Of a stretch of DNA of 64,000 nucleotides, positions 1 to 64,000 are shown in pieces. The notes under the pieces are model-generated. The model was not told the DNA's origin, did not search any database, and saw only the letters and a list, made by a program, of their open reading frames with translations. Position numbers and translations under genes: made by a program. The stretch is from IMG/VR virus record IMGVR_UViG_3300017708_001323, positions 3,780-67,779 of that record. One strand, given 5' to 3'. Source of the DNA: a virus (taxonomy: Duplodnaviria > Caudoviricetes). Every line of letters begins with the position of its first letter. Within the stretch, counting starts at the first letter, position 1.

Positions 1-2611
1 TGCTGTTGTTTATACTTCCTGCACTTGAGCCATCTAGCAAATTTAGTTCACTAGCATCTGATGTCACAGCAGTACTTGCTATTTGTAGACCACCAGCCTT
101 AGCGACATTAAAATCAACATCGTTAGCAAGAGTAACCGCTGTGCTTGCAAGGGTTATCAAATCTGTGTCGCTTGAATGACCGATTGTAGCACCAGTAATT
201 GTTACATTAGATGATTTTAAACTATCACCTGTTATTGTATCAGTTGTGGTGATTGCACTACCTGTGCTTATTGTACCAAAACCAGATGCTATCGAACCAC
301 TATCCAAAGCACCTACCCCAGTTAAACTAGAATTTTCTACTGTGCCACCAAGAGTGTTGTAAGTTAGTACATTAGCATTCATCGTATTATTACCATACAA
401 ACCTAAACTAGTAGCATCCAAAGTAGTATTACCAGCGATACTGATATGTTTTCCAGTAGCGATTTCTAAATCATCACTAACAGTCCAACCGTTACTCGAA
501 TCATATTGAAGGCTGTGCAAGGATGTTCCCGGCGCGTAGATACCAGCGCCATCAGCAATCGCTTCAGTAGTATTATTGGTAGAATGCAACATAGTTGCCC
601 CTGCGCTAACAGTCCCAGATGCTGGTGAAGTGAAAGTGAATGTATTAACATCAGTAACTGTGATTTCATACACATCGTCGGTTATACTATTTCCTGCGTC
701 TTGAACTAGAATATACTCGTTACTAGAGAAACCGTGTGAATTAGATGTAACAGTAACTGTAGTTCCACTTCTAGCATATGTGGCGTCTGTCATACCTCCA
801 GTAAGGCCTAGAATGAATGTCTTATCTTCTGAGACTACTGTTGTAGAATCAATTATCGTTTGAGCACCATTTACGGTCAAATTACCTGTAATAGTTACGT
901 TGTCTCCAAAAGTAACTTCTGAAGTTCCGTGTCCGATATTTACAGCAGTTCCAGCAGTTGTACCAATTGATATTAATGCAGCACCTGTCCCTACGTTTGC
1001 AGCGTCAATAGACAAAGCAACTTGATTATTTTGGTCAGCGTTCAGCAAAAAATTAGTAGTATCACTTGTATTAAGTGCAAAACCAGACGAGTCAATAGTC
1101 GCATTACCTGTGGCATCAACATCAAAAGTAGTAGCATTGATGTCTACTGCTCCTTCTGAACCACCAGTGCCGACCGTTAAACTAGATAGAGTTCCAACAG
1201 ATGTAATCTGAGTCTGTGCTGCATTAACGCTTAATACGGCACTAGCAGCAGTAAGACCTGTACCAGCGAATAGCGTTGCAATATCGTCAATTGATTCCTT
1301 TCTTGTAGTATTAGAATCGGTTGCATCAGAAATAGCGAGGAAATCGCCGCTTGCTATGTCGGCTGCTGTAAGGTCATCAACATCTAAAGTGAAAGTCATA
1401 TCATATGGGTCAGAATCTCCACCATGTGTAGTAGCAGCATCTCCATCTGAGGCTGTCCAATTGGTAGTAATTCCCTCACCAATGAACTTTACTTCTTTAT
1501 TTGTGGTGATTGCTAATTCTGTGCCATCATCATCTTCTAATTGGAAACCAGCCCCCATTCCATCTGCGCCTGATGAAGATGGCGCCCAAGCGAGTGTACC
1601 ATCCGTCTGTGCTGTCAAAACATAGTCATTCCCAGCCGCGTATGCAGGGGGTAAAGTGTAGATAGCACTCTGTGTTGCGCTTGTACTACCTCTGAAAGCA
1701 GTAGTATATTCAGTAGCACCGCTTGAAGCATTACTTGTTAACTTAAAAGTAGTATTTGGTACAGTTAAATGTAAATTACCTGATACGTCTAATACTAAAT
1801 ATTCTTGTCCGGTACGCATAGGATTTTGGTTGCCGTCTTTAATATTATCATAATCTTTACCGACATAACCTATTGCAAACTTACCTGTGGTTGCTTGTCT
1901 ACCTATACCCCAAGCACTACTACCTACTGAACCGTTGTTACCAACCGTAAATACAACACCCTGACCTGTTCCACCAGCACCAAGAGTATCGTTTTCAATA
2001 ATATATACACCACCCATATATTCTACTTGTGAGTCTTGTAGACTACTATCACCCATTTTTTGCCTTATTCTAACTTCACCATAATTTCTGTCAGCGGTTG
2101 CAAGACCACCACCACCAGCACCAGCAGTACCGTTGACTTGTAATAGTGTCATTTGATTTCTATCTGTTCCATTAACTGTAACTAAATCCGTGTTTGCTAG
2201 TGTTAAAGTGGATGTGGCTGTTGCCTGTAATGTCGTAAACTTACCTGAAGCATGTGAATGGTCGCCTACAATCGTAGCGTTAATTGATGAACCACTGCTA
2301 GTTATAGTAGAATCAAGACCGTTTGTGCCTATGTGTACAGTTCCATCGGGTTGAATTGTAAGTGCTTGTACGTGGCTAGTAGCCCCACCGCCGTTACCTG
2401 TAGTAGCCCCTCCTGTATGAAGGATTATTTTTCCGCCTGTACCTGTACCATCTCCTAGACCAGCCTTAATTGAGATATTTTTACCTGTACCGTTGGTGGT
2501 GGTAACTGCATCCATATCAATAGTAGCGTGTTGTGCGTTAGAGAAATCTACGTTGCCACCCTGTACTTTTAATCCCTTTTTTACTTTGAAATCTACTTCT
2601 GTTCCTGCCAT
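1..2611 (-). CDS. Tail fibre protein (partial, runs off the left end of the window)
   Basis: Missing from the ORF track because it has no stop in the window. ATG at 2611 follows a GGTGA RBS (MAGTEVDFKVKKGLKVQGG...). The frame was open in every segment I translated by hand, down to position 2 (...SDASELNLLDGSSAGSINNS). It is G/T/S-rich and shares modules with the adjacent fibre gene (IATLFAGTGLTA, GNLTVNG). Confidence 0.8.
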   Translation of the reverse strand, partial: MAGTEVDFKVKKGLKVQGGNVDFSNAQHATIDMDAVTTTNGTGKNISIKAGLGDGTGTGGKIILHTGGATTGNGGGATSHVQALTIQPDGTVHIGTNGLDSTITSSGSSINATIVGDHSHASGKFTTLQATATSTLTLANTDLVTVNGTDRNQMTLLQVNGTAGAGGGGLATADRNYGEVRIRQKMGDSSLQDSQVEYMGGVYIIENDTLGAGGTGQGVVFTVGNNGSVGSSAWGIGRQATTGKFAIGYVGKDYDNIKDGNQNPMRTGQEYLVLDVSGNLHLTVPNTTFKLTSNASSGATEYTTAFRGSTSATQSAIYTLPPAYAAGNDYVLTAQTDGTLAWAPSSSGADGMGAGFQLEDDDGTELAITTNKEVKFIGEGITTNWTASDGDAATTHGGDSDPYDMTFTLDVDDLTAADIASGDFLAISDATDSNTTRKESIDDIATLFAGTGLTAASAVLSVNAAQTQITSVGTLSSLTVGTGGSEGAVDINATTFDVDATGNATIDSSGFALNTSDTTNFLLNADQNNQVALSIDAANVGTGAALISIGTTAGTAVNIGHGTSEVTFGDNVTITGNLTVNGAQTIIDSTTVVSEDKTFILGLTGGMTDATYARSGTTVTVTSNSHGFSSNEYILVQDAGNSITDDVYEITVTDVNTFTFTSPASGTVSAGATMLHSTNNTTEAIADGAGIYAPGTSLHSLQYDSSNGWTVSDDLEIATGKHISIAGNTTLDATSLGLYGNNTMNANVLTYNTLGGTVENSSLTGVGALDSGSIASGFGTISTGSAITTTDTITGDSLKSSNVTITGATIGHSSDTDLITLASTAVTLANDVDFNVAKAGGLQIASTAVTSDASELNLLDGSSAGSINNS

Positions 2612-2625
2612 TTTTTTTCACCTTA

Positions 2626-5253
2626 TTATATTGTTAATCCTTGCCAATGCACCTTCACTACGATGTTATCTTCGTTTGTGAGAGGGGTGACTTGTAATTC
2701 AACGTTACTACCATTTATATCCACGTTATATGTACCATTATTAATACCACCTGAGTTAACAATTGCATATGTTGTAAGGAAAGCGTTGGTAGCAGCACTA
2801 CCACCAGTCGCACCGTTTGTAGTAATTACCATCTCAGCAGTTTCATGAACACCATCTGATTTGTTATCTATTTCTACAAGTAATTTTGCTGCTCTAAATT
2901 CTGTTCTATCAAATAACGTTACGGCTATAGGTGTTCCAGTACTAGAACTAGCAACTTCCTGTTCATTATAATCAAAACCGACTTTTTCCACTTGTAGTTG
3001 GGCGAGTGGTGTTGATTGATTGATACCCACTTTGTCTGCGCTTACATCCACAAACAGTGTATCGGTGTCTATCACCAAATCACCAGAACCTGTAATTGAA
3101 GACACATTTACAGCACCGTATATTGTGTCGAAATAACCATTGGCCCATCTAACAGTGTCACTACCGAGGTTTTTTTGGCTATCGTCACTTGGGAAAAGAT
3201 GTTGGTTAAGTGTCCATCCCTCTGTAGCGTGATTCCAAGTTATACTTTTATGACCGTCAGCAGACTTTAGTATAATTCCACCACCATCTATCCCAACATC
3301 AGTACCCTCACCACCGAATGAAAGAGTGCCATTTGTGACAGCCCCACCTGTGGTGGATGCACTTAATTCAAACGTAGTAGCATCAGTAATACTAGAAACT
3401 GTAGCACCCGAAGGTATACCTGTGCCTGAGACTGACATTCCCACTACTAATTTTGTTGTACTATCCATCGTTATTGTCGGGTCGTTATTATAATCACAAG
3501 TAGCATCAGTAAAAATAGGCGTATGTGCTAGTTCTATAAGTTTGTCATCCACTGTTAAAGTTGTAGAATTAATTACAGTTTGTGTACCGTTTACAGTTAA
3601 ATTCCCTGTTACTACTAAGTCTTGATTAACAGTTAAATCTCCGGCAGGTCCGATGCTTGTTATGCCCGCTTGGTTAGAATTAATATTAATTACAGAACTA
3701 GAAGCAGTTAAACCTGTACCCGCGAATAATGTAGCAACATCTGCTATTGCCTCTTTTTTACTAGTATTAGAATCGTTTGTATCGGAGAAAGAAATAAAAT
3801 CTCCATCTGCTATTACACCAGCACTTAAACTATTAATATCCAACGCTGTTGCGTCCCCATCTAACAAAATTTTAGTACTACCTTGGTATAATCTTGAATC
3901 TCCAGAATTTAACCATAAAGTATCTCCAGTACCGGGATTAGAACTTACATCATTAAATTGAATACCAGTGGGGTCGGTAATTAAGCCGTTTAAATCAGCA
4001 GTTCCAGTTAAAGTTAAGACATTTGAACTAGTATTGAATGTTAAATTAGCACTACTTGTAAATCCACCAGAACCATCAGAAATTTGTAATCTTGTTGATG
4101 CTCCATTTGAACCACCTGTTGCGGTTGTTCCTTGGAATATTCTAACCCAAGCAGAGGAATCAGCATCATAAGCAAATGTTGTAGAAGAAGTAGGGGTTAC
4201 AGTCTCATTAAGTCCAGTAGAGTCAAAGGTTAAGTTAGCCTGTCCTGCTGAATTAGCATTTGAAATTGTTATAGTATGTCCTGAAGGAAATGTGCCACTA
4301 GGATTTAGTGTTGTGGCGGTATTTGTTGTAAATCTAAATAATGAGGCTCCATCAAAAGTGAAAGTTTTAGTCCCTCCGCCACTTGGTACAGTAACTAATT
4401 TTGTTGGACCTAACTTGAATGTTCTTCTTGCCCCATCTTGATAACCAGAAAAATACAAAACATCGTTAGTCTCACTTTGTCCACTATCATCCGGTCCCCT
4501 ACTCATCCATAAAGCACCTAATGAAGATGCTGTAAAATCACCAGTTTCTGTATTTGCAGAAGCGTGGAAATTGTCTAAATCAGTAGAAGAATCAATACTA
4601 GCACTGGAATCTCCTGTTAGTGGTGCTAAATAAATTGGAGAAGGTCTTACAAAACCTCTTTTATCATTTATTTCTGAAATAGTAATATGTAAATCATTAG
4701 CAATAGCAGGAGTAGTATTGTGTATCGCTCTTATTGTTGCAATCACAAAAGATTGTTTCGATGTGAGTGAAGATGAGGGGTCTGTTAAGAAGGAATTCGG
4801 AGTCAACGGATAAGCAGAAGCAGATGTTACTGGTGTGCCTTGCTCCCATTTTATTGCGTTATTAGTACCATCAGAACAAAGATAGACAACAAATAGACAT
4901 TCTTCACCTGTATCTAATTGAGTAGTAGAACCATTTTTATTAGCACTACCACTAGTTAAATTAATATTTGCAGTAGCGCCGTTTCCTCCACAAAAGTTGT
5001 GTAAAACATTGTCTAAAACAACATGCCCCCCTTTTACATTTACAATATGGGCATCTCCGGTAGTGGCTACCGCACCTGATAAATTAGCAGGGGTATTTCT
5101 ATTACCATTATCTGATATAGCATCTTCCAATAATAAAATTCCATTACCTCTTCCTAATTCATAGAGATTAGTAAAACTAGGAGAAAGAATATGACTACCA
5201 TCAACTAAACCTTCATTTCCCCCATCAGTGTGGCCTGTTAGTGAGTTTGCCAT
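2626..5253 (-). CDS. Tail fibre / receptor-binding protein, 875 aa
   Basis: S/T/G-rich beta-type sequence with phage fibre motifs (VTGNLTVNGTQTVINSTTLTVDDKLIEL, LGSDTVRWANGY, DTLFVDVSADKVGIN); located at the distal end of the tail operon. Confidence 0.8.
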   Translation of the reverse strand: MANSLTGHTDGGNEGLVDGSHILSPSFTNLYELGRGNGILLLEDAISDNGNRNTPANLSGAVATTGDAHIVNVKGGHVVLDNVLHNFCGGNGATANINLTSGSANKNGSTTQLDTGEECLFVVYLCSDGTNNAIKWEQGTPVTSASAYPLTPNSFLTDPSSSLTSKQSFVIATIRAIHNTTPAIANDLHITISEINDKRGFVRPSPIYLAPLTGDSSASIDSSTDLDNFHASANTETGDFTASSLGALWMSRGPDDSGQSETNDVLYFSGYQDGARRTFKLGPTKLVTVPSGGGTKTFTFDGASLFRFTTNTATTLNPSGTFPSGHTITISNANSAGQANLTFDSTGLNETVTPTSSTTFAYDADSSAWVRIFQGTTATGGSNGASTRLQISDGSGGFTSSANLTFNTSSNVLTLTGTADLNGLITDPTGIQFNDVSSNPGTGDTLWLNSGDSRLYQGSTKILLDGDATALDINSLSAGVIADGDFISFSDTNDSNTSKKEAIADVATLFAGTGLTASSSVININSNQAGITSIGPAGDLTVNQDLVVTGNLTVNGTQTVINSTTLTVDDKLIELAHTPIFTDATCDYNNDPTITMDSTTKLVVGMSVSGTGIPSGATVSSITDATTFELSASTTGGAVTNGTLSFGGEGTDVGIDGGGIILKSADGHKSITWNHATEGWTLNQHLFPSDDSQKNLGSDTVRWANGYFDTIYGAVNVSSITGSGDLVIDTDTLFVDVSADKVGINQSTPLAQLQVEKVGFDYNEQEVASSSTGTPIAVTLFDRTEFRAAKLLVEIDNKSDGVHETAEMVITTNGATGGSAATNAFLTTYAIVNSGGINNGTYNVDINGSNVELQVTPLTNEDNIVVKVHWQGLTI

Positions 5254-5254
5254 T

Positions 5255-5599
5255 TTACTTTACCTCCATGATAATTTGAACCTTCATTTCATTACTAGAA
5301 TCTTTTACAATCGGTCTTATAGAATGGCGGGATATTGGTGTAAACCCGCTACTTCCGCGTAATCGGAGGTGTACTTCCTTGATAGAGTCATTGAAAGATT
5401 CGCTTGTTGGAAGGGTCGCTTCAATCAAAAGTGTACCCGTATCTATCACCGTTACGGTAGGTGTTACGGTCACTGCTGGTCTCCCAATTGAGCCGTCACT
5501 AGAAGTTGCAGGAGTTCCATCAAAACCAAAAACAATTTCATTAATATTTGACGCAATAGTTTCAGTTAAAATTCTTTTTAGATTATTTGATACAGCCAT
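5255..5599 (-). CDS. Putative tail tip/baseplate protein, 114 aa
   Basis: ORF translationally coupled (TAATG) between tail genes; function inferred from position only. Confidence 0.5.
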   Translation of the reverse strand: MAVSNNLKRILTETIASNINEIVFGFDGTPATSSDGSIGRPAVTVTPTVTVIDTGTLLIEATLPTSESFNDSIKEVHLRLRGSSGFTPISRHSIRPIVKDSSNEMKVQIIMEVK

Positions 5600-7023
5600 T
5601 ATATTTCCTCCACGAATAAATTATTAAATCCTTTTACTAAACCTATGGCCTCTTTCCCTTTTCCTATTGTACTTCTACCAGCATTTTTTCCAATAATAAA
5701 TCCACTAGAACTCACTGGCCTAACAGATACTACGGCTGTAACACTAATGTTAAGTTCATTAAATAATCCCATATTTTCAATTTTTATCTGATTGCTAATA
5801 TCTGGACTCATTTTAGTATCTTCTGCTATCAAACCGTCTGTAATACCTTGTAGAAGACCATCTACCCCCATACTCAAAGTTAGAAACTCAAAATCTGAAA
5901 GATTTGTACCAGAAACATGAGTTGTTTCCATAACTACATATTTTTTCCCATCATAAGAAATAATATTTCCCGGTCTTAAATCCCAAGCATTTATGTGTCC
6001 GTTTGATGATAAAGAGCCTTGACCTGTACTATTAGCCTTTAATATCTGTCTGGCTATTATAGAAGCCTCTTTTTCTGTTTTTACGGTAATATCAAAAAGT
6101 GGTGTTAGTTTAGATTGAATATTAGAATTAAAAGCGCCCTGTTGTCTAGATAAATCATTTACAGTAACTTCTGTGGGGTCATTTAATGCAAGTGGAATTC
6201 CTCTAACACTAACACTGTTTATTGTGTCGTCTACAGGGTTTCTTGTTTCTGTACCTGTTCTATCTCTAGATAAAAGAAGTCTAGAAGAATCTGAAAAATT
6301 AAAAGGTACATATAATAAATTAGAAAATCTATCAAACATTATAACTCTATAATCATGGCGGGCGATAAATTTCAAAGCCGCTAAAATATTAATTTTCTTA
6401 AAATCTTGAGCAAGGAATTTATGGCTATGGAATCTTCTATTAAAATTAGAATTAGATATATTTCTATTGCTACCAATATTGATACTAGTTACAGTGTCTG
6501 TTATATTTTTTGTTAATTGAATTGCCAAATCTGTAGTTCTAAACCCTACATCTATTGGTTGTGCTAAATGGACTGTATCTCCTATAAAACCTAAATCTGA
6601 AATTGTTTTTTCTTGCATATTTTTAAGATTAACATTTACCCCTTTAGATTTAGAATCAAAAGAACTTGGTTTTAATCTTTGAGAGGTTTCTAAAGAATTG
6701 TAAAATAACATTAAATTAGAATGCCCAGATTTAATATTACCACCTTCATAATAAGGTGTGCCCTCGTATGTATGACCAGCCCTCTGTGAATGTGTTAACT
6801 CTACAGCAGAAGATGTTTCTTTAATTTGATAAGTATTTTGAGAAGCGACATGATATGTAGCGGCTTTTCTGTTTTCAATAATAACTTTATTTTTATCAGA
6901 TGTTTGAATATTTAGATTAGAATAATGTATAGCATTATCTACTAAAACTGGCTTTCTTATGTCATTCATCACAGTGTCAAGGGATGTGTCAAATGAACCA
7001 GTCGCATCTTCAACTAATGTCAT
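5599..7023 (-). CDS. Putative tail tip/baseplate hub-like protein, 474 aa
   Basis: ATGA overlap with the giant gene; C-terminal 'DLRPGNIISYDGKKYVVMETTH' resembles hub/tail-tip beta-barrel segments. Confidence 0.5.
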   Translation of the reverse strand: MTLVEDATGSFDTSLDTVMNDIRKPVLVDNAIHYSNLNIQTSDKNKVIIENRKAATYHVASQNTYQIKETSSAVELTHSQRAGHTYEGTPYYEGGNIKSGHSNLMLFYNSLETSQRLKPSSFDSKSKGVNVNLKNMQEKTISDLGFIGDTVHLAQPIDVGFRTTDLAIQLTKNITDTVTSINIGSNRNISNSNFNRRFHSHKFLAQDFKKINILAALKFIARHDYRVIMFDRFSNLLYVPFNFSDSSRLLLSRDRTGTETRNPVDDTINSVSVRGIPLALNDPTEVTVNDLSRQQGAFNSNIQSKLTPLFDITVKTEKEASIIARQILKANSTGQGSLSSNGHINAWDLRPGNIISYDGKKYVVMETTHVSGTNLSDFEFLTLSMGVDGLLQGITDGLIAEDTKMSPDISNQIKIENMGLFNELNISVTAVVSVRPVSSSGFIIGKNAGRSTIGKGKEAIGLVKGFNNLFVEEI

Positions 7024-10000
7024 GTCGCATCACCTGTGTGGTCGGAGGTACCGTATGTTACATCACCTTTGTCGCCTTTAGGGTGTAAAGATTGGCTAAA
7101 TCTAGGTTTTATAGTAAAATCTCCGTCTCTGGGGGCATCACTAGCGTGATGCTGTAAAGTATTTTGACTAGGAAGTAATCTTACAACTAAATCTGTTAAA
7201 CTTGGTGAGGTGCTCACAAAATTAGAGCCTTTTAGGTTTGGACCCATAGCGCTAGGAACTTGGTCGTTTGTATTTGTCATGTAAAAAATCGGCACATATG
7301 GTCCATTACTATTTGGTACTCCTCTATTGTCAGGAGTGTTTACGTCTGCTACCCTTCCATTAGGGGTCTCATAAGTAAATAATCCATATTTACCTCCAGC
7401 AGTTGCTTGAAAATAATCTCCTCCCGTTTGTGTTGTGGGGGCAGATTTAGACCTAAAAGTTTCAACATGATATTTATCTAAAACTCTAACTGGCCTTAAT
7501 AAGAATTTTACAATTTGGTCTTTGTCATTATTTCTAATACTATCAGAAGTGTAACTAGTTGTGCTTTGATAAGGATTAGATGTATTATTAGAACCCGTTA
7601 AACTGGCAACTCCCCAACCAATATCATTGAATAATCCTGAGAAACTTCTCGCTTCTAAAATATAGTCACCACCAAGAGGTCTCATGTTAGATGTGTGACT
7701 AAATTTCAAAATACCATTGATTGCTCCATAAGTATTAGTATTATTAAAACCTAAACTAGTATAATCCGCTTCAGTTAAAGTTTGACTACCAATTGTATGT
7801 GCACCAGTTAAAACTGTTCTTTGACCTACGTTTCTATCTGTATGTAAAGAATGTGCTTCAGTATTAATTACTATATGTGAATTGTCTATACTCTCAATAT
7901 TTTCAGCGTCAATTCCGATGCGTGGAGAACTTCTTGAAATTACATCTTTATGAGGGCTGTCTCCTACGATATTTTCAACTTTATCGCTCACTACTGCTTC
8001 AGGTTTTAACAATCCATCTTGACTAATTTCTAATTTAGCACTTATTCCTCTAGGAACTTCATCGGCTTGCAGTACATCGTTACGGGGGCGTAACAGACCC
8101 GTACCGAATGTTGGCTCTGAAGTATGATGAGATAATACTACTCCAGTAGTATGTATTGGTGCAGAAAGTTCTGTGAGAATATCTTCATTGAACATTGTAG
8201 GGTATCTTACCCCTCTTCCTCCACCCATATCCCCAATTCTCAAAGCGTGTGTAGGAGCAAACACATCAACTAAAATTGTGCTACTTCCATTATTATCATT
8301 ATTTAATCTACCACCAAATCTTGGAATTGTGTAGTTTGTTTGTAAACTTACAGCCCCACTAGAGTTTAATACATTCTTCATATTAAAAATAGGCTTTCCA
8401 TTATTCCATATTCTTTGGAAAGGTGTTCTATTGTTGGTTCTGTCGTATTCGTAAGCGTCCCCGCAATCCCATGCAGGTCTAATACCAAATCCGCGCACTG
8501 GAGCACGTCTTACAGCCTCTCCACGAGTATTACCCCACCAATCTACCATATAGTACTGAGAAGCCTCTGTAAGCCTTGTAATTGATTTACCCTCAGAGTC
8601 GCCCCACCAATCTCTTTCCACCTTGTTGTTATTTCTTAGAGTTCTTACTGGTGCTCCGAAAGGTCTTACCATTCTTCTTCCATCACTTCTACGAACTTGG
8701 GTTTCATATCTATCTGAACCTAATTGCCCAGCAAAGTTTGTGTTTCTTTCCATAATCCCAACATAAGTTTTGGGGAATGCACCTGCTGTACTACCATCTG
8801 CTTTAGCCCAACTTCTATTTTCATATTGCACCAAAGGTCCTGCTCTATATCCTACACTAGTTGCAGAAATAGAGCCAGAAATAGCATCCTCTAAAGCCGC
8901 ACGAGTAGGTATAAGTCCCCATCTAGGTCTATTGAGTGATTGACGTAAACTTACTCTATATCCGAAAGGTAGGCGATAAGTTTGGTTTGTAGTTATTTTT
9001 GCGGCAGTAATTCCACTACTTCTTGAATAAGAAGCGTCAATATCATCTAAATCATACCAACGGTATAAATCATCAGAAGCATATTTTCTTGGATAAATCC
9101 AACTAGCCCCCGCTTGCACAAATACATCGGGTCTACTACTATGAGGTCCACCTCTACTTCCGCAAGGCCAAAATCTATTCAAATGAATAGGTTGATTTGC
9201 TTGGTTTACACCTGCTTGATTATGGTCTGAATCAGCAACAGCAACTACACCTGTTTTATCTACATCTGGAGTTTTAATTTTCAAATCAAATGGCCCAGTG
9301 CTCATTCCATAAATTACATCTTGATAACGTATAGTTTCAAAATGTTCAGGTAATAAATTATATGCTGCTTTATCTATCGCCCTATCTGAAGTATCATTAT
9401 CATAAGTTCTACTAGAATCAGAATAGAATGTATATGGTCTACCTAAGTTATGATTCCAAATACATAAGAAAGCATCTGGAGTATGATAATTATATGTATC
9501 ATTAGTACCTTGTTTTAAACTACTAATTGTATTTGCAATTATACTTCTATTTACATTTGTAAATATACTATCTGCTGGCATTGTATCATATGCTCTAGTT
9601 AATTTTAATTCAGTTACATCATCAATTATATTATTAAAGAAATCACCTGTAGATACTCCAGTAAATACATTAGATACGTTTACAGTACCATTTTGAAGAC
9701 CAGTTCTACGTGTATATGTAGAAGTTTGACGTACACCATTAGAATCTACATATTCTAATTGTTGTCCATAATAAGGAGTTTCTGGAAATATACTAGCATC
9801 GTCTACTGTTATATCAGGAGATGATTTGGATTTAACAATACATTTTGGATTTAATGATATATTTTGTAATATATGTGAATATATATCTGGGTATATTGTT
9901 GGATATCCCGCAATTGTCAATTGTATACCTATACTACCTAAAGTACTTCTTGATAATTCATAGTAATTATCTAACCTATTTTGAGATATATGTCTAAACC

Positions 10001-13000
10001 CATTAGAACTGCTATCATCTGGTGCTACTTTGTGAAGAATACTCCACCAAGGAATATTAATTGAATAACCGGGTGTGGATTTAGACAAGTGTTTTGAATA
10101 TGGAAAAGCCCTTCTAGTAAAACTAGGGCTTTCACTCATTTCTATTCCAAAGGGATTGAAGGTACTTAATGGAGGAGTTTTTGTAAATTGACTACCAAAG
10201 TCGGCATCTTGGTCTAATATAATTTCATTTATGAAAATTTCACAACCCCTTACATCTGCTTGTGTTGCGTCTGATAAATACAAAACTAATGCTCCAGTTG
10301 CAGAAACATATTCAGTTCCAATCACAGTATTTACTTGTTGACTAGTTAATTTTTGAGTGCTATTGTAATAATGATAGCCAATAATTTGTGTGTTGAAAAT
10401 ATTTGGTTGAATAACTATTTGATAGGCACCAACTTCTCTTGGGTCTGGGAAATGATGTTGGAGTGTATATTTTTTAGCAGCCTCTAAAACTATAGTATGC
10501 CCACCAGCCTTGTTAATTATTCCAGCATTCCCTCTTGCACCTAATACCCCGTAACCATCCCATTTTATGCCAGTTTCAAACATTAGAGAAAATCCACCAC
10601 CAGCAAGGTCTGAAGGACCTGAAGGTGTAGCAGTTAATCCACTAAAGAAAAGTTCAGGTTCTAATGGACTCATTTTTTCTGTTACGTTGGTGCTAATATT
10701 AGAACTTACAGATAATGCTGTCTTTTCTTCGTCAAACAAATTTCTATCTCTAAAACCATTTGTAGATGCTAATTCTGCTAAATGTCTTTGGTATACACTT
10801 TGATAGGCAGGATGGGCTAAGTGTCCGGGCAGCATAGCCATTGTAGCATTTACAAAGTGATGTCCCATTCTTGGATAGGGCATAGGAGTTAAAACAGGTT
10901 TAGAGTAGATTGTATGGGCTTCTGTATTAGAATCTACACCTGTAAAATATTGTGTATGAGCCATATCTGGGCTTGACCCACTAACTTCAGCGTGGTCTCT
11001 AATTCTTGCAGCAGCATAAAATCTAGCGCTTCCTGCTGGCATATAATATGAAGGGACTATTCTCAAACTGGTAATAGTTTGTGCAGCCATGAATTTTGTA
11101 AAATCTACATCTCCTACAACTCCTGTAAATGTGACACCTGATATTCCTGTGTAAGAAGCGACAACAGATTCTTCAGTAGTAGGATTGTAAATCCGAATAA
11201 ATCTTCTATTATCTTTTACTTCTTTTGTTGCAAAGTCTGCATCATATATTCTTGTATTTATTGTGGCGTTTGTCGTTAGTACAGAAGAACTATCCCAGTC
11301 AGAAACGGTAAGGTCTTGATTTTCTACACCATTAGAATGTGTGTAAGTAGTAGGGAAACGGTGTGTGTGGCTGTGGCCCATTTTTGTTACGTGGAAAAAT
11401 AATGTGCGGTCATGTAATTCGTAACTAGTTCGCAGTGGGGCGTTTTTAGTTGCTTGAACCCATCCAGTTTTGATAGATTCATTCGTTACGGGGTCTATAT
11501 GTTCCCAATTCACTTCTTCATATGTAGGTGCTAAATATAGGCTTCCTCCGTTTTCTTTATCATCAAATAAATGTTTCAAATCATTTTCAGATAAATCCGC
11601 ATGTAAAACACCACCACTTCCAAATGTTTCATTCTGATAAGCCATAATTGGGTCATAACCAGAACGGATAATTATGTTACCGGGAATTGTTGAAGGGTCA
11701 GGTAAAGCAATCATCAAATTAGGTTTAGAACCACTATTGGCTAAACTAGGACTTTTACCAGAAACATCTCTATTACTTACAACATTGAAAGTTCTAATTA
11801 TTGTACCTAAAGGACTACCTCCTTGAATTGTATGTTCTTGACCACTATCATCAATTACTGTAATTTCTTCAAATTGCATTTCTTCATTTGGAATATTCAT
11901 TACATTTGAAAGTAAATTTTCTTCATATGGGATTTCTATTGAAGGGAGTATTGCGCTATTTGTGGTTTCAAAACTAAATCTTACATTACCAAATATTTTT
12001 TCTCCAAAGGTATGAGGTGTGTTATCACTTTCTACTCTAGTGATTTTTGGAACAGCACCTAGTCCTCTATAATTCATACTCGGTAAAGTTAAATTTCCAC
12101 CATCCATCCTCTTCCAAACAATGTTTTCTGTATTGAAATTTAAAGAGGAACTTCTCTTAAATAAATCAAAAGCGTGAATATCTCCCTTCCAATAATCATC
12201 AGGATAATCACTATCGCTAGTGTACGCTGTGCCACCTACATAGTACTCCGGTACAACGTTACGCTCTACCGTAACGCCCGTTTCTAGGTTATATGAACCT
12301 AAAGAGAAATCTAGGTCAGTAACCAAGTTACCAGTTTTTGCTCTATCCGGTGTAGCGTTTTCTAATCTAGCATCTGTAACACTTCCGGTGTGGAAAGTAT
12401 AGGCTGATAAGTCTGCACTATAAGTTGGTAAAGCGGTATCATCAACAATTAATGCTTCTACATTTGGTCCAGCGTGCGCAGGTGCAATGAATCTATCTTG
12501 ACTATGGAATCTTTCATCCCATTGTGTTGTACCTGCAAATTCTAGTTGGGATGAACTTTCACCTTTCAAAACTAAAAAGTCTCCAACAGCAGTACTACCA
12601 TCCCTGTCTTTCTTTGCAATCAAAGCAAACTCAGATTCTGAAGAAACCACTAACCAAGCATTTCCACTCAAACCTTGAGGGTGATGTAATTCTTCAGGTA
12701 AGTCTGATGTAATATCATAATTCACAGGTTTAGTGTGCAGAGTATCTGGTGCGTTATCATCTGTATCTTTTCTTGAATATGATAGATTATTTGCGGTATA
12801 TGTAACACCAGTAGAAGTATTGTAAGGGTCATTTATGTAAGTCATAAGTGCACTACCTAAACCATCTACAGGTGGTAAACTTTCAGGACTTCTTGCTAAT
12901 GGGGCAACTATTGGGATTGTACCAAGTGTATCATAAACACTAGAAGCAGTACCATAAGGACTGAAATTTAGAAGTTGATGATAAGCACCTAAACCAGCAG

Positions 13001-16000
13001 CATAACCTTCTGCTCCTACTTTCAAACTATTAAGATAAGAATATCTTTCACCATGCCAACCAGCAGCACCAACTGGTCTTGTGCGGTCTATTGCATCTAC
13101 TAAACCACTAAAATGAACTTGAGCCATATGACTTCTTGTTGCTTCATTTTCATTATTAAAACGATGAACACCCGCTTTACTCCAAACATAAATATCTACT
13201 GAACCATCAATTGTAGGGAAATTATTACTATTTGCTAAAGTACCATTATTTTCAAATTTATTTGTGTTTGAAACTCTATTAGGCGCGAGATAAAATTTTA
13301 CTTTCCAACCACTGTCATTGAAAACTTCTCTAGAATGATATGTAGCCCAAGCAGCAGCACTAGTATTGGATTTTAACCAACCAGATGCTGGTATTTGTTC
13401 AAGAGCAGTTTGTGTAGTATGAGCACTTGAACTATATGTGACACTTAATGGAGCAGTAGAAGTATTATATTCTACAAATGTATCTAGGTGTACCCAACCG
13501 TAACGGTCTTGTCGCATAGAATTACCCATGCTTGGCATGTGAGTTCCACCAATAGATTTCAAAGCACCAGCACCGGGGAATGTATTAATCGCCATTCCTA
13601 AAACTGTAGCCAACTCATTTCCATTCTGACATCTTGTGGCATCGACTATGATATATTCTCTATCTATATCCCCATCAACTAATGCACCTTCTGCTGCTGC
13701 ATAATTCAAAACTTTAGTAGTGATTGGTCCTGCTACTCTATAGGCAGTAGGATGTAGTTGACCGCTAACTCCCCAAGTTGAAAGTATTGTATCACTCTTA
13801 GGGTGTGGTGGATTAAATGTTAGTTGATTGTCCATCCACGAACCACCGGGGTGATACCCCCCATCCATATGGAATACATTGTCTGCTCCCATAGCAATTC
13901 CGAACCCTAACATAGAATTATGGCGTAGCGGCATAGACCGTAAAGTGTCATTGTTAGAGCCTGTAGAACCCCCATCTACAAACATTTGACCGTACATTCT
14001 ACCACTTTCTGGTCTTTGTTTTAATACACCTATCAATGGCTTACCTGCTGGAGTTTCCCAATTCAAAGGTGTACGCCAATGAAATCTATGGTGAGCGTTA
14101 TGATATGTGCTAGTCATAGGCATATAATCGTCTTCATCATTTTGTATTTCATTAGGAATAAAAGTTCCTTCTGGGATTATAGACCAAGAATTACCTGTTG
14201 TGAGAACTCTTCCAGTATGAGGTTGTGTAGAATTAAAACCGCTTCCGTTATCAGCAACTTCTTGAGTAAAAGGGAATGCTTGCCCCGGACCAAATATCAG
14301 ATATGTAGTTTTATTCTCAGTGCCGTTTACATGGTCTCCATAACGCGCTGTAGGATGAGCAAATCTCAATACTAAAGGACTTGGCCTTTGAACTACAACA
14401 CCACTAGAATACGGAGAACTATTAGGGTGGTCGCTGTTTATACTTCCACCAGCATTATCTAAATCTGGAGATAATACATTGTCCCTATTATGTGCTGGAG
14501 GAATAATACTACCTCTGTTTTGATTTAATAAAGGTGTACCGGGGAAAAACGCCATCATAGCATTAGCGTCTAAAATTGCATGACTAGTTACAATTTCATT
14601 TGCGTTTTGAATACCAGATGAACCAGTAGGACCAGAGGAGTAAGGGTGAGTATAGAAATCTGTATAATCGTTCATAGTACCATCATTCACATCTAGTACG
14701 ACACCACTAAAACCTCCAGCAAAAAATATTGGTACATTATTATCTATACTACTTCTACCACCTGTAAAGTAAATTATAGTAGATGAGTCAACACTACCTA
14801 GACTTCTAAAACCATCAAATTGACTAATTTGTTCGTTAGCAAATTGAGATACTACCCCAGTGCTATTATTTGCTATATCATTATTTTCTAATGCGATTGT
14901 TAACATTGGCGATTGAGTTCCAACTTTTGTGATTAGTCTATTTAATACAGTAGCACTTCCAGAATCAGAACCTTGATGTGTTTCAAACTCAGCAAACACA
15001 CCATCCCAAAAATACAAAGTTTTTCTTTCACTAATAGATTTTACAGTACTCCCATCTTTTGTGGCAGGGGCCAAAAAGTGCCAACAAACATTGTCAGATT
15101 TTATATCTATATGTGATAATACTCCTGAACTTGAACTTGTTGCTACATAAAATAAATTAGGATTATCTATCTTAGGAATTATATGGTCCCCAGAAACATT
15201 AGTAAAATTAGAACCGTTTAAATTTCTTTGCCATTCTGATAATACTACTTCTTGATTGGAAGAATTAACAATAATAGGAGTTTCAGTATTAGAGTTTGGA
15301 CCAAAAGATTTTGAAATAATTTGTAAAACTGTAAACGGAATATAACCACAATCTATACTTCTTCCGTTATCTATTTGTGTATCTGTTACGACTCTTTGTG
15401 TACCAAAACTCCAAGTTCCAGTAGAATTATTTGTTTGCTCTACTTCTCCATATTCTAAATGAGCCGCTTGTATACCTAAATCCCGATGTACACTAGCAAA
15501 ATATTTTTTAGATAAAGGTTCAACTTTTCTTTCTGTATCGAAAGCCCTAATTATTATGCTATCTGATTTAATACCCCAATCACTAAATTTTCTCCCATCT
15601 GCTGCATACATTTCTGTACAATCAAACTTTACACCTTCTGGGTTGTTAATATCAACGGCATTTATAGCAGCAGTTGTAACTGCTGTTAGTAACTCATCAG
15701 TAACTAAAGTAGTCCAATTTAAAGTAGGAGAAATTAGATAATTAGTTAATGTTACATCACCTGTGTATTCAGAAACTATTCCAAAAAACTCATGTGGGCC
15801 AGCATTACCATTTTCTGTTCTATTTGTATAGTGGAGGGTTAAACCAGTATTACCTGAACCCGAAGCGTTAGTAATTTGTATTCTTCCATTTGTTTTTGGG
15901 AAACCTAAGTAACCTAAAATATCATGATGCTCATTTTCTTTTGTTGGAGTATTATCATAAGGGTCGTCTAAAACTACCACTAATTTAGTAGTTGAATGAA

Positions 16001-19000
16001 TATAACTAGAACCATTAACTATGTTTATTGCCATATTTCTTGCTGGATAAGGATTCCAAAGACCACCAAAATATTCTTTTTCTGTATCACCAGAAAAGCC
16101 AGTTAGTCGTCCAGTCGCGTCTCCTGTACCAACCATATTATTTCCAATCGTAAATCCACCATCGGCTACATTTTTATCATTAAAGAAAATACAAATATCT
16201 TCTTCTATAGTATCAGGTAATTTAGTTTTGGTATTAGATAAATTATTATGTACATTAGAATAGATAAATCTAATATTTCTTTTATTCCCAATATGGTCTT
16301 TTAATTGAACACCGTACAATTGATTTTTTGTAGTATCTTTAATCTCGTTAGTCGGTACATAACTTCCATAAGAAGACAAACTTGTATTTCCATATCTTTG
16401 TGAGAATTGGGTATTCCCTTTTTCACCCATACCCCATTTACCAGCATCGGGTCCCCAACCGGGAACTCCCGCTTTTGTCATACCACCAAAATTAATCCTA
16501 CTAGCGGCTCTTGACCCTGTTCGTAAACCGTGTACTGTTATTTTATTAGTCGTATCTTCAAAAGATTCTGTCGAAACAGAATTAATTTGTGAACCACCTA
16601 TTGCACTAGATATTGCTCTTAAAACAGGATTAGTAGTATTATCACTTCTAGATGTAAAATCAGAGTTGATTGTAAAATCAGTTTCAAAATCTCTATTAGT
16701 TAAATCATGTAAAGTGGTTATTGGTGGGAAAGGTCTACCATTTTTATCAAGAGGCATAGGAGCAGGGTGGGGTTTTTCATTAGAAGACTCAAGAGGTTGT
16801 CCCCAGAAATTACGCCATCTACCACCGTGACCAATAATAAAATCAGGGTGGTAATTAGTTTGTCCCTTTGAATTATCTAACCATACTGCAAAGTTTCTAC
16901 CACTAGCACCGGGTACTGTACTATGAATTACTATTGAAAATCCTAAATCTCCTTTTTGATTTTGAACGGCTCTACCTATGTGTGCTCTAATATAACCCAT
17001 ATGAGTTCCTTTATCTTTAGAAGTAAAAGCAGAATCATCCCACCAAGGGGAAGGGTCGTGTGTACTACCACCTAAATCTGCACTGGCTTTAGGTGCGGCT
17101 GCTTGATTTATCTTTCTTACAATTTCTAATGCCGCTTCTTCAACGCTATTAGTTTTCTCACCTACTTCACCAACATCAATTGTTAATCTTCTTACAAACT
17201 CCATTTGATTCCAATGTGGTAAATGTTGTAACCTAGTTTCGCTATGATTAGATAAATCTAAAGTTTCATTTCTAATACCTTTTAGAGATAAAAATGCAGG
17301 TATTACTCTAGTACCATCTGGTGTATCGAAAAATGTACTTCCTTCTCTTAAACTAGCACCACTTACATCGTTTCTTAATTTCTTTAATTCTGTTACAAAA
17401 CTATCTGAAAAACTTTTAATTCTAGAAAATTCATGTTTTATATTACTAAATATAGATAAAACAACTTCATCAGAAGTACGTTTTGCCGCGCTGTCACCCA
17501 AAGCGTATTTCTTTAATCCACCAGAAATTGAATACCCAGTATGTACGTGATGCCCATGAGCCTTTCCATAAATAGAAGGAGAAGTAGCACCAGCAGAAGA
17601 TGTGGCTAAATTAGCAGGTAAAGAGCCACTTAACGGTGTTAGTACATCTGTACCTATTCTATTAGCAACATCATGTGCATAAGCAGACTCTATAAATTTG
17701 GATTGTTGTGTGCTTCTAATGTAAGGGTTTTGTGAAGGATATCCATTCGCTACATCTATTTGTGTAGTAGCCCAAGAAGGCCCTCCACCATTTAGTGTGG
17801 CTGTATATTCAGCCAAATCAATTAATGCCCCGTCTTTTACAATCTTTCTCGGCCAACCTATAGAAGCAGTTAATGGGCTAGATTGCACTTGCATTACTAT
17901 ATCTTGGAAAGCGATAAACTCTCTATCATGTGCTACATCATAAAGCAAAACCCTTGCATGTCCTTCTTCTACTAGATAAGGGTCTAAATACGCTATAGTT
18001 GGTGCTTCACTTGCTGATAGACCTAGTGATTTGTAGTTTTCTTCAATTGTTTTATTTACATGTTGAACATAATTTCTAGCGGTCTCTAAGCAGTTTTCCC
18101 CAATTAAGAAATTTTCAAAAGGCACAGAATCTCTTGGATTTGTATCTAAAGTCCCTGTGCCACCAGTGAAACCTTTCCAGACTCTATTTTCATTCAATAC
18201 ACCCCTAGATTTAGCAAACAACCCTTCCATAGCATGTGGGTTGTTCATAGTCATATTACACCAAATTGTATCACCGTCTCTTAAACCTCCTCCAGCGTAA
18301 GGATATACCCAAGATGTGTTTAAAATAGCATCAGGGTCTTCAACAAAGGCGTTACTGAAAGAGACATATAATTGTCCTCCAGTAACAGTGGCACCAGCAT
18401 TTCCAGTTAAAGTAACAGTGTAATCATCGGTTCCAGCAAAATCTCTTTTGCTAATTTCTGAAATTATTCCAATAGATACGAGTGAAGTATGTCCTTGAAG
18501 CCCACCTGTAGCGAAAACTTGGTCTCCTACACGTAAATTTGTTCCTAATGTGTTAGAAGTAAGAGGGGTAGTTGTAGTAGAATGGATTGTCGCAGATGTA
18601 CTTTCTGAAGTAGAATTAATTCCCCAATTAGTCGCAATCGCGCAATATGTTTCGTATTCTTCATCAAGAATTGAATCAGCAGCAATAGCACTAATATTAC
18701 TTCTGTTAAAGTTAATAATCGCTCTACTTCTTCTTGATAATGTAATTTTCTTATCAGCAGCAAGCCAACTTGGTACTGTGTTTGCTACTCCATTATAAAA
18801 TCCTAAAGCAATAGAGTTTTTGCTTAAATTTACACCGTCAGCGGTTTTTACTCTTCCATAATAATGTAGTCTACGAGTTGTACCAGCGTCGTCTAATTCT
18901 ACTTCATATAAGAAATCCCCAATTGAAAAAGTCGCAGCAGAAATAGTTTCATAACCAAAATCGGGGAATAAATCTACATCTTCTTCGGGTAATGTCACAA

Positions 19001-22000
19001 CAGCAATTCCCATTCCGTCACTTCCATCATTATCTTTTACGATGGAAGCAACACTTTGAATTATAGAAGAGGCTCTTTTTGGTTTTATTTTTTTAGCATG
19101 AGGATTGGATTCAGGACCTTCTTTAAACTCTACAGCGCTTACATACTGGCGTAGCCCATAATCTACATTACCACCTTGTGTTTTAGCACTTCCAGCATCA
19201 AAGTAGTAATCACTTCTATTTTCAAAAGCAGCGCTAGGAGTATAAGGTTCGTCACCTATTGCTATTAATTGTTCATCGCTAGGGAATGTTCCTAGAGATA
19301 TTGCCGAGCCGACTTTTACTTCATTTCTAAATTTCACAGAAGCAGCCCAAGGCTCATCTGGTATTCGTAAAAATCCACTACTAACAGGATTATTATCATA
19401 CAGCGCCCAAGCGCCACTTTTCAAAAATATTCTTCTAAATCTAGGAACATATTGTAAGTTTTGATAATTACCAGAATACACTGTAGAATTTGTCACTGCA
19501 TCTGATGTAGGAAAATGGTTTAGATTACCTACATATAATTCTAAGTTTGAGCCATTTACAACTAATTCTTTAGTTACATGTGTTATTTGGTCTTGAATCT
19601 CACCTATTGATTTTTTAAAATTATAAGCAGAAAATTTAGTTCTATCAGAATTGTAAGATTTACCCGGTCTTTTTCCTACCGGAGAAGGGTTCCAAGAATG
19701 TGCTGTGTAAGTAGCATCAATATGAAACTTAAATGAATTATCTTTTCCTACATAAACCTCGTCTGTTTCATTTGAAAATAATTGGTTTTCAAAAATTGGT
19801 AATTCTACTAGCGCTCTAGTACTAGCATATTGTGTGCCTAATTGATAATCATGATTAACATCAGAACCTTCTTGAATCATTCTATCATTTACTGTAGTAC
19901 CGTCATTGGACAAAGAATCTGTATTATAATATGGGTCGGAATTTACTGTGAAAGAAACAGGAGTAGCGGTTGCAGATAATGTGACCCCGGAAGTTTCATT
20001 TATCCCTAACAACCAGTTTGCAAAAGTAGAGTAGTCTTTTCCATTTCCATCTAAGTACTTTTGAGAGTTAGCAGCGGGAGGGTCATTAAAAGTAAAACTA
20101 GTTCCATTTTTAGAATCATACAATGCACTACTACCATCTTCTAAATATATTCTACCTTTCTTAGCAAACCCATAGGTTCCCCAACTAGCCATATCTGGAG
20201 ATTTATTATTTAGGGGTTTAACATTCAGTACACCGTTATTACTAGAATAAGTAGCCGAAACTGTTTGTACATGGTACGCTCTTTGTGTAGAAAAAGGTAA
20301 ACGAGATAAGAGACTAGGGTCATATGAAGGTTTTATGTCATTTCCACCTTGCCCTAAACCACCTAAAGAAACTGTAACTACTGGTGCGTTAGGTTCTATT
20401 TCTTTTACAATATGTGAATCTGTGCTTCCTGAACCAATTTGTGAAACTATTTGATTTGTTGTACTCTCATTCACACCGTGGGCGGTTACAACAGTTGACA
20501 TAGTACCTCCATTTTCTTTTTCTGAAATACTACTAACTCTACCTTTCGTCATTAAAAACAACATTCTTATTAGATTAGGTTCTTCTACATCACTAGCAAC
20601 AGTTCTTAGATTGTATAATTGATTGAATCTTTTTCTATCACTTGGTTGAATAAAAAATCTAAGATTATACGCTGAATCTTCATTAGTAATATGGTTGTCT
20701 ATTATATCAAAAAACTCATGTATAGGGCTATTAGATAGTGTTGTGCCTATATCGAATTGTCCATTAGAAGGACCACTGATGATAGTGCTAGGCTCTCTTC
20801 TGAAATATGTAGTTTTATCAGTTAGGATTTTTGCTTTACTTGTAGTATTAGGAAAAATTAACATTTTATGAAAAACACTATCGTGGTCTTCTTTTATTGT
20901 GTGAGATGCTAAAACAATCCCCGGAGGTGTTGCAGGTTGAGCAGACGCACTGGCTACAGGAGAATAGTTAGTGCCAGTATCGTTTCTTGGTGAATAAGAA
21001 AAATCTAATTCTGTATCTGATTCATAACCTTCAGAAGTATCACCGACTAAACTGTGAGGTCTATTAGTCATAGTTAATTCATTTTTAGCAGCCACATCTA
21101 TGTAACCACCGGGAGCGTAAAGGGTACAATTTGCTAAATCTGATGCAATTACATCATACAAAGTAGTACCTTCAGCAACTAGTGTAGAACCTGATGGACT
21201 CATTTGTGAAACCATAAGATATGGTTTTCCGTTTGTGTCCATTGAACCACCTGTTAAATCAACAGCGTTATAATGAATTAAGACTGTTTGAGAAAAACCA
21301 GCGTAGTTTAATAATTTTGGAACTTTAAGTACAGCGATTCTAGATACTCTAGAAGGTCTTAAATGATATTTTCGTGATTCTTCATTTATTTCTCCATACT
21401 GAGGAACAGGCCCTTTCAACATAAATGGCGCAAAATCAAAATTATTTCCACCTATACCAATTATTTCTTTACTACCTGTAGGTAAACCATTACTTACTAT
21501 CGCGGATATTGAACTTGAATTTACTACATTAACAATTTTATAATCTTCAACTTTTCTATAAATATCAATTCTTTGATTTTCTATGATATCTTTTGTGGCA
21601 CCTAACTGTGAAGAATCGTAATATATTTCAGCAATGTCTGGACTTCCGTCTACCTGTTGATGAATAATTTCTTCATTAGGTTCGGGTAACATTTTCATAA
21701 ACTCATGACTTTCAACATGATTTAGAGTGTGTCTACCGGAGTGTCCAATTTTGAAACCATCATCCAAACCACTAGGCCAAGTAACAGCAAAAGGATTATT
21801 TGTATCAACATCGGAAGTTGAAAGCCGACTAGAATATACTATACCATGTTGATTATGTTTGGATTCATCTAAAATCATTTGACCTGTTCTATCTATCATC
21901 TGAGTAGCGTAATGTAATGGTTGATAGGGATATCCTGTCGCACTATCAATTAATAAATCAGAACTTATAATTACAAAGTTATTATCCCCACTAGACCTAG

Positions 22001-23183
22001 AGTTTAACATAGGTCTAAGACCGTTACCTAAAGTACTACTTGAGAAATCTAAGTGAATACTACTTACTAAAATGTAAGGTGTATTAGTTTCTATATCATT
22101 TATTGAATGTAATCTCACCCTTTCTGGAGGAGTATTGTTAGGTTTATATGTAGATTTATGATAAGCACCTGCGTTGATTAACAAATTAAAAGGTACATGT
22201 GGTACGCTTCTGATATTTTTTGTACCCGGAGTAGTTATATTATCTACAATTTTATAATCGCCACTAGAATATGTGCTACTAGTAAAATCAATACTCCCAG
22301 TAGAAACTGTTTTTCCTGTTAATTCTGATGCTATGGCTTTTGCATCAATAGAACTACTTAGAACAATTTTTGTTAATCCAGAAACTGTAGAAGTTGTTGT
22401 ATTAAAAGTATAAGAGGAAGAAAAAGGTGTTATTGGCTCATTAAAACGATATAATGCTAATGTGTTATGTCTTACAATTGGTGCATTCATCATAACCATA
22501 GAATCATCAAAACCAGCAGTGATGTGTAGCGCTTCCATGATACCCCTGAACTCACCACCCTTTCCACCAATGTACATGTGCTCTTCGTTTTCTACTAATG
22601 TGAAATTTTCATCAATATCTTTCTTTACCATTAGTTCTCCATTCACATATAGAGCGACATCTTTCCTTCTTACTGCTGCTACAATATGAATTAGAGGTCT
22701 GTGGTTTATATTCAAAGTAGTAGAATCATTATATGTACTATTAAACCTATTATACGGTTCAAAAAGCCCACCAAAATCTGGAGGAGGGTAAACCGTTCCA
22801 TCATACCCATTTGTTTCTGGTAAAGCCGTAGCAATTCTAACTTCTTCTACACTTTCTGCTCTAGTTAAAGATACAGAGAAAACACAAGGTCCGGGTGTAT
22901 CTGGAGTACCTATTGAAAGAGAAAATTGTCCTTCCTTTGATACAACTACTCCACCATTATCAGGTATAACCCAAGCCTCTATAGCCATAGTTTTTCTAGA
23001 GCCTTTTCCACTTAGATGAGTAAAAGTTTGAGAGCCTTTAGGATTTTTACTCAAAAATGTAGAAGCAGTAAAACCCTCTGGTGTTGTGTCTCCTAAGTCA
23101 GTATTTCTCCCTTGTGGCACAATTATACTGTCGTTCACACCATCAAATAAAAACGCATAAGAGTTTTCAGTTATTGCAGCCAT
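7020..23183 (-). CDS. Giant 5387-aa putative virion (tail) protein with an N-terminal LamG/concanavalin-A-like domain
   Basis: Uninterrupted 16.2-kb ORF in the tail operon. The N-terminus has LamG-like motifs (AFLFDGVNDSI, IEAWVIP, HIVAAV..VALYVNGEL, YIGG..FRGIMEAL). Confidence 0.75.
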   Translation of the reverse strand: MAAITENSYAFLFDGVNDSIIVPQGRNTDLGDTTPEGFTASTFLSKNPKGSQTFTHLSGKGSRKTMAIEAWVIPDNGGVVVSKEGQFSLSIGTPDTPGPCVFSVSLTRAESVEEVRIATALPETNGYDGTVYPPPDFGGLFEPYNRFNSTYNDSTTLNINHRPLIHIVAAVRRKDVALYVNGELMVKKDIDENFTLVENEEHMYIGGKGGEFRGIMEALHITAGFDDSMVMMNAPIVRHNTLALYRFNEPITPFSSSYTFNTTTSTVSGLTKIVLSSSIDAKAIASELTGKTVSTGSIDFTSSTYSSGDYKIVDNITTPGTKNIRSVPHVPFNLLINAGAYHKSTYKPNNTPPERVRLHSINDIETNTPYILVSSIHLDFSSSTLGNGLRPMLNSRSSGDNNFVIISSDLLIDSATGYPYQPLHYATQMIDRTGQMILDESKHNQHGIVYSSRLSTSDVDTNNPFAVTWPSGLDDGFKIGHSGRHTLNHVESHEFMKMLPEPNEEIIHQQVDGSPDIAEIYYDSSQLGATKDIIENQRIDIYRKVEDYKIVNVVNSSSISAIVSNGLPTGSKEIIGIGGNNFDFAPFMLKGPVPQYGEINEESRKYHLRPSRVSRIAVLKVPKLLNYAGFSQTVLIHYNAVDLTGGSMDTNGKPYLMVSQMSPSGSTLVAEGTTLYDVIASDLANCTLYAPGGYIDVAAKNELTMTNRPHSLVGDTSEGYESDTELDFSYSPRNDTGTNYSPVASASAQPATPPGIVLASHTIKEDHDSVFHKMLIFPNTTSKAKILTDKTTYFRREPSTIISGPSNGQFDIGTTLSNSPIHEFFDIIDNHITNEDSAYNLRFFIQPSDRKRFNQLYNLRTVASDVEEPNLIRMLFLMTKGRVSSISEKENGGTMSTVVTAHGVNESTTNQIVSQIGSGSTDSHIVKEIEPNAPVVTVSLGGLGQGGNDIKPSYDPSLLSRLPFSTQRAYHVQTVSATYSSNNGVLNVKPLNNKSPDMASWGTYGFAKKGRIYLEDGSSALYDSKNGTSFTFNDPPAANSQKYLDGNGKDYSTFANWLLGINETSGVTLSATATPVSFTVNSDPYYNTDSLSNDGTTVNDRMIQEGSDVNHDYQLGTQYASTRALVELPIFENQLFSNETDEVYVGKDNSFKFHIDATYTAHSWNPSPVGKRPGKSYNSDRTKFSAYNFKKSIGEIQDQITHVTKELVVNGSNLELYVGNLNHFPTSDAVTNSTVYSGNYQNLQYVPRFRRIFLKSGAWALYDNNPVSSGFLRIPDEPWAASVKFRNEVKVGSAISLGTFPSDEQLIAIGDEPYTPSAAFENRSDYYFDAGSAKTQGGNVDYGLRQYVSAVEFKEGPESNPHAKKIKPKRASSIIQSVASIVKDNDGSDGMGIAVVTLPEEDVDLFPDFGYETISAATFSIGDFLYEVELDDAGTTRRLHYYGRVKTADGVNLSKNSIALGFYNGVANTVPSWLAADKKITLSRRSRAIINFNRSNISAIAADSILDEEYETYCAIATNWGINSTSESTSATIHSTTTTPLTSNTLGTNLRVGDQVFATGGLQGHTSLVSIGIISEISKRDFAGTDDYTVTLTGNAGATVTGGQLYVSFSNAFVEDPDAILNTSWVYPYAGGGLRDGDTIWCNMTMNNPHAMEGLFAKSRGVLNENRVWKGFTGGTGTLDTNPRDSVPFENFLIGENCLETARNYVQHVNKTIEENYKSLGLSASEAPTIAYLDPYLVEEGHARVLLYDVAHDREFIAFQDIVMQVQSSPLTASIGWPRKIVKDGALIDLAEYTATLNGGGPSWATTQIDVANGYPSQNPYIRSTQQSKFIESAYAHDVANRIGTDVLTPLSGSLPANLATSSAGATSPSIYGKAHGHHVHTGYSISGGLKKYALGDSAAKRTSDEVVLSIFSNIKHEFSRIKSFSDSFVTELKKLRNDVSGASLREGSTFFDTPDGTRVIPAFLSLKGIRNETLDLSNHSETRLQHLPHWNQMEFVRRLTIDVGEVGEKTNSVEEAALEIVRKINQAAAPKASADLGGSTHDPSPWWDDSAFTSKDKGTHMGYIRAHIGRAVQNQKGDLGFSIVIHSTVPGASGRNFAVWLDNSKGQTNYHPDFIIGHGGRWRNFWGQPLESSNEKPHPAPMPLDKNGRPFPPITTLHDLTNRDFETDFTINSDFTSRSDNTTNPVLRAISSAIGGSQINSVSTESFEDTTNKITVHGLRTGSRAASRINFGGMTKAGVPGWGPDAGKWGMGEKGNTQFSQRYGNTSLSSYGSYVPTNEIKDTTKNQLYGVQLKDHIGNKRNIRFIYSNVHNNLSNTKTKLPDTIEEDICIFFNDKNVADGGFTIGNNMVGTGDATGRLTGFSGDTEKEYFGGLWNPYPARNMAINIVNGSSYIHSTTKLVVVLDDPYDNTPTKENEHHDILGYLGFPKTNGRIQITNASGSGNTGLTLHYTNRTENGNAGPHEFFGIVSEYTGDVTLTNYLISPTLNWTTLVTDELLTAVTTAAINAVDINNPEGVKFDCTEMYAADGRKFSDWGIKSDSIIIRAFDTERKVEPLSKKYFASVHRDLGIQAAHLEYGEVEQTNNSTGTWSFGTQRVVTDTQIDNGRSIDCGYIPFTVLQIISKSFGPNSNTETPIIVNSSNQEVVLSEWQRNLNGSNFTNVSGDHIIPKIDNPNLFYVATSSSSGVLSHIDIKSDNVCWHFLAPATKDGSTVKSISERKTLYFWDGVFAEFETHQGSDSGSATVLNRLITKVGTQSPMLTIALENNDIANNSTGVVSQFANEQISQFDGFRSLGSVDSSTIIYFTGGRSSIDNNVPIFFAGGFSGVVLDVNDGTMNDYTDFYTHPYSSGPTGSSGIQNANEIVTSHAILDANAMMAFFPGTPLLNQNRGSIIPPAHNRDNVLSPDLDNAGGSINSDHPNSSPYSSGVVVQRPSPLVLRFAHPTARYGDHVNGTENKTTYLIFGPGQAFPFTQEVADNGSGFNSTQPHTGRVLTTGNSWSIIPEGTFIPNEIQNDEDDYMPMTSTYHNAHHRFHWRTPLNWETPAGKPLIGVLKQRPESGRMYGQMFVDGGSTGSNNDTLRSMPLRHNSMLGFGIAMGADNVFHMDGGYHPGGSWMDNQLTFNPPHPKSDTILSTWGVSGQLHPTAYRVAGPITTKVLNYAAAEGALVDGDIDREYIIVDATRCQNGNELATVLGMAINTFPGAGALKSIGGTHMPSMGNSMRQDRYGWVHLDTFVEYNTSTAPLSVTYSSSAHTTQTALEQIPASGWLKSNTSAAAWATYHSREVFNDSGWKVKFYLAPNRVSNTNKFENNGTLANSNNFPTIDGSVDIYVWSKAGVHRFNNENEATRSHMAQVHFSGLVDAIDRTRPVGAAGWHGERYSYLNSLKVGAEGYAAGLGAYHQLLNFSPYGTASSVYDTLGTIPIVAPLARSPESLPPVDGLGSALMTYINDPYNTSTGVTYTANNLSYSRKDTDDNAPDTLHTKPVNYDITSDLPEELHHPQGLSGNAWLVVSSESEFALIAKKDRDGSTAVGDFLVLKGESSSQLEFAGTTQWDERFHSQDRFIAPAHAGPNVEALIVDDTALPTYSADLSAYTFHTGSVTDARLENATPDRAKTGNLVTDLDFSLGSYNLETGVTVERNVVPEYYVGGTAYTSDSDYPDDYWKGDIHAFDLFKRSSSLNFNTENIVWKRMDGGNLTLPSMNYRGLGAVPKITRVESDNTPHTFGEKIFGNVRFSFETTNSAILPSIEIPYEENLLSNVMNIPNEEMQFEEITVIDDSGQEHTIQGGSPLGTIIRTFNVVSNRDVSGKSPSLANSGSKPNLMIALPDPSTIPGNIIIRSGYDPIMAYQNETFGSGGVLHADLSENDLKHLFDDKENGGSLYLAPTYEEVNWEHIDPVTNESIKTGWVQATKNAPLRTSYELHDRTLFFHVTKMGHSHTHRFPTTYTHSNGVENQDLTVSDWDSSSVLTTNATINTRIYDADFATKEVKDNRRFIRIYNPTTEESVVASYTGISGVTFTGVVGDVDFTKFMAAQTITSLRIVPSYYMPAGSARFYAAARIRDHAEVSGSSPDMAHTQYFTGVDSNTEAHTIYSKPVLTPMPYPRMGHHFVNATMAMLPGHLAHPAYQSVYQRHLAELASTNGFRDRNLFDEEKTALSVSSNISTNVTEKMSPLEPELFFSGLTATPSGPSDLAGGGFSLMFETGIKWDGYGVLGARGNAGIINKAGGHTIVLEAAKKYTLQHHFPDPREVGAYQIVIQPNIFNTQIIGYHYYNSTQKLTSQQVNTVIGTEYVSATGALVLYLSDATQADVRGCEIFINEIILDQDADFGSQFTKTPPLSTFNPFGIEMSESPSFTRRAFPYSKHLSKSTPGYSINIPWWSILHKVAPDDSSSNGFRHISQNRLDNYYELSRSTLGSIGIQLTIAGYPTIYPDIYSHILQNISLNPKCIVKSKSSPDITVDDASIFPETPYYGQQLEYVDSNGVRQTSTYTRRTGLQNGTVNVSNVFTGVSTGDFFNNIIDDVTELKLTRAYDTMPADSIFTNVNRSIIANTISSLKQGTNDTYNYHTPDAFLCIWNHNLGRPYTFYSDSSRTYDNDTSDRAIDKAAYNLLPEHFETIRYQDVIYGMSTGPFDLKIKTPDVDKTGVVAVADSDHNQAGVNQANQPIHLNRFWPCGSRGGPHSSRPDVFVQAGASWIYPRKYASDDLYRWYDLDDIDASYSRSSGITAAKITTNQTYRLPFGYRVSLRQSLNRPRWGLIPTRAALEDAISGSISATSVGYRAGPLVQYENRSWAKADGSTAGAFPKTYVGIMERNTNFAGQLGSDRYETQVRRSDGRRMVRPFGAPVRTLRNNNKVERDWWGDSEGKSITRLTEASQYYMVDWWGNTRGEAVRRAPVRGFGIRPAWDCGDAYEYDRTNNRTPFQRIWNNGKPIFNMKNVLNSSGAVSLQTNYTIPRFGGRLNNDNNGSSTILVDVFAPTHALRIGDMGGGRGVRYPTMFNEDILTELSAPIHTTGVVLSHHTSEPTFGTGLLRPRNDVLQADEVPRGISAKLEISQDGLLKPEAVVSDKVENIVGDSPHKDVISRSSPRIGIDAENIESIDNSHIVINTEAHSLHTDRNVGQRTVLTGAHTIGSQTLTEADYTSLGFNNTNTYGAINGILKFSHTSNMRPLGGDYILEARSFSGLFNDIGWGVASLTGSNNTSNPYQSTTSYTSDSIRNNDKDQIVKFLLRPVRVLDKYHVETFRSKSAPTTQTGGDYFQATAGGKYGLFTYETPNGRVADVNTPDNRGVPNSNGPYVPIFYMTNTNDQVPSAMGPNLKGSNFVSTSPSLTDLVVRLLPSQNTLQHHASDAPRDGDFTIKPRFSQSLHPKGDKGDVTYGTSDHTGDAT

Positions 23184-23192
23184 AATTATCTC

Positions 23193-24350
23193 TCATATTG
23201 TTGCGTCTGCTGGATAGAATGTTATATCAAAATTATAGACACTTTCCCCAGCGTCATAATTTATATCTAATTTACCCATAACTCCTTGTATACCAGTAAA
23301 ACCAGTAGTGAAAATATCAAAAGTAGCCCCGGCAGGAGAATTATTTGCTTCAGAAGATTTACTAAATCTAGATTCAAAGGGTCCAGTGGGCATGAAGAAA
23401 TTTCTAGCAACATAAGTATCACCATCTGCTTGAATTGTAGAATTGTAAGGTATTTGTATACCCACAATATAATCACCATCACCAGAAAGAGTGTTTATGA
23501 AAGAAAGACCAAAAGTAGGAAGTGCCAAAGCAAGAGCACCTAAAGTAGTTAAAAGATTATCAAGAGTTAATTCCCTATTAATTTCTCTTGAAGAATTATT
23601 TATAATTCCATACAAATCCATTACTTTATCACCAGCAGATTTCTTTTTCCCAGTAGAGCCTCCTTGAAATTTAGAATCAAATGGGTGTCTAAAGTTATGA
23701 GGAGAGACATAACTAAGAATAGATGGTTTAATTTTAGGGTAAGCGCTTTGATTTCCATTTGAACCAGATACATTTTGTTTAATTACAATAGCAGAATTTG
23801 CAAGTCCTGTTTTTTCACTTTTTACAATACTTGCTGTGATTTTTGTTGCTGTTTGATTATTTACCCAATCAGCAACATAACTTGTAAACTGAGTAGTAGT
23901 GGCGTATGTACCTGTATTGGTTTTTATAACTATATTATTTCCGGTCCTACCTAAATTTGAATCTTGTGTAAAAGTCGCTTCATATAATGTACCATCTGTA
24001 GATTTTACTTGAAACTTAGATGCTCCTGCTAAAAGAGCATTAATATTAACACTTGTAACAAAACTATTAGAGAGATAAAAACCATTTCCATAATTTATAC
24101 TTGAAAAATCAACTAAACCCTTAGCAAAAGCGGCACCAGTAGTAAATCTATCATCTGAAATCACACCTTGTATAACAATTAAACTTCGGCTTTTATTCAA
24201 ATCAATAGCGATTCTTGTCCCACCAAGGGCGGGAAAAGAAGTTGGTGTAACTTCTCTTTCAGTTGTTAAGGCAAATGTGGTAGCCTCTAATTCTATTAGA
24301 TTACCGTTTTCTTGAACTAAACGAATTGGTGTACCATTTGATTCAGCCAT
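23193..24350 (-). CDS. Putative distal tail protein, 385 aa
   Basis: Directly follows the tape-measure-position gene; the C-terminus 'GVMGKLDINYDAGESVYNFDITF' is typical of tube-fold/distal tail proteins. Confidence 0.5.
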   Translation of the reverse strand: MAESNGTPIRLVQENGNLIELEATTFALTTEREVTPTSFPALGGTRIAIDLNKSRSLIVIQGVISDDRFTTGAAFAKGLVDFSSINYGNGFYLSNSFVTSVNINALLAGASKFQVKSTDGTLYEATFTQDSNLGRTGNNIVIKTNTGTYATTTQFTSYVADWVNNQTATKITASIVKSEKTGLANSAIVIKQNVSGSNGNQSAYPKIKPSILSYVSPHNFRHPFDSKFQGGSTGKKKSAGDKVMDLYGIINNSSREINRELTLDNLLTTLGALALALPTFGLSFINTLSGDGDYIVGIQIPYNSTIQADGDTYVARNFFMPTGPFESRFSKSSEANNSPAGATFDIFTTGFTGIQGVMGKLDINYDAGESVYNFDITFYPADATI

Positions 24351-24352
24351 CT

Positions 24353-25117
24353 TTACAACCTTCCATGACTTCTATGAAAATCGGCTCTTCTAGTAGTTTC
24401 GGCTTGGATTAAATCACTTATATCTACGGCCATTTTTCTTTTATCACTTCTATCAGTCATACCACTCATTTCAATGTTAATATTGTAAGTAGGGCTACTA
24501 CCACTCATAGCCATACCCATTTTCACTCTATCAGAAAAATCAGCGTGCCTTGCTGGTCCTCCACCACCAAATATATCAAAAATACTAGTATGGTTTTGCT
24601 TTCCATCATGAGTTAAATGAGGAAACCTAAAAGTATTCTCTTTAGGAGTGAATTTAAATAAATGTCTATTACTGTCATTAATCCCAGAACCAAGTGAAGG
24701 TTTAGACCCTAAACCGCCCCCACTTATTACATTGCTAATCGCTTCACCTGTAGATTTTGGTATAATTGAGCCACCGCCCCCACTTATTACATTGCTAATC
24801 GCTTCACCTGTAGATTTTGGTATAATTGAGCCACCGCCCATAATACCAGTTACTGTTTCAGTTACTGTCGCACTGACATTTTCTAGGCTTAAATCTTTTA
24901 ATGCTTTTGCTAAATTTTTTGCACCTTGTATTTGCTCTTCAAAAAAACCAGACATAGCCCCTGATAAGCCTTCAAATGCTGTAAGACCTGCACCAAAAGC
25001 GCTGCTTAATAAACCACCTAATGAAGATATTAAACTAGACATACTTGTAAGACCTAAAGACATTATCTTAATTGTATTAGAAGTATGTGCTAATTGTGTT
25101 TGAATAGGTAGTACCAT
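24353..25117 (-). CDS. Short tape-measure-like protein, 254 aa
   Basis: Sits right after the tail chaperones. It has a G/S/A-rich helical N-terminal half and a C-terminus 'PTYNINIEMSG...MAVDISDLIQ' typical of tape measure ends. Confidence 0.55.
   Translation of the reverse strand: MVLPIQTQLAHTSNTIKIMSLGLTSMSSLISSLGGLLSSAFGAGLTAFEGLSGAMSGFFEEQIQGAKNLAKALKDLSLENVSATVTETVTGIMGGGSIIPKSTGEAISNVISGGGGSIIPKSTGEAISNVISGGGLGSKPSLGSGINDSNRHLFKFTPKENTFRFPHLTHDGKQNHTSIFDIFGGGGPARHADFSDRVKMGMAMSGSSPTYNINIEMSGMTDRSDKRKMAVDISDLIQAETTRRADFHRSHGRL
24713..24839. repeat. Exact 60-bp tandem duplication (20 aa, GGGSIIPKSTGEAISNVISG x2)
   Basis: Sequence lines 24721 and 24781 are identical for 59 nt. Confidence 0.95.
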
Positions 25118-25395
25118 CAGAAGTCCTCCAATTCAAGGAAAGAGTAATCTACTTTAACTGTTTCATTACCAGTGGTGTTTTCTTTATTTGCTTTCTCTCG
25201 GTTTCTATTTTTTTCCTCTTCAACAGCGATGGCCCAAACATAAGATTGTGTGAATACTTCTGGAGTCATGTTTAGTACCTCGGTTAATGAAATGCCATAG
25301 TGTTTAGCCACTATGTAGGCAAGCATTTGAAATTGCAATTCTATATCTTCAAGCGTTTTTGATTTAGGCTTTTGAAGAAATTCTTGCAATTTCAA
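25117..25395 (-). CDS. Tail assembly chaperone, C-terminal (gpT-like) part; probably reached by a -1 frameshift
   Basis: Begins only with TTG, in the -1 frame relative to the upstream chaperone. 'AKHYGISLTEVLNMTPEVF' is typical of gpT-type segments. Confidence 0.65.
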   Translation of the reverse strand: MKLQEFLQKPKSKTLEDIELQFQMLAYIVAKHYGISLTEVLNMTPEVFTQSYVWAIAVEEEKNRNREKANKENTTGNETVKVDYSFLELEDF

Positions 25396-25754
25396 TTGCT
25401 TGCTTTGGTAAACCCCCCTTGCATTACCTTCGCTAATTCTTCAGGATTAGGCAAATGTAAGGCAATTTGTTGACCTACAAAGCCACTTAAGTTTAATAAT
25501 TCATCGACTGATAAATGAGGGTTTGTGCGTATAACCCAATTTTTAAAGGCGTAACGCCAATATGCTTCTAAATCTAAAGAAACTTCACCGTTTGTTATTA
25601 CAAACATTTCTTGCGCTGCTTTCTGTATATCAAAAAACGACATATTTCGCACCCATATTTCCATGATAGCCTCGCTATCATCTGGGTCTACTTGTATTTC
25701 GTGTCGTCTTTCATTCATTTGATTCATTATTCTGTTTTTGTCCACTATTGGCAT
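25392..25754 (-). CDS. Tail assembly chaperone (gpG-like), 120 aa
   Basis: Small acidic ORF between the tail tube and the tape measure, with a GGAGG-like RBS; ends in a G6-TTT run. Confidence 0.65.
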   Translation of the reverse strand: MPIVDKNRIMNQMNERRHEIQVDPDDSEAIMEIWVRNMSFFDIQKAAQEMFVITNGEVSLDLEAYWRYAFKNWVIRTNPHLSVDELLNLSGFVGQQIALHLPNPEELAKVMQGGFTKASN

Positions 25755-26517
25755 CTTCTTCCACCTCGGTTGCAGCCGTATCTACGGGGGCATCCAACGT
25801 TTCTTCAACAGCCGTAACGGGTGTTACGGGGGTTTCGGTTACGTCATTTTGGTTGCTTTGTGGACCTTCATCATCTTGGCGTAAGCGAAGTACGACTTCG
25901 GCCTTTGTACCTCGAATAGTAATGTTTCTTTTACGACATTCCTCTCTTAGTTCGACCACGGTCCACGAATTATAATCATTTGATTGAAACATAACGTTTG
26001 CTTCAATTGTTTGTATAGGGGGTGTTATTTCCTCTTCTTGTATATCGACCACAGGATGCTCGTCAACTCCAACGTAACTGTCCTCGCTGTCTCCATCTTC
26101 TGCATCAAGTTCTGTAGGTTTTTCAACAATTTCTTCAACTCCTTCGACTTCTAAAGCGGCTTCAACCCAAGTAGGTGTTTCTTCTTCTACTACCACTGTG
26201 GTTTCTTCTTTTTCACTTTCACTTTCACTTTTAATTTCACCTAGTCTACTCATTCTAGGCTGGGGTCTATTCATTTGAAAAAGTTCAGGTTCTTCTTCTA
26301 TTTCAGGTTCTTCTTCTATTTCAGGTTCTTCTTCTATTTCAGGTTCTATATCTTCAGGAAGATACTTCATGAAAACCTCATCTATTTGAATACGATTTCT
26401 ATGTCTCATCATTTCAGCCTTGAAAGGAATTCCTGTTTGTTCGCACATCCATTCTATGTAATTGAATTTATCAGTTCTATTGAAAATAACAACTCTTTGA
26501 GACTCATCAGGTAACAT
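25711..26517 (-). CDS. Acidic protein with a SAP DNA-binding domain, 268 aa
   Basis: YNSWTVVELREECRKRNITIRGTKAEVVLRL matches the SAP consensus; E-rich linker. Confidence 0.75.
   Translation of the reverse strand: MLPDESQRVVIFNRTDKFNYIEWMCEQTGIPFKAEMMRHRNRIQIDEVFMKYLPEDIEPEIEEEPEIEEEPEIEEEPELFQMNRPQPRMSRLGEIKSESESEKEETTVVVEEETPTWVEAALEVEGVEEIVEKPTELDAEDGDSEDSYVGVDEHPVVDIQEEEITPPIQTIEANVMFQSNDYNSWTVVELREECRKRNITIRGTKAEVVLRLRQDDEGPQSNQNDVTETPVTPVTAVEETLDAPVDTAATEVEEDANSGQKQNNESNE
26284..26347. repeat. 18-bp tandem repeat x3.5 (IEEEPE)
   Basis: ttcaggttcttcttctat repeated in tandem. Confidence 0.9.
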
Positions 26518-26529
26518 ATTATTTTCTCC

Positions 26530-28500
26530 TTAACTGTGTAGTAATGTGTCTTTCGCTATTACATGCATACTCTTAGGCATTATTTTCATAACAGAACGTA
26601 GAGGCCCTTTATCTTCAGGTATAGGAAGAGGGGCTTCAGTAATATAGTAATCATCAATTACTATATCTAAAGATTCACGAGTAGAACCTGTACCTTGTTT
26701 TGTGAAAGAAAGTCTAATCATATCAGCGTCAGTTGTATCGCTAGTATCTTCATCAAAATTGTCTATACCTCTTCTCATACGATGATAAAATACAGGGTCG
26801 TCCACTATGATTTCCATTTCTAAATCATATTCAGTTTTACCCTCAACTGCTAGTGAAGCGTTTCTTGTTCCAGCAAATGGTACTTGGTCTGTTTCAGCAT
26901 CAGCGATATGAGCGCCGTTAATTGTGTAATATTGTTGTACACCTGTGCTTCCATTTAATGTGAAGGAAACTACTTGACCTAATTGCACACCTGCAACTTG
27001 AATTGTTCCATTATAGAACATAAATGGTTTTTGTGTTCTTTTTGCGATACCCGCTTCTTTTCTTTTTACTTCGTTATTAGCAGTATCTTCAAACAATCTG
27101 TGCGTGTCGTATCTATCACCTTTTGTACCTTCAAGACGACCAGTATCAGTGTAAACTAATGTACTATCAAAATCAACTGATAGACGTAATGCAGCATCAG
27201 TATCTGCGACCATTGAAAAGTTCTTTACTTTACAACCTCTAAATACGCGAGTTAATTGTTTAGAATCAGAAACCCCACCATCAAAAGTTCCTTCATCACT
27301 ATCTGCATCAGTTCTTCTTACGCTAACTTCCATAGCAAAAGAAGGTACTGTAGTTCGACTAAAAATTAATCTTTCTACAGGGTTTACTAGACTTCCTGTA
27401 GAGGGTGTTAAGTGAGGGGAACCATTAGATGAATCTGTTTGAAATCTATTAAATTTTATAGAAGTAGCGTTAGCGTGTGCAAAATTAAATGGGTCGTCTA
27501 CCCATATTCGTCCAGCACCACTACCAGTATCTTGAATATGTACTATTCTTCTTACTTCTTGCTTTGTTGCTTTAGAAATTATACTATTAGCGCCTTCCGT
27601 GGGCCAAGTACCATCACTTGCTGTTTCTCTATGAACTTTAATATCAGTTGTGTTCGAATCGGCTATTATCACGTAATCACCAGCAGCAACAGGAACTGAA
27701 TCAAAAATTGGGGCGCTAGAGCCTCCAGAATATGTAAAACTAGAATCACCAACTTCTATCGCTGCTGAAATAAAACTAGCGCCACCTGTTTCTTTTGTGG
27801 CATCAGAAACATTCGTTGCTTCATTCCCAAGGCAATAATACAACCATCTAGCGTTGTGAATATTACATTCAAAAGAGCCGTCTAAATTAAGAAACCTTCC
27901 CGGTACTTGAACAGCGACATCCCTTCCTAAACCAACAACATGATACCTCTTTAAATCGACTTTAGTTTCAGGTAAAGTTACTGTACTTACTAATCCTACA
28001 AATTGGTCTGTTAGACTTCTTTCTTTTGAGACAAGAGCACTAGTGTTGTATGCCATTCCCGTATCAATAGAGGGTGTAGAAAATGGTAAAATACGCATAA
28101 ACTCATTTGCTACAGAGTCTTTGTTACCACCACTATGGTCTGTTTTTAGAGCAGGAGTTATGGTTAACTCCGTAGCACCACCTACCACAGCGTGTTTGAT
28201 GATTGTGAATGTTCTACCAGATTTCATATAATCATCAGCAGTTAAGAAATTAGTTCCTTGAAGATTTGTAAAAGCAATTTTTGAACCCACGAGCATTCCT
28301 ATCGGTGCTTTCAACACACCAGACACAACAATTCCTGCGCCACCACTAAAAGTAATAATTGAGGTATCTTTATCTAAATCACGAGTGCCAGTTTTTGCTC
28401 TAAAAAGAAAAGATGAGGCGTAATTGTGAGGTAGGTCAATTCCACTTTCATGACCGAATGTTACTTCGGTTAAATCTCCTTTATACACTCGGCTCGGCAT
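26530..28500 (-). CDS. Tail tube protein with inserted accessory domains, 656 aa
   Basis: Tube-type segments (LTRVFRGCKVKNFSMVAD..LRLSVDF; PFMFYNGTI..VVSFTLNG; EGKTEYDLEMEI); canonical position before the chaperones. Confidence 0.7.
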   Translation of the reverse strand: MPSRVYKGDLTEVTFGHESGIDLPHNYASSFLFRAKTGTRDLDKDTSIITFSGGAGIVVSGVLKAPIGMLVGSKIAFTNLQGTNFLTADDYMKSGRTFTIIKHAVVGGATELTITPALKTDHSGGNKDSVANEFMRILPFSTPSIDTGMAYNTSALVSKERSLTDQFVGLVSTVTLPETKVDLKRYHVVGLGRDVAVQVPGRFLNLDGSFECNIHNARWLYYCLGNEATNVSDATKETGGASFISAAIEVGDSSFTYSGGSSAPIFDSVPVAAGDYVIIADSNTTDIKVHRETASDGTWPTEGANSIISKATKQEVRRIVHIQDTGSGAGRIWVDDPFNFAHANATSIKFNRFQTDSSNGSPHLTPSTGSLVNPVERLIFSRTTVPSFAMEVSVRRTDADSDEGTFDGGVSDSKQLTRVFRGCKVKNFSMVADTDAALRLSVDFDSTLVYTDTGRLEGTKGDRYDTHRLFEDTANNEVKRKEAGIAKRTQKPFMFYNGTIQVAGVQLGQVVSFTLNGSTGVQQYYTINGAHIADAETDQVPFAGTRNASLAVEGKTEYDLEMEIIVDDPVFYHRMRRGIDNFDEDTSDTTDADMIRLSFTKQGTGSTRESLDIVIDDYYITEAPLPIPEDKGPLRSVMKIMPKSMHVIAKDTLLHS

Positions 28501-28509
28501 ACTAACACC

Positions 28510-28959
28510 TCATGGGATAAGTTCACTAAAGATAACTACTTCTACTTGGAACGTGGTTCTGAAGAGAAATTTAGTCCTATCTGATAAGTCTGTACGAGTT
28601 TTGTAGACCATTCTATCATGATTTACACCGTCACCATTTCTTACTAAATGAATACATCTTCTGATTTCATTTTCCATCAATTGCTGTTGCTTTCTACTCT
28701 TCATAGTACGTGCATCTAAGGTGATATTAATTCTAGTAGTTACAAAATCATAAAGGATTTCTGGAGTCTCTTCATTATGGGCTGTCTCAAAAACAAAAAT
28801 GTAATCATGTTTTTTCAAATCTATTCTCTTACCTCTCTCTGGGGCAGTTTCTGCCATATCCACAATTATTGGTTTAATACCATTAGTATTACCTCTATTC
28901 CAATTATCTTGGAGAGTTTTAATTACTAAATCTATTCCTTCTAGCCACGTCGCTACCAA
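28510..28959 (-). CDS. Putative tail terminator/completion protein, 149 aa
   Basis: Size, position before the tube gene and alternating beta-strand pattern. Confidence 0.55.
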   Translation of the reverse strand: MVATWLEGIDLVIKTLQDNWNRGNTNGIKPIIVDMAETAPERGKRIDLKKHDYIFVFETAHNEETPEILYDFVTTRINITLDARTMKSRKQQQLMENEIRRCIHLVRNGDGVNHDRMVYKTRTDLSDRTKFLFRTTFQVEVVIFSELIP

Positions 28960-29308
28960 TTTTTTCCACCTCCTTCAAATGATAAGTTGTATCAGGTACA
29001 ATAGAACCACCACGGTATTCAATATTACTCTTTCTTAACTCAGGTGATTCTGTAAGTATTCTTTTATCTATAAACTCATTTACTGTGCTCTTATATTCTT
29101 CAGAAACAGGATTACCATCTATATCTTCAAAACTACCATCAGTGTTTTCTTTTATTTGTGCTAAACCGTATTCCTGTCTTTTGATTCTATCTTTGTATTC
29201 AGAATCTTGTAAAATAAAATCTTTCAACTGTTTTTGTGTTTCTTTATCATTAGCAAAAGCATCACTAACTTGTTTTAAGAATATTTTAGTTTCTCTTGAT
29301 GACTTCAA
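28919..29308 (-). CDS. Hypothetical neck-region protein, 129 aa
   Basis: Coupled ORF between the adaptor and terminator candidates. Confidence 0.5.
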   Translation of the reverse strand: MKSSRETKIFLKQVSDAFANDKETQKQLKDFILQDSEYKDRIKRQEYGLAQIKENTDGSFEDIDGNPVSEEYKSTVNEFIDKRILTESPELRKSNIEYRGGSIVPDTTYHLKEVEKIGSDVARRNRFSN

Positions 29309-30870
29309 ACGAAGGCCACCACCTCTATATATCTAGGAAGCATTCTATCAATATCCTGTTGATAAAGTTGGATTTTAGATGTTAAATCAACATTTTGTGA
29401 ACCTTCAGGAATCAACACACTTCTATCATCTGAAAGTAATATATCAATAGCGACCATCTTAGTACAGATATCTTCTATTGCCTTCTCTAAATATCGCTCT
29501 CCGTATATGTATGAAACTTTTACAGCATTCCATTCAAAGAAAGGATATGAGTTATTGAAATAGATAATTCCCATTTCGCTGTCTAACCACCAATCTCTCA
29601 ATCTACCTTGGTCCCCACTAGCACTACCACCTTGTAAATCGACGGAAAAATTATGTTGAGTAAGTGTCCCTGAAATGTCTGATAAAGCAGAACCAACAAC
29701 TATTACGCAACCAGTAAAAGTTGTACTAGTTTTTCCAGTATATCTAAAAACATCACCAGTAGCATCCACAACGACACCAGCGTCAGCAAATCCAGTTGTG
29801 CTGTTTACAGTTATAGTAGTACTAAGTAAACTAACAAAAGTAGCGGTTCTAACAGCAGTTTGCTCTATTTCTATAGAGTCGTCTGTTACTACTATGCTTC
29901 CAGATTCACCTGATTGGGTTGCCCTCATACTAGATACTTTCACAATTCCAGTACCGTAATCAGAATTAGCAGTAGCCAAAAACTCATTATGAACTGCTAC
30001 ATTATCAGTACTACCTTCAAGAGTAAAAGCAGGAGAAAAATCTACAGCAGTTTTACCTATCCTATCTTCTTTGTTAATTAAATCAGCAAGATTTTGTGCA
30101 GTAGTAATTTTATCAAAATCTGCTCTCCATTGATTTGTACCAGTTCCGATTGTAAGTACAGCCGCGTTCCCGTTACCCGGAGACATTACTATTGAGCCAC
30201 CTAATGCCCTAACAGAATCTGGTATTTTAATACGGGCTTCAGCAGAGCCAATTTCTCTGTAATCGTCTCCTTGCCACAATTCTATACGCAACATTTGCTG
30301 AACATTACGGAACAATAGGGGGGTTGTACCAACATAATCTGTGTAATATCGTCTCCTATATGGTTTGTAGGTGTCAAAATTGATATATTCTGCTGAAACT
30401 AGATTTGGTCTCCAAGAATTATGAGTAATATTATCTATCCTATCTTGGCATCTTTTTATGAGTTCTTCAACTTTAGAACGCTTTACTCCTCTTGTTCTCC
30501 CGTTAGTAAAAGAGGCTTGATTTTGGACATAGGTATTATCTGCCGATTGATAATCAGCAGCCGTAATACTACTTGTGAAATTTAATTTTACACCATTTAC
30601 AGATGTGGTAATAGATGAAATAGTTCTATCTATTCCTAGAGGGTCAGCGTCTGAATAGATAAGGATTGTATCACCAACAGCCCAACCACAATTTCTGTAG
30701 TCTGCTCCTGTGATATATACCCCGTCAGAATCACTATCTGCTGCAACTGCAACTTCTGTTTGCGGTCCTATTTCTAGTAAGTCTGCTACTTTTTGAGCAG
30801 TTGTATATACAATAGCATCAGGGTCTAAAGGTCTTGTCTCTGCCTCACCGGGACTGAACACTTGTGGCAT
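29305..30870 (-). CDS. Head-tail adaptor/connector protein with inserted beta domains, 521 aa
   Basis: YTTAQKVADLL at the N-terminus, VEELIKRCQDRIDNIT, and VKVSYIYG..AIEDICTKMVAIDIL are gp15/gp6-type adaptor hallmarks. Confidence 0.7.
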   Translation of the reverse strand: MPQVFSPGEAETRPLDPDAIVYTTAQKVADLLEIGPQTEVAVAADSDSDGVYITGADYRNCGWAVGDTILIYSDADPLGIDRTISSITTSVNGVKLNFTSSITAADYQSADNTYVQNQASFTNGRTRGVKRSKVEELIKRCQDRIDNITHNSWRPNLVSAEYINFDTYKPYRRRYYTDYVGTTPLLFRNVQQMLRIELWQGDDYREIGSAEARIKIPDSVRALGGSIVMSPGNGNAAVLTIGTGTNQWRADFDKITTAQNLADLINKEDRIGKTAVDFSPAFTLEGSTDNVAVHNEFLATANSDYGTGIVKVSSMRATQSGESGSIVVTDDSIEIEQTAVRTATFVSLLSTTITVNSTTGFADAGVVVDATGDVFRYTGKTSTTFTGCVIVVGSALSDISGTLTQHNFSVDLQGGSASGDQGRLRDWWLDSEMGIIYFNNSYPFFEWNAVKVSYIYGERYLEKAIEDICTKMVAIDILLSDDRSVLIPEGSQNVDLTSKIQLYQQDIDRMLPRYIEVVAFV

Positions 30871-31169
30871 TATTCTCTTGCCTCCTCACTCCTTTCCGCC
30901 ATATTATATTCCATTGGTTTATTACATGACCCGCATGTTTCTCTAAACATAAAATGCAAGAAACCACAGTAGCGACATCGAGTACCAGAACCAATATTTA
31001 GGATATCTCCTATGTTCTTATTTCGTTGTCGCTGCTGTGATACCACTCCTGCTAGTGGTTTTTGTGTATCGAAAACCGCACCCTCACCTATACTAGATGA
31101 GTAACGAACATTTGTTTTTTGAGCAACGTCTAAGTCCTCAATGTCCATTTCACGGAGTTCAAATCCCAT
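30870..31169 (-). CDS. Small Zn-ribbon protein
   Basis: CRYC...CGSC motif; start reassigned to the ATG at 31169 behind a GAGGTG RBS. Confidence 0.65.
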   Translation of the reverse strand: MGFELREMDIEDLDVAQKTNVRYSSSIGEGAVFDTQKPLAGVVSQQRQRNKNIGDILNIGSGTRCRYCGFLHFMFRETCGSCNKPMEYNMAERSEEARE

Positions 31170-31179
31170 GTATGACACC

Positions 31180-31374
31180 TCATACATAGGTCAAGACAAT
31201 AAATGCCTGTCCTAAAACTATTACAGGTTCAGCCGCTATTAAACTAGTAGTGCTTGAAGCACCAGTTAGTGTACCTACTGCTGTATCTATAGTAGTTGCT
31301 AGGGTAGTGGTATCAGAAAATTGCTTCGGACTAAAAGGTCCAACAATTTTGAACTTAGGGTCTATTGAAGCCAT
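31180..31374 (-). CDS. Small virion protein, paralog B
   Basis: FKIVGPFSPKQFSDTTTLATTI; start at 31374 overlaps the upstream stop (TAATG). Confidence 0.7.
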   Translation of the reverse strand: MASIDPKFKIVGPFSPKQFSDTTTLATTIDTAVGTLTGASSTTSLIAAEPVIVLGQAFIVLTYV

Positions 31375-31574
31375 TAACTCACCACCCATGATAATTTTAT
31401 GTAAACATTACCTAACATTGAAAAAGGTACTGAATCAATGAGAGTATTAGTATCACTACTCTCTCCCAAAGACCCAGCAGCCGTATTTATTGTAGCAGCC
31501 AATGTAGTAGTATCACTGAACTCTTTTGGGGAAAAGGGTCCAATAATCTTGTACGATGTTGCTATGTTAGCCAC
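31374..31574 (-). CDS. Small virion protein, paralog A, 66 aa
   Basis: YKIIGPFSPKEFSDTTTLAATI; GGTGA RBS. Confidence 0.7.
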   Translation of the reverse strand: MANIATSYKIIGPFSPKEFSDTTTLAATINTAAGSLGESSDTNTLIDSVPFSMLGNVYIKLSWVVS

Positions 31575-31587
31575 TTAAATCACCGCC

Positions 31588-31869
31588 TTAATTGCGGCGA
31601 CCAAAAGCGTACCATGTTCCATCTTGACCTGCAACACTTTGTATTACTAATGTAGAGCCGTTGATGAGGGAGAAAACTCCGTCAACTCCAGCCCCTGTGC
31701 CAGCAGTAGAAGAGCCAGCATTTGCGCTTGCTCCTATAATTCCTGCTAACATTGAAGAAAGGTCGATGTTTCCACCTGTATCACTTCCTCCATTAGTAAA
31801 AGTTCCAGTGACCATCAAAAGGTCACCAATGTAATGCGGTCTTGTGTCTATTGTACTTGCAAATGCCAT
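31588..31869 (-). CDS. Putative head decoration/fibre protein, 93 aa
   Basis: G/A/T-rich beta-type sequence downstream of the capsid gene. Confidence 0.5.
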   Translation of the reverse strand: MAFASTIDTRPHYIGDLLMVTGTFTNGGSDTGGNIDLSSMLAGIIGASANAGSSTAGTGAGVDGVFSLINGSTLVIQSVAGQDGTWYAFGRRN

Positions 31870-31875
31870 AATTTA

Positions 31876-32304
31876 TCACTCCATATTATTATCTGTTGTT
31901 TCTTCCACAACGGGTTCTTCTATAACTTCTTCTATAACTTCTTCCTCTATTACTGGTTCTTCAATAACTTCTGGTTCTACTATAGGCGGGTTTAGATGAG
32001 AATCTACCATTGCTAAAAGAGATGTTTTTGTTCTGTATGAGCCGGACAAGTCTACGCCTTGTTCACCGAGCCATTTGACAATGGCGCCCCTACGCCATGA
32101 AGCGTCAGGTATACCATCATTTCCTTCGTCTCTGTGAACTGCTTCACTTCCTTCTACGGTGAAATAAGGGGTAACTAAGTATCGGCTGAACTCGTCAACC
32201 CATGCTTGAGTTACTTCCCTTACTTCTCCGCGTGTAAAGTCCGGGCTATACGCATCAGGGCTTCTTCTATAGAAAGAAGGACCATTATATCGTACAGTCG
32301 GCAT
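31876..32304 (-). CDS. Hypothetical protein with an acidic (EEPVI) tail, 142 aa
   Basis: GGTGG RBS; WRRGAIVKWL...TKTSLLAMV resembles a HeH/Rho-N-like helix pair. Confidence 0.55.
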   Translation of the reverse strand: MPTVRYNGPSFYRRSPDAYSPDFTRGEVREVTQAWVDEFSRYLVTPYFTVEGSEAVHRDEGNDGIPDASWRRGAIVKWLGEQGVDLSGSYRTKTSLLAMVDSHLNPPIVEPEVIEEPVIEEEVIEEVIEEPVVEETTDNNME

Positions 32305-32316
32305 ACTTTATCCACC

Positions 32317-32724
32317 TTATTCTACAATCATCCAGCATGTAACTAATGCATCAGATGTGGATGTAACCTTGAAAGTAGCAACACCAGCACTGCTGATTGC
32401 TTGTTTTAATGTTACACCTGCTGCTGCTGTAGAATTGTCTCCAATTATTACAGCCTTAATTTTTGTAGCATCCCCACTTAGAGTAAGGGTTTCATCGTTA
32501 GCAAGTGCTGTAGTGAATCTACCGCATACTAACTTTGCACCACCTGTTGCGTTTGTTGTGTTACTGTTTTTTGCTTGGAATCCGTCAAGAGAGCCGGGAT
32601 ATGAATCCGCTGCTGCTCCGCCGTCTAACCATGCTGTGTCGTCTACTGATGTTCCTGCGTATAAGTCCAGAGCGAAATCCTCTGTAAATACCGCACTCGC
32701 GCTTGTTGTATATGTAATTGCCAT
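32317..32724 (-). CDS. Putative capsid decoration protein, 135 aa
   Basis: Immediately downstream of the MCP with a strong GGAGATGA RBS; A/T-rich. Confidence 0.55.
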   Translation of the reverse strand: MAITYTTSASAVFTEDFALDLYAGTSVDDTAWLDGGAAADSYPGSLDGFQAKNSNTTNATGGAKLVCGRFTTALANDETLTLSGDATKIKAVIIGDNSTAAAGVTLKQAISSAGVATFKVTSTSDALVTCWMIVE

Positions 32725-32741
32725 ATTTCATCATCTCCTGT

Positions 32742-33872
32742 TTATTGTAGGTCCCTCACACTACCATGAGCACCAAAGAAAGTAGTCCATACTTCACCCA
32801 TGGTTCGGTATAGTCCTTCTTGGCCCAGTCTGTTAATTGCGAATGGGTCACCTGTTTCGATACCACTCTCATAATATTGTGTTGGAATTGCTGTACTAAA
32901 GTAAACGTAGTCTGTATCTAAGAAGTACATTCTACTGATTCCATCTTTAGGTACGTCCTTGGAAGGAATGATTGGAACACCGTTGTATGTTGCAACAATG
33001 AAACCAGCCTCGATTCCCGGTACACCCTTTACTCCGTTGTAAGTAGGTGTAACTCTCTTCTCTTCCATGAATCTCTGTTGTGACTGCAATAGTTGTTGTA
33101 GTCTCATTAGAGTATCATATCCAGTTAGAATAACTTTCGGGTTTCCTCCACGTTCCCAGATGTTCTGGAAAAGTGTATCTAATTGGTCCAAAGAAAGGTT
33201 CCTGTTAGCACTGCTTGCGTCTGCGTTATCTTCAGCAAAAGCCCAAGTGTTAGCACTTCGGTCAATTGAGTAAATATCTTCGTCACCAGCATCGTAGTGA
33301 GTACCAGCAGCCATTTGGTTGTTACCGACAGTAATTCTATCCAAAGACTCGAAGTTGTTAGCAGCAACGGTAGAAGCATCTGTTAGAAGCATCTTGTTTA
33401 CCATTTCTGCGTGGTGCTTACCCATCTCTTCTTTCATTACTGAACGAATGTCACCAAGACCGTCATCCTTGTCTGCAAGGAAGATTGCTGTCTCAGACAT
33501 ATCGAATGTGTGAGCAATGGTCTTTGGCTTTGCTGCAACATGTTGGAAAGTAGGCTTTACAGTCTCAGGTAGTGTTGCGTTTTCTGCAACTCCACCGTGT
33601 AGAGCACCGCCGTTAGGCTTTCCAGTAATTACACGCCATCCAGAACGGTCCCAAGGTCTCTTTGGTAGAATAGAGAACGCATTGAACTCTTGGTTCAGTT
33701 GCGACCATACTTTTCTACCATAGATTGCTTGGTAAGTACCAGCGGTTGTGGATAGCATTGGGCTATCCGATTTCAGTAGTTCGCTACCAGAGTATGAGTA
33801 ACCCATTGAGTTACCTGCACCATAGTAGTATCTTTCCATATCAGTTATTGTTCGTACATAATTTCTTGCCAT
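32742..33872 (-). CDS. Major capsid protein (HK97 fold), 376 aa
   Basis: Follows the prohead protease; motifs AIYGRKVWSQLN, GGVAENATLP, PKTIAHTF and ATYNGVPIIPS resemble halovirus/magrovirus MCPs. Confidence 0.9.
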   Translation of the reverse strand: MARNYVRTITDMERYYYGAGNSMGYSYSGSELLKSDSPMLSTTAGTYQAIYGRKVWSQLNQEFNAFSILPKRPWDRSGWRVITGKPNGGALHGGVAENATLPETVKPTFQHVAAKPKTIAHTFDMSETAIFLADKDDGLGDIRSVMKEEMGKHHAEMVNKMLLTDASTVAANNFESLDRITVGNNQMAAGTHYDAGDEDIYSIDRSANTWAFAEDNADASSANRNLSLDQLDTLFQNIWERGGNPKVILTGYDTLMRLQQLLQSQQRFMEEKRVTPTYNGVKGVPGIEAGFIVATYNGVPIIPSKDVPKDGISRMYFLDTDYVYFSTAIPTQYYESGIETGDPFAINRLGQEGLYRTMGEVWTTFFGAHGSVRDLQ

Positions 33873-33890
33873 TTTTCATCATCTCCTGTT

Positions 33891-35261
33891 TTATGCACTC
33901 CTAAATGCGCTGTTTGCAAGGTTGTGCACCTCATCCCATGACATTTCTGCCAAGTCTTCTGTAGAAGGAACGTTAATTGAAGGAACAGAATCTGCACTCT
34001 TTGCAAGTGTTTCACCTGTTTCTGCTGGTGTTGTGATTGAATCAATTCTCTCAGATAGAGAAGAAATTGCTTTTGAAATCTCATCTAATGGTCCACGAGC
34101 GTCAAATTCCATTGCAGTTGCTTTGGTAATTTCTGCTGTTCTTTCTGATTCATATCGGCTTGCGAAGTCATGTTCAAGGGATTTGCGTAGTTCCGCTTCT
34201 TCCATTGCTGCTTTGTAAACTTCGTATGCAGCCTCTACATCAGATGTAGATACCATATCAGGAGTTAAGAAATCGGATTTTGCAACTTTTCCACCACTAC
34301 CAGTAGTTTTACCTACAGCGTTAGTAGAAGGTGCACCGTTTTCTTGAGCACGACCTTTAACTTGAGCCGCGAAATAATCAGCACCATCGCCGATTGCTTC
34401 AGGGGTTGAGCCAAGGTTGGCTTTTTCGAGTCCATCGAAGTGACTTCTTGCACCGTTAACATCGACTCCAGCACTCTTTAGAGTGTCTTCCATCCAGTTT
34501 AGGTATTCAGAAGTAATGACATCGGAAAACTCTGACTTTTCTACGTCAGCATCTTCTTTCTTTTTGTCATCTTTTGCTTCTTTTTCATCGGCTTTCTCGG
34601 GTTTGTCTCCCTTCTTGTCCATCGCTTCTTTCAGAGCAGGAGGCATTGCTTTCTCCATATCATCAAGGCGACCTTCAAGGCGAGACAAGACATCAGTCAT
34701 TTGCGTCATAACATTATCATCGTTTGTCATATTTTTCACCATTTGGTCTTGTTTCAATATCCTAAAGGTGGCCTCAGGATTGATGCCCCTCTCACATATT
34801 GTAATCTCGTGAAGTTCTAGTTTGCTGATTTCTTGGTAATCACCGTGTTCAGCGTCTGATTTTCGGACACGCTTGAAAGCCTGTCCTCCAATACTAAAAC
34901 CACGAAGCGAACCCTTTCTTATTTCTGCGGCGACTTCTTTCGCCTTCTCAATGTCATCTCTCAAAGCAACGACAACAAACATTCCTGTGTCATCAACTTC
35001 GCTTTTCCACAAACGACCTTGGTTGTCGGTGTAAGAAGGAATAACCTCACCGACCTGTATATTTGAATGTGCTAACTGTACATTACGAAACTTTTCATCT
35101 TGCATGTACTTTGCAAAAGCATCTTTTAATGCATTTTTAGTAATTTTGTCACCTTGTTTATCAACAACTTCAACACTAGCATATCCAGCAACAACTAGGT
35201 CTCCACCTTTGAGAATAGTGATGCCTTGAGTATTACTGGAACGAACTGTCGCAGACATCAT
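33891..35261 (-). CDS. Prohead protease (HK97-type) fused to a scaffold region, 456 aa
   Basis: VVAGYASVEVVDKQGD, LAH, LRGFSIGG and LHEITIC..GINPEA motifs, followed by an acidic coiled-coil C-terminus. Confidence 0.9.
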   Translation of the reverse strand: MMSATVRSSNTQGITILKGGDLVVAGYASVEVVDKQGDKITKNALKDAFAKYMQDEKFRNVQLAHSNIQVGEVIPSYTDNQGRLWKSEVDDTGMFVVVALRDDIEKAKEVAAEIRKGSLRGFSIGGQAFKRVRKSDAEHGDYQEISKLELHEITICERGINPEATFRILKQDQMVKNMTNDDNVMTQMTDVLSRLEGRLDDMEKAMPPALKEAMDKKGDKPEKADEKEAKDDKKKEDADVEKSEFSDVITSEYLNWMEDTLKSAGVDVNGARSHFDGLEKANLGSTPEAIGDGADYFAAQVKGRAQENGAPSTNAVGKTTGSGGKVAKSDFLTPDMVSTSDVEAAYEVYKAAMEEAELRKSLEHDFASRYESERTAEITKATAMEFDARGPLDEISKAISSLSERIDSITTPAETGETLAKSADSVPSINVPSTEDLAEMSWDEVHNLANSAFRSA

Positions 35262-35284
35262 ACTCAGTGAAATCTATTGTTATA

Positions 35285-38200
35285 CTATTTATATGAAGCG
35301 GATTTTAATTTTTTCTTAGTATCTCTTTTAGCCTTAGGATAATCTTCAGGTTTCTCTGGTTCCTCAGTAGGTCTACTTCTCATATCATAATCAGGCATAG
35401 TGCTCTCATCTTGTAGAACTGTTGGTCCTCTTGGACTTCCGTTTGGTTCTCCCAAATCAATACCTAAACCCCTTCCTGCCATATTTGAATGCCCTTTATC
35501 TAGTGCGTCTAAACTCCTTTCTATAATTTCCAAGGCTTTTTCAAAATTAGGTTTAAGTAATCTATTCTTATCATCGGCATCTACAAGTCCCGCACTTTCT
35601 TCTTCTTGTATTTCTTCTCTAACTTTTTTATCTTCGGCAGGAAGTTTAGTTACTTTACCTTTCAACATTAAACTAGCAACTTGTCCCCAAAACGGCTTCA
35701 GACTTTCAGATAACTCTATGCTATATTCTCCTAGACCCATATCTGAAAGGGAAGTAGTTGGGGAATGAACCCAATATCCTAAAGAAGATTTTTCTAATTT
35801 ATAGATAACACTATCATCATTAGGTAAAGAAATTATGAGATTGTTATCTACAATATCAATATCGTGTGGTAAATGAATAGGAGGGAATGATTTAGCAAGT
35901 AGAGATAATGTCTCTAAACTTGCACTTCCTTCACCCTCACCTTCACCGACTAACTTACTTAATTGAACATTATATACATCTCTTTCATAGTTTTCATTCT
36001 TTTCTACACCAGTGAATCTTGCCCTAACAATCTCACCTTCTTCAAATGGTTTAGGACTAGTGATTGTTGCTACATCGACATAAACTTGGTCTTTGAAAGG
36101 AACAGCCCTATCCCCAAATCCTTCTTTGTCGATTACTGGCCCAGCGCCTAATCTGTAAATAAACTCAGGAGCCTCACCTCTTCTATCTAAAACAATTAGA
36201 TTTAAATCTCTATTCTTACGCAATAAAACCCACTTAGGATGTCTCTTTTCTCCTCGCATGTAAGTGGATTTATTATCTCTCAATAAAAGAGTAGAGTGTT
36301 CTTTACTCAAACTATCTACTGCATCTTTCAACCCTTCATCATCTGTAAATCGAGTATCATGTGGTCCACAAATTATCACTTCTTCATGGCTATCAAATTG
36401 TCCTCTTAAAACTTTAAATCTCTCTCTAACAGTCATATCCATAATATCTGTACCATCATAATGCATGATGTCAATTACGTGTAGATTCTTTTTGGATAGT
36501 ATAGCATCAAATGTAGCATCTTTTTCTCCTAATTTTTTGATGCCCGTTTTCACCCAATCAGGAACTGCACCTCTACTACCATCTTCATAATACGCTGTGA
36601 CTCTCTTATTTTTCTTAGTGATGACTAATCTCTTACCATCATACCATTTTGAGACACACCAACCACCAGTAAAACCTCTAAGTTCTTCTAATTGTTTAAA
36701 CTTGAATATTCTATGCATTGGTCTAATCGGCGGAACCCAACCCGGTTCCTTATCCCCTTTAATTAATAATTCATCAGGATTCAATAATAAGTTAGCATAA
36801 ACTCCCGCATCTTTTCCTAATAAATTTAGAGGGTCAGATGCCATAGATTGCACATCACCAAAACCTTCAGGTATTTTAGTTGCGTGAGATTGCTCACTTT
36901 CTAAAGGTCTAGTTTCAGCGTTTTGAATCTGAGCGCTCATCTCGTTACCAAATGCCACATTCAAATGTTGTGGAGCAGGTTCAGTTAATCTTTGTGTATG
37001 ATTTGTAGGATAAAAAGCAGGTTTACCACCTTCAAAAGATAAAGCACCTTCTGGTTTCATTTCTAATCCTGTTTTGAAACACTCCCCAAACAAGTTAGTT
37101 ACAGTAGGTCCACTACCATCATGTGAAACTGGTTGATTAAACCAATCTATTTTTTCAGTAGAAACTTTTGTGTCTAAAGGTGTATCTGAACCATCATGTA
37201 AAACTAAACCTCTTAGATTGTGTGTGGCCTCACTATGAGGGTGCATTTTAGGTGTAGTAGATTGAGACCCCCTTGTAATTTTCAAACCATACGGTCTACT
37301 TCTTTTACTTGTAGCAAAAGGTGTATTTTGTTCCGTTACCCCACTTTGTTTGTGATACTCGTCAACCGTATCACCTTCTAGATATGAAATACCTAAAGCC
37401 TGTGCGTGTTCTTTTTGTCCAAATAAATTTTTAATTAAACCACTTCTACTATGAACTGAGTTATTATCAGGTATGTCACCAATTAACTCAGCATGTAACT
37501 CATTCACATGATTATCTAAAGCCTTTTTCATATCTTCAAAATTCGCTGAGTCGTGCTCTATACCTATTTTTTCTAAATTACGAGAAAGACTCTTTTTAGT
37601 TAATTCAGGGTTTCTGGAATGCCTTTCCTCTATATTATTTAATAATCCAGAGAGAGAATTAAACTCTCTTTCTGTATTTCTTAAAGGTTCTAATCTCTCT
37701 ATTTCAGTTTTAAATTTTAATTTATCTTGTTCAGAAAATTTTGGTGTAAGATTACCTTCTTCATCTTTAGTAGTTTGATTTATATATTTTCTAAGATTAG
37801 AAATTCTAGTTTTTATGTCTTTAGTACCATGACCTGATTCTTCAAAGAGGTGTTCATCTATATCCCTATCATATTCTTCATTGAATAAATTAGATAATAT
37901 TTGTTTATTAGACATCAAGAATCTTCCCTCACCTTCAGGAATTGTGCCTAAAGTTTTTTTGATATGGGCTAAATGTTCTTTATCTAAAGGAAACCCTAAC
38001 TGTTCTGCTATTTCTTTTGCATTGGTTTCGCTATGTACTGGAATACCAGCCTGTTTTATAAAACTACCAAGACCATGTAGTTTAGAATCTAAAGGCATTT
38101 CTTCTTTAGAGAGTCCCCAATCTATAGTAGTAGGATGGGATATACCTAATTCTTCATAATACTCAGGCGGTAATACTTTCAAGGCTATATTTGCATCAGC

Positions 38201-40765
38201 AAATAATCTTGCAACATTCTCTCTAATTGCTGGATTACTTGGGTCTAAGAAACCATCAGGGTAATACTGAGTTAAATGTTTAGCCATTTCAGAAATAATA
38301 CGAGTATCACCATTTAATTTCTCATTAAGTTTATGCCCATGATAACTTCCTTCAAATAATCTAGCAGAAATTTCATCACCAACTTGATAATTATAAATAT
38401 CTGGGCCTTCTCTTAATTGTAATTTTTTAGCATAAAAAAGAGCATTTCTAGATGCTTTTTTATCTTTCATAGTCATTTCTTGAAAAGAGTTTTCTAGTGT
38501 ATCGCTTATATCTGTTACAACATCATCATCAACTATTCTTTCAATTCCCATTCCCCTTTCTAATCCATAAGGGTTATCCGAATTAGGATTTGTAGAGAAT
38601 AAAAAGGGTGATAAATCTTCAACAAACTTTTTTTGTTTATATTTTTCTTGATTGTTGTTTCTATCATTACCATGTAGTAGACTAGAAATTTGAGGATGAG
38701 TAGAATGATTTCTATCAGCATTTATAATATTAGCAAAACCTCCAACTTTTTTAATTAGGCTTTTGTTATGTTGTAAAGCATGAGAACTAATCTTACTTTC
38801 TTCTGGTCTTGGTAAGATTAAATGTCCAAACAAACCTTGATTTTGATTAGGAATTTTGTGGTCTCCTCTTGTTGAACCCATAATCGAATCCCCTTCTTTA
38901 GATGCTATTGGCCCATGTAATGACCTGAATAATGTGTGGAAATCCATTCCTAAAGCCGCCCCTCTATATGCAGGAGCGAATAAAGATGCAGGAGTCCCTC
39001 CCAAATCTTCCAAGGCTTTTCTTATTTCTGGAGAAGTAAAATCATCATGAGATTTATTACTCCCATAAAAATTGTAAGCATCTGTTAATTGGTTGTGTTT
39101 TGTCCCTAATCCTAAAAAGTCTTTTTTCTTTCTCATTAATTCTTTTAACATTTTATTATCTATTAAAGGACCAGAAAAGTTGTCATAAACTTCATGTTCT
39201 TCCATCTCATTACCGTCTGAATTAAAACCCAAAGAGTGTAAAAGATTTCTTTCAGGAACCATATTTTTAACACTTCTACTTTCTTTTGCTAGGACTTTTT
39301 TAAAATCATCACCGGATTCTCTTTTTAATTTTAGTAATCTTTTCTTACTCATATTAGGAAACGCTTGGAATAACCAACCATCCTCATCAATATCATGTCC
39401 CATAGAGTCATGTAAATTTTCTAAAGCAATTTCAGATAGAGGTTTTAGAATTTGGTCTTTACTTTTTTTATCATAAGTGATATCCCCAATAATTTTTCCA
39501 TCTTTATCTACAGGTACTCTTGCTGCTCTAAAAGCAGAATCAAAAGCAAATTTATCTTTATCGGTTTCAGGTAAATTAGACATTAATCTAGGAGTTATAT
39601 TATTATCCCCACCTAAATGTGGCTCATTAGAAGTAAATGTTTTTGCATTTGCACTTCTAGTTCTTAAGGTTCTTTTTAATCTACCCATAGGTAATTCAAA
39701 ACCATCATTAAATTTTAATAATTGCCTATTAGAATCACTCCCTTTATTTTTATCATGAAGATGTTCAAAAATCTTAGTTCTTTCCTCTGGTGAATACCAC
39801 TCTAAGCCTAATTTAAATGCTAAATCTGAAAGATATTCTGGGTGAGCCATATCTTTTGGGTTTTCTACATCAACCTCACTTTCATCACCGTAAAATGCTT
39901 GATATTCAGCGTCTACAGTTTCTGGATTTTCTTCATGTACTAAATTTTCCCAAGATTTTAATCTATCAGTAAAATGCTTTTGTCTTAACTCAAAATCACT
40001 AGAACCATCATCGTTATTTTCTTTCCAACGTTCAAAATCCCTATTGTACGCATCGACTTCATGACTTAATGTATTAGAGCCTTTACCTGTGTACAAAGGG
40101 CCAAGAAAACTATATCCACCCTTAACATTTTTTGAAACAGCATGATTACTTGTTTTAGTTAGATAATCTTCAACTGCTATTTCATATTTTTTTATTTTCT
40201 CAGCAATTGTTTTTTCACCTTCTTTTGCTGGTAAAAATTTTTTTGCTAATATATGAAAACGCATCGGTAAACCAGAAGAAGGTTCAATCCTATGAAGCGG
40301 ATTATGGTCTCTATCAAAAGGATGAGACTTAGGATAAATACTAGTTGGGTCTTTTTTAACTTCTAATTGAGCACCATGTCCCCTTGCTGCTGTATGTGGG
40401 ATGTGTTCGTCAGTATATTCTTCAATTCTAGATTTTATCCTATTTTTAAATGGGTCGTCTACACTATTGTGACCCCTTCTATCTAATCTTAGTAATGCTT
40501 TTTCTTCCCTAGATAGTATTCTTTTCTTTCTTTTTTCTTTAATTAATAAATCACAAACTTCTTCTTTCCAAGTAGGATTCAAATCAAATCCATTTGCATC
40601 AAGATTGGCTTTAGCAAAAACATACTCTTCAACATAAGTTGGAATATCTTCATCTAAAACAGAAACAGCGTTTACTAAATCGTCTCTTGCTCTTATGAAA
40701 ATATCAGCAGCATCTTCTTGCACACTAAAACCACCTTTTTCACTCGTTGGTCTTAGACTCTCCAC
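35285..40765 (-). CDS. 1826-aa head-module protein with a C-terminal degenerate ATP-dependent DNA ligase-like domain
   Basis: WCVSKWYDGKR, FDAIL, HVIDIMHYDG..RERFKVL and LLLRDNKSTY..RHPKWVLLR motifs plus an OB-like segment at about 35890-36760; the first ~1340 aa are unrecognised. Confidence 0.7.
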   Translation of the reverse strand: MESLRPTSEKGGFSVQEDAADIFIRARDDLVNAVSVLDEDIPTYVEEYVFAKANLDANGFDLNPTWKEEVCDLLIKEKRKKRILSREEKALLRLDRRGHNSVDDPFKNRIKSRIEEYTDEHIPHTAARGHGAQLEVKKDPTSIYPKSHPFDRDHNPLHRIEPSSGLPMRFHILAKKFLPAKEGEKTIAEKIKKYEIAVEDYLTKTSNHAVSKNVKGGYSFLGPLYTGKGSNTLSHEVDAYNRDFERWKENNDDGSSDFELRQKHFTDRLKSWENLVHEENPETVDAEYQAFYGDESEVDVENPKDMAHPEYLSDLAFKLGLEWYSPEERTKIFEHLHDKNKGSDSNRQLLKFNDGFELPMGRLKRTLRTRSANAKTFTSNEPHLGGDNNITPRLMSNLPETDKDKFAFDSAFRAARVPVDKDGKIIGDITYDKKSKDQILKPLSEIALENLHDSMGHDIDEDGWLFQAFPNMSKKRLLKLKRESGDDFKKVLAKESRSVKNMVPERNLLHSLGFNSDGNEMEEHEVYDNFSGPLIDNKMLKELMRKKKDFLGLGTKHNQLTDAYNFYGSNKSHDDFTSPEIRKALEDLGGTPASLFAPAYRGAALGMDFHTLFRSLHGPIASKEGDSIMGSTRGDHKIPNQNQGLFGHLILPRPEESKISSHALQHNKSLIKKVGGFANIINADRNHSTHPQISSLLHGNDRNNNQEKYKQKKFVEDLSPFLFSTNPNSDNPYGLERGMGIERIVDDDVVTDISDTLENSFQEMTMKDKKASRNALFYAKKLQLREGPDIYNYQVGDEISARLFEGSYHGHKLNEKLNGDTRIISEMAKHLTQYYPDGFLDPSNPAIRENVARLFADANIALKVLPPEYYEELGISHPTTIDWGLSKEEMPLDSKLHGLGSFIKQAGIPVHSETNAKEIAEQLGFPLDKEHLAHIKKTLGTIPEGEGRFLMSNKQILSNLFNEEYDRDIDEHLFEESGHGTKDIKTRISNLRKYINQTTKDEEGNLTPKFSEQDKLKFKTEIERLEPLRNTEREFNSLSGLLNNIEERHSRNPELTKKSLSRNLEKIGIEHDSANFEDMKKALDNHVNELHAELIGDIPDNNSVHSRSGLIKNLFGQKEHAQALGISYLEGDTVDEYHKQSGVTEQNTPFATSKRSRPYGLKITRGSQSTTPKMHPHSEATHNLRGLVLHDGSDTPLDTKVSTEKIDWFNQPVSHDGSGPTVTNLFGECFKTGLEMKPEGALSFEGGKPAFYPTNHTQRLTEPAPQHLNVAFGNEMSAQIQNAETRPLESEQSHATKIPEGFGDVQSMASDPLNLLGKDAGVYANLLLNPDELLIKGDKEPGWVPPIRPMHRIFKFKQLEELRGFTGGWCVSKWYDGKRLVITKKNKRVTAYYEDGSRGAVPDWVKTGIKKLGEKDATFDAILSKKNLHVIDIMHYDGTDIMDMTVRERFKVLRGQFDSHEEVIICGPHDTRFTDDEGLKDAVDSLSKEHSTLLLRDNKSTYMRGEKRHPKWVLLRKNRDLNLIVLDRRGEAPEFIYRLGAGPVIDKEGFGDRAVPFKDQVYVDVATITSPKPFEEGEIVRARFTGVEKNENYERDVYNVQLSKLVGEGEGEGSASLETLSLLAKSFPPIHLPHDIDIVDNNLIISLPNDDSVIYKLEKSSLGYWVHSPTTSLSDMGLGEYSIELSESLKPFWGQVASLMLKGKVTKLPAEDKKVREEIQEEESAGLVDADDKNRLLKPNFEKALEIIERSLDALDKGHSNMAGRGLGIDLGEPNGSPRGPTVLQDESTMPDYDMRSRPTEEPEKPEDYPKAKRDTKKKLKSASYK
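35286..35293 (-). promoter_or_regulatory. Archaeal-type TATA box for the protease/capsid operon
   Basis: TATAAATA on the minus strand about 25 nt upstream of the ATG at 35261; no obvious RBS, consistent with a leaderless transcript. Confidence 0.5.
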
Positions 40766-41366
40766 CGCTTGTTATTTCATGAGACTCGAAAGGTCTATCA
40801 TGAGTATTTACTGTAGGGGATAAAGTATCTAAGTTGTAAGCATAACTTGTAGCCCCTTTGTTAGCAACATCTTCTGAATCTAATAAATGTTGATTTGAAG
40901 TGTAATATGCGTTTCTAGTTTGTCCACCAGATTCCGCTACGAAAGTAACATCTTGAGGTTGTGTAGAGAAAGTAGTAATAAAGTTAGGATTTGCTTTTTT
41001 CATTTCACCGTATTTTTTCATACCGCAGCCCATCTTATTCAAACATTCAGATTTCTTCATTCCACAAGAGGGACATGTTTCTCCCTTCTCGACTTTACCA
41101 TGAGCCTTATCACACTGGGTTTTTTGTTTGGAAGAACAGTCGGAGTACTTCTTACCAAAGTTCTTCATACAATACTTGTCCTTATCAGCCATATCTGCTT
41201 TCTTCTTAGAGTCTTTATCACCTTTACCATCAGCAGCGAAGTGAGGAACTTTCTTACCATCGTGTTCTACCATCTGTAGTTTTTCTGCTTTTTTCAATAA
41301 TTTTTGAGCCTTATTCAAAAGGTCAATTGCATTGTTATCTACTTCACTATATCTTGGTCTTACCAT
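40740..41366 (-). CDS. Hypothetical Lys/Cys-rich head-module protein, 208 aa
   Basis: CPSC and other Cys pairs; repeated LxKA/VEKG motifs. Confidence 0.6.
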   Translation of the reverse strand: MVRPRYSEVDNNAIDLLNKAQKLLKKAEKLQMVEHDGKKVPHFAADGKGDKDSKKKADMADKDKYCMKNFGKKYSDCSSKQKTQCDKAHGKVEKGETCPSCGMKKSECLNKMGCGMKKYGEMKKANPNFITTFSTQPQDVTFVAESGGQTRNAYYTSNQHLLDSEDVANKGATSYAYNLDTLSPTVNTHDRPFESHEITSGGESKTNE

Positions 41367-41367
41367 C

Positions 41368-41706
41368 TTAATACAACTCCATTGGTGTTTTTACATTATC
41401 AGCCATGTCATGAATTTCTTCCCAACTCATTTCATGAATCTGTTCGTTAGTGTAATTGTCTAATTGCCCTTCTGATTTTTGAAGATTAATTGCTTCCTCT
41501 CCTCTAAAAGCATCCCCAGAGACATCTTCACTAAGAGGTGTGGAAATCCTAACAAAACCAGATTTTTTCAAAAGAGCAGCAGGGTTGTTCATCATATTTT
41601 TTAAGATTTCATTTTCCCTTCTTACTGCGTTTATGTCAGATTCCATAGATTCCATTTTCGTAATAAGAGCGTTAACCAATCGCTCTTCAGTGGTTTCTTC
41701 TGACAT
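41368..41706 (-). CDS. Putative scaffold-like protein, 112 aa
   Basis: N-terminal coiled coil; the C-terminal EMSWEEIHDMA matches the protease C-terminus EMSWDEVHNLA. Confidence 0.6.
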   Translation of the reverse strand: MSEETTEERLVNALITKMESMESDINAVRRENEILKNMMNNPAALLKKSGFVRISTPLSEDVSGDAFRGEEAINLQKSEGQLDNYTNEQIHEMSWEEIHDMADNVKTPMELY

Positions 41707-41715
41707 TTAACGCAC

Positions 41716-42075
41716 CTACTTTTGCCATCCGCCGAAAGTACCGGAGTGCTTTCTCATTTGATAATTAGTTCTTGCAGGAATAACTGTGCCTTTGAGAACT
41801 CTATCTCTTTGAGAGGTGTCAAAGTTTGTACCTCTTTCATTGAACTTCATTACAGGAACTCCGTTAGCAAAATCATTCACATGTTTTTCTTCAGCAGATT
41901 TCTGTATAGCGTAATGTAAGTCATCATTTAAGAAATTACTAACTTTCAAAACCTCTTGAAGATGAGATTTTGCTAACTCAGCATCTCCTAAATCTAAAGC
42001 CTCGGAAAAGGCTTTCGCGTGTAAATTCATCTTTCTTGCAAAGGAGTCCATCTTGGTTAGGTTCATGTTACTCAC
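41716..42075 (-). CDS. Hypothetical protein, 119 aa
   Basis: ORF downstream of the portal; helical N-terminus and an IQKS motif. Confidence 0.6.
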   Translation of the reverse strand: MSNMNLTKMDSFARKMNLHAKAFSEALDLGDAELAKSHLQEVLKVSNFLNDDLHYAIQKSAEEKHVNDFANGVPVMKFNERGTNFDTSQRDRVLKGTVIPARTNYQMRKHSGTFGGWQK

Positions 42076-42106
42076 TCGCTCCGTAGATATACCTGTTTAA
42101 TTACTG

Positions 42107-43840
42107 TTATGCTCCACGAGGCCGATTTGCCTCGGAAATACCTCTTTGTGCTCTTTCAACAGGTCTTTGTTGTGGACCTCTTTGCTGAACATTAGAAAAG
42201 GGTGAGCCAGCGCCCATTGAGCCTCTTTGTTCAGGTCTAGCGGGTCCTCTATTTCTCATTCCAACACCTTCCCCACCGGGATTCACAATGCCCGGAGGCA
42301 TCCCTCTTCCTACTTGTTGCATTACACCCGGAGGTACTCCAGCAGGAGGTGCTCCACCCGGAGGAGGTGCTCCACCCGGAGGAGGTGCTCCACCCGGAGG
42401 AGGTGCTCCGCCGGGTTGTTGACCTGTTTCTAATTTTTTATAGACAAACCTAATATCTCTTTTTCCTTCTTCCAACAATTCAGGTTGATAACCTAACATC
42501 ATCATTCTTTGAGCAAGATTTGCTTCCATCTCATCTCTTCTTAATCTTGTGATTTCATCTTCTTCTTCATTAGGATAAAGAGCAAGTTTCCAATCATGTA
42601 CATTCATTTCTCTTAACATTCTTGGGAATAAAACTTCAGTATACACTTTTTGCCCAAACTCAACTGCTCGATTAGTTACTAGTATTTGCATACCCTCATT
42701 ATTCAAACCACCAGACTTACCATTATCTATCATAAATACTGATGATACACCAAAGTATGCTGCTATACGATTTCTTATTTCGTCTCTTACAGCCATATAC
42801 TGCATTTCCTCAAGAGTGTCCATGAATTTAACCCAATTCACACCTCCTCTTCCAGTGGAACTCTCAATACCCACCTTAGGAACATAGTGGGGGTCTCTTT
42901 CCATTTTTTCGTCAACAGACTTCCAGAAAGATTTCATAGATTCCAGATTATCTGTAGTTACAGAAATAATTCCTTTTGGTATTCTTCTTTTCTGATAAGC
43001 GGTGTAGATGTAATTATCCATAGCGGTTAGAGACATTGCTTGTCTCCACATAGTGTTAACTGGAGATTTACCATACAATTTACTAGGATTATATTTTGAA
43101 ATGTGTATAACTTCTCCCTTAAGATAGTATTGATTTTTTCCAGAACCAGCCATATTGATATAATGTGCATCTTCCATTTTTGAACCACACACCTGACACG
43201 CATCATCTTGACCGGGATAATTAATTTGGTCTCTGTGAATAGCACAAACTTTGTATCTACCACCTCTTACTCCTCTCTTATCTGCTACTATTCTCATAAA
43301 GATGGGGTCACCTCTTATGATTTCTTTTACTCTGTAAAATTGTATTTCTCCAGTATCTGGGTCTACAAAGTACTCTTTAACTAAAATTAAGAAAGCATCA
43401 TCGACTATATTCAAATCATCTTCTACTTCTTGTAAAATGTGCATAAAAGATTGTTCCATAGAGTTCTCTTGTTTTAATAACCAACGTGGATATACAGCCT
43501 CATCTACATCAGGAGTCCTTACTTCACCCCCACAGGCTTTACACATATCCACTGAATGTTGATATTCTTCACCACAGTCTATACATTTAGTTTCAAACTT
43601 CTTTTCAAAGTAATACCCTCTTCGGAATATCTCTTGTTTTAATTTTGCTAAAACCGTCCTAAGAATTAAATTTTCACGAGATACAGCATAAAGAGCAGGA
43701 AGTGTAATTCCTTGCGCTAATACTGGTTCTTGAATACCAGTAGTCAACATTGGCATTTGAGGTTGTGGTGTAGTCCTTCTTTTGAAAGGGCTAGAAAGAG
43801 CACTGATAAATCTAGAAACTCTACTCTCATCATCAGCCAT
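42107..43840 (-). CDS. Portal protein with two Zn-ribbon insertions and a Pro/Gly-rich tail
   Basis: EVEDDLNIVDDAFL, EVIHISKYNPSKLYGKSP, IPKGII and RNRIAAYFGVS are HK97-type portal motifs; start at 43840 overlaps the upstream stop (TAATG). Confidence 0.88.
   Translation of the reverse strand: MADDESRVSRFISALSSPFKRRTTPQPQMPMLTTGIQEPVLAQGITLPALYAVSRENLILRTVLAKLKQEIFRRGYYFEKKFETKCIDCGEEYQHSVDMCKACGGEVRTPDVDEAVYPRWLLKQENSMEQSFMHILQEVEDDLNIVDDAFLILVKEYFVDPDTGEIQFYRVKEIIRGDPIFMRIVADKRGVRGGRYKVCAIHRDQINYPGQDDACQVCGSKMEDAHYINMAGSGKNQYYLKGEVIHISKYNPSKLYGKSPVNTMWRQAMSLTAMDNYIYTAYQKRRIPKGIISVTTDNLESMKSFWKSVDEKMERDPHYVPKVGIESSTGRGGVNWVKFMDTLEEMQYMAVRDEIRNRIAAYFGVSSVFMIDNGKSGGLNNEGMQILVTNRAVEFGQKVYTEVLFPRMLREMNVHDWKLALYPNEEEDEITRLRRDEMEANLAQRMMMLGYQPELLEEGKRDIRFVYKKLETGQQPGGAPPPGGAPPPGGAPPPGGAPPAGVPPGVMQQVGRGMPPGIVNPGGEGVGMRNRGPARPEQRGSMGAGSPFSNVQQRGPQQRPVERAQRGISEANRPRGA
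42344..42414. repeat. 18-bp tandem repeat x4 (PGGAPP) in the portal C-terminus
   Basis: aggaggtgctccacccgg repeated in tandem. Confidence 0.9.
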
Positions 43841-45063
43841 TATATTCCCTCCGACCATTTACTAATATCGTCTACGGAGCATTCCCATTGAGATAGTAAG
43901 TTTTCTGCTTTTTGAGTGTCGTCTTTCCAATTATTGTATCTAACCACACGCAACAACTCGGTCTTACGAAGAGGGTCTTCCTCTTGGAGATATTGCAAGA
44001 CAGCCTTTGCTTGGGTATCTTTCATTTGTAAATGTGGTAAAATCATTTTTAGTAGTTTTTCTACATCACCTTTTGAATAAAATTGTAATCTATGTTGACT
44101 TCTAGTGGAGTTTTTGTGTACTTTTTGGTCTAATTGTAAAACCCCACATTCTAAAGTTTTGTGTAATTGTTCACAGTGTGCTCTACCTCTATCACCAGTA
44201 GCGACAAAACCTGCTCTTGCTTCACCCCTACCTGTAATTGTAATGTAGCCGTCAGCGTCTAAAAAGCCCGCTGCGTATGCAAAAGGGTCTTTTAGAATTA
44301 AACCATTTTTATCCATCTTTACAAAAGTTCCTCTAGAAGCACCAGCAGTAATGTCTAGTTCTTCCCCATACATAGAAATTAATTTTGATAACTTGTTACT
44401 GGTCATACTTTTGTGTACAACATTGTTTTCACTTAGATGTTCAAATATGGCTCTACTACTCATAGGCCCTCTCTCTGTTAAAACCAAACTGGCTTTTTCT
44501 ATAGTTTCCCTATCTTTTGAGTTTAATTTATCTATTTGATGTAAACTTGTTTTCCACATTTTTCTTGCATCTTTCTTATTTTGCATAGCATTAGCCCATG
44601 TTTGATTTTCATGTTGCCCCCATACATCTTCAAAACTATCGAGAGTCTTGAGAGAAGTATCTGCTTGTTCCCATAATTGACAAGCATTAATTAAACCAGT
44701 TTTTCTTGAATCTGAAAATCTTCTAAGTGATTTTAAATCTCTATCTGAAAGTCCTAATCCTCTAAGTGTATCATATCTTTCATTAGCCCAAGGTATTTGT
44801 GATAATGTGCTTTCAACTTCTAATTTTTTTAATGCTCTGACATCTTGAATTATGTCATCTATTTCATGCTTAACATTTTTATTTTTCCTTCGCATTTTTC
44901 TAAGTCTAGATACGAACTCATTCGCTGTAACACCTAGATGGCTTTCAAACCAACCTTCGCCAGTATTAGAAAAAAATTTTTTCACTTGAGTGACTTCAAC
45001 AACTTCTTCATTGCTTTCCGCTTTAACAAAAAAAGAGTCTTCCAAAAAAGCGCTCGCCCACAT
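43840..45063 (-). CDS. LAGLIDADG-family protein with a long N-terminal extension, 407 aa
   Basis: YAAGFLDADGYITI motif and ILPHLQMKDTQAKAVL C-terminal pattern; a winged-helix-like segment (GPMSSRAIFEHL) lies upstream of it. Confidence 0.8.
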   Translation of the reverse strand: MWASAFLEDSFFVKAESNEEVVEVTQVKKFFSNTGEGWFESHLGVTANEFVSRLRKMRRKNKNVKHEIDDIIQDVRALKKLEVESTLSQIPWANERYDTLRGLGLSDRDLKSLRRFSDSRKTGLINACQLWEQADTSLKTLDSFEDVWGQHENQTWANAMQNKKDARKMWKTSLHQIDKLNSKDRETIEKASLVLTERGPMSSRAIFEHLSENNVVHKSMTSNKLSKLISMYGEELDITAGASRGTFVKMDKNGLILKDPFAYAAGFLDADGYITITGRGEARAGFVATGDRGRAHCEQLHKTLECGVLQLDQKVHKNSTRSQHRLQFYSKGDVEKLLKMILPHLQMKDTQAKAVLQYLQEEDPLRKTELLRVVRYNNWKDDTQKAENLLSQWECSVDDISKWSEGI

Positions 45064-45087
45064 ATTCTTTGACCCCTCTAATGACCT

Positions 45088-45159
45088 TTATTTACTTAAT
45101 GACCACCAAAAAGTGGTATTCTCATTTTCACTATCCATGTATGTTGTATTCATCCACAT
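45088..45159 (-). CDS. Possible 23-aa micro-ORF (MWMNTTYMDSENENTTFWWSLSK)
   Basis: ATG preceded by GGAGAGTG; fills the gap between terL and the LAGLIDADG gene. Confidence 0.35.
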   Translation of the reverse strand: MWMNTTYMDSENENTTFWWSLSK

Positions 45160-45193
45160 CACTCTCCTTCGTATCTTATTTCCTTTTTCAACT

Positions 45194-46693
45194 CTATGGT
45201 ATCATCCAACCACTATTGCGATGTTTTCTACCTGCGTGCCAATCATCAAAGCCGGGTAAAATATCATCAAGAAGCACAACACTACCTTTGAACTCTTTAG
45301 TTGCAAAATTAGCAAGAGCCAAACCCATTGCTAAGTCGTCATGTACACCCACAGATTCTAGTCTACCATTTTTCTGCATACCAAATCTGTTTAATTCTTG
45401 TTCAAGAGTATGAGTAAACTTTCGAGATTCTTCATTCCCATAAGGCGTTCTTATTTGACCTTGCTCAAATGCCAATAATAACGACATGAATATTGTCTCC
45501 TTCTTTTGTTTCGTTGTCATGAAAGTCTTAACTGGAATATCAGATGCCATTTCTTTTAGTTCAGTAGCCAACATACGCTGGAAATTATTACCTTCTAATT
45601 CTATCAACTCTGGCATAAACTTGTTATTTATAGCAATAATTTGTCTTTTTTGAGCCATGCTAGACATACCTTTTTGATGTACTACATGCACAATTTCTTT
45701 GATACCGTCATTTTCTGGTTTTATTCTAAGACCTAACATCGCTGTAAAGTCAGCGTTTTTATCAGAAGAAATCGCAGGGTCCCAACCAAAGAAATGTTGC
45801 CCGTAAATCCCATCAGGTTCACCCTCCTCATTGTAAGCGGTATCTGCTCTCGGAATTAAAACAAGTTCAGGGTCTCTGGCTTTTTCTAGTATATCATTAG
45901 GAAACATACTAGCAACATCGTGAATAGGTTCACATAAATATTCACGAGAAAACTGTATTGCTGGCATAGAAAGTCGTCTTTCATCTAACGCTTCAAGATT
46001 CCATCTAGCGGGCCATAATGCTTCACCTTCTTGATTTATTGCTGGATATGTCTCTACGGTAAAGGTGTCTTTCTTTTCTAATTCTGCATACAAATCGTTG
46101 TAACTAAATGGTGTACCGACCATCATCAAACGAGAACTGTGGTGAAGAACTGGTAACAAAACACCATAAAACCAATCAGCAGTTCTGGCTAATTCACCAG
46201 CACTAGTCCCCCAAAGAATATCGTCGCAAACAACAACGTCAGGGTGGAAACCACGAGTAGCACCACCAACTGACTTAGCCATAAGACGACTACCATTTGT
46301 AAACTCGAAATATGATTTAGCCCAAGGTTTTCCTTGAGGTTTTAAATCTCTTAAACAATCAGCCATATCTATATTATTTCTAATAAATCTCATATGTTCA
46401 AGAGTCTGCTCTAAAGAGTGTGAGAAAATCATAATGTGGGTATTAGGATTAAATGCTGCTAACCATAATGCATAACTCATAAAGAAAACAGATTTTCCGT
46501 GGTCTCTTGACGCTTTTACACAATAATATCTACTTCCAGCAAGACCCTTCTCCCATTGTTCGTGATGCCAATTTAAATCAAATTTTAAAATCTCTGTAAA
46601 AAAATACTGAAATGATTTTTTACTCATTTCTCTATCCATCTGCATGATGAAATCTTGCATGTCTTGACCCTTATCGTCAATCATGAATATCAC
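45194..46693 (-). CDS. terL: Terminase large subunit, 499 aa
   Basis: Walker A ASRDHGKS, Walker B VVVCDD, coupling motif VGTP, and nuclease motifs GWDPA and HDDLAMGLALA. Confidence 0.93.
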   Translation of the reverse strand: MIFMIDDKGQDMQDFIMQMDREMSKKSFQYFFTEILKFDLNWHHEQWEKGLAGSRYYCVKASRDHGKSVFFMSYALWLAAFNPNTHIMIFSHSLEQTLEHMRFIRNNIDMADCLRDLKPQGKPWAKSYFEFTNGSRLMAKSVGGATRGFHPDVVVCDDILWGTSAGELARTADWFYGVLLPVLHHSSRLMMVGTPFSYNDLYAELEKKDTFTVETYPAINQEGEALWPARWNLEALDERRLSMPAIQFSREYLCEPIHDVASMFPNDILEKARDPELVLIPRADTAYNEEGEPDGIYGQHFFGWDPAISSDKNADFTAMLGLRIKPENDGIKEIVHVVHQKGMSSMAQKRQIIAINNKFMPELIELEGNNFQRMLATELKEMASDIPVKTFMTTKQKKETIFMSLLLAFEQGQIRTPYGNEESRKFTHTLEQELNRFGMQKNGRLESVGVHDDLAMGLALANFATKEFKGSVVLLDDILPGFDDWHAGRKHRNSGWMIP

Positions 46694-47508
46694 ACATTCC
46701 CTTGTATTTGTTGAGAACCGTCTAAGTTTTTAGCATTCAATCTTTTTTCTTCCCTTGCATCTTCAGCATCATCTTGATTTATGATTTTTACCATATCTTT
46801 TTCTGTAAACTGATTAAGATTGGACTGAGCAGTAGAGGAAGCGACATTAGGAGCCAACACTTTTACTTGGTCTTCAGTCATATTTCTTGTAGGCTCTTTT
46901 AATTCTGGTTTAACTTTTACAGGTCCACCTGCAAATCTTCTTGTAAATACACTTTGTTCTGGTGATACACCTACTAAACGCTCTTCTGGAGAAGGAGTTC
47001 TTATTGGATTGATTTGTCTCTGTTCACTAATCATAGCAGGGTTTACTCTAGCATATTCTGTTGGTGGAGTCACATATGTAGATGAAGCGACAGGCGCTTG
47101 GGTACGCCCAGTTTGTTCTGGTTCACTATCAACTCTTTCTGCAATTTTATTAGCATCTAAACGCGCTCGCCTTGGATTGGCTATACCTCTCGCAGTAAGC
47201 GTGGTATTATACCCAGTATTAAATGCAGAAGTTGGTCTAAATTTACCTTCTACCATATTCCTTGAAAGAGCATGTGCGCCGGATAAGTAGCCAAGTCTTC
47301 TAGTCCATTTATTGGTTCTCTCTTGATTTCTATCAAAATTTGCAAGTTCTTCTGGAGTGGCACTATCTTTTATTTTTTCCCGAAAGCGTTGTACATCTCT
47401 ATCACCTAATACCTGACCTAAAACTGAAGAAAGAGTATTTTGAAAACCTGTACCCCTCCCAGAAGAAGGTGCCGCTTCCCCTTGTTTAAGAATCAGAACT
47501 TTACCGAT
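46690..47508 (-). CDS. Hypothetical protein, probably 272 aa from an ATC start (the ORF track gives 188 aa from 47256)
   Basis: The frame stays open for 84 codons upstream of the annotated ATG, back to GGAGGGATTG-TAATC-GGTAAAGTT, giving (M)GKVLILKQ. Confidence 0.55.
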   Translation of the reverse strand: MGKVLILKQGEAAPSSGRGTGFQNTLSSVLGQVLGDRDVQRFREKIKDSATPEELANFDRNQERTNKWTRRLGYLSGAHALSRNMVEGKFRPTSAFNTGYNTTLTARGIANPRRARLDANKIAERVDSEPEQTGRTQAPVASSTYVTPPTEYARVNPAMISEQRQINPIRTPSPEERLVGVSPEQSVFTRRFAGGPVKVKPELKEPTRNMTEDQVKVLAPNVASSTAQSNLNQFTEKDMVKIINQDDAEDAREEKRLNAKNLDGSQQIQGNV

Positions 47509-49763
47509 TACAATCCCTCCATAAATGCCACTTTAACGGCTTTGATGATGCTTTCGTCTATTTTGAATGTTTTAGATATTCTGTTCCAATCACCCTTAGA
47601 AAGTAAAATCGCTTTTACATCTGTCTTTGTGATTTGAGTTTTACTAGCCATATATGATATATCATCTTCACTATAGATACTTAACTTCTGTTGTGGTAAT
47701 AATTTACGAACACTATCATCAAGCCTAGCATCTCTAATCTGTAGATTCTCCATTGCTTTGATTAGTCTATCTTCTACAGAAGAATCTTCGGCTTTGAATG
47801 TAAGTGGTAATCTCTCTTGTCTTAAGTCAGAAACAGATGATTGATATCTAGCAAGACGCTCTTGTGCTTCAGGAGAAGAGAAATCTGGAGTTCTTTGACC
47901 CCCGCCCATATATTGGGTCGGAGGCTGTCTGGCTGCATATACTCTTTGCACTTGTTCAGGTGTAGCGTATTGGAAAGCCCGTCTTGCATCAGCCATTGTG
48001 GGACCACCGCCCGCAGCAGAAGTGTCAAGAGTTGGTGCTCTTTCTTGTACTGCTACTTTTTTCCTCGCTGCCGGATTAATTGTAGCAGTTCTTGTTTCTG
48101 TAGAGTTATCACTTGATGGTGTAAAACTAGCATTGGTATTTGAGAATTCTCGACCAGTTACTGATGGACTTGTTGTATGAATATAATTATCTAAAATGTG
48201 TGGTCCAAATTCCTGATTAGAAATACCCGAACTAAGTCTAGAACCAACAGCACGAGAAGGCATTTCTTCTGCTGATAAAATCGGTCTATCTGGTGTATGT
48301 CCATGATGATGTGATAAGAGTCTAGCAACTTGTTCAGTCATTCTTCTTTGCCCTTCTACATCAGGATGTAAAGGTTGAGAATGTTCAAAATCTAAATCTC
48401 TCATAGCACTAATACCACCACCCTGTTCAGATTCACCCATTAAATTTGCAAAGGCGTATAAATCGGCAGCAACGCCGTGACTCTTTTTCCTTCTATCTAA
48501 TTGATATCTAGTCTTTAGTTTACCAGCGCTTATATGGGTTCTAAAATCATTATACTCCATAGCACCTTCAGGGGTATTGACATTTTCTCTTAATGCGTTT
48601 ACCACTTGACCCGCTATTCCTTGTTTTGGGTCTCCCATAAGAAGATGTAAAGCAGCAGGTGTTTCATTTAATTTTCTAACTGCTGCATTGGCTAATGTTG
48701 CATCTGAAATAACTTGCCCTAGAGTAAAAGTTCCACCAGCATCAGCAAAGAACGGCTCATTCAAAACTTCGGGTGGTATTTTCTTAGGGTTTAATTCTAG
48801 AAGTGTTTGTGCTAACTTGTCTATCCCAGCATTTCTACCCGATTTACCTGTAGAATACATTACATCAGGTAAATGACGCATCATCTCCCAAGAATGAATA
48901 TCACCAACTGTTTGTCCTAATTTTTCTTGGCCCATTCTTTGTAGAAACTTATCAGATAGTTGACCTTCTGGACCTAACTGGTCTCCCAAAATTCCTTTTT
49001 TACGACCAGCAACAGGCTTCCCATTATTGGAATTAATCGCTAAATCATCAACTGATATATTATGATGAGTAATACCCTCTTCATATTTTCCTAATTGAAT
49101 ACCGTCTTCTACTAAAATATCTTTAATGAAATGAGCCATTGGTATTGAGTATGTTTCACCAAATCTACCAAGTATACCATGCGCTTTACTATTTGAAAAT
49201 ACAGTACCGAACTGATTGTGTCTATCTGTCCCCGCTTCCTCACTACCATGGGAACCTCTAATTTTCATTCCTAAAGTTTCATCTTTATTTTTTCCAGATT
49301 GATAATCCATCAACTTAAGTTTTCGCCATTCATGTGATTCTACATGTGGTAAAATATGATTATCGTCTCCTCTCTTAGTTTTCTCATCGTTGTATCTTTG
49401 AATGGCTTCTTGAACAACTTCTCTAGGGTCTTTTTTAGACCCCGCTTGTTTTAATTTAAAACCTACTTTTCTAATTAAACCATCAATACCATGCATATGG
49501 TCAACACCAAATTCATCTCTCCAAACTTTTTCACCATATTCACCAGTACCCCACTGACCTTTAGTACCTTCATCTTTATCTCCATAATGAGAAAACATTG
49601 GTCTATCAAAACCTTGAGGGTGAGAATCATCATGGTTTCCATGCATTATATATTCAGGATGATTTCCTAAGTAGTAACTTTCTCCAGTAACAGGATGGAA
49701 GCCGTGATTCCCATCACCTTTGAAAATTAATTTTGGTTTAGAAAAATCAACTACAACTCTCAT
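47508..49763 (-). CDS. Hypothetical protein, 751 aa (putative internal virion protein)
   Basis: Long coupled ORF; H/G-rich; carries LIFKG, LTFKA and LIKA motifs. Confidence 0.65.
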   Translation of the reverse strand: MRVVVDFSKPKLIFKGDGNHGFHPVTGESYYLGNHPEYIMHGNHDDSHPQGFDRPMFSHYGDKDEGTKGQWGTGEYGEKVWRDEFGVDHMHGIDGLIRKVGFKLKQAGSKKDPREVVQEAIQRYNDEKTKRGDDNHILPHVESHEWRKLKLMDYQSGKNKDETLGMKIRGSHGSEEAGTDRHNQFGTVFSNSKAHGILGRFGETYSIPMAHFIKDILVEDGIQLGKYEEGITHHNISVDDLAINSNNGKPVAGRKKGILGDQLGPEGQLSDKFLQRMGQEKLGQTVGDIHSWEMMRHLPDVMYSTGKSGRNAGIDKLAQTLLELNPKKIPPEVLNEPFFADAGGTFTLGQVISDATLANAAVRKLNETPAALHLLMGDPKQGIAGQVVNALRENVNTPEGAMEYNDFRTHISAGKLKTRYQLDRRKKSHGVAADLYAFANLMGESEQGGGISAMRDLDFEHSQPLHPDVEGQRRMTEQVARLLSHHHGHTPDRPILSAEEMPSRAVGSRLSSGISNQEFGPHILDNYIHTTSPSVTGREFSNTNASFTPSSDNSTETRTATINPAARKKVAVQERAPTLDTSAAGGGPTMADARRAFQYATPEQVQRVYAARQPPTQYMGGGQRTPDFSSPEAQERLARYQSSVSDLRQERLPLTFKAEDSSVEDRLIKAMENLQIRDARLDDSVRKLLPQQKLSIYSEDDISYMASKTQITKTDVKAILLSKGDWNRISKTFKIDESIIKAVKVAFMEGL

Positions 49764-50995
49764 GGTGTCGCGCCCCCTCGCCCAACATCATGACCGACTG
49801 TATCAATTCCGAAGTGGCGAGGGTCTGTCTTTGCGTCTTCTGTAGCCCCTTCATTTCTATTCGTAGATTTAGGAGCATTACTAGGGTGTTTTGGTAGATT
49901 ACTCCCAGCACCACTTGTATCAGCATTTCCATATCCTTTCTTCTTACTTTCTTTTTCTCTAAGGATTCTTCTAGTTCTATTGAGTAATTGTCTTAATTCT
50001 TGTACGGTAGCCCAATCAAAACCACCTCTTCTTTTTTGTAATTCTGAACCAATGAATATATCTTCGCTTGTCATAACAGGCATTGGTGGTGGAGGTGCTG
50101 GCATACCAGAGGCACCACCGCCCATAGCCAAGTGTGGAGCACCAGAAATTCTTGGTGGTTGAATTGGTGGAGGTCTCATTGGTTTTAATTTAGGTTTAGG
50201 TACTTTTCCTGAAAAACCCACAACTGATGCTGGGGTTGGAGAAGCAGGTGTTCTTACCTGACCTTGTTGGGCCATAGCACCTTGTCTTGCCATAAAACTT
50301 GCATATTTTCTAGGGTCTTCTAATCTCATAGGTTGTTTTGTTTTCAGACCACGGTGAGACATCTCAACTGCTAAGTGTGCTCTACCTAACCCAGTTTTCT
50401 TAGAACCACCTAGACTTCTTGACAGCGCTTTTGCTCTTCTAGATGTTGCAGACTTAGGAGAATAGCCACCTTTTGGTTTTTTGAACTCACCAGTGCTTGG
50501 ACGACCCTTTTTCCTAGCCTCCTTTTTACTTTGCTTTTCTCTCTGTTTTTTGGTTTTCGCTTTTCTTAATTCAGACCAAGCAGCAGCCATAGGTTCACCA
50601 GTAGAAATTAACTCACCTCTACCAACGCCGGGACCTTTTGCTCCACCTGCTAAACTAGATAAAAAGCCAAAATTACCCGCAGCACCTGTTTGTAAGTGAG
50701 TCTCTCGGTCTGCATCATATTTGTCGGAGTCATCTTCTCTTTCTTCATCTTCTTCTTCGTCTCCAACATTTCTTAAAATACCCGGTTTTACTTTGATATG
50801 TTTTCTTCTACGAAGTTTTTTCTCGTGTTTCTCTCTTTCTTTCCTTTTCTTTTCTTTTTCCATATCTTCATAACGAGGGTCGCCGGGATTATAACTACCA
50901 TCTCCGTCATTATTTCTGAACATAATAGACGATTCTGAACGAGGAGCGTACATTCTGGTATCAGAACCTCTTCCCATCATACCTTCAGTCATCAA
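49760..50995 (-). CDS. Basic low-complexity protein with an internal AWxxLRKA motif, 411 aa
   Basis: K/R-rich and P-rich blocks; contains MAAAWSELRKA. Confidence 0.65.
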   Translation of the reverse strand: MMTEGMMGRGSDTRMYAPRSESSIMFRNNDGDGSYNPGDPRYEDMEKEKKRKEREKHEKKLRRRKHIKVKPGILRNVGDEEEDEEREDDSDKYDADRETHLQTGAAGNFGFLSSLAGGAKGPGVGRGELISTGEPMAAAWSELRKAKTKKQREKQSKKEARKKGRPSTGEFKKPKGGYSPKSATSRRAKALSRSLGGSKKTGLGRAHLAVEMSHRGLKTKQPMRLEDPRKYASFMARQGAMAQQGQVRTPASPTPASVVGFSGKVPKPKLKPMRPPPIQPPRISGAPHLAMGGGASGMPAPPPPMPVMTSEDIFIGSELQKRRGGFDWATVQELRQLLNRTRRILREKESKKKGYGNADTSGAGSNLPKHPSNAPKSTNRNEGATEDAKTDPRHFGIDTVGHDVGRGGATP

Positions 50996-51390
50996 TAATC
51001 CCCCATAAGATACTCACTAGAGCGTTGTAACGCAGAGGCTATGTCTTCATAGAACTGTTGGATGCTAGGTGGGTCGAGAAAACAACTTCCCATTAATTTT
51101 AACTCACCTCTTATTCTTGGTAAAATTTCTCTTAACTTTCTTCTTGTTTCAAAAACAATTTCAGGCTCATCAGATTCACAGAGAGTTTTTAGATAATCAA
51201 TTATTTCTAAAATAGCGCTACCAAAAACTAATTGAAGATTCTCTTTTTCAACATAAAAGTTAAACTTTTGAAACACTAAAGAAATATAATCTAAAAACAC
51301 AGGTAGTCTTTTTTCATCAATGATTATGTTATCATGTAATAGTCTGTAACCGGGATGTGATGAAACAAATAACTCATCAATTATAATCAC
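50992..51390 (-). CDS. Hypothetical helical protein (~132 aa)
   Basis: Likely GTG start overlapping the upstream stop (GTGA), with a GGAG RBS. Confidence 0.6.
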   Translation of the reverse strand: MIIIDELFVSSHPGYRLLHDNIIIDEKRLPVFLDYISLVFQKFNFYVEKENLQLVFGSAILEIIDYLKTLCESDEPEIVFETRRKLREILPRIRGELKLMGSCFLDPPSIQQFYEDIASALQRSSEYLMGDY

Positions 51391-52073
51391 GCTATATCTC
51401 CTCCAGCAGATTCGATTAATTGAGATTTTATTCGTTTCCAAGATTCAGGAGATTCCTTGGCTAATTCTACTTTTAAGATATTTATTGTTTGATTTACAGT
51501 TGTTTCTGTAGTATCACTACCCCAAGTATCATTGAATTTTACTAAGTCTTTTATTGATTCTCTTACTTCTTTATGTAATGATACAGCATCTCTAACAAAT
51601 CCATCTTCATGAACACTACCCTCAGAAAGTAATTCTGAAAGTTTATCATTTAGTTTTTCAACATTGTTTCTAAGTATTCCAAGTTCTTGACCAACTGTAA
51701 TTGCGACCTCAACTGCTGCTGATTTCTTAACCAGCGGTTGAAAGTGGTGCTTCATGTGATGATACACAGTATTCTCAGCAATATCTAATTCCTGTGCAAT
51801 AGCCTCCGATTCTGACCCATCAGTAAAAAATCTAGCCTCAAAAGCAGACCTGTCATCATGGGAGCAAATAACGCATCTGGGATTAGCACCCATGTGGTAC
51901 TCTCCCATATGATTTCTAAAATGCCTATCAGAAGTATTTGCTCGCCAACCCATCTCTTGGTCCATTTGTTTCGGAGTTATATTACCCGCAAGTAAATCAT
52001 CTTCGAGTCCATCTCTATCTGGATGTTGACAAAAGGAACAAGAGCGTTTTGTTATACGCGCCTCTTCGTCCAT
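51387..52073 (-). CDS. Putative terminase small subunit / Zn-HTH DNA-binding protein, 228 aa
   Basis: Two CxxC..HTH..HxxxH repeats (CSFCQHPDR...RHFRNH; CVICSHDDR...HHMKHH) followed by a coiled coil; upstream of terL in the same operon. Confidence 0.5.
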   Translation of the reverse strand: MDEEARITKRSCSFCQHPDRDGLEDDLLAGNITPKQMDQEMGWRANTSDRHFRNHMGEYHMGANPRCVICSHDDRSAFEARFFTDGSESEAIAQELDIAENTVYHHMKHHFQPLVKKSAAVEVAITVGQELGILRNNVEKLNDKLSELLSEGSVHEDGFVRDAVSLHKEVRESIKDLVKFNDTWGSDTTETTVNQTINILKVELAKESPESWKRIKSQLIESAGGDIA

Positions 52074-52114
52074 TGATTATCGTATGATAACCTTGTTATT
52101 CAATATTATTACCA

Positions 52115-52360
52115 CTATTGTGTTATTCTTGCGTAAACCGCACTTAGAAACACAAGCGAAGAGAATAAACCAAAGACGAAAAATGTAGCCTCGTTAGTTG
52201 ATAAATCCGCACCTCTAAATAATAAAACTGCTACCATCATCACAATCAAAGAAATTAACTGAACCATTATCATATCAATTATTACACTACGTTGTGGACT
52301 CCACATACCTAATGCCATTTCATTCATTTGATTAATTGGGTTTGGTATTCCTGACATCAT
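52115..52360 (-). CDS. Small two-TM membrane protein, 81 aa
   Basis: Two hydrophobic stretches (VIIDMIMVQLISLIVMMVAVLLF; FFVFGLFSSLVFLSAVY). Confidence 0.75.
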   Translation of the reverse strand: MMSGIPNPINQMNEMALGMWSPQRSVIIDMIMVQLISLIVMMVAVLLFRGADLSTNEATFFVFGLFSSLVFLSAVYARITQ

Positions 52361-53007
52361 TATGCTCTACCTCCGAATAATAAACTACGAGCAGTACTAC
52401 CAACAGCATTACCAACGTTTTCCATCATACCGGGATTTTCAAGCGCCGCACCTAACGCTCCCTGCAACATAGATTGTTGTGACATAGCCAAAACTTGTTG
52501 TCTTCTCATCTCTGCTTGTTGGATAATTGCTGTTGATTGATTTTGTAAATTACTTAATTGAGCAACAATATTTTCAGCAGATAATGTTTGTAAGTCAGAA
52601 GGAAGAGTTGTAACGTCTAAACTAAGAGTACCAGTTTCCTCGTCTAGTTTAAATTTAGCATTTTTTAATACATTTAGAAAAGAGAATGTAGAAATATTAG
52701 ATAACATTTCAATCATAACAGGCATTTGAGCACTTACAATAAACTTTTCAACAGGATTTAATGTTTCAAGCATAGCCATCAAAATCTCTGTTTCAGAAGG
52801 AGGGGCTACAGGTTGTTGAGCAAATTGATTAAATTGATTATATTGGTCTTGCATTCCAAGCCCCGCCACAAAACCCTGTGCTACTGGTTGTTGACCAAAA
52901 CCGAATTGTTGCTGCTGTTGTTGCCCAAATGGTGCCCCAGTTTGTGATAAATTGAGAGAAGATGTAGATTGTGGAGTTTGATGTGTATTTCCGAATATTC
53001 CTACCAT
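52360..53007 (-). CDS. Gln-rich protein, 215 aa
   Basis: Q/F/G-rich N-terminus (PFGQQQQQQFGFGQQ) and a helical C-terminus. Confidence 0.7.
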   Translation of the reverse strand: MVGIFGNTHQTPQSTSSLNLSQTGAPFGQQQQQQFGFGQQPVAQGFVAGLGMQDQYNQFNQFAQQPVAPPSETEILMAMLETLNPVEKFIVSAQMPVMIEMLSNISTFSFLNVLKNAKFKLDEETGTLSLDVTTLPSDLQTLSAENIVAQLSNLQNQSTAIIQQAEMRRQQVLAMSQQSMLQGALGAALENPGMMENVGNAVGSTARSLLFGGRA

Positions 53008-53009
53008 AA

Positions 53010-53963
53010 CTAATTCACCCCTTGTGTATTCGGTATGGGGGCCGTGTTATTAGGTTGCTGATTAATAATTTGTTGAAAAGCAGGTGTTGGTTGATTTATT
53101 TCTAACAATTCTTTTTGGAATATCCGTAAATCAAATGTTACTGTAGTAATATCATTTATTCCTGTTTCTGGGTTTTTATAATGAGTGATATTTATTCCTT
53201 CATAGGCTCTAGCGTCTTTTTCTAGTAATTCAAAAAAAGGCTCATACTTCGATAACATCAAAGGTGTATCTGCATCATTTTTTTGCATCACACTAACAGG
53301 TACAGTAACAATGGAAACTCCTTGTTTTACTTTATCGCGTAAACGATTAGGATTCATTTCATATTCTCTTTCTTCTTCAGTTTCCCATTTACAAAGAAGG
53401 TGAAATAAATGTAAATGTTCAGGACAATAAGTTCCTCTCATTTTTCTACCACTGGTTACTTTATCCATTGCTAAAAACGCTTCAGCCTGTCCAGTTACTG
53501 GGTTTTGCCAATACATATCCCAAAGACTTCTACCAGTTTCATCATCACATATTTTCTCGTAAAGATTATCATATTGAATTAATTCTTTACAATCACAACC
53601 ATCTACCACACAAACGTGTGATTGCTTATTGTACCTGTATTTACTACCAAAAAGTCTTGCTGGAGAAATTAGACTTCTTTTTGCTGGCTTTAATAATTTA
53701 TACGCTTGACGTATATCTTGTTTTCTGGCTTTTCTAGAATTACCATGAGTTGATGGATAAAAATTAACTTTAGGGACTTCTAAATTTTTTTGAGAAGCCA
53801 TTTCTTGCATAGAACGTTGAGCAGCGGCTTGTTCCATTAAAACTGCTCTATTTAATTGAGGATTACCTTGTGCGGCAAGAGCCATTAATGCTGTTTCGTT
53901 AGAATGACCTAAAGAATTAATTTGTTGTTGATTATTATAACCGGGGATATAATTAGATACCAT
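53010..53963 (-). CDS. Zn-binding protein with Q/N-rich termini, 317 aa
   Basis: CVVDGCDC and YCPEH motifs. Confidence 0.7.
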   Translation of the reverse strand: MVSNYIPGYNNQQQINSLGHSNETALMALAAQGNPQLNRAVLMEQAAAQRSMQEMASQKNLEVPKVNFYPSTHGNSRKARKQDIRQAYKLLKPAKRSLISPARLFGSKYRYNKQSHVCVVDGCDCKELIQYDNLYEKICDDETGRSLWDMYWQNPVTGQAEAFLAMDKVTSGRKMRGTYCPEHLHLFHLLCKWETEEEREYEMNPNRLRDKVKQGVSIVTVPVSVMQKNDADTPLMLSKYEPFFELLEKDARAYEGINITHYKNPETGINDITTVTFDLRIFQKELLEINQPTPAFQQIINQQPNNTAPIPNTQGVN

Positions 53964-53967
53964 ATTA

Positions 53968-54153
53968 TCACTTCTGTTGAGGAGTCACCTTTACACACAA
54001 TTCTCCATCTTCATTAACATCAAACTTCCAACTTAGTTTTTCTCCCGCTGTGAGTTTAAATTGTTCAATTATCCACATCGGAACAGTTGTTCTTAGACTA
54101 TTAGAGCCTCCTCCGGTTGACACAAGAGTGGTCTCATTATTCACTCTTGCCAT
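53968..54153 (-). CDS. AbrB/MazE/SpoVT-like DNA-binding protein (~61 aa)
   Basis: GGGSNSLRTTVPMWIIEQFKLTAGEKLSW fits the swapped-hairpin consensus; likely start is the ATG at 54153 behind GGTAGTGGTG. Confidence 0.75.
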   Translation of the reverse strand: MARVNNETTLVSTGGGSNSLRTTVPMWIIEQFKLTAGEKLSWKFDVNEDGELCVKVTPQQK

Positions 54154-54215
54154 TAGTTGGCGCACCACTACCCATATCAAAAAGGTTACTGATGAGGTCA
54201 CTTGACAGGTACACA

Positions 54216-54938
54216 CTACATTGTTAATAAATCTAACATTGTAATTTCAACATTCCATCCTATTCTAGTAGCCATAAAACTTCTTTTTGTTCTGATACCT
54301 GATTTTTGTAAACGAATTAAATCATCTCTAAAGGGGTCAAATACCTTATGTTCTCCTATTCTACCTTGTTGCCAAAGTAAAGCGGCGTTGTCATCAAAAA
54401 ATCTGTCTGCTTTGTTTGCTACTAACATTATCAGTTTAGGTGAATATTTTCTACCTTTTATTCTACTTCTTATGCTTCTATAACGATAATTACGAGAAAT
54501 TAAAACATCACATAAATATTTGAATCCCGCAACTTGTTCCATACCTTCAGCCCCACCCTTCAAAGCCCTTTCATCGAACATATAGATTATCGCTTCCGCT
54601 TGTCGATATACCATATCTTCTATCCAAAGATTCCAATATCTTTCTTGTCCACCTATATCAGCAGAGTTCACAACTCGCTTTTCACCTTTCCAAGATACTC
54701 TTTTTTTAGTCGATTTAGGTAAAATGTATCTTGTTAATATTTTATAATGTTCAGTTCTTTCATCAATAGGGATATCATACATCTCTCCGGGTGTTGTCAT
54801 ATAAGAATCCAAAGTGGTTTTACCTACCATTGCTGTTCCATAAATACCAACACTACGTGGACGCCAAGCGTTGTAAATATTTTGACCCCATAGTGCAGCG
54901 CCTACTAAAACACTACCAGTCATACTCAAAGTAATCAC
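54216..54938 (-). CDS. Small GTPase, Ras/Arf-like superfamily, 240 aa
   Basis: G1 GTAMVGKT, G2 Thr (ERT), G3 DIGGQ, G4 NKAD, G5-like FMAT; hydrophobic N-terminal helix. Confidence 0.88.
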   Translation of the reverse strand: MITLSMTGSVLVGAALWGQNIYNAWRPRSVGIYGTAMVGKTTLDSYMTTPGEMYDIPIDERTEHYKILTRYILPKSTKKRVSWKGEKRVVNSADIGGQERYWNLWIEDMVYRQAEAIIYMFDERALKGGAEGMEQVAGFKYLCDVLISRNYRYRSIRSRIKGRKYSPKLIMLVANKADRFFDDNAALLWQQGRIGEHKVFDPFRDDLIRLQKSGIRTKRSFMATRIGWNVEITMLDLLTM

Positions 54939-54948
54939 CTACCTTAAA

Positions 54949-55206
54949 TCAACTAAATTTATTTGTTAACCAAGAGCCAAAATCTGCTATTTGCTGATAA
55001 CCCCATTCTACTGTTGATTCCCATAAAGAAAAGTCACTATTCGCTTCAAGAGCACTAATAATAAAAACCGAAGCAACTGCTACCACAACAGTTCTAATCC
55101 AACCATATCCCCATTCATATACGTTATCAACTGTATTAGCCAAATGCATGGCTCTAAGTGTTTCTTCTACTGAATCATCTTTTGGAGTTTTGAAAATCTT
55201 ACCCAT
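54949..55206 (-). CDS. Small membrane protein, 85 aa
   Basis: TM segment WIRTVVVAVASVFIISAL and a Trp-rich amphipathic C-terminus. Confidence 0.7.
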   Translation of the reverse strand: MGKIFKTPKDDSVEETLRAMHLANTVDNVYEWGYGWIRTVVVAVASVFIISALEANSDFSLWESTVEWGYQQIADFGSWLTNKFS

Positions 55207-55211
55207 CTAGT

Positions 55212-55877
55212 TCAACTCTTATATCTGAGGTCAGGTGTTCCATCCTTTTTTAACCTCATGCCAGATTCGTTTTGAGTTGGCTTTCCATCTTTAGGAGGAG
55301 TTGGTAAATCTTTTACCATAGAATCAGTCATTTGATAAATTTCTCTCATATTAGCGGATTCGACTCCTAAACCTAATGGTTGTTGTACATTAGTATTGTG
55401 TGTAGGAATGCCGGGATTAAAAGTAGAATGATAATCTAATCCTAAATTAGCCATATTATTAACATCTCTATTTTCTGTTAAAAATGAAGGCGGTGACATA
55501 ATTTTATCAGGATTCTCATGCATCCATCTTAATTCTTTTTCTAATTCCATTTCTTGTCTTCTTAATTCCATATCAGACCTTCTTTGGTCAAAGTTAACTT
55601 GCATATTCCTGAACCTAGATTGATGTTGTCTTTGAAATTCCGTCATCCTAGCACGTTCTCTAAGATTTCTTTCAAAGAACATTTTGAATAAATAGTATGC
55701 TAAACCTTGTAAAGCAAAAGCACCCATTGAGTAATTTAAACCATTCATCCATGTTTCTTCATTCACTAGCCATAATTTTGAATCAAAAATAGCAACTGCA
55801 ACCCCAATCAATGCAGACTGACTTATTATTAATCCCATCAATCTAATTTCGGAATCTGTTGTATCAGACATATACAC
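55212..55877 (-). CDS. Two-TM membrane protein with a coiled coil, 221 aa
   Basis: Two N-terminal hydrophobic helices, an R/E/Q coiled coil, and a C-terminal LKKDGTPDLRYK motif. Confidence 0.72.
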   Translation of the reverse strand: MYMSDTTDSEIRLMGLIISQSALIGVAVAIFDSKLWLVNEETWMNGLNYSMGAFALQGLAYYLFKMFFERNLRERARMTEFQRQHQSRFRNMQVNFDQRRSDMELRRQEMELEKELRWMHENPDKIMSPPSFLTENRDVNNMANLGLDYHSTFNPGIPTHNTNVQQPLGLGVESANMREIYQMTDSMVKDLPTPPKDGKPTQNESGMRLKKDGTPDLRYKS

Positions 55878-55921
55878 ACCTTGTGAAAGGCCACGGATGG
55901 GGTCACCTTAAACCCTTCTGA

Positions 55922-56027
55922 GTAAAAATCCGAGGTTTTTACCCATTTGTCTTATTTATCTTATTATTAGTATGTATATAATAATTAATATATATGTATA
56001 GAGTCTATATTAATAATAAGACAAATG
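55922..56027. other. AT-rich intergenic element bounded by a 13-bp perfect inverted repeat
   Basis: catttgtcttatt (55944-55956) pairs with aataagacaaatg (56015-56027); an adjacent hairpin reads gtaaaaa-N7-tttttac. Confidence 0.75.
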
Positions 56028-56030
56028 AGA

Positions 56031-56384
56031 TTAACAGTTCCAGCGTTTTAGTGCAGCACCTTTTGGTGTTAATTTCCCATCCTTACTAGTCGGCCCTTTA
56101 CTTCCGCCCATTCTAGCACAAAATGACTTTCGCCTTTTTGCTGCTTTACTACCGGGTTTTAGTGAACTTGGTTTTTTAGTAACAGGTCTTTTCAAGTTAG
56201 CACCTGTTTCTCTTTTTGCTTTGGCTCGACCTTTTGCATTTAATCCACCACTTCTACTATGTCTGTTTGGATTATAACCATGAAATGGTTTTGATTTTTT
56301 TGCTTTCTCAAAAACAGAATCTAACAATGCTGCTGATGCTTGTTGCATAGGTGAACAACAATCACATATGTCAAAATTATTCAT
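56031..56384 (-). CDS. Basic small protein (DUF6321-like marine phage family), 117 aa
   Basis: GGLNAKGRA..LKRPV..RRKSFCARMGG..ALKRWNC motif, recognised from marine phage proteins. Confidence 0.65.
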   Translation of the reverse strand: MNNFDICDCCSPMQQASAALLDSVFEKAKKSKPFHGYNPNRHSRSGGLNAKGRAKAKRETGANLKRPVTKKPSSLKPGSKAAKRRKSFCARMGGSKGPTSKDGKLTPKGAALKRWNC

Positions 56385-57111
56385 TTCTCACTCCTATCTC
56401 ATTCAAGAAAGATTGTCCCTTTGCCCTCATTATTGCTCTTTCTGCGATTTCTTCAGGAGTACCAGTTACATCAATAGAAGGTTTAGCACTAAGATATTCT
56501 TCAACAGGTACATATGGACGAGTATAAGAAAAATCAAGAGCGTATATGTCATTTTCAGGGTAATCTCTACCTTCAAATTGGTCCATTACGTTAGGTTCTC
56601 CTTCGAAAGGTGAATCAGGGTGGTCGTGATTTCTTTCAGCCTGAGTTTCATCTAACAATTTCTCCCTACCTCTACGGGCGACACCGCCAGTCTGTTTGTA
56701 ATTACGATGTCTCCTAGGGTCGGTTTCCCATTCCATTGTTTCAGGCTTTATCGGTAAGGTCGCTTTCAACACATCCCACGCTGCGGAGAAAGCACTCATG
56801 TCGCTTCGCATAGTGTAGTCTGTCTTAACAATTGTTGGTTTCCCACCCACACCTTGCTTTTTTGCACGTTTTCTTTTTGTCGCTGCTTGTTTCTCACCTG
56901 ATGACATAGAACCTGATGTTTTAGGTGTTTTACTTGAAACTTTGATTGAAGGTCTGCATTTAGGATAACCTTTACCTGAAAGTTTTCCCTTGCTTCTACC
57001 ACATGGTGGGTGCTTACCATCTTTAGTACGTGACACATCTACCCATTTTTCCTTAAACCAACGGTTTAAGTTTTTTACAATGAGCACATCGTGACAAGTA
57101 CATCGTGTCAT
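56377..57111 (-). CDS. DUF5872-like basic domain fused to an AFxxAWxxLK-leader module, 244 aa
   Basis: LNRWFKEKWVDV..CGRS..YPKCRP, then an internal MSAFSAAWDVLKA. Confidence 0.65.
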   Translation of the reverse strand: MTRCTCHDVLIVKNLNRWFKEKWVDVSRTKDGKHPPCGRSKGKLSGKGYPKCRPSIKVSSKTPKTSGSMSSGEKQAATKRKRAKKQGVGGKPTIVKTDYTMRSDMSAFSAAWDVLKATLPIKPETMEWETDPRRHRNYKQTGGVARRGREKLLDETQAERNHDHPDSPFEGEPNVMDQFEGRDYPENDIYALDFSYTRPYVPVEEYLSAKPSIDVTGTPEEIAERAIMRAKGQSFLNEIGVRNE

Positions 57112-57269
57112 AGAATTCCTACCATTTTCTTAATGTTCTTTTGTTTGTCTATCAGTGCATAGCAAGGACATTTAGGAGAAGATACTGAACATTGATTACC
57201 TTCAATCATACAAACACAAGGTGTTTTTTTAGTACCACCGCAACAACATTTATCTTTCTTAAGTTTCAT
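57108..57269 (-). CDS. Cys-rich metallothionein-like micro-protein, 53 aa (not in the ORF track)
   Basis: MKLKKDKCCCGGTKKTPCVCMIEGNQCSVSSPKCPCYALIDKQKNIKKMVGIL; ATGA overlaps at both ends. Confidence 0.7.
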   Translation of the reverse strand: MKLKKDKCCCGGTKKTPCVCMIEGNQCSVSSPKCPCYALIDKQKNIKKMVGIL

Positions 57270-57439
57270 TTCTTTTTCTTCCCCTTAAATTTACCACGAC
57301 AATATTGCACAGCCCAACCATTAGCATAAGCAGATGGGTAGACTTTGAACTTTCTTTTTGCTGCTGCTTTTCCAGCAGGACATAATTTTTTCCAAACAGT
57401 GTCCATACCCACACAATGACCACAATCACAACTATTCAT
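57266..57439 (-). CDS. Small basic 'YPSAYA' protein, 57 aa (not in the ORF track)
   Basis: MNSCDCGHCVGMDTVWKKLCPAGKAAAKRKFKVYPSAYANGWAVQYCRGKFKGKKKK; GGTGA RBS; ATGA overlaps at both ends. Confidence 0.75.
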   Translation of the reverse strand: MNSCDCGHCVGMDTVWKKLCPAGKAAAKRKFKVYPSAYANGWAVQYCRGKFKGKKKK

Positions 57440-58311
57440 TTTTTCACCTTAACCTTACGAAGTGTACCTCGATTTTTAAAATGCCTAGCCCTATTACTAC
57501 TTTGGTTTTCTAAAGTAAACTTCCCACCTTGAGTATGGCTAATATCTTTTTTATTATTTGAACCATAAATACCCCTGCGCCTACGCTCACGATTCAAATC
57601 TACTCGATATTTCACCCTTTCAGGACTAGACTCGTATTTTTTATCATAGGCCAACTTATGTTGTCTGGCCGCTTCAGACATTTTTCTTTTTGGTGCTTTA
57701 ATTAGAACCATTTTATTTACAGTTTTTGGACCCGGAGGTAAAGGTGGTAAAATTCTAACTCTTGCTGCTTTTTTCTTTTTTGCTTTTCTTGCTCTTCTTA
57801 TTGCAACTTGTGGATTATTTGTATTGATTTTTTCAGGTGAAGCGTCTATAACGTGGTCAACATTCATAGTCCCCGGACCATCACCTCTTGCAAATTTTTG
57901 GCCTGAACCCCTAAGCATTACGGTTTTTACTTGAGGGGTACTATGTTTTTTATGAGGTCTAATTATACTCACAATGGTATTTCCATGTGAATGTCTTAAC
58001 CCTTTTTCATTTACACCAAGAGGGTTTCTAAAAGAATCTAAAAAATGAGTTCTTACTGCTACATTTCTAGGGGCGTTTTTAGTATAATTACCTAAAGGAC
58101 CCATAATTCCAGCATCAACTAAACCTTGTATAGTTCTAGTTTTTACTTCAGAGTTTTCATTTTCATCATGTACACGAAGAGGGTCACTCAATCTTTCAGA
58201 CGCATGTCCTGCAAAAAACTCTGGGGGTAATTTTGATGTATTAACTTCTGGAGGCTCTAAAAGGGTATTTTCATCTTTTAAGATATAATTTACCATTATA
58301 TCGGAAAACAT
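57436..58311 (-). CDS. Two-domain protein: HAxER-type segment plus a C-terminal HNH-like domain, 291 aa
   Basis: GHASERL near the N-terminus; RVDLNRERRRRGIYG..KDISHTQGG..ENQSSNRARH at the C-terminus, after a VLIKA motif. Confidence 0.5.
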   Translation of the reverse strand: MFSDIMVNYILKDENTLLEPPEVNTSKLPPEFFAGHASERLSDPLRVHDENENSEVKTRTIQGLVDAGIMGPLGNYTKNAPRNVAVRTHFLDSFRNPLGVNEKGLRHSHGNTIVSIIRPHKKHSTPQVKTVMLRGSGQKFARGDGPGTMNVDHVIDASPEKINTNNPQVAIRRARKAKKKKAARVRILPPLPPGPKTVNKMVLIKAPKRKMSEAARQHKLAYDKKYESSPERVKYRVDLNRERRRRGIYGSNNKKDISHTQGGKFTLENQSSNRARHFKNRGTLRKVKVKK

Positions 58312-58320
58312 GTAGCCCCC

Positions 58321-58656
58321 TCATTGTCTTCGAGCATTCATCATTTCTTGAAGTTGGTTTGCTAAATAATCCGCTTCTGCTCGCATTTGTGAAGCACCGT
58401 GTGGGTCAGTAGCCATCATTTGTTGTGCTCTTGCGTCCATTTCGTGAACTTTTTGACGCATAGCCTGTAGATTCATTCCTTGAGCAGCACCAGCACCAAC
58501 TCCCATTTGGTTGTAATCTTTCAAAAACTCAAAGGCTTTTTTCATTGCTTCGGGTGTCGCTGTGTCTTGTGGTGATTTAGGAGAAGGTGGAGTAACAGCA
58601 ATTACTAAACTCATTCCTTTCTTTTTCTTTTTTCCGTCCATTTTTTCTTCACGCAT
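58321..58656 (-). CDS. Hypothetical protein with a KAFEFLKD motif, 111 aa
   Basis: Leader-like internal motif; M/Q-rich helix. Confidence 0.6.
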   Translation of the reverse strand: MREEKMDGKKKKKGMSLVIAVTPPSPKSPQDTATPEAMKKAFEFLKDYNQMGVGAGAAQGMNLQAMRQKVHEMDARAQQMMATDPHGASQMRAEADYLANQLQEMMNARRQ

Positions 58657-58658
58657 AC

Positions 58659-58952
58659 TTACATCTCCTTTTCTTGCATCATTCTTCTAACCATAGCCAC
58701 TAATTTATCTTTAGACATATTAGCAAATTCATCTTGTGGGACTTCATCATAATTATCTAGAGGTGTTCCTGTTGGTTCATTGTCTTGACGCATTGATTGT
58801 GAGTGTAATCTCGCAGCAGCCATTTTTTCTGCTCTAGTTGTAAAAGGTGGAAAATCATCATTTCTATCAAAAGGTTGCTCTCTATGTCTATCATCTACAG
58901 AATCATACCACGCTTTTCTTAATAAGTTCCATGATATTTCAAATGCATCCAT
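58659..58952 (-). CDS. Leader-family protein (MDAFEISWNLLRKA), 97 aa
   Basis: GGAG RBS; N-terminal leader motif. Confidence 0.7.
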   Translation of the reverse strand: MDAFEISWNLLRKAWYDSVDDRHREQPFDRNDDFPPFTTRAEKMAAARLHSQSMRQDNEPTGTPLDNYDEVPQDEFANMSKDKLVAMVRRMMQEKEM

Positions 58953-58953
58953 T

Positions 58954-59244
58954 TTATCTACTCCTTGATACTCTAACTAAGCCAGTTTGTTTACGCATTT
59001 TTGGTCTTTGTACTCCCCGCGATACCTGTCTTGCGTACTTCGCTTTGGTTTTTCGGGTTTTAACCTTCCGGGCTAATCGTTGAACTTTAGCCTTTGCTTG
59101 CTTTTTTGGTCGGTCAGAAATGTAACTTTTACCAGCATATCCGAATTGACCTTTTAAGAGGTCATCTATGATGTCGGCTGGTTCAATCACAGTATTCGAG
59201 ACAAGCAGAACACTTTTACCATTTCGCTGATTGGGTAGTTTCAA
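58954..59244 (-). CDS. Small basic protein (start uncertain; GTG at 59190 is plausible)
   Basis: DDLLKG motif followed by a K/R-rich tail. Confidence 0.55.
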   Translation of the reverse strand: MKLPNQRNGKSVLLVSNTVIEPADIIDDLLKGQFGYAGKSYISDRPKKQAKAKVQRLARKVKTRKTKAKYARQVSRGVQRPKMRKQTGLVRVSRSR

Positions 59245-59543
59245 TGGGCTATGTTCTAGTCAAGGCTGCACCTGTTGTTGCTGCTGCTGCTGGTGGTGCT
59301 GCTGGTGGTGCTGGTGCTGCTGCTGGTGGTGCTGCTGGTGGTGGTGCTCTTGCTTCAAAGATAGGAGTTAAAGGTGCTGTAAAAGGAGCATTAGGTTTGA
59401 AAACATTCCAATCTTTAAATGATGCTAAAAATCAAGCAAAAGATATTTCTGGACAAAATCAGGGTCAATATAAACAATTAGCGGCTGAAACTCGTCAGAT
59501 GTTAAGAGATAAGGCTTCTACGAATTCCGCTCAGTTTTCCTGA
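59244..59543 (+). CDS. Ala/Gly-rich small protein, the only likely complete plus-strand gene, 99 aa
   Basis: Starts MGYVLVKA, then (GCT/GGT)n low complexity; fills a gap that has no long minus-strand ORF. Confidence 0.6.
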   Translation: MGYVLVKAAPVVAAAAGGAAGGAGAAAGGAAGGGALASKIGVKGAVKGALGLKTFQSLNDAKNQAKDISGQNQGQYKQLAAETRQMLRDKASTNSAQFS

Positions 59544-60422
59544 AACATAAATATAGGCTCTTTCAGCCATCGGAATATTAACAATTCCTTTTAGGTACAT
59601 TTCAGCGGCCTCTAATTTTGCAATATCTACAGATTGTTCAATTTCAATTCCGTAATCCGAAGCCCAGTCAATTAAATACCGAGTTGGTAAATTACCAAAA
59701 CTACCCGGAACAAAAGGACAACCACCTAAACCGCCCAAAGAAGTATCGAACTCCCTAATACCGGATAAGTAGGCAGCATCCAGTAAATGTGAAAATTCAA
59801 CCTTCCTACTACTAGGCTTGTGTAGGTGAATGGCTAAATTTGGCATAATTTCTCGGGCAATTTTTACCACGGTGGTAATTTCTTTTGGAGTCGCTATTCC
59901 TGTAGTGTCTGCTAAAACTATTGTAGAAGAGTTTTCAGCCCCCCATTTTAAGATTTGAATAAAAAGAGACTCATCATAATCATCGAAAGCGGAACCAAAA
60001 GCGCAAGAAATGTATAACCTCACCTGTTCAGGAAGAGTCTCTTCTAGAGCAACTTCATATCTTTCTAGTATTCTATCAATACTTGGTGTACCTAAATTGC
60101 GGGTATTGAACTCTGGAGAAGGTGAAAGATAGATATTGAAGAGATTCACACCCGCTTCTTTTGCTAATTCTAAACCTTTTGCGTTTGGGACTAATGCTGA
60201 AATTTGATTATCTTCTTGATTTATTCCCTTTAAAACCAATGCGGTATCTTTCATTTGAGGTACCAAAGCGGGATTCACAAAACTTCCAACTTCTATTTTA
60301 TCCAATCCCGCTGCAATTAACATATCAATTAAATACGCTTTTTGCTCAGTAGGAACTTCTTTAGAAATAGACTGTAAACCGTCTCTTGGACCCACTTCAT
60401 AAATTGTTACTGGGTCACTCAT
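59502..60422 (-). CDS. hmgL: Hydroxymethylglutaryl-CoA lyase (DRE-TIM family), auxiliary metabolic gene
   Basis: EVGPRDGLQ, IEVGSFV..VPQM, LADTTG, HLH, GLGGCPF and GNLPT motifs; likely start MSDPVTI at 60422. Confidence 0.9.
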   Translation of the reverse strand: MSDPVTIYEVGPRDGLQSISKEVPTEQKAYLIDMLIAAGLDKIEVGSFVNPALVPQMKDTALVLKGINQEDNQISALVPNAKGLELAKEAGVNLFNIYLSPSPEFNTRNLGTPSIDRILERYEVALEETLPEQVRLYISCAFGSAFDDYDESLFIQILKWGAENSSTIVLADTTGIATPKEITTVVKIAREIMPNLAIHLHKPSSRKVEFSHLLDAAYLSGIREFDTSLGGLGGCPFVPGSFGNLPTRYLIDWASDYGIEIEQSVDIAKLEAAEMYLKGIVNIPMAERAYIYVSGKLSGIRRSLIS

Positions 60423-60435
60423 GGGGTGTGCGAAC

Positions 60436-60627
60436 TCACTGTCGTAAATTAGCATATCGCTGGAAAAGCAATCCAGCCTCCTCTTCTAGCCGAGTATTAC
60501 CACTCATCATCATCTTCAAAATTGTTGACATAACAATTTGTCTTTCTTCAACAGTAAAATTTGATTCCGGCGGGTACGCTTTTAGCACTTGCCAAGCCTC
60601 AGTAAAAGGTTCAGGAGTGGTACTCAT
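60436..60627 (-). CDS. Leader-family protein (PFTEAWQVLKA), ~63 aa
   Basis: ATG at 60627 lies 22 nt downstream of a TTTATAAA box. Confidence 0.65.
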   Translation of the reverse strand: MSTTPEPFTEAWQVLKAYPPESNFTVEERQIVMSTILKMMMSGNTRLEEEAGLLFQRYANLRQ

Positions 60628-60648
60628 CAGTAGTAATCGCAGGTATGC

Positions 60649-60656
60649 TTTATAAA
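60649..60656 (-). promoter_or_regulatory. TATA box
   Basis: TTTATAAA at archaeal leaderless spacing from the ATG at 60627. Confidence 0.5.
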
Positions 60657-60789
60657 TAAACCCGTCGTAGTGACGTTTTACATGGTTCATGAGGCTTTTA
60701 ATGACCTTTTACGGGGACAAATACGCAAAACAATACGAAAATCAATCATTTCACTTATGGTAGGGCTGATAATAGTAGGTATATTTGTA

Positions 60790-61722
60790 TTAAGACCACT
60801 GCTGTAATACTTCTGGGGGTATTGAACCCTGACGAACTCTACTCATACCACCTTGTAAATCACCATAATCTGGCTCTTGATGTTCTACATATTTAGGTAA
60901 ATCTGCTGTTTTCATTCGCACAACTCCTACTTTTGAAGGGTCTTGCTTTGTTCTTCTTGCCCTTTCTTGTGCAAATCTTAGTGCTGCTTCTGGGTCTGTA
61001 GTTGTATAATTTACTAAATCTGCTGCTCTTAATGCTTCAGGCACATATCTTTTTGAACGAGTTTTAGGACTTCCACCTCTTATTCCGTGTTGTAAAACGC
61101 TAGGTAAATCTACAGTTCCGTGGTATTCATACGCTTTTTCTACGAATTGGTCATAAATAGCATCTGTCGGTAAACCGTGATATTCAGCATATTCAGGATT
61201 TAATTCATGTCGCCAAGGTTGCATTTTATCGTCATATGCGTGGGTGTAATGTTTGTCACCAGCGTTATTAGTTCTAATGTAGCCTGTTGAATGTGCCCCA
61301 TCAATCACACCAGCATCAACCATTTTATCCCAAAAACCCGTTGCACCGTGTTCTACATTTGTAACATGTACTCCGTCAAGAAGAAAACCATCATTATCAA
61401 TAAAATAATCTTGACCTTCTTCAATAAAATCTTCAAGATATTTTCTTGCTTTACCTTGACCTTTTACATCACTATTTAATTCAAAATTATCTATTTTTAT
61501 AGAGTTTTTAAAATCATCAGGATATATTGTACCTCTTGCGTTTCCATCTTCAGATTCCCACATGTACGGTTTTCCCATTTCTTCTAGGTTAGGTAACATT
61601 GTAAATCTATCATCTTGCCCCAGTGAATCAGAATAATTAGGCCAATCACCTTCTTCAAATGTGGAAGGTGCTTCATAAATCGGAGCCTTCAGCAGAGACC
61701 ACGCTTGGTCGAAGGGGTTCAT
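60790..61722 (-). CDS. Leader-family protein with GNAT-like and ADP-ribosyltransferase (Tpt1-like) domains
   Basis: MNPFDQAWSLLKA leader; IDNFELNSDVKGQGKARKYL..ATGFWDKM (GNAT-like); after FVEKA, YHGT..VLQHGI..YTTTDPEAALRFA (ART-like). Confidence 0.6.
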   Translation of the reverse strand: MNPFDQAWSLLKAPIYEAPSTFEEGDWPNYSDSLGQDDRFTMLPNLEEMGKPYMWESEDGNARGTIYPDDFKNSIKIDNFELNSDVKGQGKARKYLEDFIEEGQDYFIDNDGFLLDGVHVTNVEHGATGFWDKMVDAGVIDGAHSTGYIRTNNAGDKHYTHAYDDKMQPWRHELNPEYAEYHGLPTDAIYDQFVEKAYEYHGTVDLPSVLQHGIRGGSPKTRSKRYVPEALRAADLVNYTTTDPEAALRFAQERARRTKQDPSKVGVVRMKTADLPKYVEHQEPDYGDLQGGMSRVRQGSIPPEVLQQWS

Positions 61723-61742
61723 GTCACAGCCACCTTGTCCTG

Positions 61743-62111
61743 TCAATCATAAAGACCGCCTAATCCTTTCCAATCCTCAACACCATAAGGTGTTTGAGCA
61801 TCAAAATGAAGCCCGGAAGCAGGGTGATACACCCATTGGTGAATTGCAGGGTCATCGGGATGATTCATAATCTGAGCCTTGCCGCCGTTTTCCTGAATTA
61901 AATGGTGGAGATTATCGGAGAAGTCGAAACAATGACTTTCATGCTCACTAGGGTCAGAGGGCCAATCACCACCGTCTGTTAGTATGCTTCTCTTTGACGG
62001 GCCGTTTTCAAGAGAATGATGGATGAAATCTGTTATGTCGCTCGCATCTATCTTGAGCAAAGCCCACGCTTGGTCGAAGGGACTACTGCCAACCTGAAGG
62101 TCTTTTGTCAT
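61743..62111 (-). CDS. Leader-family protein with a Cys-His-Asp (papain/transglutaminase-like) domain, 122 aa
   Basis: PFDQAWALLK leader; HCFDFS...HQWV...HFDA. Confidence 0.55.
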   Translation of the reverse strand: MTKDLQVGSSPFDQAWALLKIDASDITDFIHHSLENGPSKRSILTDGGDWPSDPSEHESHCFDFSDNLHHLIQENGGKAQIMNHPDDPAIHQWVYHPASGLHFDAQTPYGVEDWKGLGGLYD

Positions 62112-62292
62112 ACGTGTTACCTCCTGTTGGTCTAGGCTTTGGGGTCATATTTTGCATATTTTTGCGAGCATCAGCGTTTCTAGCCATTATCATGTCTTGT
62201 AAAGTCATAAAATTACCTGAACCGGGAGGATATTCGTGCATATCAATAGGGTCTGCTTTGAGGAAATCCCATGCTTCATTGAATGCGGTCAT
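62083..62292 (-). CDS. Leader-family protein (MTAFNEAWDFLKA), 69 aa
   Basis: GAGGT RBS and TAATG coupling. Confidence 0.7.
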   Translation of the reverse strand: MTAFNEAWDFLKADPIDMHEYPPGSGNFMTLQDMIMARNADARKNMQNMTPKPRPTGGNTYDKRPSGWQ

Positions 62293-62465
62293 TATACCTC
62301 ACTCCCACATTTCCAACACCTATAACCTGTTGAAGAACTTCTATCTTCGTTAGGTATAGGAAATGATGGCTCTCCAGTATATTCATCTATTTTCCCTTCA
62401 CAATTAGGACATCCCAACGGTCTATCTTCTTTGAGAACAGCCCATGCTTCATCGAATGCGGTCAT
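62292..62465 (-). CDS. Leader-family Zn-ribbon micro-protein, 57 aa (not in the ORF track)
   Basis: MTAFDEAWAVLKEDRPLGCPNCEGKIDEYTGEPSFPIPNEDRSSSTGYRCWKCGSEV; coupled at both ends. Confidence 0.75.
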   Translation of the reverse strand: MTAFDEAWAVLKEDRPLGCPNCEGKIDEYTGEPSFPIPNEDRSSSTGYRCWKCGSEV

Positions 62466-62833
62466 TGTTGACCCTCACCCATTCTATACATGTTATAATT
62501 TCTTTCAGGATGACCCATAATCATACCTCTATCACGAAAGACTTTTCCATTTATGTCTATGTCATTATCTCTATATGCATTTAGATTTAGATTAGAAATT
62601 CTATTACCTTGCTCGTCTACATTATCGGTAGTCGAGATTCTTCTCAATAAACTTTGAATTGCTGGATGTACGGTCCCAACAGCACGATTCCCTCTATCGT
62701 CTGCCTTATACCCTTCTTCATATCGGTAATCTTCAGGATGTTCAGTTAAGTTTCTTACGGCAGTAGGTGGTAGAAACATTGTTTGTTCAGGTAAAGCCTT
62801 TAGAAACTTCCAAGATTCTTCAAACGCTGTCAT
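62462..62833 (-). CDS. Leader-family protein (MTAFEESWKFLKA), 123 aa
   Basis: Leader motif; ends in MGEGQQ like its upstream neighbour. Confidence 0.7.
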   Translation of the reverse strand: MTAFEESWKFLKALPEQTMFLPPTAVRNLTEHPEDYRYEEGYKADDRGNRAVGTVHPAIQSLLRRISTTDNVDEQGNRISNLNLNAYRDNDIDINGKVFRDRGMIMGHPERNYNMYRMGEGQQ

Positions 62834-63339
62834 TGTTGACCCTCCCCCATTTCACGAGCAAGCCTTTCTTTTTCCTCTCGATTTTTTCTAGCGTATTCGG
62901 ATTCATAAGAATTAACCTTATTTCTGCGCCTTTCTAGTTGTTCATCTGGCGTTAGTTCATTGTAATCCATCTGACTTACATCTACGGGAGTTCGTGCGGC
63001 CATCTGCTGCGGCCTTTTGACATTCCGCATTCTAAAATCTCCACGACCCTTGAGAAAATCCATCGCCTTAGCCATAGGCATCATAGGAGACATGGACATA
63101 TCACCACCATTGTCTTTCGGAGTCTTTTTACGAGATTTTTCACCCATTTCCTTTGTTTTGTGGTGTGTAACGAGGGTTTTCGCCTCTTGATAATCCATTC
63201 CCAGATTTTGGATTAAGAAATCTATGAGTGCCTCAGCATCCAAATCTTTGTGGGAATAAGACTCTTGTGGCGGTACATCTCCTCCCATCGGCATTTCGGT
63301 CATTTTGAGAACAGACCATGCTTTGCTGAATGCAGACAC
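62830..63339 (-). CDS. Leader-family protein with two leader motifs, 169 aa
   Basis: MSAFSKAWSVLKM at the start and an internal MAKAMDFLKG; GTG start. Confidence 0.7.
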   Translation of the reverse strand: MSAFSKAWSVLKMTEMPMGGDVPPQESYSHKDLDAEALIDFLIQNLGMDYQEAKTLVTHHKTKEMGEKSRKKTPKDNGGDMSMSPMMPMAKAMDFLKGRGDFRMRNVKRPQQMAARTPVDVSQMDYNELTPDEQLERRRNKVNSYESEYARKNREEKERLAREMGEGQQ

Positions 63340-63464
63340 GATAAGTGGGAGGGTGGTTTATGTTATGAAATTTTTTCTAAAATTTTTTTGAGGCGTACCC
63401 TCTAAAACCCCAAAAAAGTCATTCTATGGAAAATTTTGTCGAGCGCTGTGTGGGACTAAAGAAG

Positions 63465-63590
63465 GCGCTAAAGGTTGCGCTAATGTAATGCCTCCGGCTA
63501 AGGTGCGCTAATGGGGTGCGCTAAAGCGGTTTCTGGGCTGTTTTGGGTGGTAGGGTTTGGCGCTAAAGTCCCCGCTAAAGCCCCGCTAAT
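63465..63590 (+). repeat. Cluster of eight same-strand GCTAA repeats (five as GCGCTAA) in a GC-rich non-coding region
   Basis: Copies start at about 63465, 63477, 63496, 63505, 63518, 63560, 63573 and 63584. Confidence 0.8.
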
Positions 63591-63895
63591 CCTAACGTAC
63601 ACGGGGGTGCGTTGGGGTGGGTGTGTAGGTGCAGACAGGCTTGCAGTACAGCGTTTTTGCACCACGCCCTACCCCCACCAGACCACACCAATGCGGTAGT
63701 ATGTGTACCAACACCAATGTGTTTAACACAAAACGTTACCAAGCCACTACGCCTCCTTGACCCTCCCATCCATATGGGTAGCATTTTGCTACCTTCTTAT
63801 AGAGTTGCAGCGCTATGCGCTATTGTATTTACATCTAGGATAATACAGGTATTGAACTCAGAAAAGATTTGATTCTAGCCAAAAAACAGAGATTC

Positions 63896-63903
63896 TATAT
63901 AAA
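63896..63903 (+). promoter_or_regulatory. TATA box of a divergent plus-strand unit
   Basis: TATATAAA preceded by a purine-rich BRE-like run, 32 nt before the ATG at 63936. Confidence 0.5.
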
Positions 63904-63935
63904 GAAAGGAAGAACATATTGTCGAGGTTTTAAGA

Positions 63936-64000
63936 ATGAAAACAAACAAACCAAACACAGATGCCCCACAAGTAATAAGCAACAAAGAAATAGCAGCACG
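63936..64000 (+). CDS. 5' end of a plus-strand gene (MKTNKPNTDAPQVISNKEIAA...), truncated by the window
   Basis: ATG behind GAGGT; the frame is open to the end of the window. Confidence 0.45.
   Translation, partial: MKTNKPNTDAPQVISNKEIAA

Follow-up and report, generated by a model that had tools for sequence, protein, structure and literature searches.

A conserved cassette around a divergent Arf-like GTPase in magrovirus-like viruses, a candidate for egress or membrane remodelling

Described systems and the viral locus

In phage lambda, the S-R-Rz genes are located before Nu1/A, in T7 genes 17.5 and 18.5 are found around the terminase genes, and in P2 the Y-K-lysABC genes lie between the head and tail genes. 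To our knowledge, where a cassette of non-structural membrane proteins occupies just such a position on the maps of these tailed phages, it is a lysis cassette. Among small GTPases, the closest relatives of the viral protein described here are those of the Arf family, namely Arl8, Arl1, Arf1/6, Arl3/6, Sar1 and the Asgard ArfR proteins such as GerdArfR1 (PDB 8OUM/8OUN, with 8OUN being cited in the Asgard ArfR preprint). The Arf-like GTPase ArvA is reported to drive membrane vesiculation in Euryarchaeota, and the corresponding vesiculating operon, ArvA-ArvB-ArvC (OapABC), is described for Haloferax volcanii as well as for many archaea (PMC10927574). According to PMC10791045, the machinery by which lytic tailed viruses leave archaeal cells is completely uncharacterised.

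The assignment of the DNA analysed here (the window, the whole stretch of 64,000 nucleotides) to a magrovirus-like tailed virus infecting Poseidoniales (Marine Group II) archaea is well supported, and the window covers 63% of such a genome in terms of completeness. The magrovirus hallmarks given in PMC5434244 are a genome of ~100 kb, an HK97-type structural module, a family B DNA polymerase (PolB) and a chaperonin, together with a link to Marine Group II, and all of them were recovered: the complete relatives measure 102-107 kb and encode PolB and the chaperonin in 4/4 cases each, structural genes are located within the window, and a distant relative sits on a 106-kb contig, also with a chaperonin gene, of a Poseidoniales single-cell genome (SAG). 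The PolB proteins of the relatives have those of haloviruses as their nearest. This assignment is based on hallmarks, and that of the host rests on one single-cell contig and the family hallmarks; a contig with 97% identity (L086) was binned in an Asgard-labelled MAG, and other contigs in alphaproteobacterial MAGs.

The seven open reading frames (ORFs) that a sequence-only reading had joined into one module were all confirmed on the minus strand, and are named here g1 to g7. They are spaced by -1 to 10 nt, except for 62 nt before g4 if its ATG start is used. The same reading had the block bounded by non-coding gaps, which holds upstream (153 nt) and fails downstream, where the next co-oriented gene, d1, starts after 41 nt and no terminator-like site was found on the minus strand in 51300-56400, so that the block reads on into this HTH/Zn protein and TerL. 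A TATA-box-like motif (TTTAAGGTGACC, 55901-55912, minus strand) precedes the g1 start by ~30-40 nt and is followed by a GAGGT-like ribosome-binding site; it presumably acts as the archaeal promoter of the cassette. A CCTTTATGATGACC-like motif is kept upstream of g1 in an 18-locus alignment, and the pattern TTTAWNNTGRCC has two matches in the window, both intergenic and on the minus strand, a count that is not significant by itself (at least two matches in 18/100 shuffles). Also upstream are a small hairpin (55919-55945) and, from a repeat search, an AT-rich inverted repeat with no strand assigned (55944-56027; perfect arms of 13 nt, 55944-55956 and 56015-56027), possibly an operator or the terminator of the upstream unit; the AT-rich stretch and its flanking repeats recur at the same upstream position in the alignment.

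Transmembrane (TM) segments were called by a crude Kyte-Doolittle measure with a cut-off of 1.6. The first protein, g1 (55212-55877, minus strand, likely start at the ATG at 55871), had been read as having two TM segments, of which the one at residues 13-31 is strong (2.21) and the other, around 47-67, is weaker (maximum 1.06). Its residues 68-125 are Arg/Gln/Glu-rich and coiled-coil-like, with a disordered tail and a conserved C-terminal peptide, KKDGTPDLRY (motif in 61/83 homologues), and no family in Pfam, PHROGs, PADLOC or NCBIfam matched it. A single TM segment at residues 35-53, Trp-rich segments on both membrane flanks and, in the alignment, 34 nearly invariant first residues characterise g2 (54949-55206, minus strand, 85 aa), while g7 (52115-52360, minus strand, 81 aa) has TM segments at residues 30-48 and 59-77, a size and predicted topology that may be called holin-like.

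Among the other products, the Cys/His protein g5 (53010-53963, minus strand, 317 aa) has Gln-rich ends, invariant C118, C180, P181, H183, H185 and H188, and an invariant K78-A79-R80 (consensus PRKAR). In g6 (52360-53007, minus strand, 215 aa), next to it, a Q/F/G-rich low-complexity N-terminus is combined with a C-terminal domain that is conserved and of alpha/beta type, and with a tail rich in Gly/Ala. The AbrB/MazE-like g4 (ORF 53968-54216, minus strand; probable start at the ATG at 54153, giving ~61 aa) is probably of the swapped-hairpin type, matches Pfam MazE_antitoxin (PF04014) at E 2.8e-3 and 18.0 bits, below the 24.7 cut-off, and is probably a DNA-binding regulator and a clade-specific accessory gene. 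Outside the core, the flanking d1 (51387-52073, minus strand) encodes a Zn-ribbon, an HTH and a coiled-coil with Pfam matches to GerE (8.7e-5) and HTH_20 (8.5e-5), both under the cut-off, and is a candidate small terminase or late regulator. No Pfam match of any cassette protein reached its cut-off.

The GTPase and its relatives

The protein g3 (54216-54938, minus strand, 240 aa) has an ambiguous start (GTG 54938, TTG 54929 or ATG 54923) and carries the motifs quoted in the sequence-only reading: G1 GTAMVGKT at residues 34-41, DIGGQERYWNLW with the G3 DIGGQ at 94-105, and G4 NKAD at 175-178, to which G5 ATRIGWNV and, from the switch I region, an invariant RTxH can be added. Its relatives retain G1 in 86/86, RTxH in 86/86, D.GG in 85/86, NKxD in 86/86 and G5 in 85/86 cases, while 16/86 have E, H or D in place of the catalytic Gln. 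With the G1, G3, G4 and G5 motifs and the small-GTPase fold (AF2 model, pLDDT 88.1, pTM 0.84), g3 belongs to the small GTPases of the Ras superfamily (TRAFAC).

Within this superfamily, the proposed Arf-like type proved real. In the PDB, the family profile matches the Asgard ArfR chain 8oun_A best (2.2e-5), with Arl8 next; the best 18 structural matches are all from the Arf family, with the one predicted conformation resembling GTP-bound Arf/Arl structures; and hhalign against Asgard Arf-like proteins gave a probability of 96.7% (E 3.5e-10, 100 columns). The divergence is nevertheless large, given that the cut-off of the Pfam Arf model PF00025 was exceeded by 0/14 family members (5/14 at E<0.1, best 4.8e-3), with the window GTPase having only sub-threshold Roc and Ras matches in Pfam. 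Unlike Arf, the viral protein has ~60 extra residues, in insertions that follow helix 3 and interrupt the switch I region, and lacks the Trp preceding the G3 Asp; its gene resides among fixed neighbours in a tailed virus of prokaryotes. The identification of g3 as an Arf-like small GTPase that is highly divergent and specific to viruses is well supported.

The hydrophobic N-terminal helix was likewise borne out, being predicted at residues 3-25 with an equivalent segment in 8/8 family sequences examined. Its hydrophobicity score of 1.34 is under the TM cut-off, and it has 1 charged residue in 27 and a low hydrophobic moment, in contrast to the Asgard Arf-like helix with 8 in 20. The helix looks more like a nearly uncharged hydrophobic anchor than like an amphipathic helix of Arf type, and would insert into the membrane and hold the GTPase there. 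Such an anchored GTPase could also be an SRbeta-like targeting receptor that, together with g1 and g2, guides viral membrane or secreted proteins during their insertion or localisation. This is very improbable, since the sequence profiles favour Arf/Arl, SRbeta ranks under the Arf and Arl rows in the comparison, no Pfam SRPRB match was obtained, no SRalpha/SRX- or longin-like partner was recognised, and clients would be few, with about ten further ORFs predicted as membrane proteins outside the cassette in a crude scan of a complete relative (G001).

Similarities to ArvABC include a small GTPase of comparable length (~212-242 aa) with an N-terminal helix, a compact operon with a Zn-binding protein, and, as predicted for the virus, an archaeal (euryarchaeal) membrane as the place of action. 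The viral GTPase and ArvA share the local pattern [IV]GIYG....GKTTL...IP.E.R (hhalign probability 94.1%, 50 columns). Identity with ArvA was nonetheless rejected because the alignment spans columns 15-65 only and the G3 motif differs, being DTPGIATK in ArvA (11 sequences) and DxGGQ in the virus. Identity of g5 with ArvC (DUF2072 Zn-ribbon) was rejected as well, with an hhalign probability of 0.3% against an 11-sequence ArvC alignment and no Pfam match, and a Pfam search of the seven cassette proteins gave no match to OapB (PF09846) or OapC at E<=1. The viral cassette also has membrane-protein partners that are absent in ArvABC. A search of genomes from the SAG's order found ArvB in 0/61 and ArvA in 0/101, so that the virus would have to supply a vesiculating function itself.

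Some members of the GTPase family are labelled 'GTPase SAR1 family protein' in the JGI annotation. This name would suit a recently captured host GTPase, or a passenger gene, that is no part of a virus-specific system, an explanation which is extremely improbable. Only 75 of 1.84 billion representatives match the GTPase family at E<=1e-3, the best-scoring being all short or of family length, and no cellular relative was found among them at that threshold. The profile matched 1/301 genomes of the SAG's order, the match being the viral contig itself, so that the recent capture from the host considered in the earlier reading did not materialise. The family moreover comprises 615 clusters and is held in strict synteny in 80/80 and 80/80 loci of two clades.

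Conservation and genomic position of the cassette

A total of 104 related viral contigs were found, and conservation was counted in 80 loci kept for clade 1. In these, g1, g2, g3, g5, g6 and g7 are each present in 80/80 loci and collinear in 80/80, and d1 is present in 80/80, so the genes are real, far beyond chance expectation. By contrast, g4 was found by tblastn in 71/80 close loci (74/85 in another count). The distant relative L090 retains the cassette, including g7, with a GTPase of 34% identity, and lacks g4. In 80 loci of clade 2 the corresponding genes are b1 (77), b2 (80), the GTPase (80), b5 (80) and b6 (75), with neither g4 nor g7 detected, and in clade 3 an identical gene order is seen in one locus (L204), while the GTPase and g5 were found by tblastn in a second (L201).

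Comparison of clades 1 and 2 by hhalign gave probabilities of 99.8% for the GTPase, 74.7% for the Cys/His protein and 60.5% for the Q-rich protein (g6 against b6, E 8.4e-5, 90 columns), with all off-diagonal values at 15% or below. The two membrane proteins of the core have no detectable sequence similarity across the clades (hhalign probability 0.3-0.4%), and their equivalence is therefore drawn from position and architecture. The co-occurrence of the genes in relatives expected from the sequence-only reading is thus confirmed, while its seven-gene unit shrinks to a conserved core of five genes, encoding the 2-TM/coiled-coil protein, the small TM protein, the GTPase, the Cys/His protein and the Q-rich protein; the AbrB-like g4, missing in 9/80 close loci and L090, and the two-TM g7 are clade-specific additions.

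The cassette is embedded in, and co-oriented with, the virion-morphogenesis arm in three different contexts in the three clades: it precedes the HTH protein and TerL in clade 1, separates the SU10-type MCP from the tail tube in clade 2, and follows the chaperonin in clade 3. In G001 it belongs to the structural arm, which takes up 67 kb on the minus strand and lies opposite the replication arm.

Possible roles at the host membrane

As in phage lysis cassettes, a compact non-structural set of small membrane proteins is placed in a morphogenetic operon, at a position that varies among related viruses. The best guess, offered tentatively, is that the cassette encodes a GTP switch which is anchored in the membrane and acts late, in egress or in remodelling of the membrane. 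Late in infection, a timing suggested by gene position, the GTPase would build up in the host cytoplasmic membrane together with both membrane proteins of the core. GTP loading would then switch the G domain and recruit two soluble partners, the Cys/His and the Q-rich protein, one of them perhaps as a GAP or effector, and the assembled complex would deform, vesiculate or permeabilise the membrane, with nucleotide hydrolysis providing the timing that phages obtain from holin triggering. Where the host has no murein wall, such membrane action might be enough for the release of a tailed virion. Since the catalytic Gln is replaced in part of the family, a hydrolysis-based clock is not assured. Metatranscriptome contigs cover parts of the cassette, but strand, level and timing are not readable from them and DNA may be present in the libraries.

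The differences from lysis cassettes are considerable. No endolysin or spanin was recognised among the cassette proteins, and the GTPase, Cys/His and Q-rich proteins have no counterpart there. The cassette proteins have no homology to a holin, endolysin or known pore former, g1-g7 and the three downstream genes matched 0 PHROGs families, holin or adjacent cell-wall hydrolase included, and no lysis family was matched in the 34 window proteins scanned (Pfam, PHROGs, PADLOC or NCBIfam; Pfam 27/34). Holins are too diverse for a missing family match to exclude a holin-like g7, g1 or g2.

The position inside a morphogenetic operon suits an assembly role equally well. In T4, head assembly starts at the membrane, where the gp20 portal acts with the membrane chaperone gp40. 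By analogy, the cassette could form a membrane-bound platform that anchors and times the initiation of procapsids, the folding of the capsid with the help of the chaperonin or the packaging of DNA, with the GTPase as a checkpoint. The cassette is always among morphogenetic genes, and the long tether and C-terminal peptide of g1 would suit the recruitment of a soluble partner. This reading is nevertheless rather unlikely, considering that none of the proteins resembles a known assembly factor, that tailed viruses generally assemble without such a module, that GenBank phage records gave no match to the GTPase at E<=1e-3, nor to g5 or d1 at E<=0.01, and that the cassette takes varying positions with respect to the capsid genes.

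The Arf-like fold and the membrane anchor, together with the vesiculation of euryarchaeal membranes by ArvA-type GTPases, would also fit a remodelling of the host membrane for purposes other than egress, such as vesicles, a replication or assembly compartment, or a surface change that excludes superinfecting viruses, and the Gln-rich low-complexity regions of g5, g6 and the g1 tail could drive condensate-like assemblies. Such a role is unlikely, as the cassette lies in the structural and not in the replication arm, PADLOC gave no match for any cassette protein, and exclusion genes are usually variable accessories, whereas the cassette is core in three clades. Taken as a GTP switch for egress or membrane remodelling, the cassette is a candidate for how such viruses of abundant ocean archaea act on or break the membrane of their hosts.

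The cassette and its place in the viral genome

The viral record is 67.8 kb long, with an estimated completeness of 63%, and the window takes up 64 kb of it. All long ORFs of the window lie on the minus strand and include those for an SU10-type major capsid protein (MCP), a prohead protease, a portal, a T4-type large terminase (TerL) and a tail-tube-like protein. The structural arm also holds a giant ORF of 5387 aa and another of 1826 aa (7020-23183 and 35285-40765, minus strand). All four near-complete relatives (102-107 kb) encode a chaperonin and a family B DNA polymerase, the latter closest to haloarchaeal tailed virus polymerases (~23% identity), and these polymerase and chaperonin features match the magrovirus hallmarks described in the accessible text of Philosof et al. 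2017 (PMC5434244). An HMGL-like enzyme is encoded among the viral genes (59502-60455, minus strand; Pfam PF00682, E 2.8e-18, passing the cut-off) and would be notable if auxiliary metabolic, since the accessible text of the same paper reports no auxiliary metabolic genes in magroviruses. In a complete relative (G001), the plus strand carries the replication genes (0.9-38.8 kb) and the minus strand a 67-kb arm of structural genes, with the cassette close to the start of that arm; a crude transmembrane (TM) scan of this genome served for strand organisation only, and plus-strand ORFs overlapping g1 and g2 were miscalled in it.

The presumed host is indicated by a single-cell genome with the label Candidatus Poseidoniales, one 106-kb contig of which carries both a distant GTPase relative (34% identity) and a chaperonin. 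Cassette-bearing viral contigs are also binned in cellular MAGs (loci L086-L089), a caution against predicting hosts from MAGs: an Asgard-labelled MAG contains an 8-kb contig with a 97% identical GTPase, and further copies occur in Maricaulis and Parvibaculum (alphaproteobacterial) MAGs, all of them probably mis-binned viral contigs.

The cassette consists of seven closely spaced minus-strand ORFs, g1 to g7 (52115-55877), separated by -1 to 10 nt except for 62 nt ahead of g4. The first, g1 (55877-55212; 221 aa), has a strong TM segment at residues 13-31 and a weaker hydrophobic segment, followed by an Arg/Gln/Glu-rich, coiled-coil-like stretch and a disordered tail, with a conserved KKDGTPDLRY-like peptide at the C-terminal end in 61 of 83 homologues. 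The single-TM protein g2 (55206-54949; 85 aa) has a cytoplasmic N-terminal stretch of 34 residues that is near-invariant in close relatives, and g3 (54938-54216; 240 aa) is the GTPase. The small g4 (54153-53968 counted from the ATG; ~61 aa) had been called an AbrB-like regulator, and an AbrB/MazE match is indeed seen in Pfam, below threshold. The Cys/His protein g5 (53963-53010; 317 aa) is Gln-rich at both ends, with invariant residues C118, C180, P181, H183, H185 and H188 and an invariant K78-A79-R80 inside a PRKAR-like stretch; its structure model is poor and the searches returned nothing similar. The N-terminus of g6 (52360-53007; 215 aa) is Q/F/G-rich, and g7 (52360-52115; 81 aa) has two TM segments.

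Upstream of g1 lies an AT-rich gap of 153 nt with a 13-nt perfect inverted repeat and a TATA-like motif (55901-55912, minus strand) whose position is conserved across an 18-locus alignment of relatives. The pattern TTTAWNNTGRCC has two matches in the whole window, a count not significant in itself; the other match (59463-59474, minus strand) falls in the intergenic spacer that follows the HMGL-like gene and may mark a second promoter of this class. Downstream, only 41 nt separate g7 from the next co-oriented gene, d1, and no terminator-like site was found on the coding strand near the cassette, all three predicted sites being on the other strand. The block had been described as bounded by non-coding gaps, which holds for its upstream side and not for its downstream side. 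A scan for sigma-70 promoters and intrinsic terminators stayed at chance level, these being bacterial consensus patterns of little relevance here. Metatranscriptome contigs from runs X23 and X24, apparently a single data set deposited twice, match parts of g1-g7 at 95-99% identity, and strand, level and timing are not readable from such contigs. The cassette sits within the morphogenetic arm and is preceded by a conserved TATA-like motif of its own.

The neighbour d1 (51387-52073, minus strand; 228 aa) has two clusters of Cys/His residues, an HTH (GerE and HTH_20 matches, neither reaching the threshold) and, at its C-terminal end, a coiled coil. All 80 loci encode it, with about 66% identity, and it could be a small terminase or a (late) regulator. 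Directly upstream of the cassette are u1 and u2 (56031-57111, minus strand), with matches to DUF6321 (2.1e-15) and DUF5872 (1.8e-10), respectively.

A virus-specific, Arf-like GTPase

The motifs read from the sequence alone, GTAMVGKT, DIGGQERYWNLW and NKAD, are all present in the window protein, and among 86 family sequences G1, RTxH and NKxD are retained in all 86 and D.GG and G5 in 85 each, while the catalytic Gln is replaced by E, H or D in 16. Searches with the single sequence gave little: Roc (4.8e-4) and Ras (9e-3) fell below the Pfam cut-offs, the only phmmer match in the PDB was Arl6 (E 0.78), NCBIfam returned small_GTP below threshold only, no PHROGs family was matched and PADLOC assigned none of the cassette proteins. 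By tblastn against the GenBank phage collection, the GTPase was unmatched at E<=1e-3, and g5 and d1 at E<=0.01. A HMMER search of 1.84 billion representatives yielded 75 proteins at E<=1e-3, the top-scoring ones all family members or fragments. With a profile, the family comprises 615 clusters at 90% identity, some of them annotated by JGI as 'GTPase SAR1 family protein'; of the 120 listed, none has a precomputed Pfam domain.

The placement of the GTPase rests on profile-profile comparison and structural ranking. Against the PDB, the family profile ranks 8oun_A best (2.2e-5), followed by Arl8A/B, Arl5 and Rab33B; going by the title of 8oum, we take 8OUN to be a GerdArfR1 chain. In hhalign, the family matches five Asgard Arf-like proteins with a probability of 96.7% (E 3.5e-10, 100 columns), and the claim of an Arf-like small GTPase is thereby borne out. 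Pfam's Arf cut-off is passed by none of 14 family members. In the AlphaFold2 model (14-sequence alignment; pLDDT 88.1, pTM 0.84), a helix at residues 3-25 precedes the P-loop strand, and Foldseek matched all Ras-superfamily branches about equally. The N-terminal helix has a single charged residue in 27 and a positive mean hydrophobicity, whereas the Asgard Arf-like and ArvA helices compared carry 7-8 charged residues per ~20, and a helix of this composition would serve as a constitutive membrane anchor. Because of this difference and the Pfam result, the protein is termed Arf-like and not an Arf family member. It is a real, virus-specific GTPase of Arf-like type with a putative hydrophobic anchor. 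A complex prediction for the GTPase with g2 (ipSAE 0.00, mark 0.32), run without controls, is not evidence either way.

A five-gene unit in three virus clades

Close relatives of the GTPase are encoded by 104 IMG/VR contigs (clade 1), with identities of 67-97% among the 80 kept. In these 80 loci g1, g2, g3, g5, g6, g7, d1 and two further downstream genes, d3 and d4, are each present in all 80, TerL in 77, g4 in 71 and the downstream gene d2 in 53, and the genes from g1 to TerL keep one collinear order throughout; u1 and u2 shift in order and place among L001-L080, even beyond TerL. The single-cell contig from Poseidoniales has, one after another, a 2-TM/coiled-coil protein, a small TM protein, the GTPase, a Cys/His protein, an M/Q/G-rich protein, a 2-TM protein and the HTH protein, and the AbrB-like gene is absent from the cassette.

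The GTPase of clade 2 is ~29-30% identical, and 80 of its 140 IMG/VR relatives were kept; at least 244 IMG/VR contigs over the two clades encode a GTPase relative. The same five-gene order is found throughout these 80 loci, with b2, the GTPase and b5 detected in all 80, b1 in 77 and b6 in 75, counts that include loci cut by contig ends. Here the cassette has the SU10-type MCP (and a SAP-domain protein) on one side and the tail-tube gene on the other. The SAP-domain protein (Pfam SAP, 4.4e-10; 5487-5981 in locus L128) lies between MCP and cassette in 61 of 80 loci. Clade 3 comprises four loci: in L204, the one locus read, the five-gene order follows a chaperonin gene, and in L201 the GTPase and g5 were detected by tblastn.

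Profile-profile comparison of clades 1 and 2 gives 99.8% for the GTPases, 74.7% (E 2.6e-5) for g5 and b5 and 60.5% (E 8.4e-5) for g6 and b6, with all off-diagonal values at or below 15%. For the two membrane proteins similarity is undetectable (0.3-0.4%), and their correspondence is one of position and architecture only. The seven-gene module proposed from the sequence therefore stands as regards co-occurrence and synteny and shrinks in extent, since the core of g1, g2, GTPase, g5 and g6 recurs in three clades and g4 and g7 are clade-1 additions. The conserved unit is five genes that move jointly between three contexts, each among virion-building genes, and in all three clades it is under strong purifying selection.

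Origin and possible role of the cassette

Among 301 genomes from the order to which the single-cell genome belongs, the GTPase family profile matched a single one, on the viral contig itself; no cellular source is seen in the presumed host order among these 301 genomes. Together with the 1.84-billion search, whose top-scoring hits all belong to the family, this led us to reject capture from the host, recent and isolated or otherwise, as highly improbable, in agreement with the sequence-only reading.

Membership in the archaeal vesiculating GTPase operon ArvA-ArvB-ArvC (OapABC) was likewise rejected. The ArvABC GTPase is required for extracellular-vesicle formation in Haloferax volcanii, according to the accessible text of PMC10927574. 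For comparison, 11 ArvA and 11 ArvC sequences were taken from same-phylum genomes, located via the neighbour OapB. ArvA aligns with the viral family over 50 columns only (probability 94.1%), against 161 columns with the Asgard Arf-like proteins; its G3 reads DTPGIATK, unlike the viral D.GG; g5 and ArvC are unrelated (0.3%); and no cassette protein matched OapB or OapC in Pfam. Among incomplete genomes, OapB/ArvB was found in 74 of 151 sampled from the phylum versus 0 of 61 from the order of the single-cell genome, and the ArvA profile at E<=1e-10, applied without a positive control, matched none of 101 incomplete genomes of that order. In the genomes searched, this operon seems to be missing from the lineage of the presumed host.

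As to function, the cassette proteins would, we infer, assemble into a complex at the membrane during late infection. Cassettes of non-structural membrane proteins that in tailed phages lie ahead of the terminase genes, as in lambda and T7, or separate head from tail genes, as in P2, serve lysis. Because of such positions, ArvA-type vesiculation and the uncharacterised state of archaeal egress machinery, a GTP-switched device for egress or membrane disruption is ranked first, as a tentative but plausible reading. The accessible texts report that an Arf-like GTPase is able to vesiculate a euryarchaeal membrane (PMC10927574) and that the main players in the egress of lytic archaeal tailed viruses are 'completely uncharacterized' (2024 review, PMC10791045). 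Against egress, none of the cassette proteins has a link to any known pore-forming protein, the catalytic Gln varies within the family, and the genomic location suits an assembly role equally well. A membrane-bound assembly platform is rather unlikely, some other membrane remodelling, or exclusion, a little more so, and an SRbeta-like targeting receptor improbable.

The egress reading has a more specific form, itself rather unlikely, in which the cassette is a self-contained viral Arf/Sar-type remodelling machine that vesiculates or ruptures the archaeal cytoplasmic membrane. The anchored GTPase would be recruited and regulated by the two viral membrane receptors, the Cys/His protein would act as its GAP or effector, and the Gln-rich protein as a coat- or condensate-forming partner; the assembled parts would then vesiculate or rupture the membrane and release the tailed virions.

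The literature search returned no paper combining 'magrovirus' and 'GTPase', supplements and figures lying outside its range, and nothing relevant on a small GTPase or Arf encoded by an archaeal virus. The word 'GTPase' is absent from the main text of both PMC5434244 and PMC11706807, whose supplementary gene tables or genome maps could still list the gene, and the accessible text of the Asgard ArfR preprint, which cites 8OUN, contains 'Virus' 0 times.

How lytic tailed viruses leave archaeal hosts is an open question, for which the cassette offers a concrete, testable candidate, its value lying in a conserved, late-positioned set of membrane proteins centred on a GTP switch. The finding adds prokaryotic viruses to the carriers of Arf-like GTPases with fixed partners and bears on the origin of membrane-deforming GTPase systems outside eukaryotes and Asgard archaea. 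If the more specific, remodelling-machine form of the egress reading is true, the cassette would supply the lysis system still missing for archaeal tailed viruses and would be the first GTPase-timed egress device of any prokaryotic virus, working in a host lineage apparently without the cellular ArvABC vesiculation system.

Follow-up and report, generated by a model that had tools for sequence, protein, structure and literature searches.

A short peptide common to unrelated proteins of a magrovirus-type virus as a probable label for loading into the virus head

Why should otherwise unrelated proteins of one virus carry the same short peptide? This question is raised by a stretch of 64,000 nucleotides (positions 3,780 to 67,779 of the IMG/VR record IMGVR_UViG_3300017708_001323; hereafter the window), in which the motif F-x-x-[AS]-W-x-x-L-[KR] is found on nine minus-strand ORFs between 56.4 and 63.3 kb. 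Judging from its sequence, the window belongs to a tailed archaeal virus of the magrovirus type, and it encodes a terminase, a portal, an S78 protease-scaffold and an HK97-type capsid protein. That the host is an archaeon appears likely from kinship and not from the window alone, since the closest named capsid proteins all belong to archaeal viruses and a Poseidoniales single-cell assembly contains one related contig. In the ocean, magroviruses rank among the most abundant viruses of archaea. With respect to the nine tags, we consider it probable that they mark proteins to be loaded into the virus head, after which they are clipped off in a T4-like manner, and, with a similar degree of confidence, that this constitutes a new variant of the T4-type capsid-targeting idea; no published account of the magrovirus tag or of its reading as a cargo signal was found in the literature.

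All nine copies claimed by the sequence-only reading are present where it had placed them, invariably on the minus strand, and at the DNA level the pattern has 9 matches in the window as compared to a mean of 0.08 and a maximum of 1 in 100 dinucleotide-preserving shuffles. Its further claim that similarity stops right behind the Lys agrees with an all-against-all blastp comparison of 16 proteins of the region, in which the similarity of the tagged proteins is restricted to the first 12-24 residues and ends at the Lys, with two small exceptions: one tagged pair matches weakly (28% over 84 residues), and the last six residues are identical in the proteins starting at 63339 and 62833. Taken together with the 61 blast clusters into which 141 payloads from the window and 80 relatives fall, the tag is a short peptide common to unrelated proteins of one virus.

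On the minus strand, where all the genes described here are located, a non-coding stretch of about 500 bp is followed by tagged gene 1 as the first gene (62830..63339; 169 aa, GTG start; tag at 63304-63339), for which no Pfam or PHROG family was matched. Behind it lie tagged gene 2 (62462..62833; 123 aa; tag at 62798-62833), whose payload contains a second short motif, HPAI..LLRR, common to other tagged families, tagged gene 3 (62292..62465; 57 aa; tag at 62430-62465), whose payload with its two CxxC pairs looks like a zinc ribbon, as had been proposed, all Pfam zinc-ribbon hits being sub-threshold, and tagged gene 4 (62083..62292; 69 aa; tag at 62257-62292). In tagged gene 5 (61743..62111; 122 aa) the tag occupies residues 10-20 (62052-62084) behind a 9-residue pre-sequence, and this pre-sequence together with the tag also precedes a different payload in a relative (P0123). 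Tagged gene 7 (60436..60627; 63 aa if the ATG at 60627 is the start; tag at 60580-60627) falls in the largest payload cluster, which has 15 members, and tagged gene 8 (58659..58952; 97 aa) carries an S-W and L-R-K variant of the tag (58914-58952). The remaining copy is internal: in a DUF5872 protein (56377..57111; 244 aa; DUF5872 domain at residues 14-85) it is found at residues 105-116 (56764-56799), preceded by a Met and followed by a 128-aa payload, and the same fusion of DUF5872, tag and payload is also found in relatives.

The variants KAMDFLKG, KAFEFLKD and AAAWSELRKA, which had been noticed as well, all exist. The first, within tagged gene 1 (63049-63072), may be a second, weak copy of the motif and is only a candidate tag. 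The second is a degenerate tag in a 111-aa protein (58321..58656) at 58519-58542, and the third a degenerate internal tag in a conserved late protein of 411 aa (49760..50995) at 50561-50593; in relatives the full motif is found at the corresponding place of both, in the late protein after about 139 residues. A DUF6321 protein of 117 aa (56031..56384) is without a recognisable tag, and its homologues in other magroviruses begin with one.

The largest payload belongs to tagged gene 6 (60790..61722; 310 aa; tag at 61687-61722), in which the tag is followed by a low-confidence linker, a GNAT-like domain (residues ~45-193) and a domain of ADP-ribosyltransferase (ART) fold (198-308). The AlphaFold2 model has a mean pLDDT of 82, with values of 92-98 over residues 201-310, and the top Foldseek matches (E 5.8e-4, probability 1.00) are KptA/Tpt1 enzymes, with other ART-fold proteins ranking next; as a predicted fold, residues 198-308 match solved ART-fold enzymes. 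The GNAT-like and ART-like labels given earlier to this payload are in this way backed at the level of the fold. In addition, the Atlas lead for this protein includes a cluster with an ART-PolyVal family (score 0.86).

Searching the window and the 80 relatives with a regular expression gave 144 hits, 113 of which sit 3-4 codons past the start codon; some tags are internal and follow 100-250 residues, which counts against a loading label, and up to 27 tagged ORFs occur within 20 kb of one relative. Codon use at the conserved positions is mixed (Phe: TTT 72, TTC 72; Ala: GCA 46, GCG 44, GCT 41; Lys: AAA 74, AAG 67; all six Leu codons occur), and since the codons vary freely, the tag is under selection as a peptide. 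An HMM of the leader, which had been suggested as a check, yielded 215 hits at 8 bits or more as compared to 0 in reversed decoys, 211 of the 215 being on the coding strand, and it is a conserved leader in front of diverse payloads, restricted to viruses of the same capsid and protease type, that was found. In line with this restriction, a 36-bit DNA pattern matches at least 117 IMG/VR stretches, 97 of which also hold a sequence homologous to a window protein. Applied to 596 Gb of prokaryote genomes, the pattern matches 30 stretches, with about 17 expected by chance, so that the motif is not equally common in cells, a finding that would have refuted the proposal; ten of the 30 represent one Chloroflexota family with an internal Met, three a single Glaciecola permease, and the sole Poseidoniales match, on a contig of 106 kb (a typical magrovirus size), is homologous to a tagged payload of magroviruses. 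The tag is thus almost confined to magrovirus-type viruses. Counting against a loading label, the core motif is not enriched in the cultured haloarchaeal relative HVTV-1 (2 matches vs 3 in the control).

A divergent lineage of low G + C content carries a shorter tag, M-x-W-x-x-I-L-K, on payload families common to both lineages; among 392 loci, 204 have the long tag only and 49 the short tag only. Both forms exclude Pro directly after the Lys. For the long tag this position has Pro in 0 of 170 unique tags, the next two positions in 25 and 29, and for the short tag in 0 of 178, with counts of 15, 7, 13 and 22 at the positions that follow. The short tag resembles the C-terminal tail of the scaffold, a likeness that comprises 5-6 residues including the initiator Met and was spotted post hoc; an HMM of that tail picks up short tags above decoys (60 real vs 11 decoy hits at 4 bits or more).

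That the Lys end may be a processing site is suggested by the head proteins. The S78 prohead protease-scaffold fusion (33891..35261, minus strand; 456 aa; Peptidase_S78, E 3.7e-10, 40.6 bits, cut-off 21) is encoded directly upstream of the capsid gene, and S78 proteases of HK97 and T5 are described as cleaving after Lys (PMC13517437). Conserved I-L-K triplets, both on the minus strand, flank the protease domain, one in front of it (35208-35219) and the other at its end (34752-34769). At the latter I-L-K is invariant with a gappy linker right behind, and at the former, [IL]-[IL]-K, the Lys alone is invariant and some gene calls start at L-K; the low-GC lineage retains aliphatic-aliphatic-Lys at both borders. 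The fusion ends in a conserved scaffold tail, E-M-S-W-D-E-V-H (33915-33947, minus strand). In the major capsid protein (32742..33872, minus strand; 376 aa) an invariant E-L-L-K at residues 31-34 (33771-33782) is a candidate maturation site: all 32 of the 32 sequences have L-L-K at residues 32-34, relatives whose capsid proteins are 44-48% identical have I-L-K, L-I-K or L-L-K followed by a variable insert, and the Lys site is also kept in a high-GC relative, so that conserved aliphatic-aliphatic-Lys sites in head proteins (capsid N-terminus and protease borders) extend over three lineages. The N-terminal 20 residues of the capsid protein are conserved between lineages, which could mean that they are retained. 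A 112-aa protein (41368..41706, minus strand) ends in the tail motif of the scaffold (41401-41433) and possibly docks, as a second protein, on the inside of the capsid. The leader HMM gave no significant match on the protease-scaffold, its best hits being the two I-L-K sites at scores no better than decoys. The tag end and the sites in the head proteins are alike in only three residues, and such triplets are expected at roughly 0.5 per protein by a rough estimate; therefore, the argument rests on the position and conservation of the sites.

The tag is modular, selected at the level of the peptide, lineage-specific, located at the head of the late operon and matched by Lys motifs in head proteins. 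The sequence-only reading, which had taken it for a capsid-targeting tag that is cut off after the Lys, is partly supported: every expectation tested in silico was borne out, namely modularity, the Lys end, restriction, the protease type, the Lys sites, the exclusion of Pro and the likeness to the scaffold tail; docking, cleavage, packaging and injection are steps that we infer from sequence. According to this proposal, M-x-[AP]-F-[DE]-x-A-W-x-[LVI]-L-K would be a two-part address label, in which a Trp-centred amphipathic helix would anchor the protein within the procapsid during assembly, either to the scaffold or to the interior of the capsid protein, and the aliphatic-Leu-Lys end would be the cut site of the virus's own S78 prohead protease. 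Cleavage would free the payloads within the head, and they would travel with the DNA into the archaeal host; the proposed cargo would comprise the GNAT-like and ADP-ribosyltransferase-fold enzyme, small basic proteins and zinc ribbons, as well as an HD hydrolase in relatives. The virion-proteome check suggested with the sequence-only reading has a weakness: trypsin, too, cuts after Lys, and therefore a peptide starting after L-K would not by itself demonstrate processing.

A more far-reaching form of this proposal, to which we adhere only tentatively, assumes a programmable cargo code for the entire family, in which a Trp helix of 8-12 residues ending in aliphatic-Leu-Lys might load any protein into the procapsid because it imitates the capsid-binding tail of the scaffold, with subsequent release by the head protease and injection along with the DNA. 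If so, the exchangeable arsenal would make up at least a tenth of the genes (as many as 27 in 20 kb), and the head proteins of two virus lineages and the two dialects of the tag would have evolved in concert.

Alternatively, the tag might dock on a partner outside the capsid, either a further viral factor or a hub protein of the host, and gather many early or accessory viral proteins in one place, with neither packaging nor cleavage. We regard this as unlikely, although docking peptides look much like this short amphipathic helix, in which the Phe, Ala-Trp and Leu positions are fixed, and the two tag flavours could track two lineages of hosts just as well as two lineages of capsids. Also the small, diverse and fast-changing tagged genes near the genome end are reminiscent of early phage takeover genes, for which such small variable arrays are likewise typical, and this counts against loading. 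However, docking outside the capsid leaves the strict Lys, the missing Pro behind it, the matching Lys motifs in capsid protein and protease and the resemblance between short tag and scaffold tail unexplained, and the tagged genes are found directly upstream of the structural genes on the same strand, gathering in near-complete genomes within about 9 kb (0 in a reversed-pattern control). The prokaryote search gave no motif in host genomes, which has no bearing on a host receptor.

The tagged proteins might also be members of one fast-diverging paralogue family, of which the N-terminus alone is conserved for a structural reason and is not transferable. The HPAI-type second motif in 8 payloads from 7 clusters, an 86% match between two window junctions over the 21 nt preceding the start codon and the common last six residues mentioned above do indicate local duplication. 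Common descent of the whole set is nevertheless highly improbable, as the payloads differ in fold or family (GNAT-like, ART-fold, HD_4, DUF6321, DUF5872 fusion, glycine zipper), identical pre-sequence and tag precede two different payloads, and the two domains of the 310-aa protein have homologues that bear the long tag, the short tag or none and are arranged in different orders, some untagged ones beginning at the residue directly following the Lys position.

Scarcely credible, finally, is an in-plane membrane anchor or unconventional export signal to the host membrane: the amphipathic N-terminal helix and the adjoining cassette of an Arf-like GTPase and membrane proteins (52.1-55.9 kb) would fit, but the tag has only about 9 residues with a conserved acidic one (the short flavour usually has two acidic residues, and just three hydrophobic positions), no hydrophobic stretch of signal-peptide length and fixed residues such as Ala-Trp that are rare in membrane helices, and some tags are internal. 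A Sec/Tat signal peptide, with its hydrophobic core of about 7-15 residues behind a charged N-region, was rejected, the tag logo being polar or acidic at every second or third position and ending after 9 residues, and so was an encapsulin cargo-loading peptide, given that portal, terminase and protease are all encoded by the virus and that the tag is N-terminal with a protease-type end.

Loading into the head, followed by clipping, can be compared with several known systems. With HK97 and T5 the virus shares the protease family S78 (Pfam Peptidase_S78) and its reported preference for Lys. Duda et al. are said to have described in 2013 that the HK97 protease itself is taken into the capsid by a terminal segment, and we know of no sets of unrelated tagged cargo proteins loaded by HK97 or T5 phages. 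Encapsulin cargo-loading peptides are likewise short peptides on unrelated cargo, directed to the inside of an HK97-fold shell. They are usually C-terminal and not removed, and the encapsulin shell, in contrast to magroviruses, has no portal, DNA or protease.

According to work on phage 80alpha (PMC5644958), the scaffold docks on the capsid protein inside the procapsid through an amphipathic helix of 11 residues plus a hook, and the same site serves SaPI1 CpmB, which carries this motif as well. Similarly, the magrovirus protease-scaffold and a protein of 77-112 aa share one C-terminal Trp motif, which the short tag resembles; the 80alpha/CpmB motif, however, is C-terminal, is no cargo label and is not cut off. 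Host-acting proteins are packed in the head of P1 (the Dar proteins) and of giant phages such as SPN3US (cleaved head and ejection proteins): P1 DarA is reported to bind the inner capsid surface and to lose an N-terminal fragment by proteolysis (PMC12810830), and many SPN3US head proteins to be cut by the prohead protease (PMC7411985), whereas in these two accounts no common short tag is described on such proteins. Polyvalent proteins of phages and conjugative elements are described as delivering effector domains with the incoming DNA (Iyer et al. 2017, PMC5512222). The ART-PolyVal cluster in the Atlas lead for the 310-aa protein provides a link to them, but where polyvalent proteins, as portrayed there, combine many domains in one giant polypeptide, the payloads here are mostly encoded one by one, in small genes that each have a tag.

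As with the capsid-targeting sequence (CTS) of T4, which is carried by the internal proteins and Alt and is removed by the prohead protease gp21, a short N-terminal peptide is the sole common part of a diverse and fast-evolving protein set. An ADP-ribosyltransferase is among the T4 CTS payloads. T4 internal proteins are described as having only this sequence in common, which takes them into the scaffolding core (PMC3012670), and anti-defence proteins are among them. The tag sequences themselves are unrelated, the function of the CTS is proven while that of the magrovirus tag is one we infer, and tags are far more numerous here (9 in the window, up to 27 ORFs per 20 kb in a relative), come in two flavours and belong to viruses of an archaeal host. 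T4 gp21 is of another protease family and cuts after Glu. With a protease of family S78 and a candidate site after Lys, the magrovirus tag would therefore work like the T4 system and not be a member of it.

A six-frame translation of the window contains nine matches to F-x-x-[AS]-W-x-x-L-[KR], all on the coding strand and all between 56.76 and 63.34 kb, and at the DNA level the corresponding tag pattern occurs nine times, whereas 100 shuffles yielded 0.08 matches on average and never more than one. The tag, a peptide of the form M-x-[AP]-F-[DE]-x-A-W-x-[LVI]-L-K, begins at the initiator codon in six of the nine copies, follows nine residues in one and an internal ATG (60627) in another, and in one case lies within a DUF5872 protein (residues 105-116, with Met before it). 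The sequence-only reading had described such a motif on at least nine otherwise unrelated proteins with a similarity that ends after the Lys, and both points are borne out: in blastp comparisons of 16 proteins of the region, the tagged proteins align with each other over their first 12-24 residues only, with two minor exceptions. The tagged genes lie close together in the same direction, with stop codons that overlap the next start codon, and the array comes after a non-coding stretch of about 500 bp. This stretch, which directly precedes the first tagged gene, holds TTAGCG seven times in direct orientation within 124 bp (63466-63589, minus strand; 20 copies in the whole window), and these repeats could bind proteins at a promoter or an origin. 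An untagged gene for an HMGL-like enzyme (59502-60455; Pfam E 2.8e-18) lies in the middle of the array and has homologues at the same place in relatives with the same tag. Since the record of 67,779 bases stops 660 bases past the last tagged gene, the array may be truncated. Searches of PHROGs returned only two matches, of unknown function, for the nine tagged proteins, and no family for ten neighbouring or tagged proteins.

All long ORFs of the window are located on the minus strand. Pfam identifies a head module of the tailed-virus type, with a large terminase (45194-46693), a portal (42107-43858), an S78 prohead protease that continues into a long scaffold-like C-terminal part (33891-35261, termed protease-scaffold here) and an HK97-type major capsid protein (32742-33872), each on the minus strand, as well as a tail-tube-like protein. 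Among named capsid proteins, the nearest ones come from archaeal viruses in 11 of 11 records, with about 33% identity to the haloarchaeal siphoviruses HVTV-1, HCTV-1 and HCTV-5. This fits how magroviruses are described by Philosof et al. 2017 (PMC5434244). A 407-aa ORF (43840-45063) situated between the genes for the terminase and the portal contains by eye a LAGLIDADG-like stretch, G-F-L-D-A-D-G-Y; Pfam gives one weak, unrelated match for it, and a homologue with 31% identity occupies the same position in a relative of low GC content.

In 80 loci of relatives sampled by their neighbouring GTPase gene, the regular expression for the tag matched 135 times, 132 times on the coding strand, and in 113 of the 144 matches from these loci and the window a start codon lies three or four codons before the Phe. 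A profile derived from the tag matches recovers 215 copies at 8 bits or more vs none in reversed sequences; the additional copies reveal tolerated variants, i.e., Phe replaced by Met or Ile, Leu replaced by Ile or Val, and Lys displaced by one residue, with the Ala-Trp almost fixed. The payloads, i.e., the protein parts after the Lys, fall into 61 blast clusters including 33 singletons (141 payloads of at least 20 residues, 3 of the 144 being shorter and left out). A Pfam scan of 60 of the 61 cluster representatives, the omitted one being a minus-strand singleton (locus L021), yields only a handful of matches, namely DUF6321, HD_4/HD, two glycine-zipper families and a double zinc ribbon, along with a sub-threshold match to PARP. 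A second short motif, H-P-A-I-x-x-[ML]-x-R-R, is found 15-45 residues past the tag in eight payloads of seven blast clusters, one in the window (62462-62833) and the others in seven loci of relatives (e.g., L009, L032 and L040).

At two gene junctions in the window, the 21 bases that precede the start codon are 86% identical, and the proteins starting at 63339 and 62833 share the same last six residues (62830-62850 and 62462-62480); both bear witness to recent duplication or to recombination where genes join. Together with an identical nine-residue pre-sequence that, followed by the tag, heads different payloads, the junction identity makes recombination at the tag plausible.

With respect to its distribution, a 36-bit DNA pattern encoding M-x-[AP]-F-[DE]-x-A-W-x-x-L-K was found in at least 117 IMG/VR stretches, and among the matches listed 97 of the 117 carry a homologue of a window protein, most of the others being short pieces of contigs of about 100 kb. 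Among these same matches, a high-GC contig of 96 kb with two tags encodes a capsid protein with 67% identity, and a capsid gene of this type is absent from four other high-GC loci checked, each with a single match; three of these look like the chance matches to be expected, and the fourth, a 27%-complete fragment, may carry a real tag. The motif might have been equally common in cellular proteins, which the sequence-only reading had named as an argument against itself, but in 596 Gb of prokaryote genomes the pattern occurs in only 30 stretches vs about 17 expected by chance, and this near-chance number therefore does not refute the proposed tag. Ten of the 30 belong to one Chloroflexota family (L279-L302, ten genome contigs), in which P-A-F-E-A-A-W-Q-x-L-K-D comes after an internal Met that has some 90-130 open codons before it; as a single family it looks like a chance resemblance and was used as a control. 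Three more represent one Glaciecola permease. The sole Poseidoniales match lies in a single-cell assembly, on a contig (L294) of 106 kb, a size typical of magroviruses, and is homologous to a tagged magrovirus payload; it is a possible direct link between virus and host.

In four records of 95-107 kb with this tag, 3, 2, 7 and 6 matches are found on the coding strand and none with the reversed-pattern control, and 16 of the 18 lie inside one stretch of about 9 kb that is located upstream of the late genes, at a contig end. Small variable genes arrayed close to a genome end also fit early genes for host takeover, with a shared helix that might serve to bind a hub of the host or the virus, and the internal position of some tags counts among the points left against a tag for cargo; nevertheless, we regard such a takeover function as unlikely and consider it reasonably probable that the tag docks cargo in the procapsid and that the S78 prohead protease then cuts after the Lys. 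A DNA repeat or translation-initiation element is rejected because the codons vary and some copies are internal: codon usage at the conserved positions is even, which shows that selection acts on the peptide. A cellular motif is rejected by the prokaryote search, a signal peptide by the tag sequences themselves, and a chance origin by the excess over the shuffled windows.

A second form of the tag became apparent from a 310-aa tagged protein, for which 67 representative relatives (50% clustering) were obtained. The long tag or a close variant heads 26 of the 67, a shorter tag, M-x-W-x-x-[IV]-[LI]-K, heads eight, and several untagged relatives start at the very residue after the Lys of tagged ones; the 67 relatives show that the protein is made up of two independent domains. 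An IMG/VR search for close relatives of the short-tag protein P0147 returned none; a metagenome scan did find such relatives. It yielded 25 loci, of which 15 with a GC content of 0.30-0.34 have the short tag only (27 tagged ORFs within 20 kb in one of them), eight with a GC content of 0.41-0.44 the long tag only, and two neither. The low-GC contigs are divergent relatives of the window virus, with identities of 35% for the terminase, 42% for the portal, 44-48% for the capsid protein and about 50% for the protease. In four short-tag genomes, 7-15 strict matches each are all on the coding strand (control 0), and in a complete one with terminal repeats the array spans both ends beside the structural genes.

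Over 392 loci, the long tag alone is present in 204 (510 matches), the short tag alone in 49 (204 matches), both in 21 and neither in 118. For 16 of the 21 mixed loci, the only "long" match is a conserved internal motif, the same in each, that lies shortly before the terminase gene. The tag thus goes with the virus lineage, whereas payload families cross between lineages. The pre-terminase motif in the low-GC relatives (L338-L411) reads A-M-K-K-A-W-x-I-L-K, lies about 100-900 bases upstream of the terminase gene, and comes after about 170-200 residues of a conserved ORF and before segments of variable length; it is intermediate between the two dialects.

In the structural model of the 310-aa protein (mean pLDDT 82), the tag forms a short helix (residues 3-11) within 35 initial residues that are largely of low confidence (pLDDT < 50 for 1-17 and 28-35), and confidence reaches fold level by about residue 50, with two domains thereafter. 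Among known structures, ADP-ribosyltransferase-fold enzymes of the KptA/Tpt1 type (E 5.8e-4) match one of these domains best and GNAT acetyltransferases (E 0.02) the other, in agreement with leads from the Atlas. In relatives, the tag is also found on an HD_4 hydrolase (28.8 bits, cut-off 27.2) and on small Lys/Arg-rich DUF6321 proteins.

The Lys that ends the tag has counterparts in the head proteins. Trypsin, too, cuts after Lys, so that tryptic proteomics alone cannot show a cut at the tag. Directly after the Lys, Pro was not found in any of 170 long tags (25, 29, 13 and 12 at the next four positions) or of 178 short tags (15, 7, 13 and 22), counts that come from related and hence not independent sequences; this absence is what a scissile Lys-X bond would give and marks a candidate cleavage site. 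In the capsid protein, residues 32-34 are L-L-K in 32 of 32 close relatives; the site reads L-L-K in the high-GC lineage and I-L-K, L-I-K or L-L-K, followed by a variable Gly-rich insert, in the short-tag lineage, and HVTV-1 keeps Lys-Ala-Asp at the homologous junction, where M-S-K is followed by A-D-N. An alignment of 39 protease-scaffolds, which replaces a regular expression that caught only 31 of 81 possible ORFs, shows that the protease domain closes with an invariant I-L-K, after which comes a linker with many gaps and with acidic and basic residues, and that a second site, [IL]-[IL]-K with invariant Lys, lies before the domain; both are kept as aliphatic-aliphatic-Lys in the short-tag lineage. 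The end of the long tag, [AS]-W-x-[LVI]-L-K, parallels the T-F-x-I-L-K that closes the protease domain; the Lys triplets of these candidate cut sites are short. In line with a cut at this residue, the S78 proteases of HK97 and T5 are reported to cleave after Lys (PMC13517437). A model of the capsid protein from a 32-row alignment (mean pLDDT 31.6) is too low in confidence to place residue 34 in the fold, and the capsid profile gave one weak match among solved structures (6j3q, residues 194-303), the N-terminus not being covered.

As to a docking site, the C-terminus of the protease-scaffold carries a conserved motif, E-M-S-W-[DE]-E-[VI], in both lineages (33915-33947 in the window), and a separate protein of 77-112 aa (41368-41706, 112 aa) has this Trp motif at its end as well, in the form E-M-S-W-[DE]-E-[IV]-H; in the low-GC lineage, too, both proteins are conserved, and the 112-aa protein may act as an adaptor or as a second protein of the scaffold type. 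A profile of the scaffold tail recovers short tags, e.g., M-S-W-E-D-I-L-K, at 3.5-6.6 bits, a likeness noticed post hoc, with 60 real vs 11 decoy matches at 4 bits or more and 27 vs none, mostly true tails, at 6 bits or more. The core of the tail in the high-GC virus, D-A-W-R-A-L, is nearer to the long tag; an HMM of the long-tag leader found nothing above decoys in the 39 protease-scaffolds, and a formal likeness of the long tag to the tail is therefore not supported. Co-folding of the capsid protein, the protease-scaffold and a 57-aa tagged protein with alignments scored 0.00 in both runs, which, in a three-chain design unlike the calibration of the tool, speaks neither for nor against binding.

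No description of the tag was found in the main text of the magrovirus papers examined or elsewhere in the literature searched, and no paper among the matches listed joins magroviruses with a capsid targeting sequence. New here are the negative control across prokaryote genomes, the exclusivity of the two dialects over the 392 loci with payload families common to both, the exclusion of Pro after the Lys in both dialects together with untagged homologues that start exactly after it, and the warning concerning tryptic proteomics. If docking and cleavage hold true, this cargo-loading code would have no described precedent among archaeal viruses and would be far more expanded than any other known, and dozens of "hypothetical" genes per magrovirus genome would become candidate injected effectors against Poseidoniales, a dominant group of archaea in the surface ocean that to our knowledge has never been cultivated. 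Proteins delivered by virions could then be found in metagenomes by a simple sequence rule, and foreign proteins could be loaded into HK97-type shells by means of a short, portable tag. A natural specificity experiment is offered by the two dialects, and the proposed reading can be tested without the uncultured host.

In HVTV-1, the nearest cultured relative, the core tag motif is not enriched, and the system therefore seems to have arisen within the magrovirus group. In phage 80alpha, it is a terminal amphipathic helix by which the scaffold docks on the capsid protein, and another protein that has this motif uses the same site (PMC5644958); the Trp tail common to the protease-scaffold and the 77-112 aa protein can be likened to this helix. 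The kinds of payload, i.e., ADP-ribosyltransferase-fold, GNAT, HD_4 and small basic proteins, match what T4 and P1 pack into their heads, according to PMC3012670 and PMC12810830, respectively. The functionally closest system is the capsid-targeting sequence of T4; however, as the magrovirus tag has an unrelated sequence, a protease of another family and a candidate cut after Lys, it is not a member of the T4 system.
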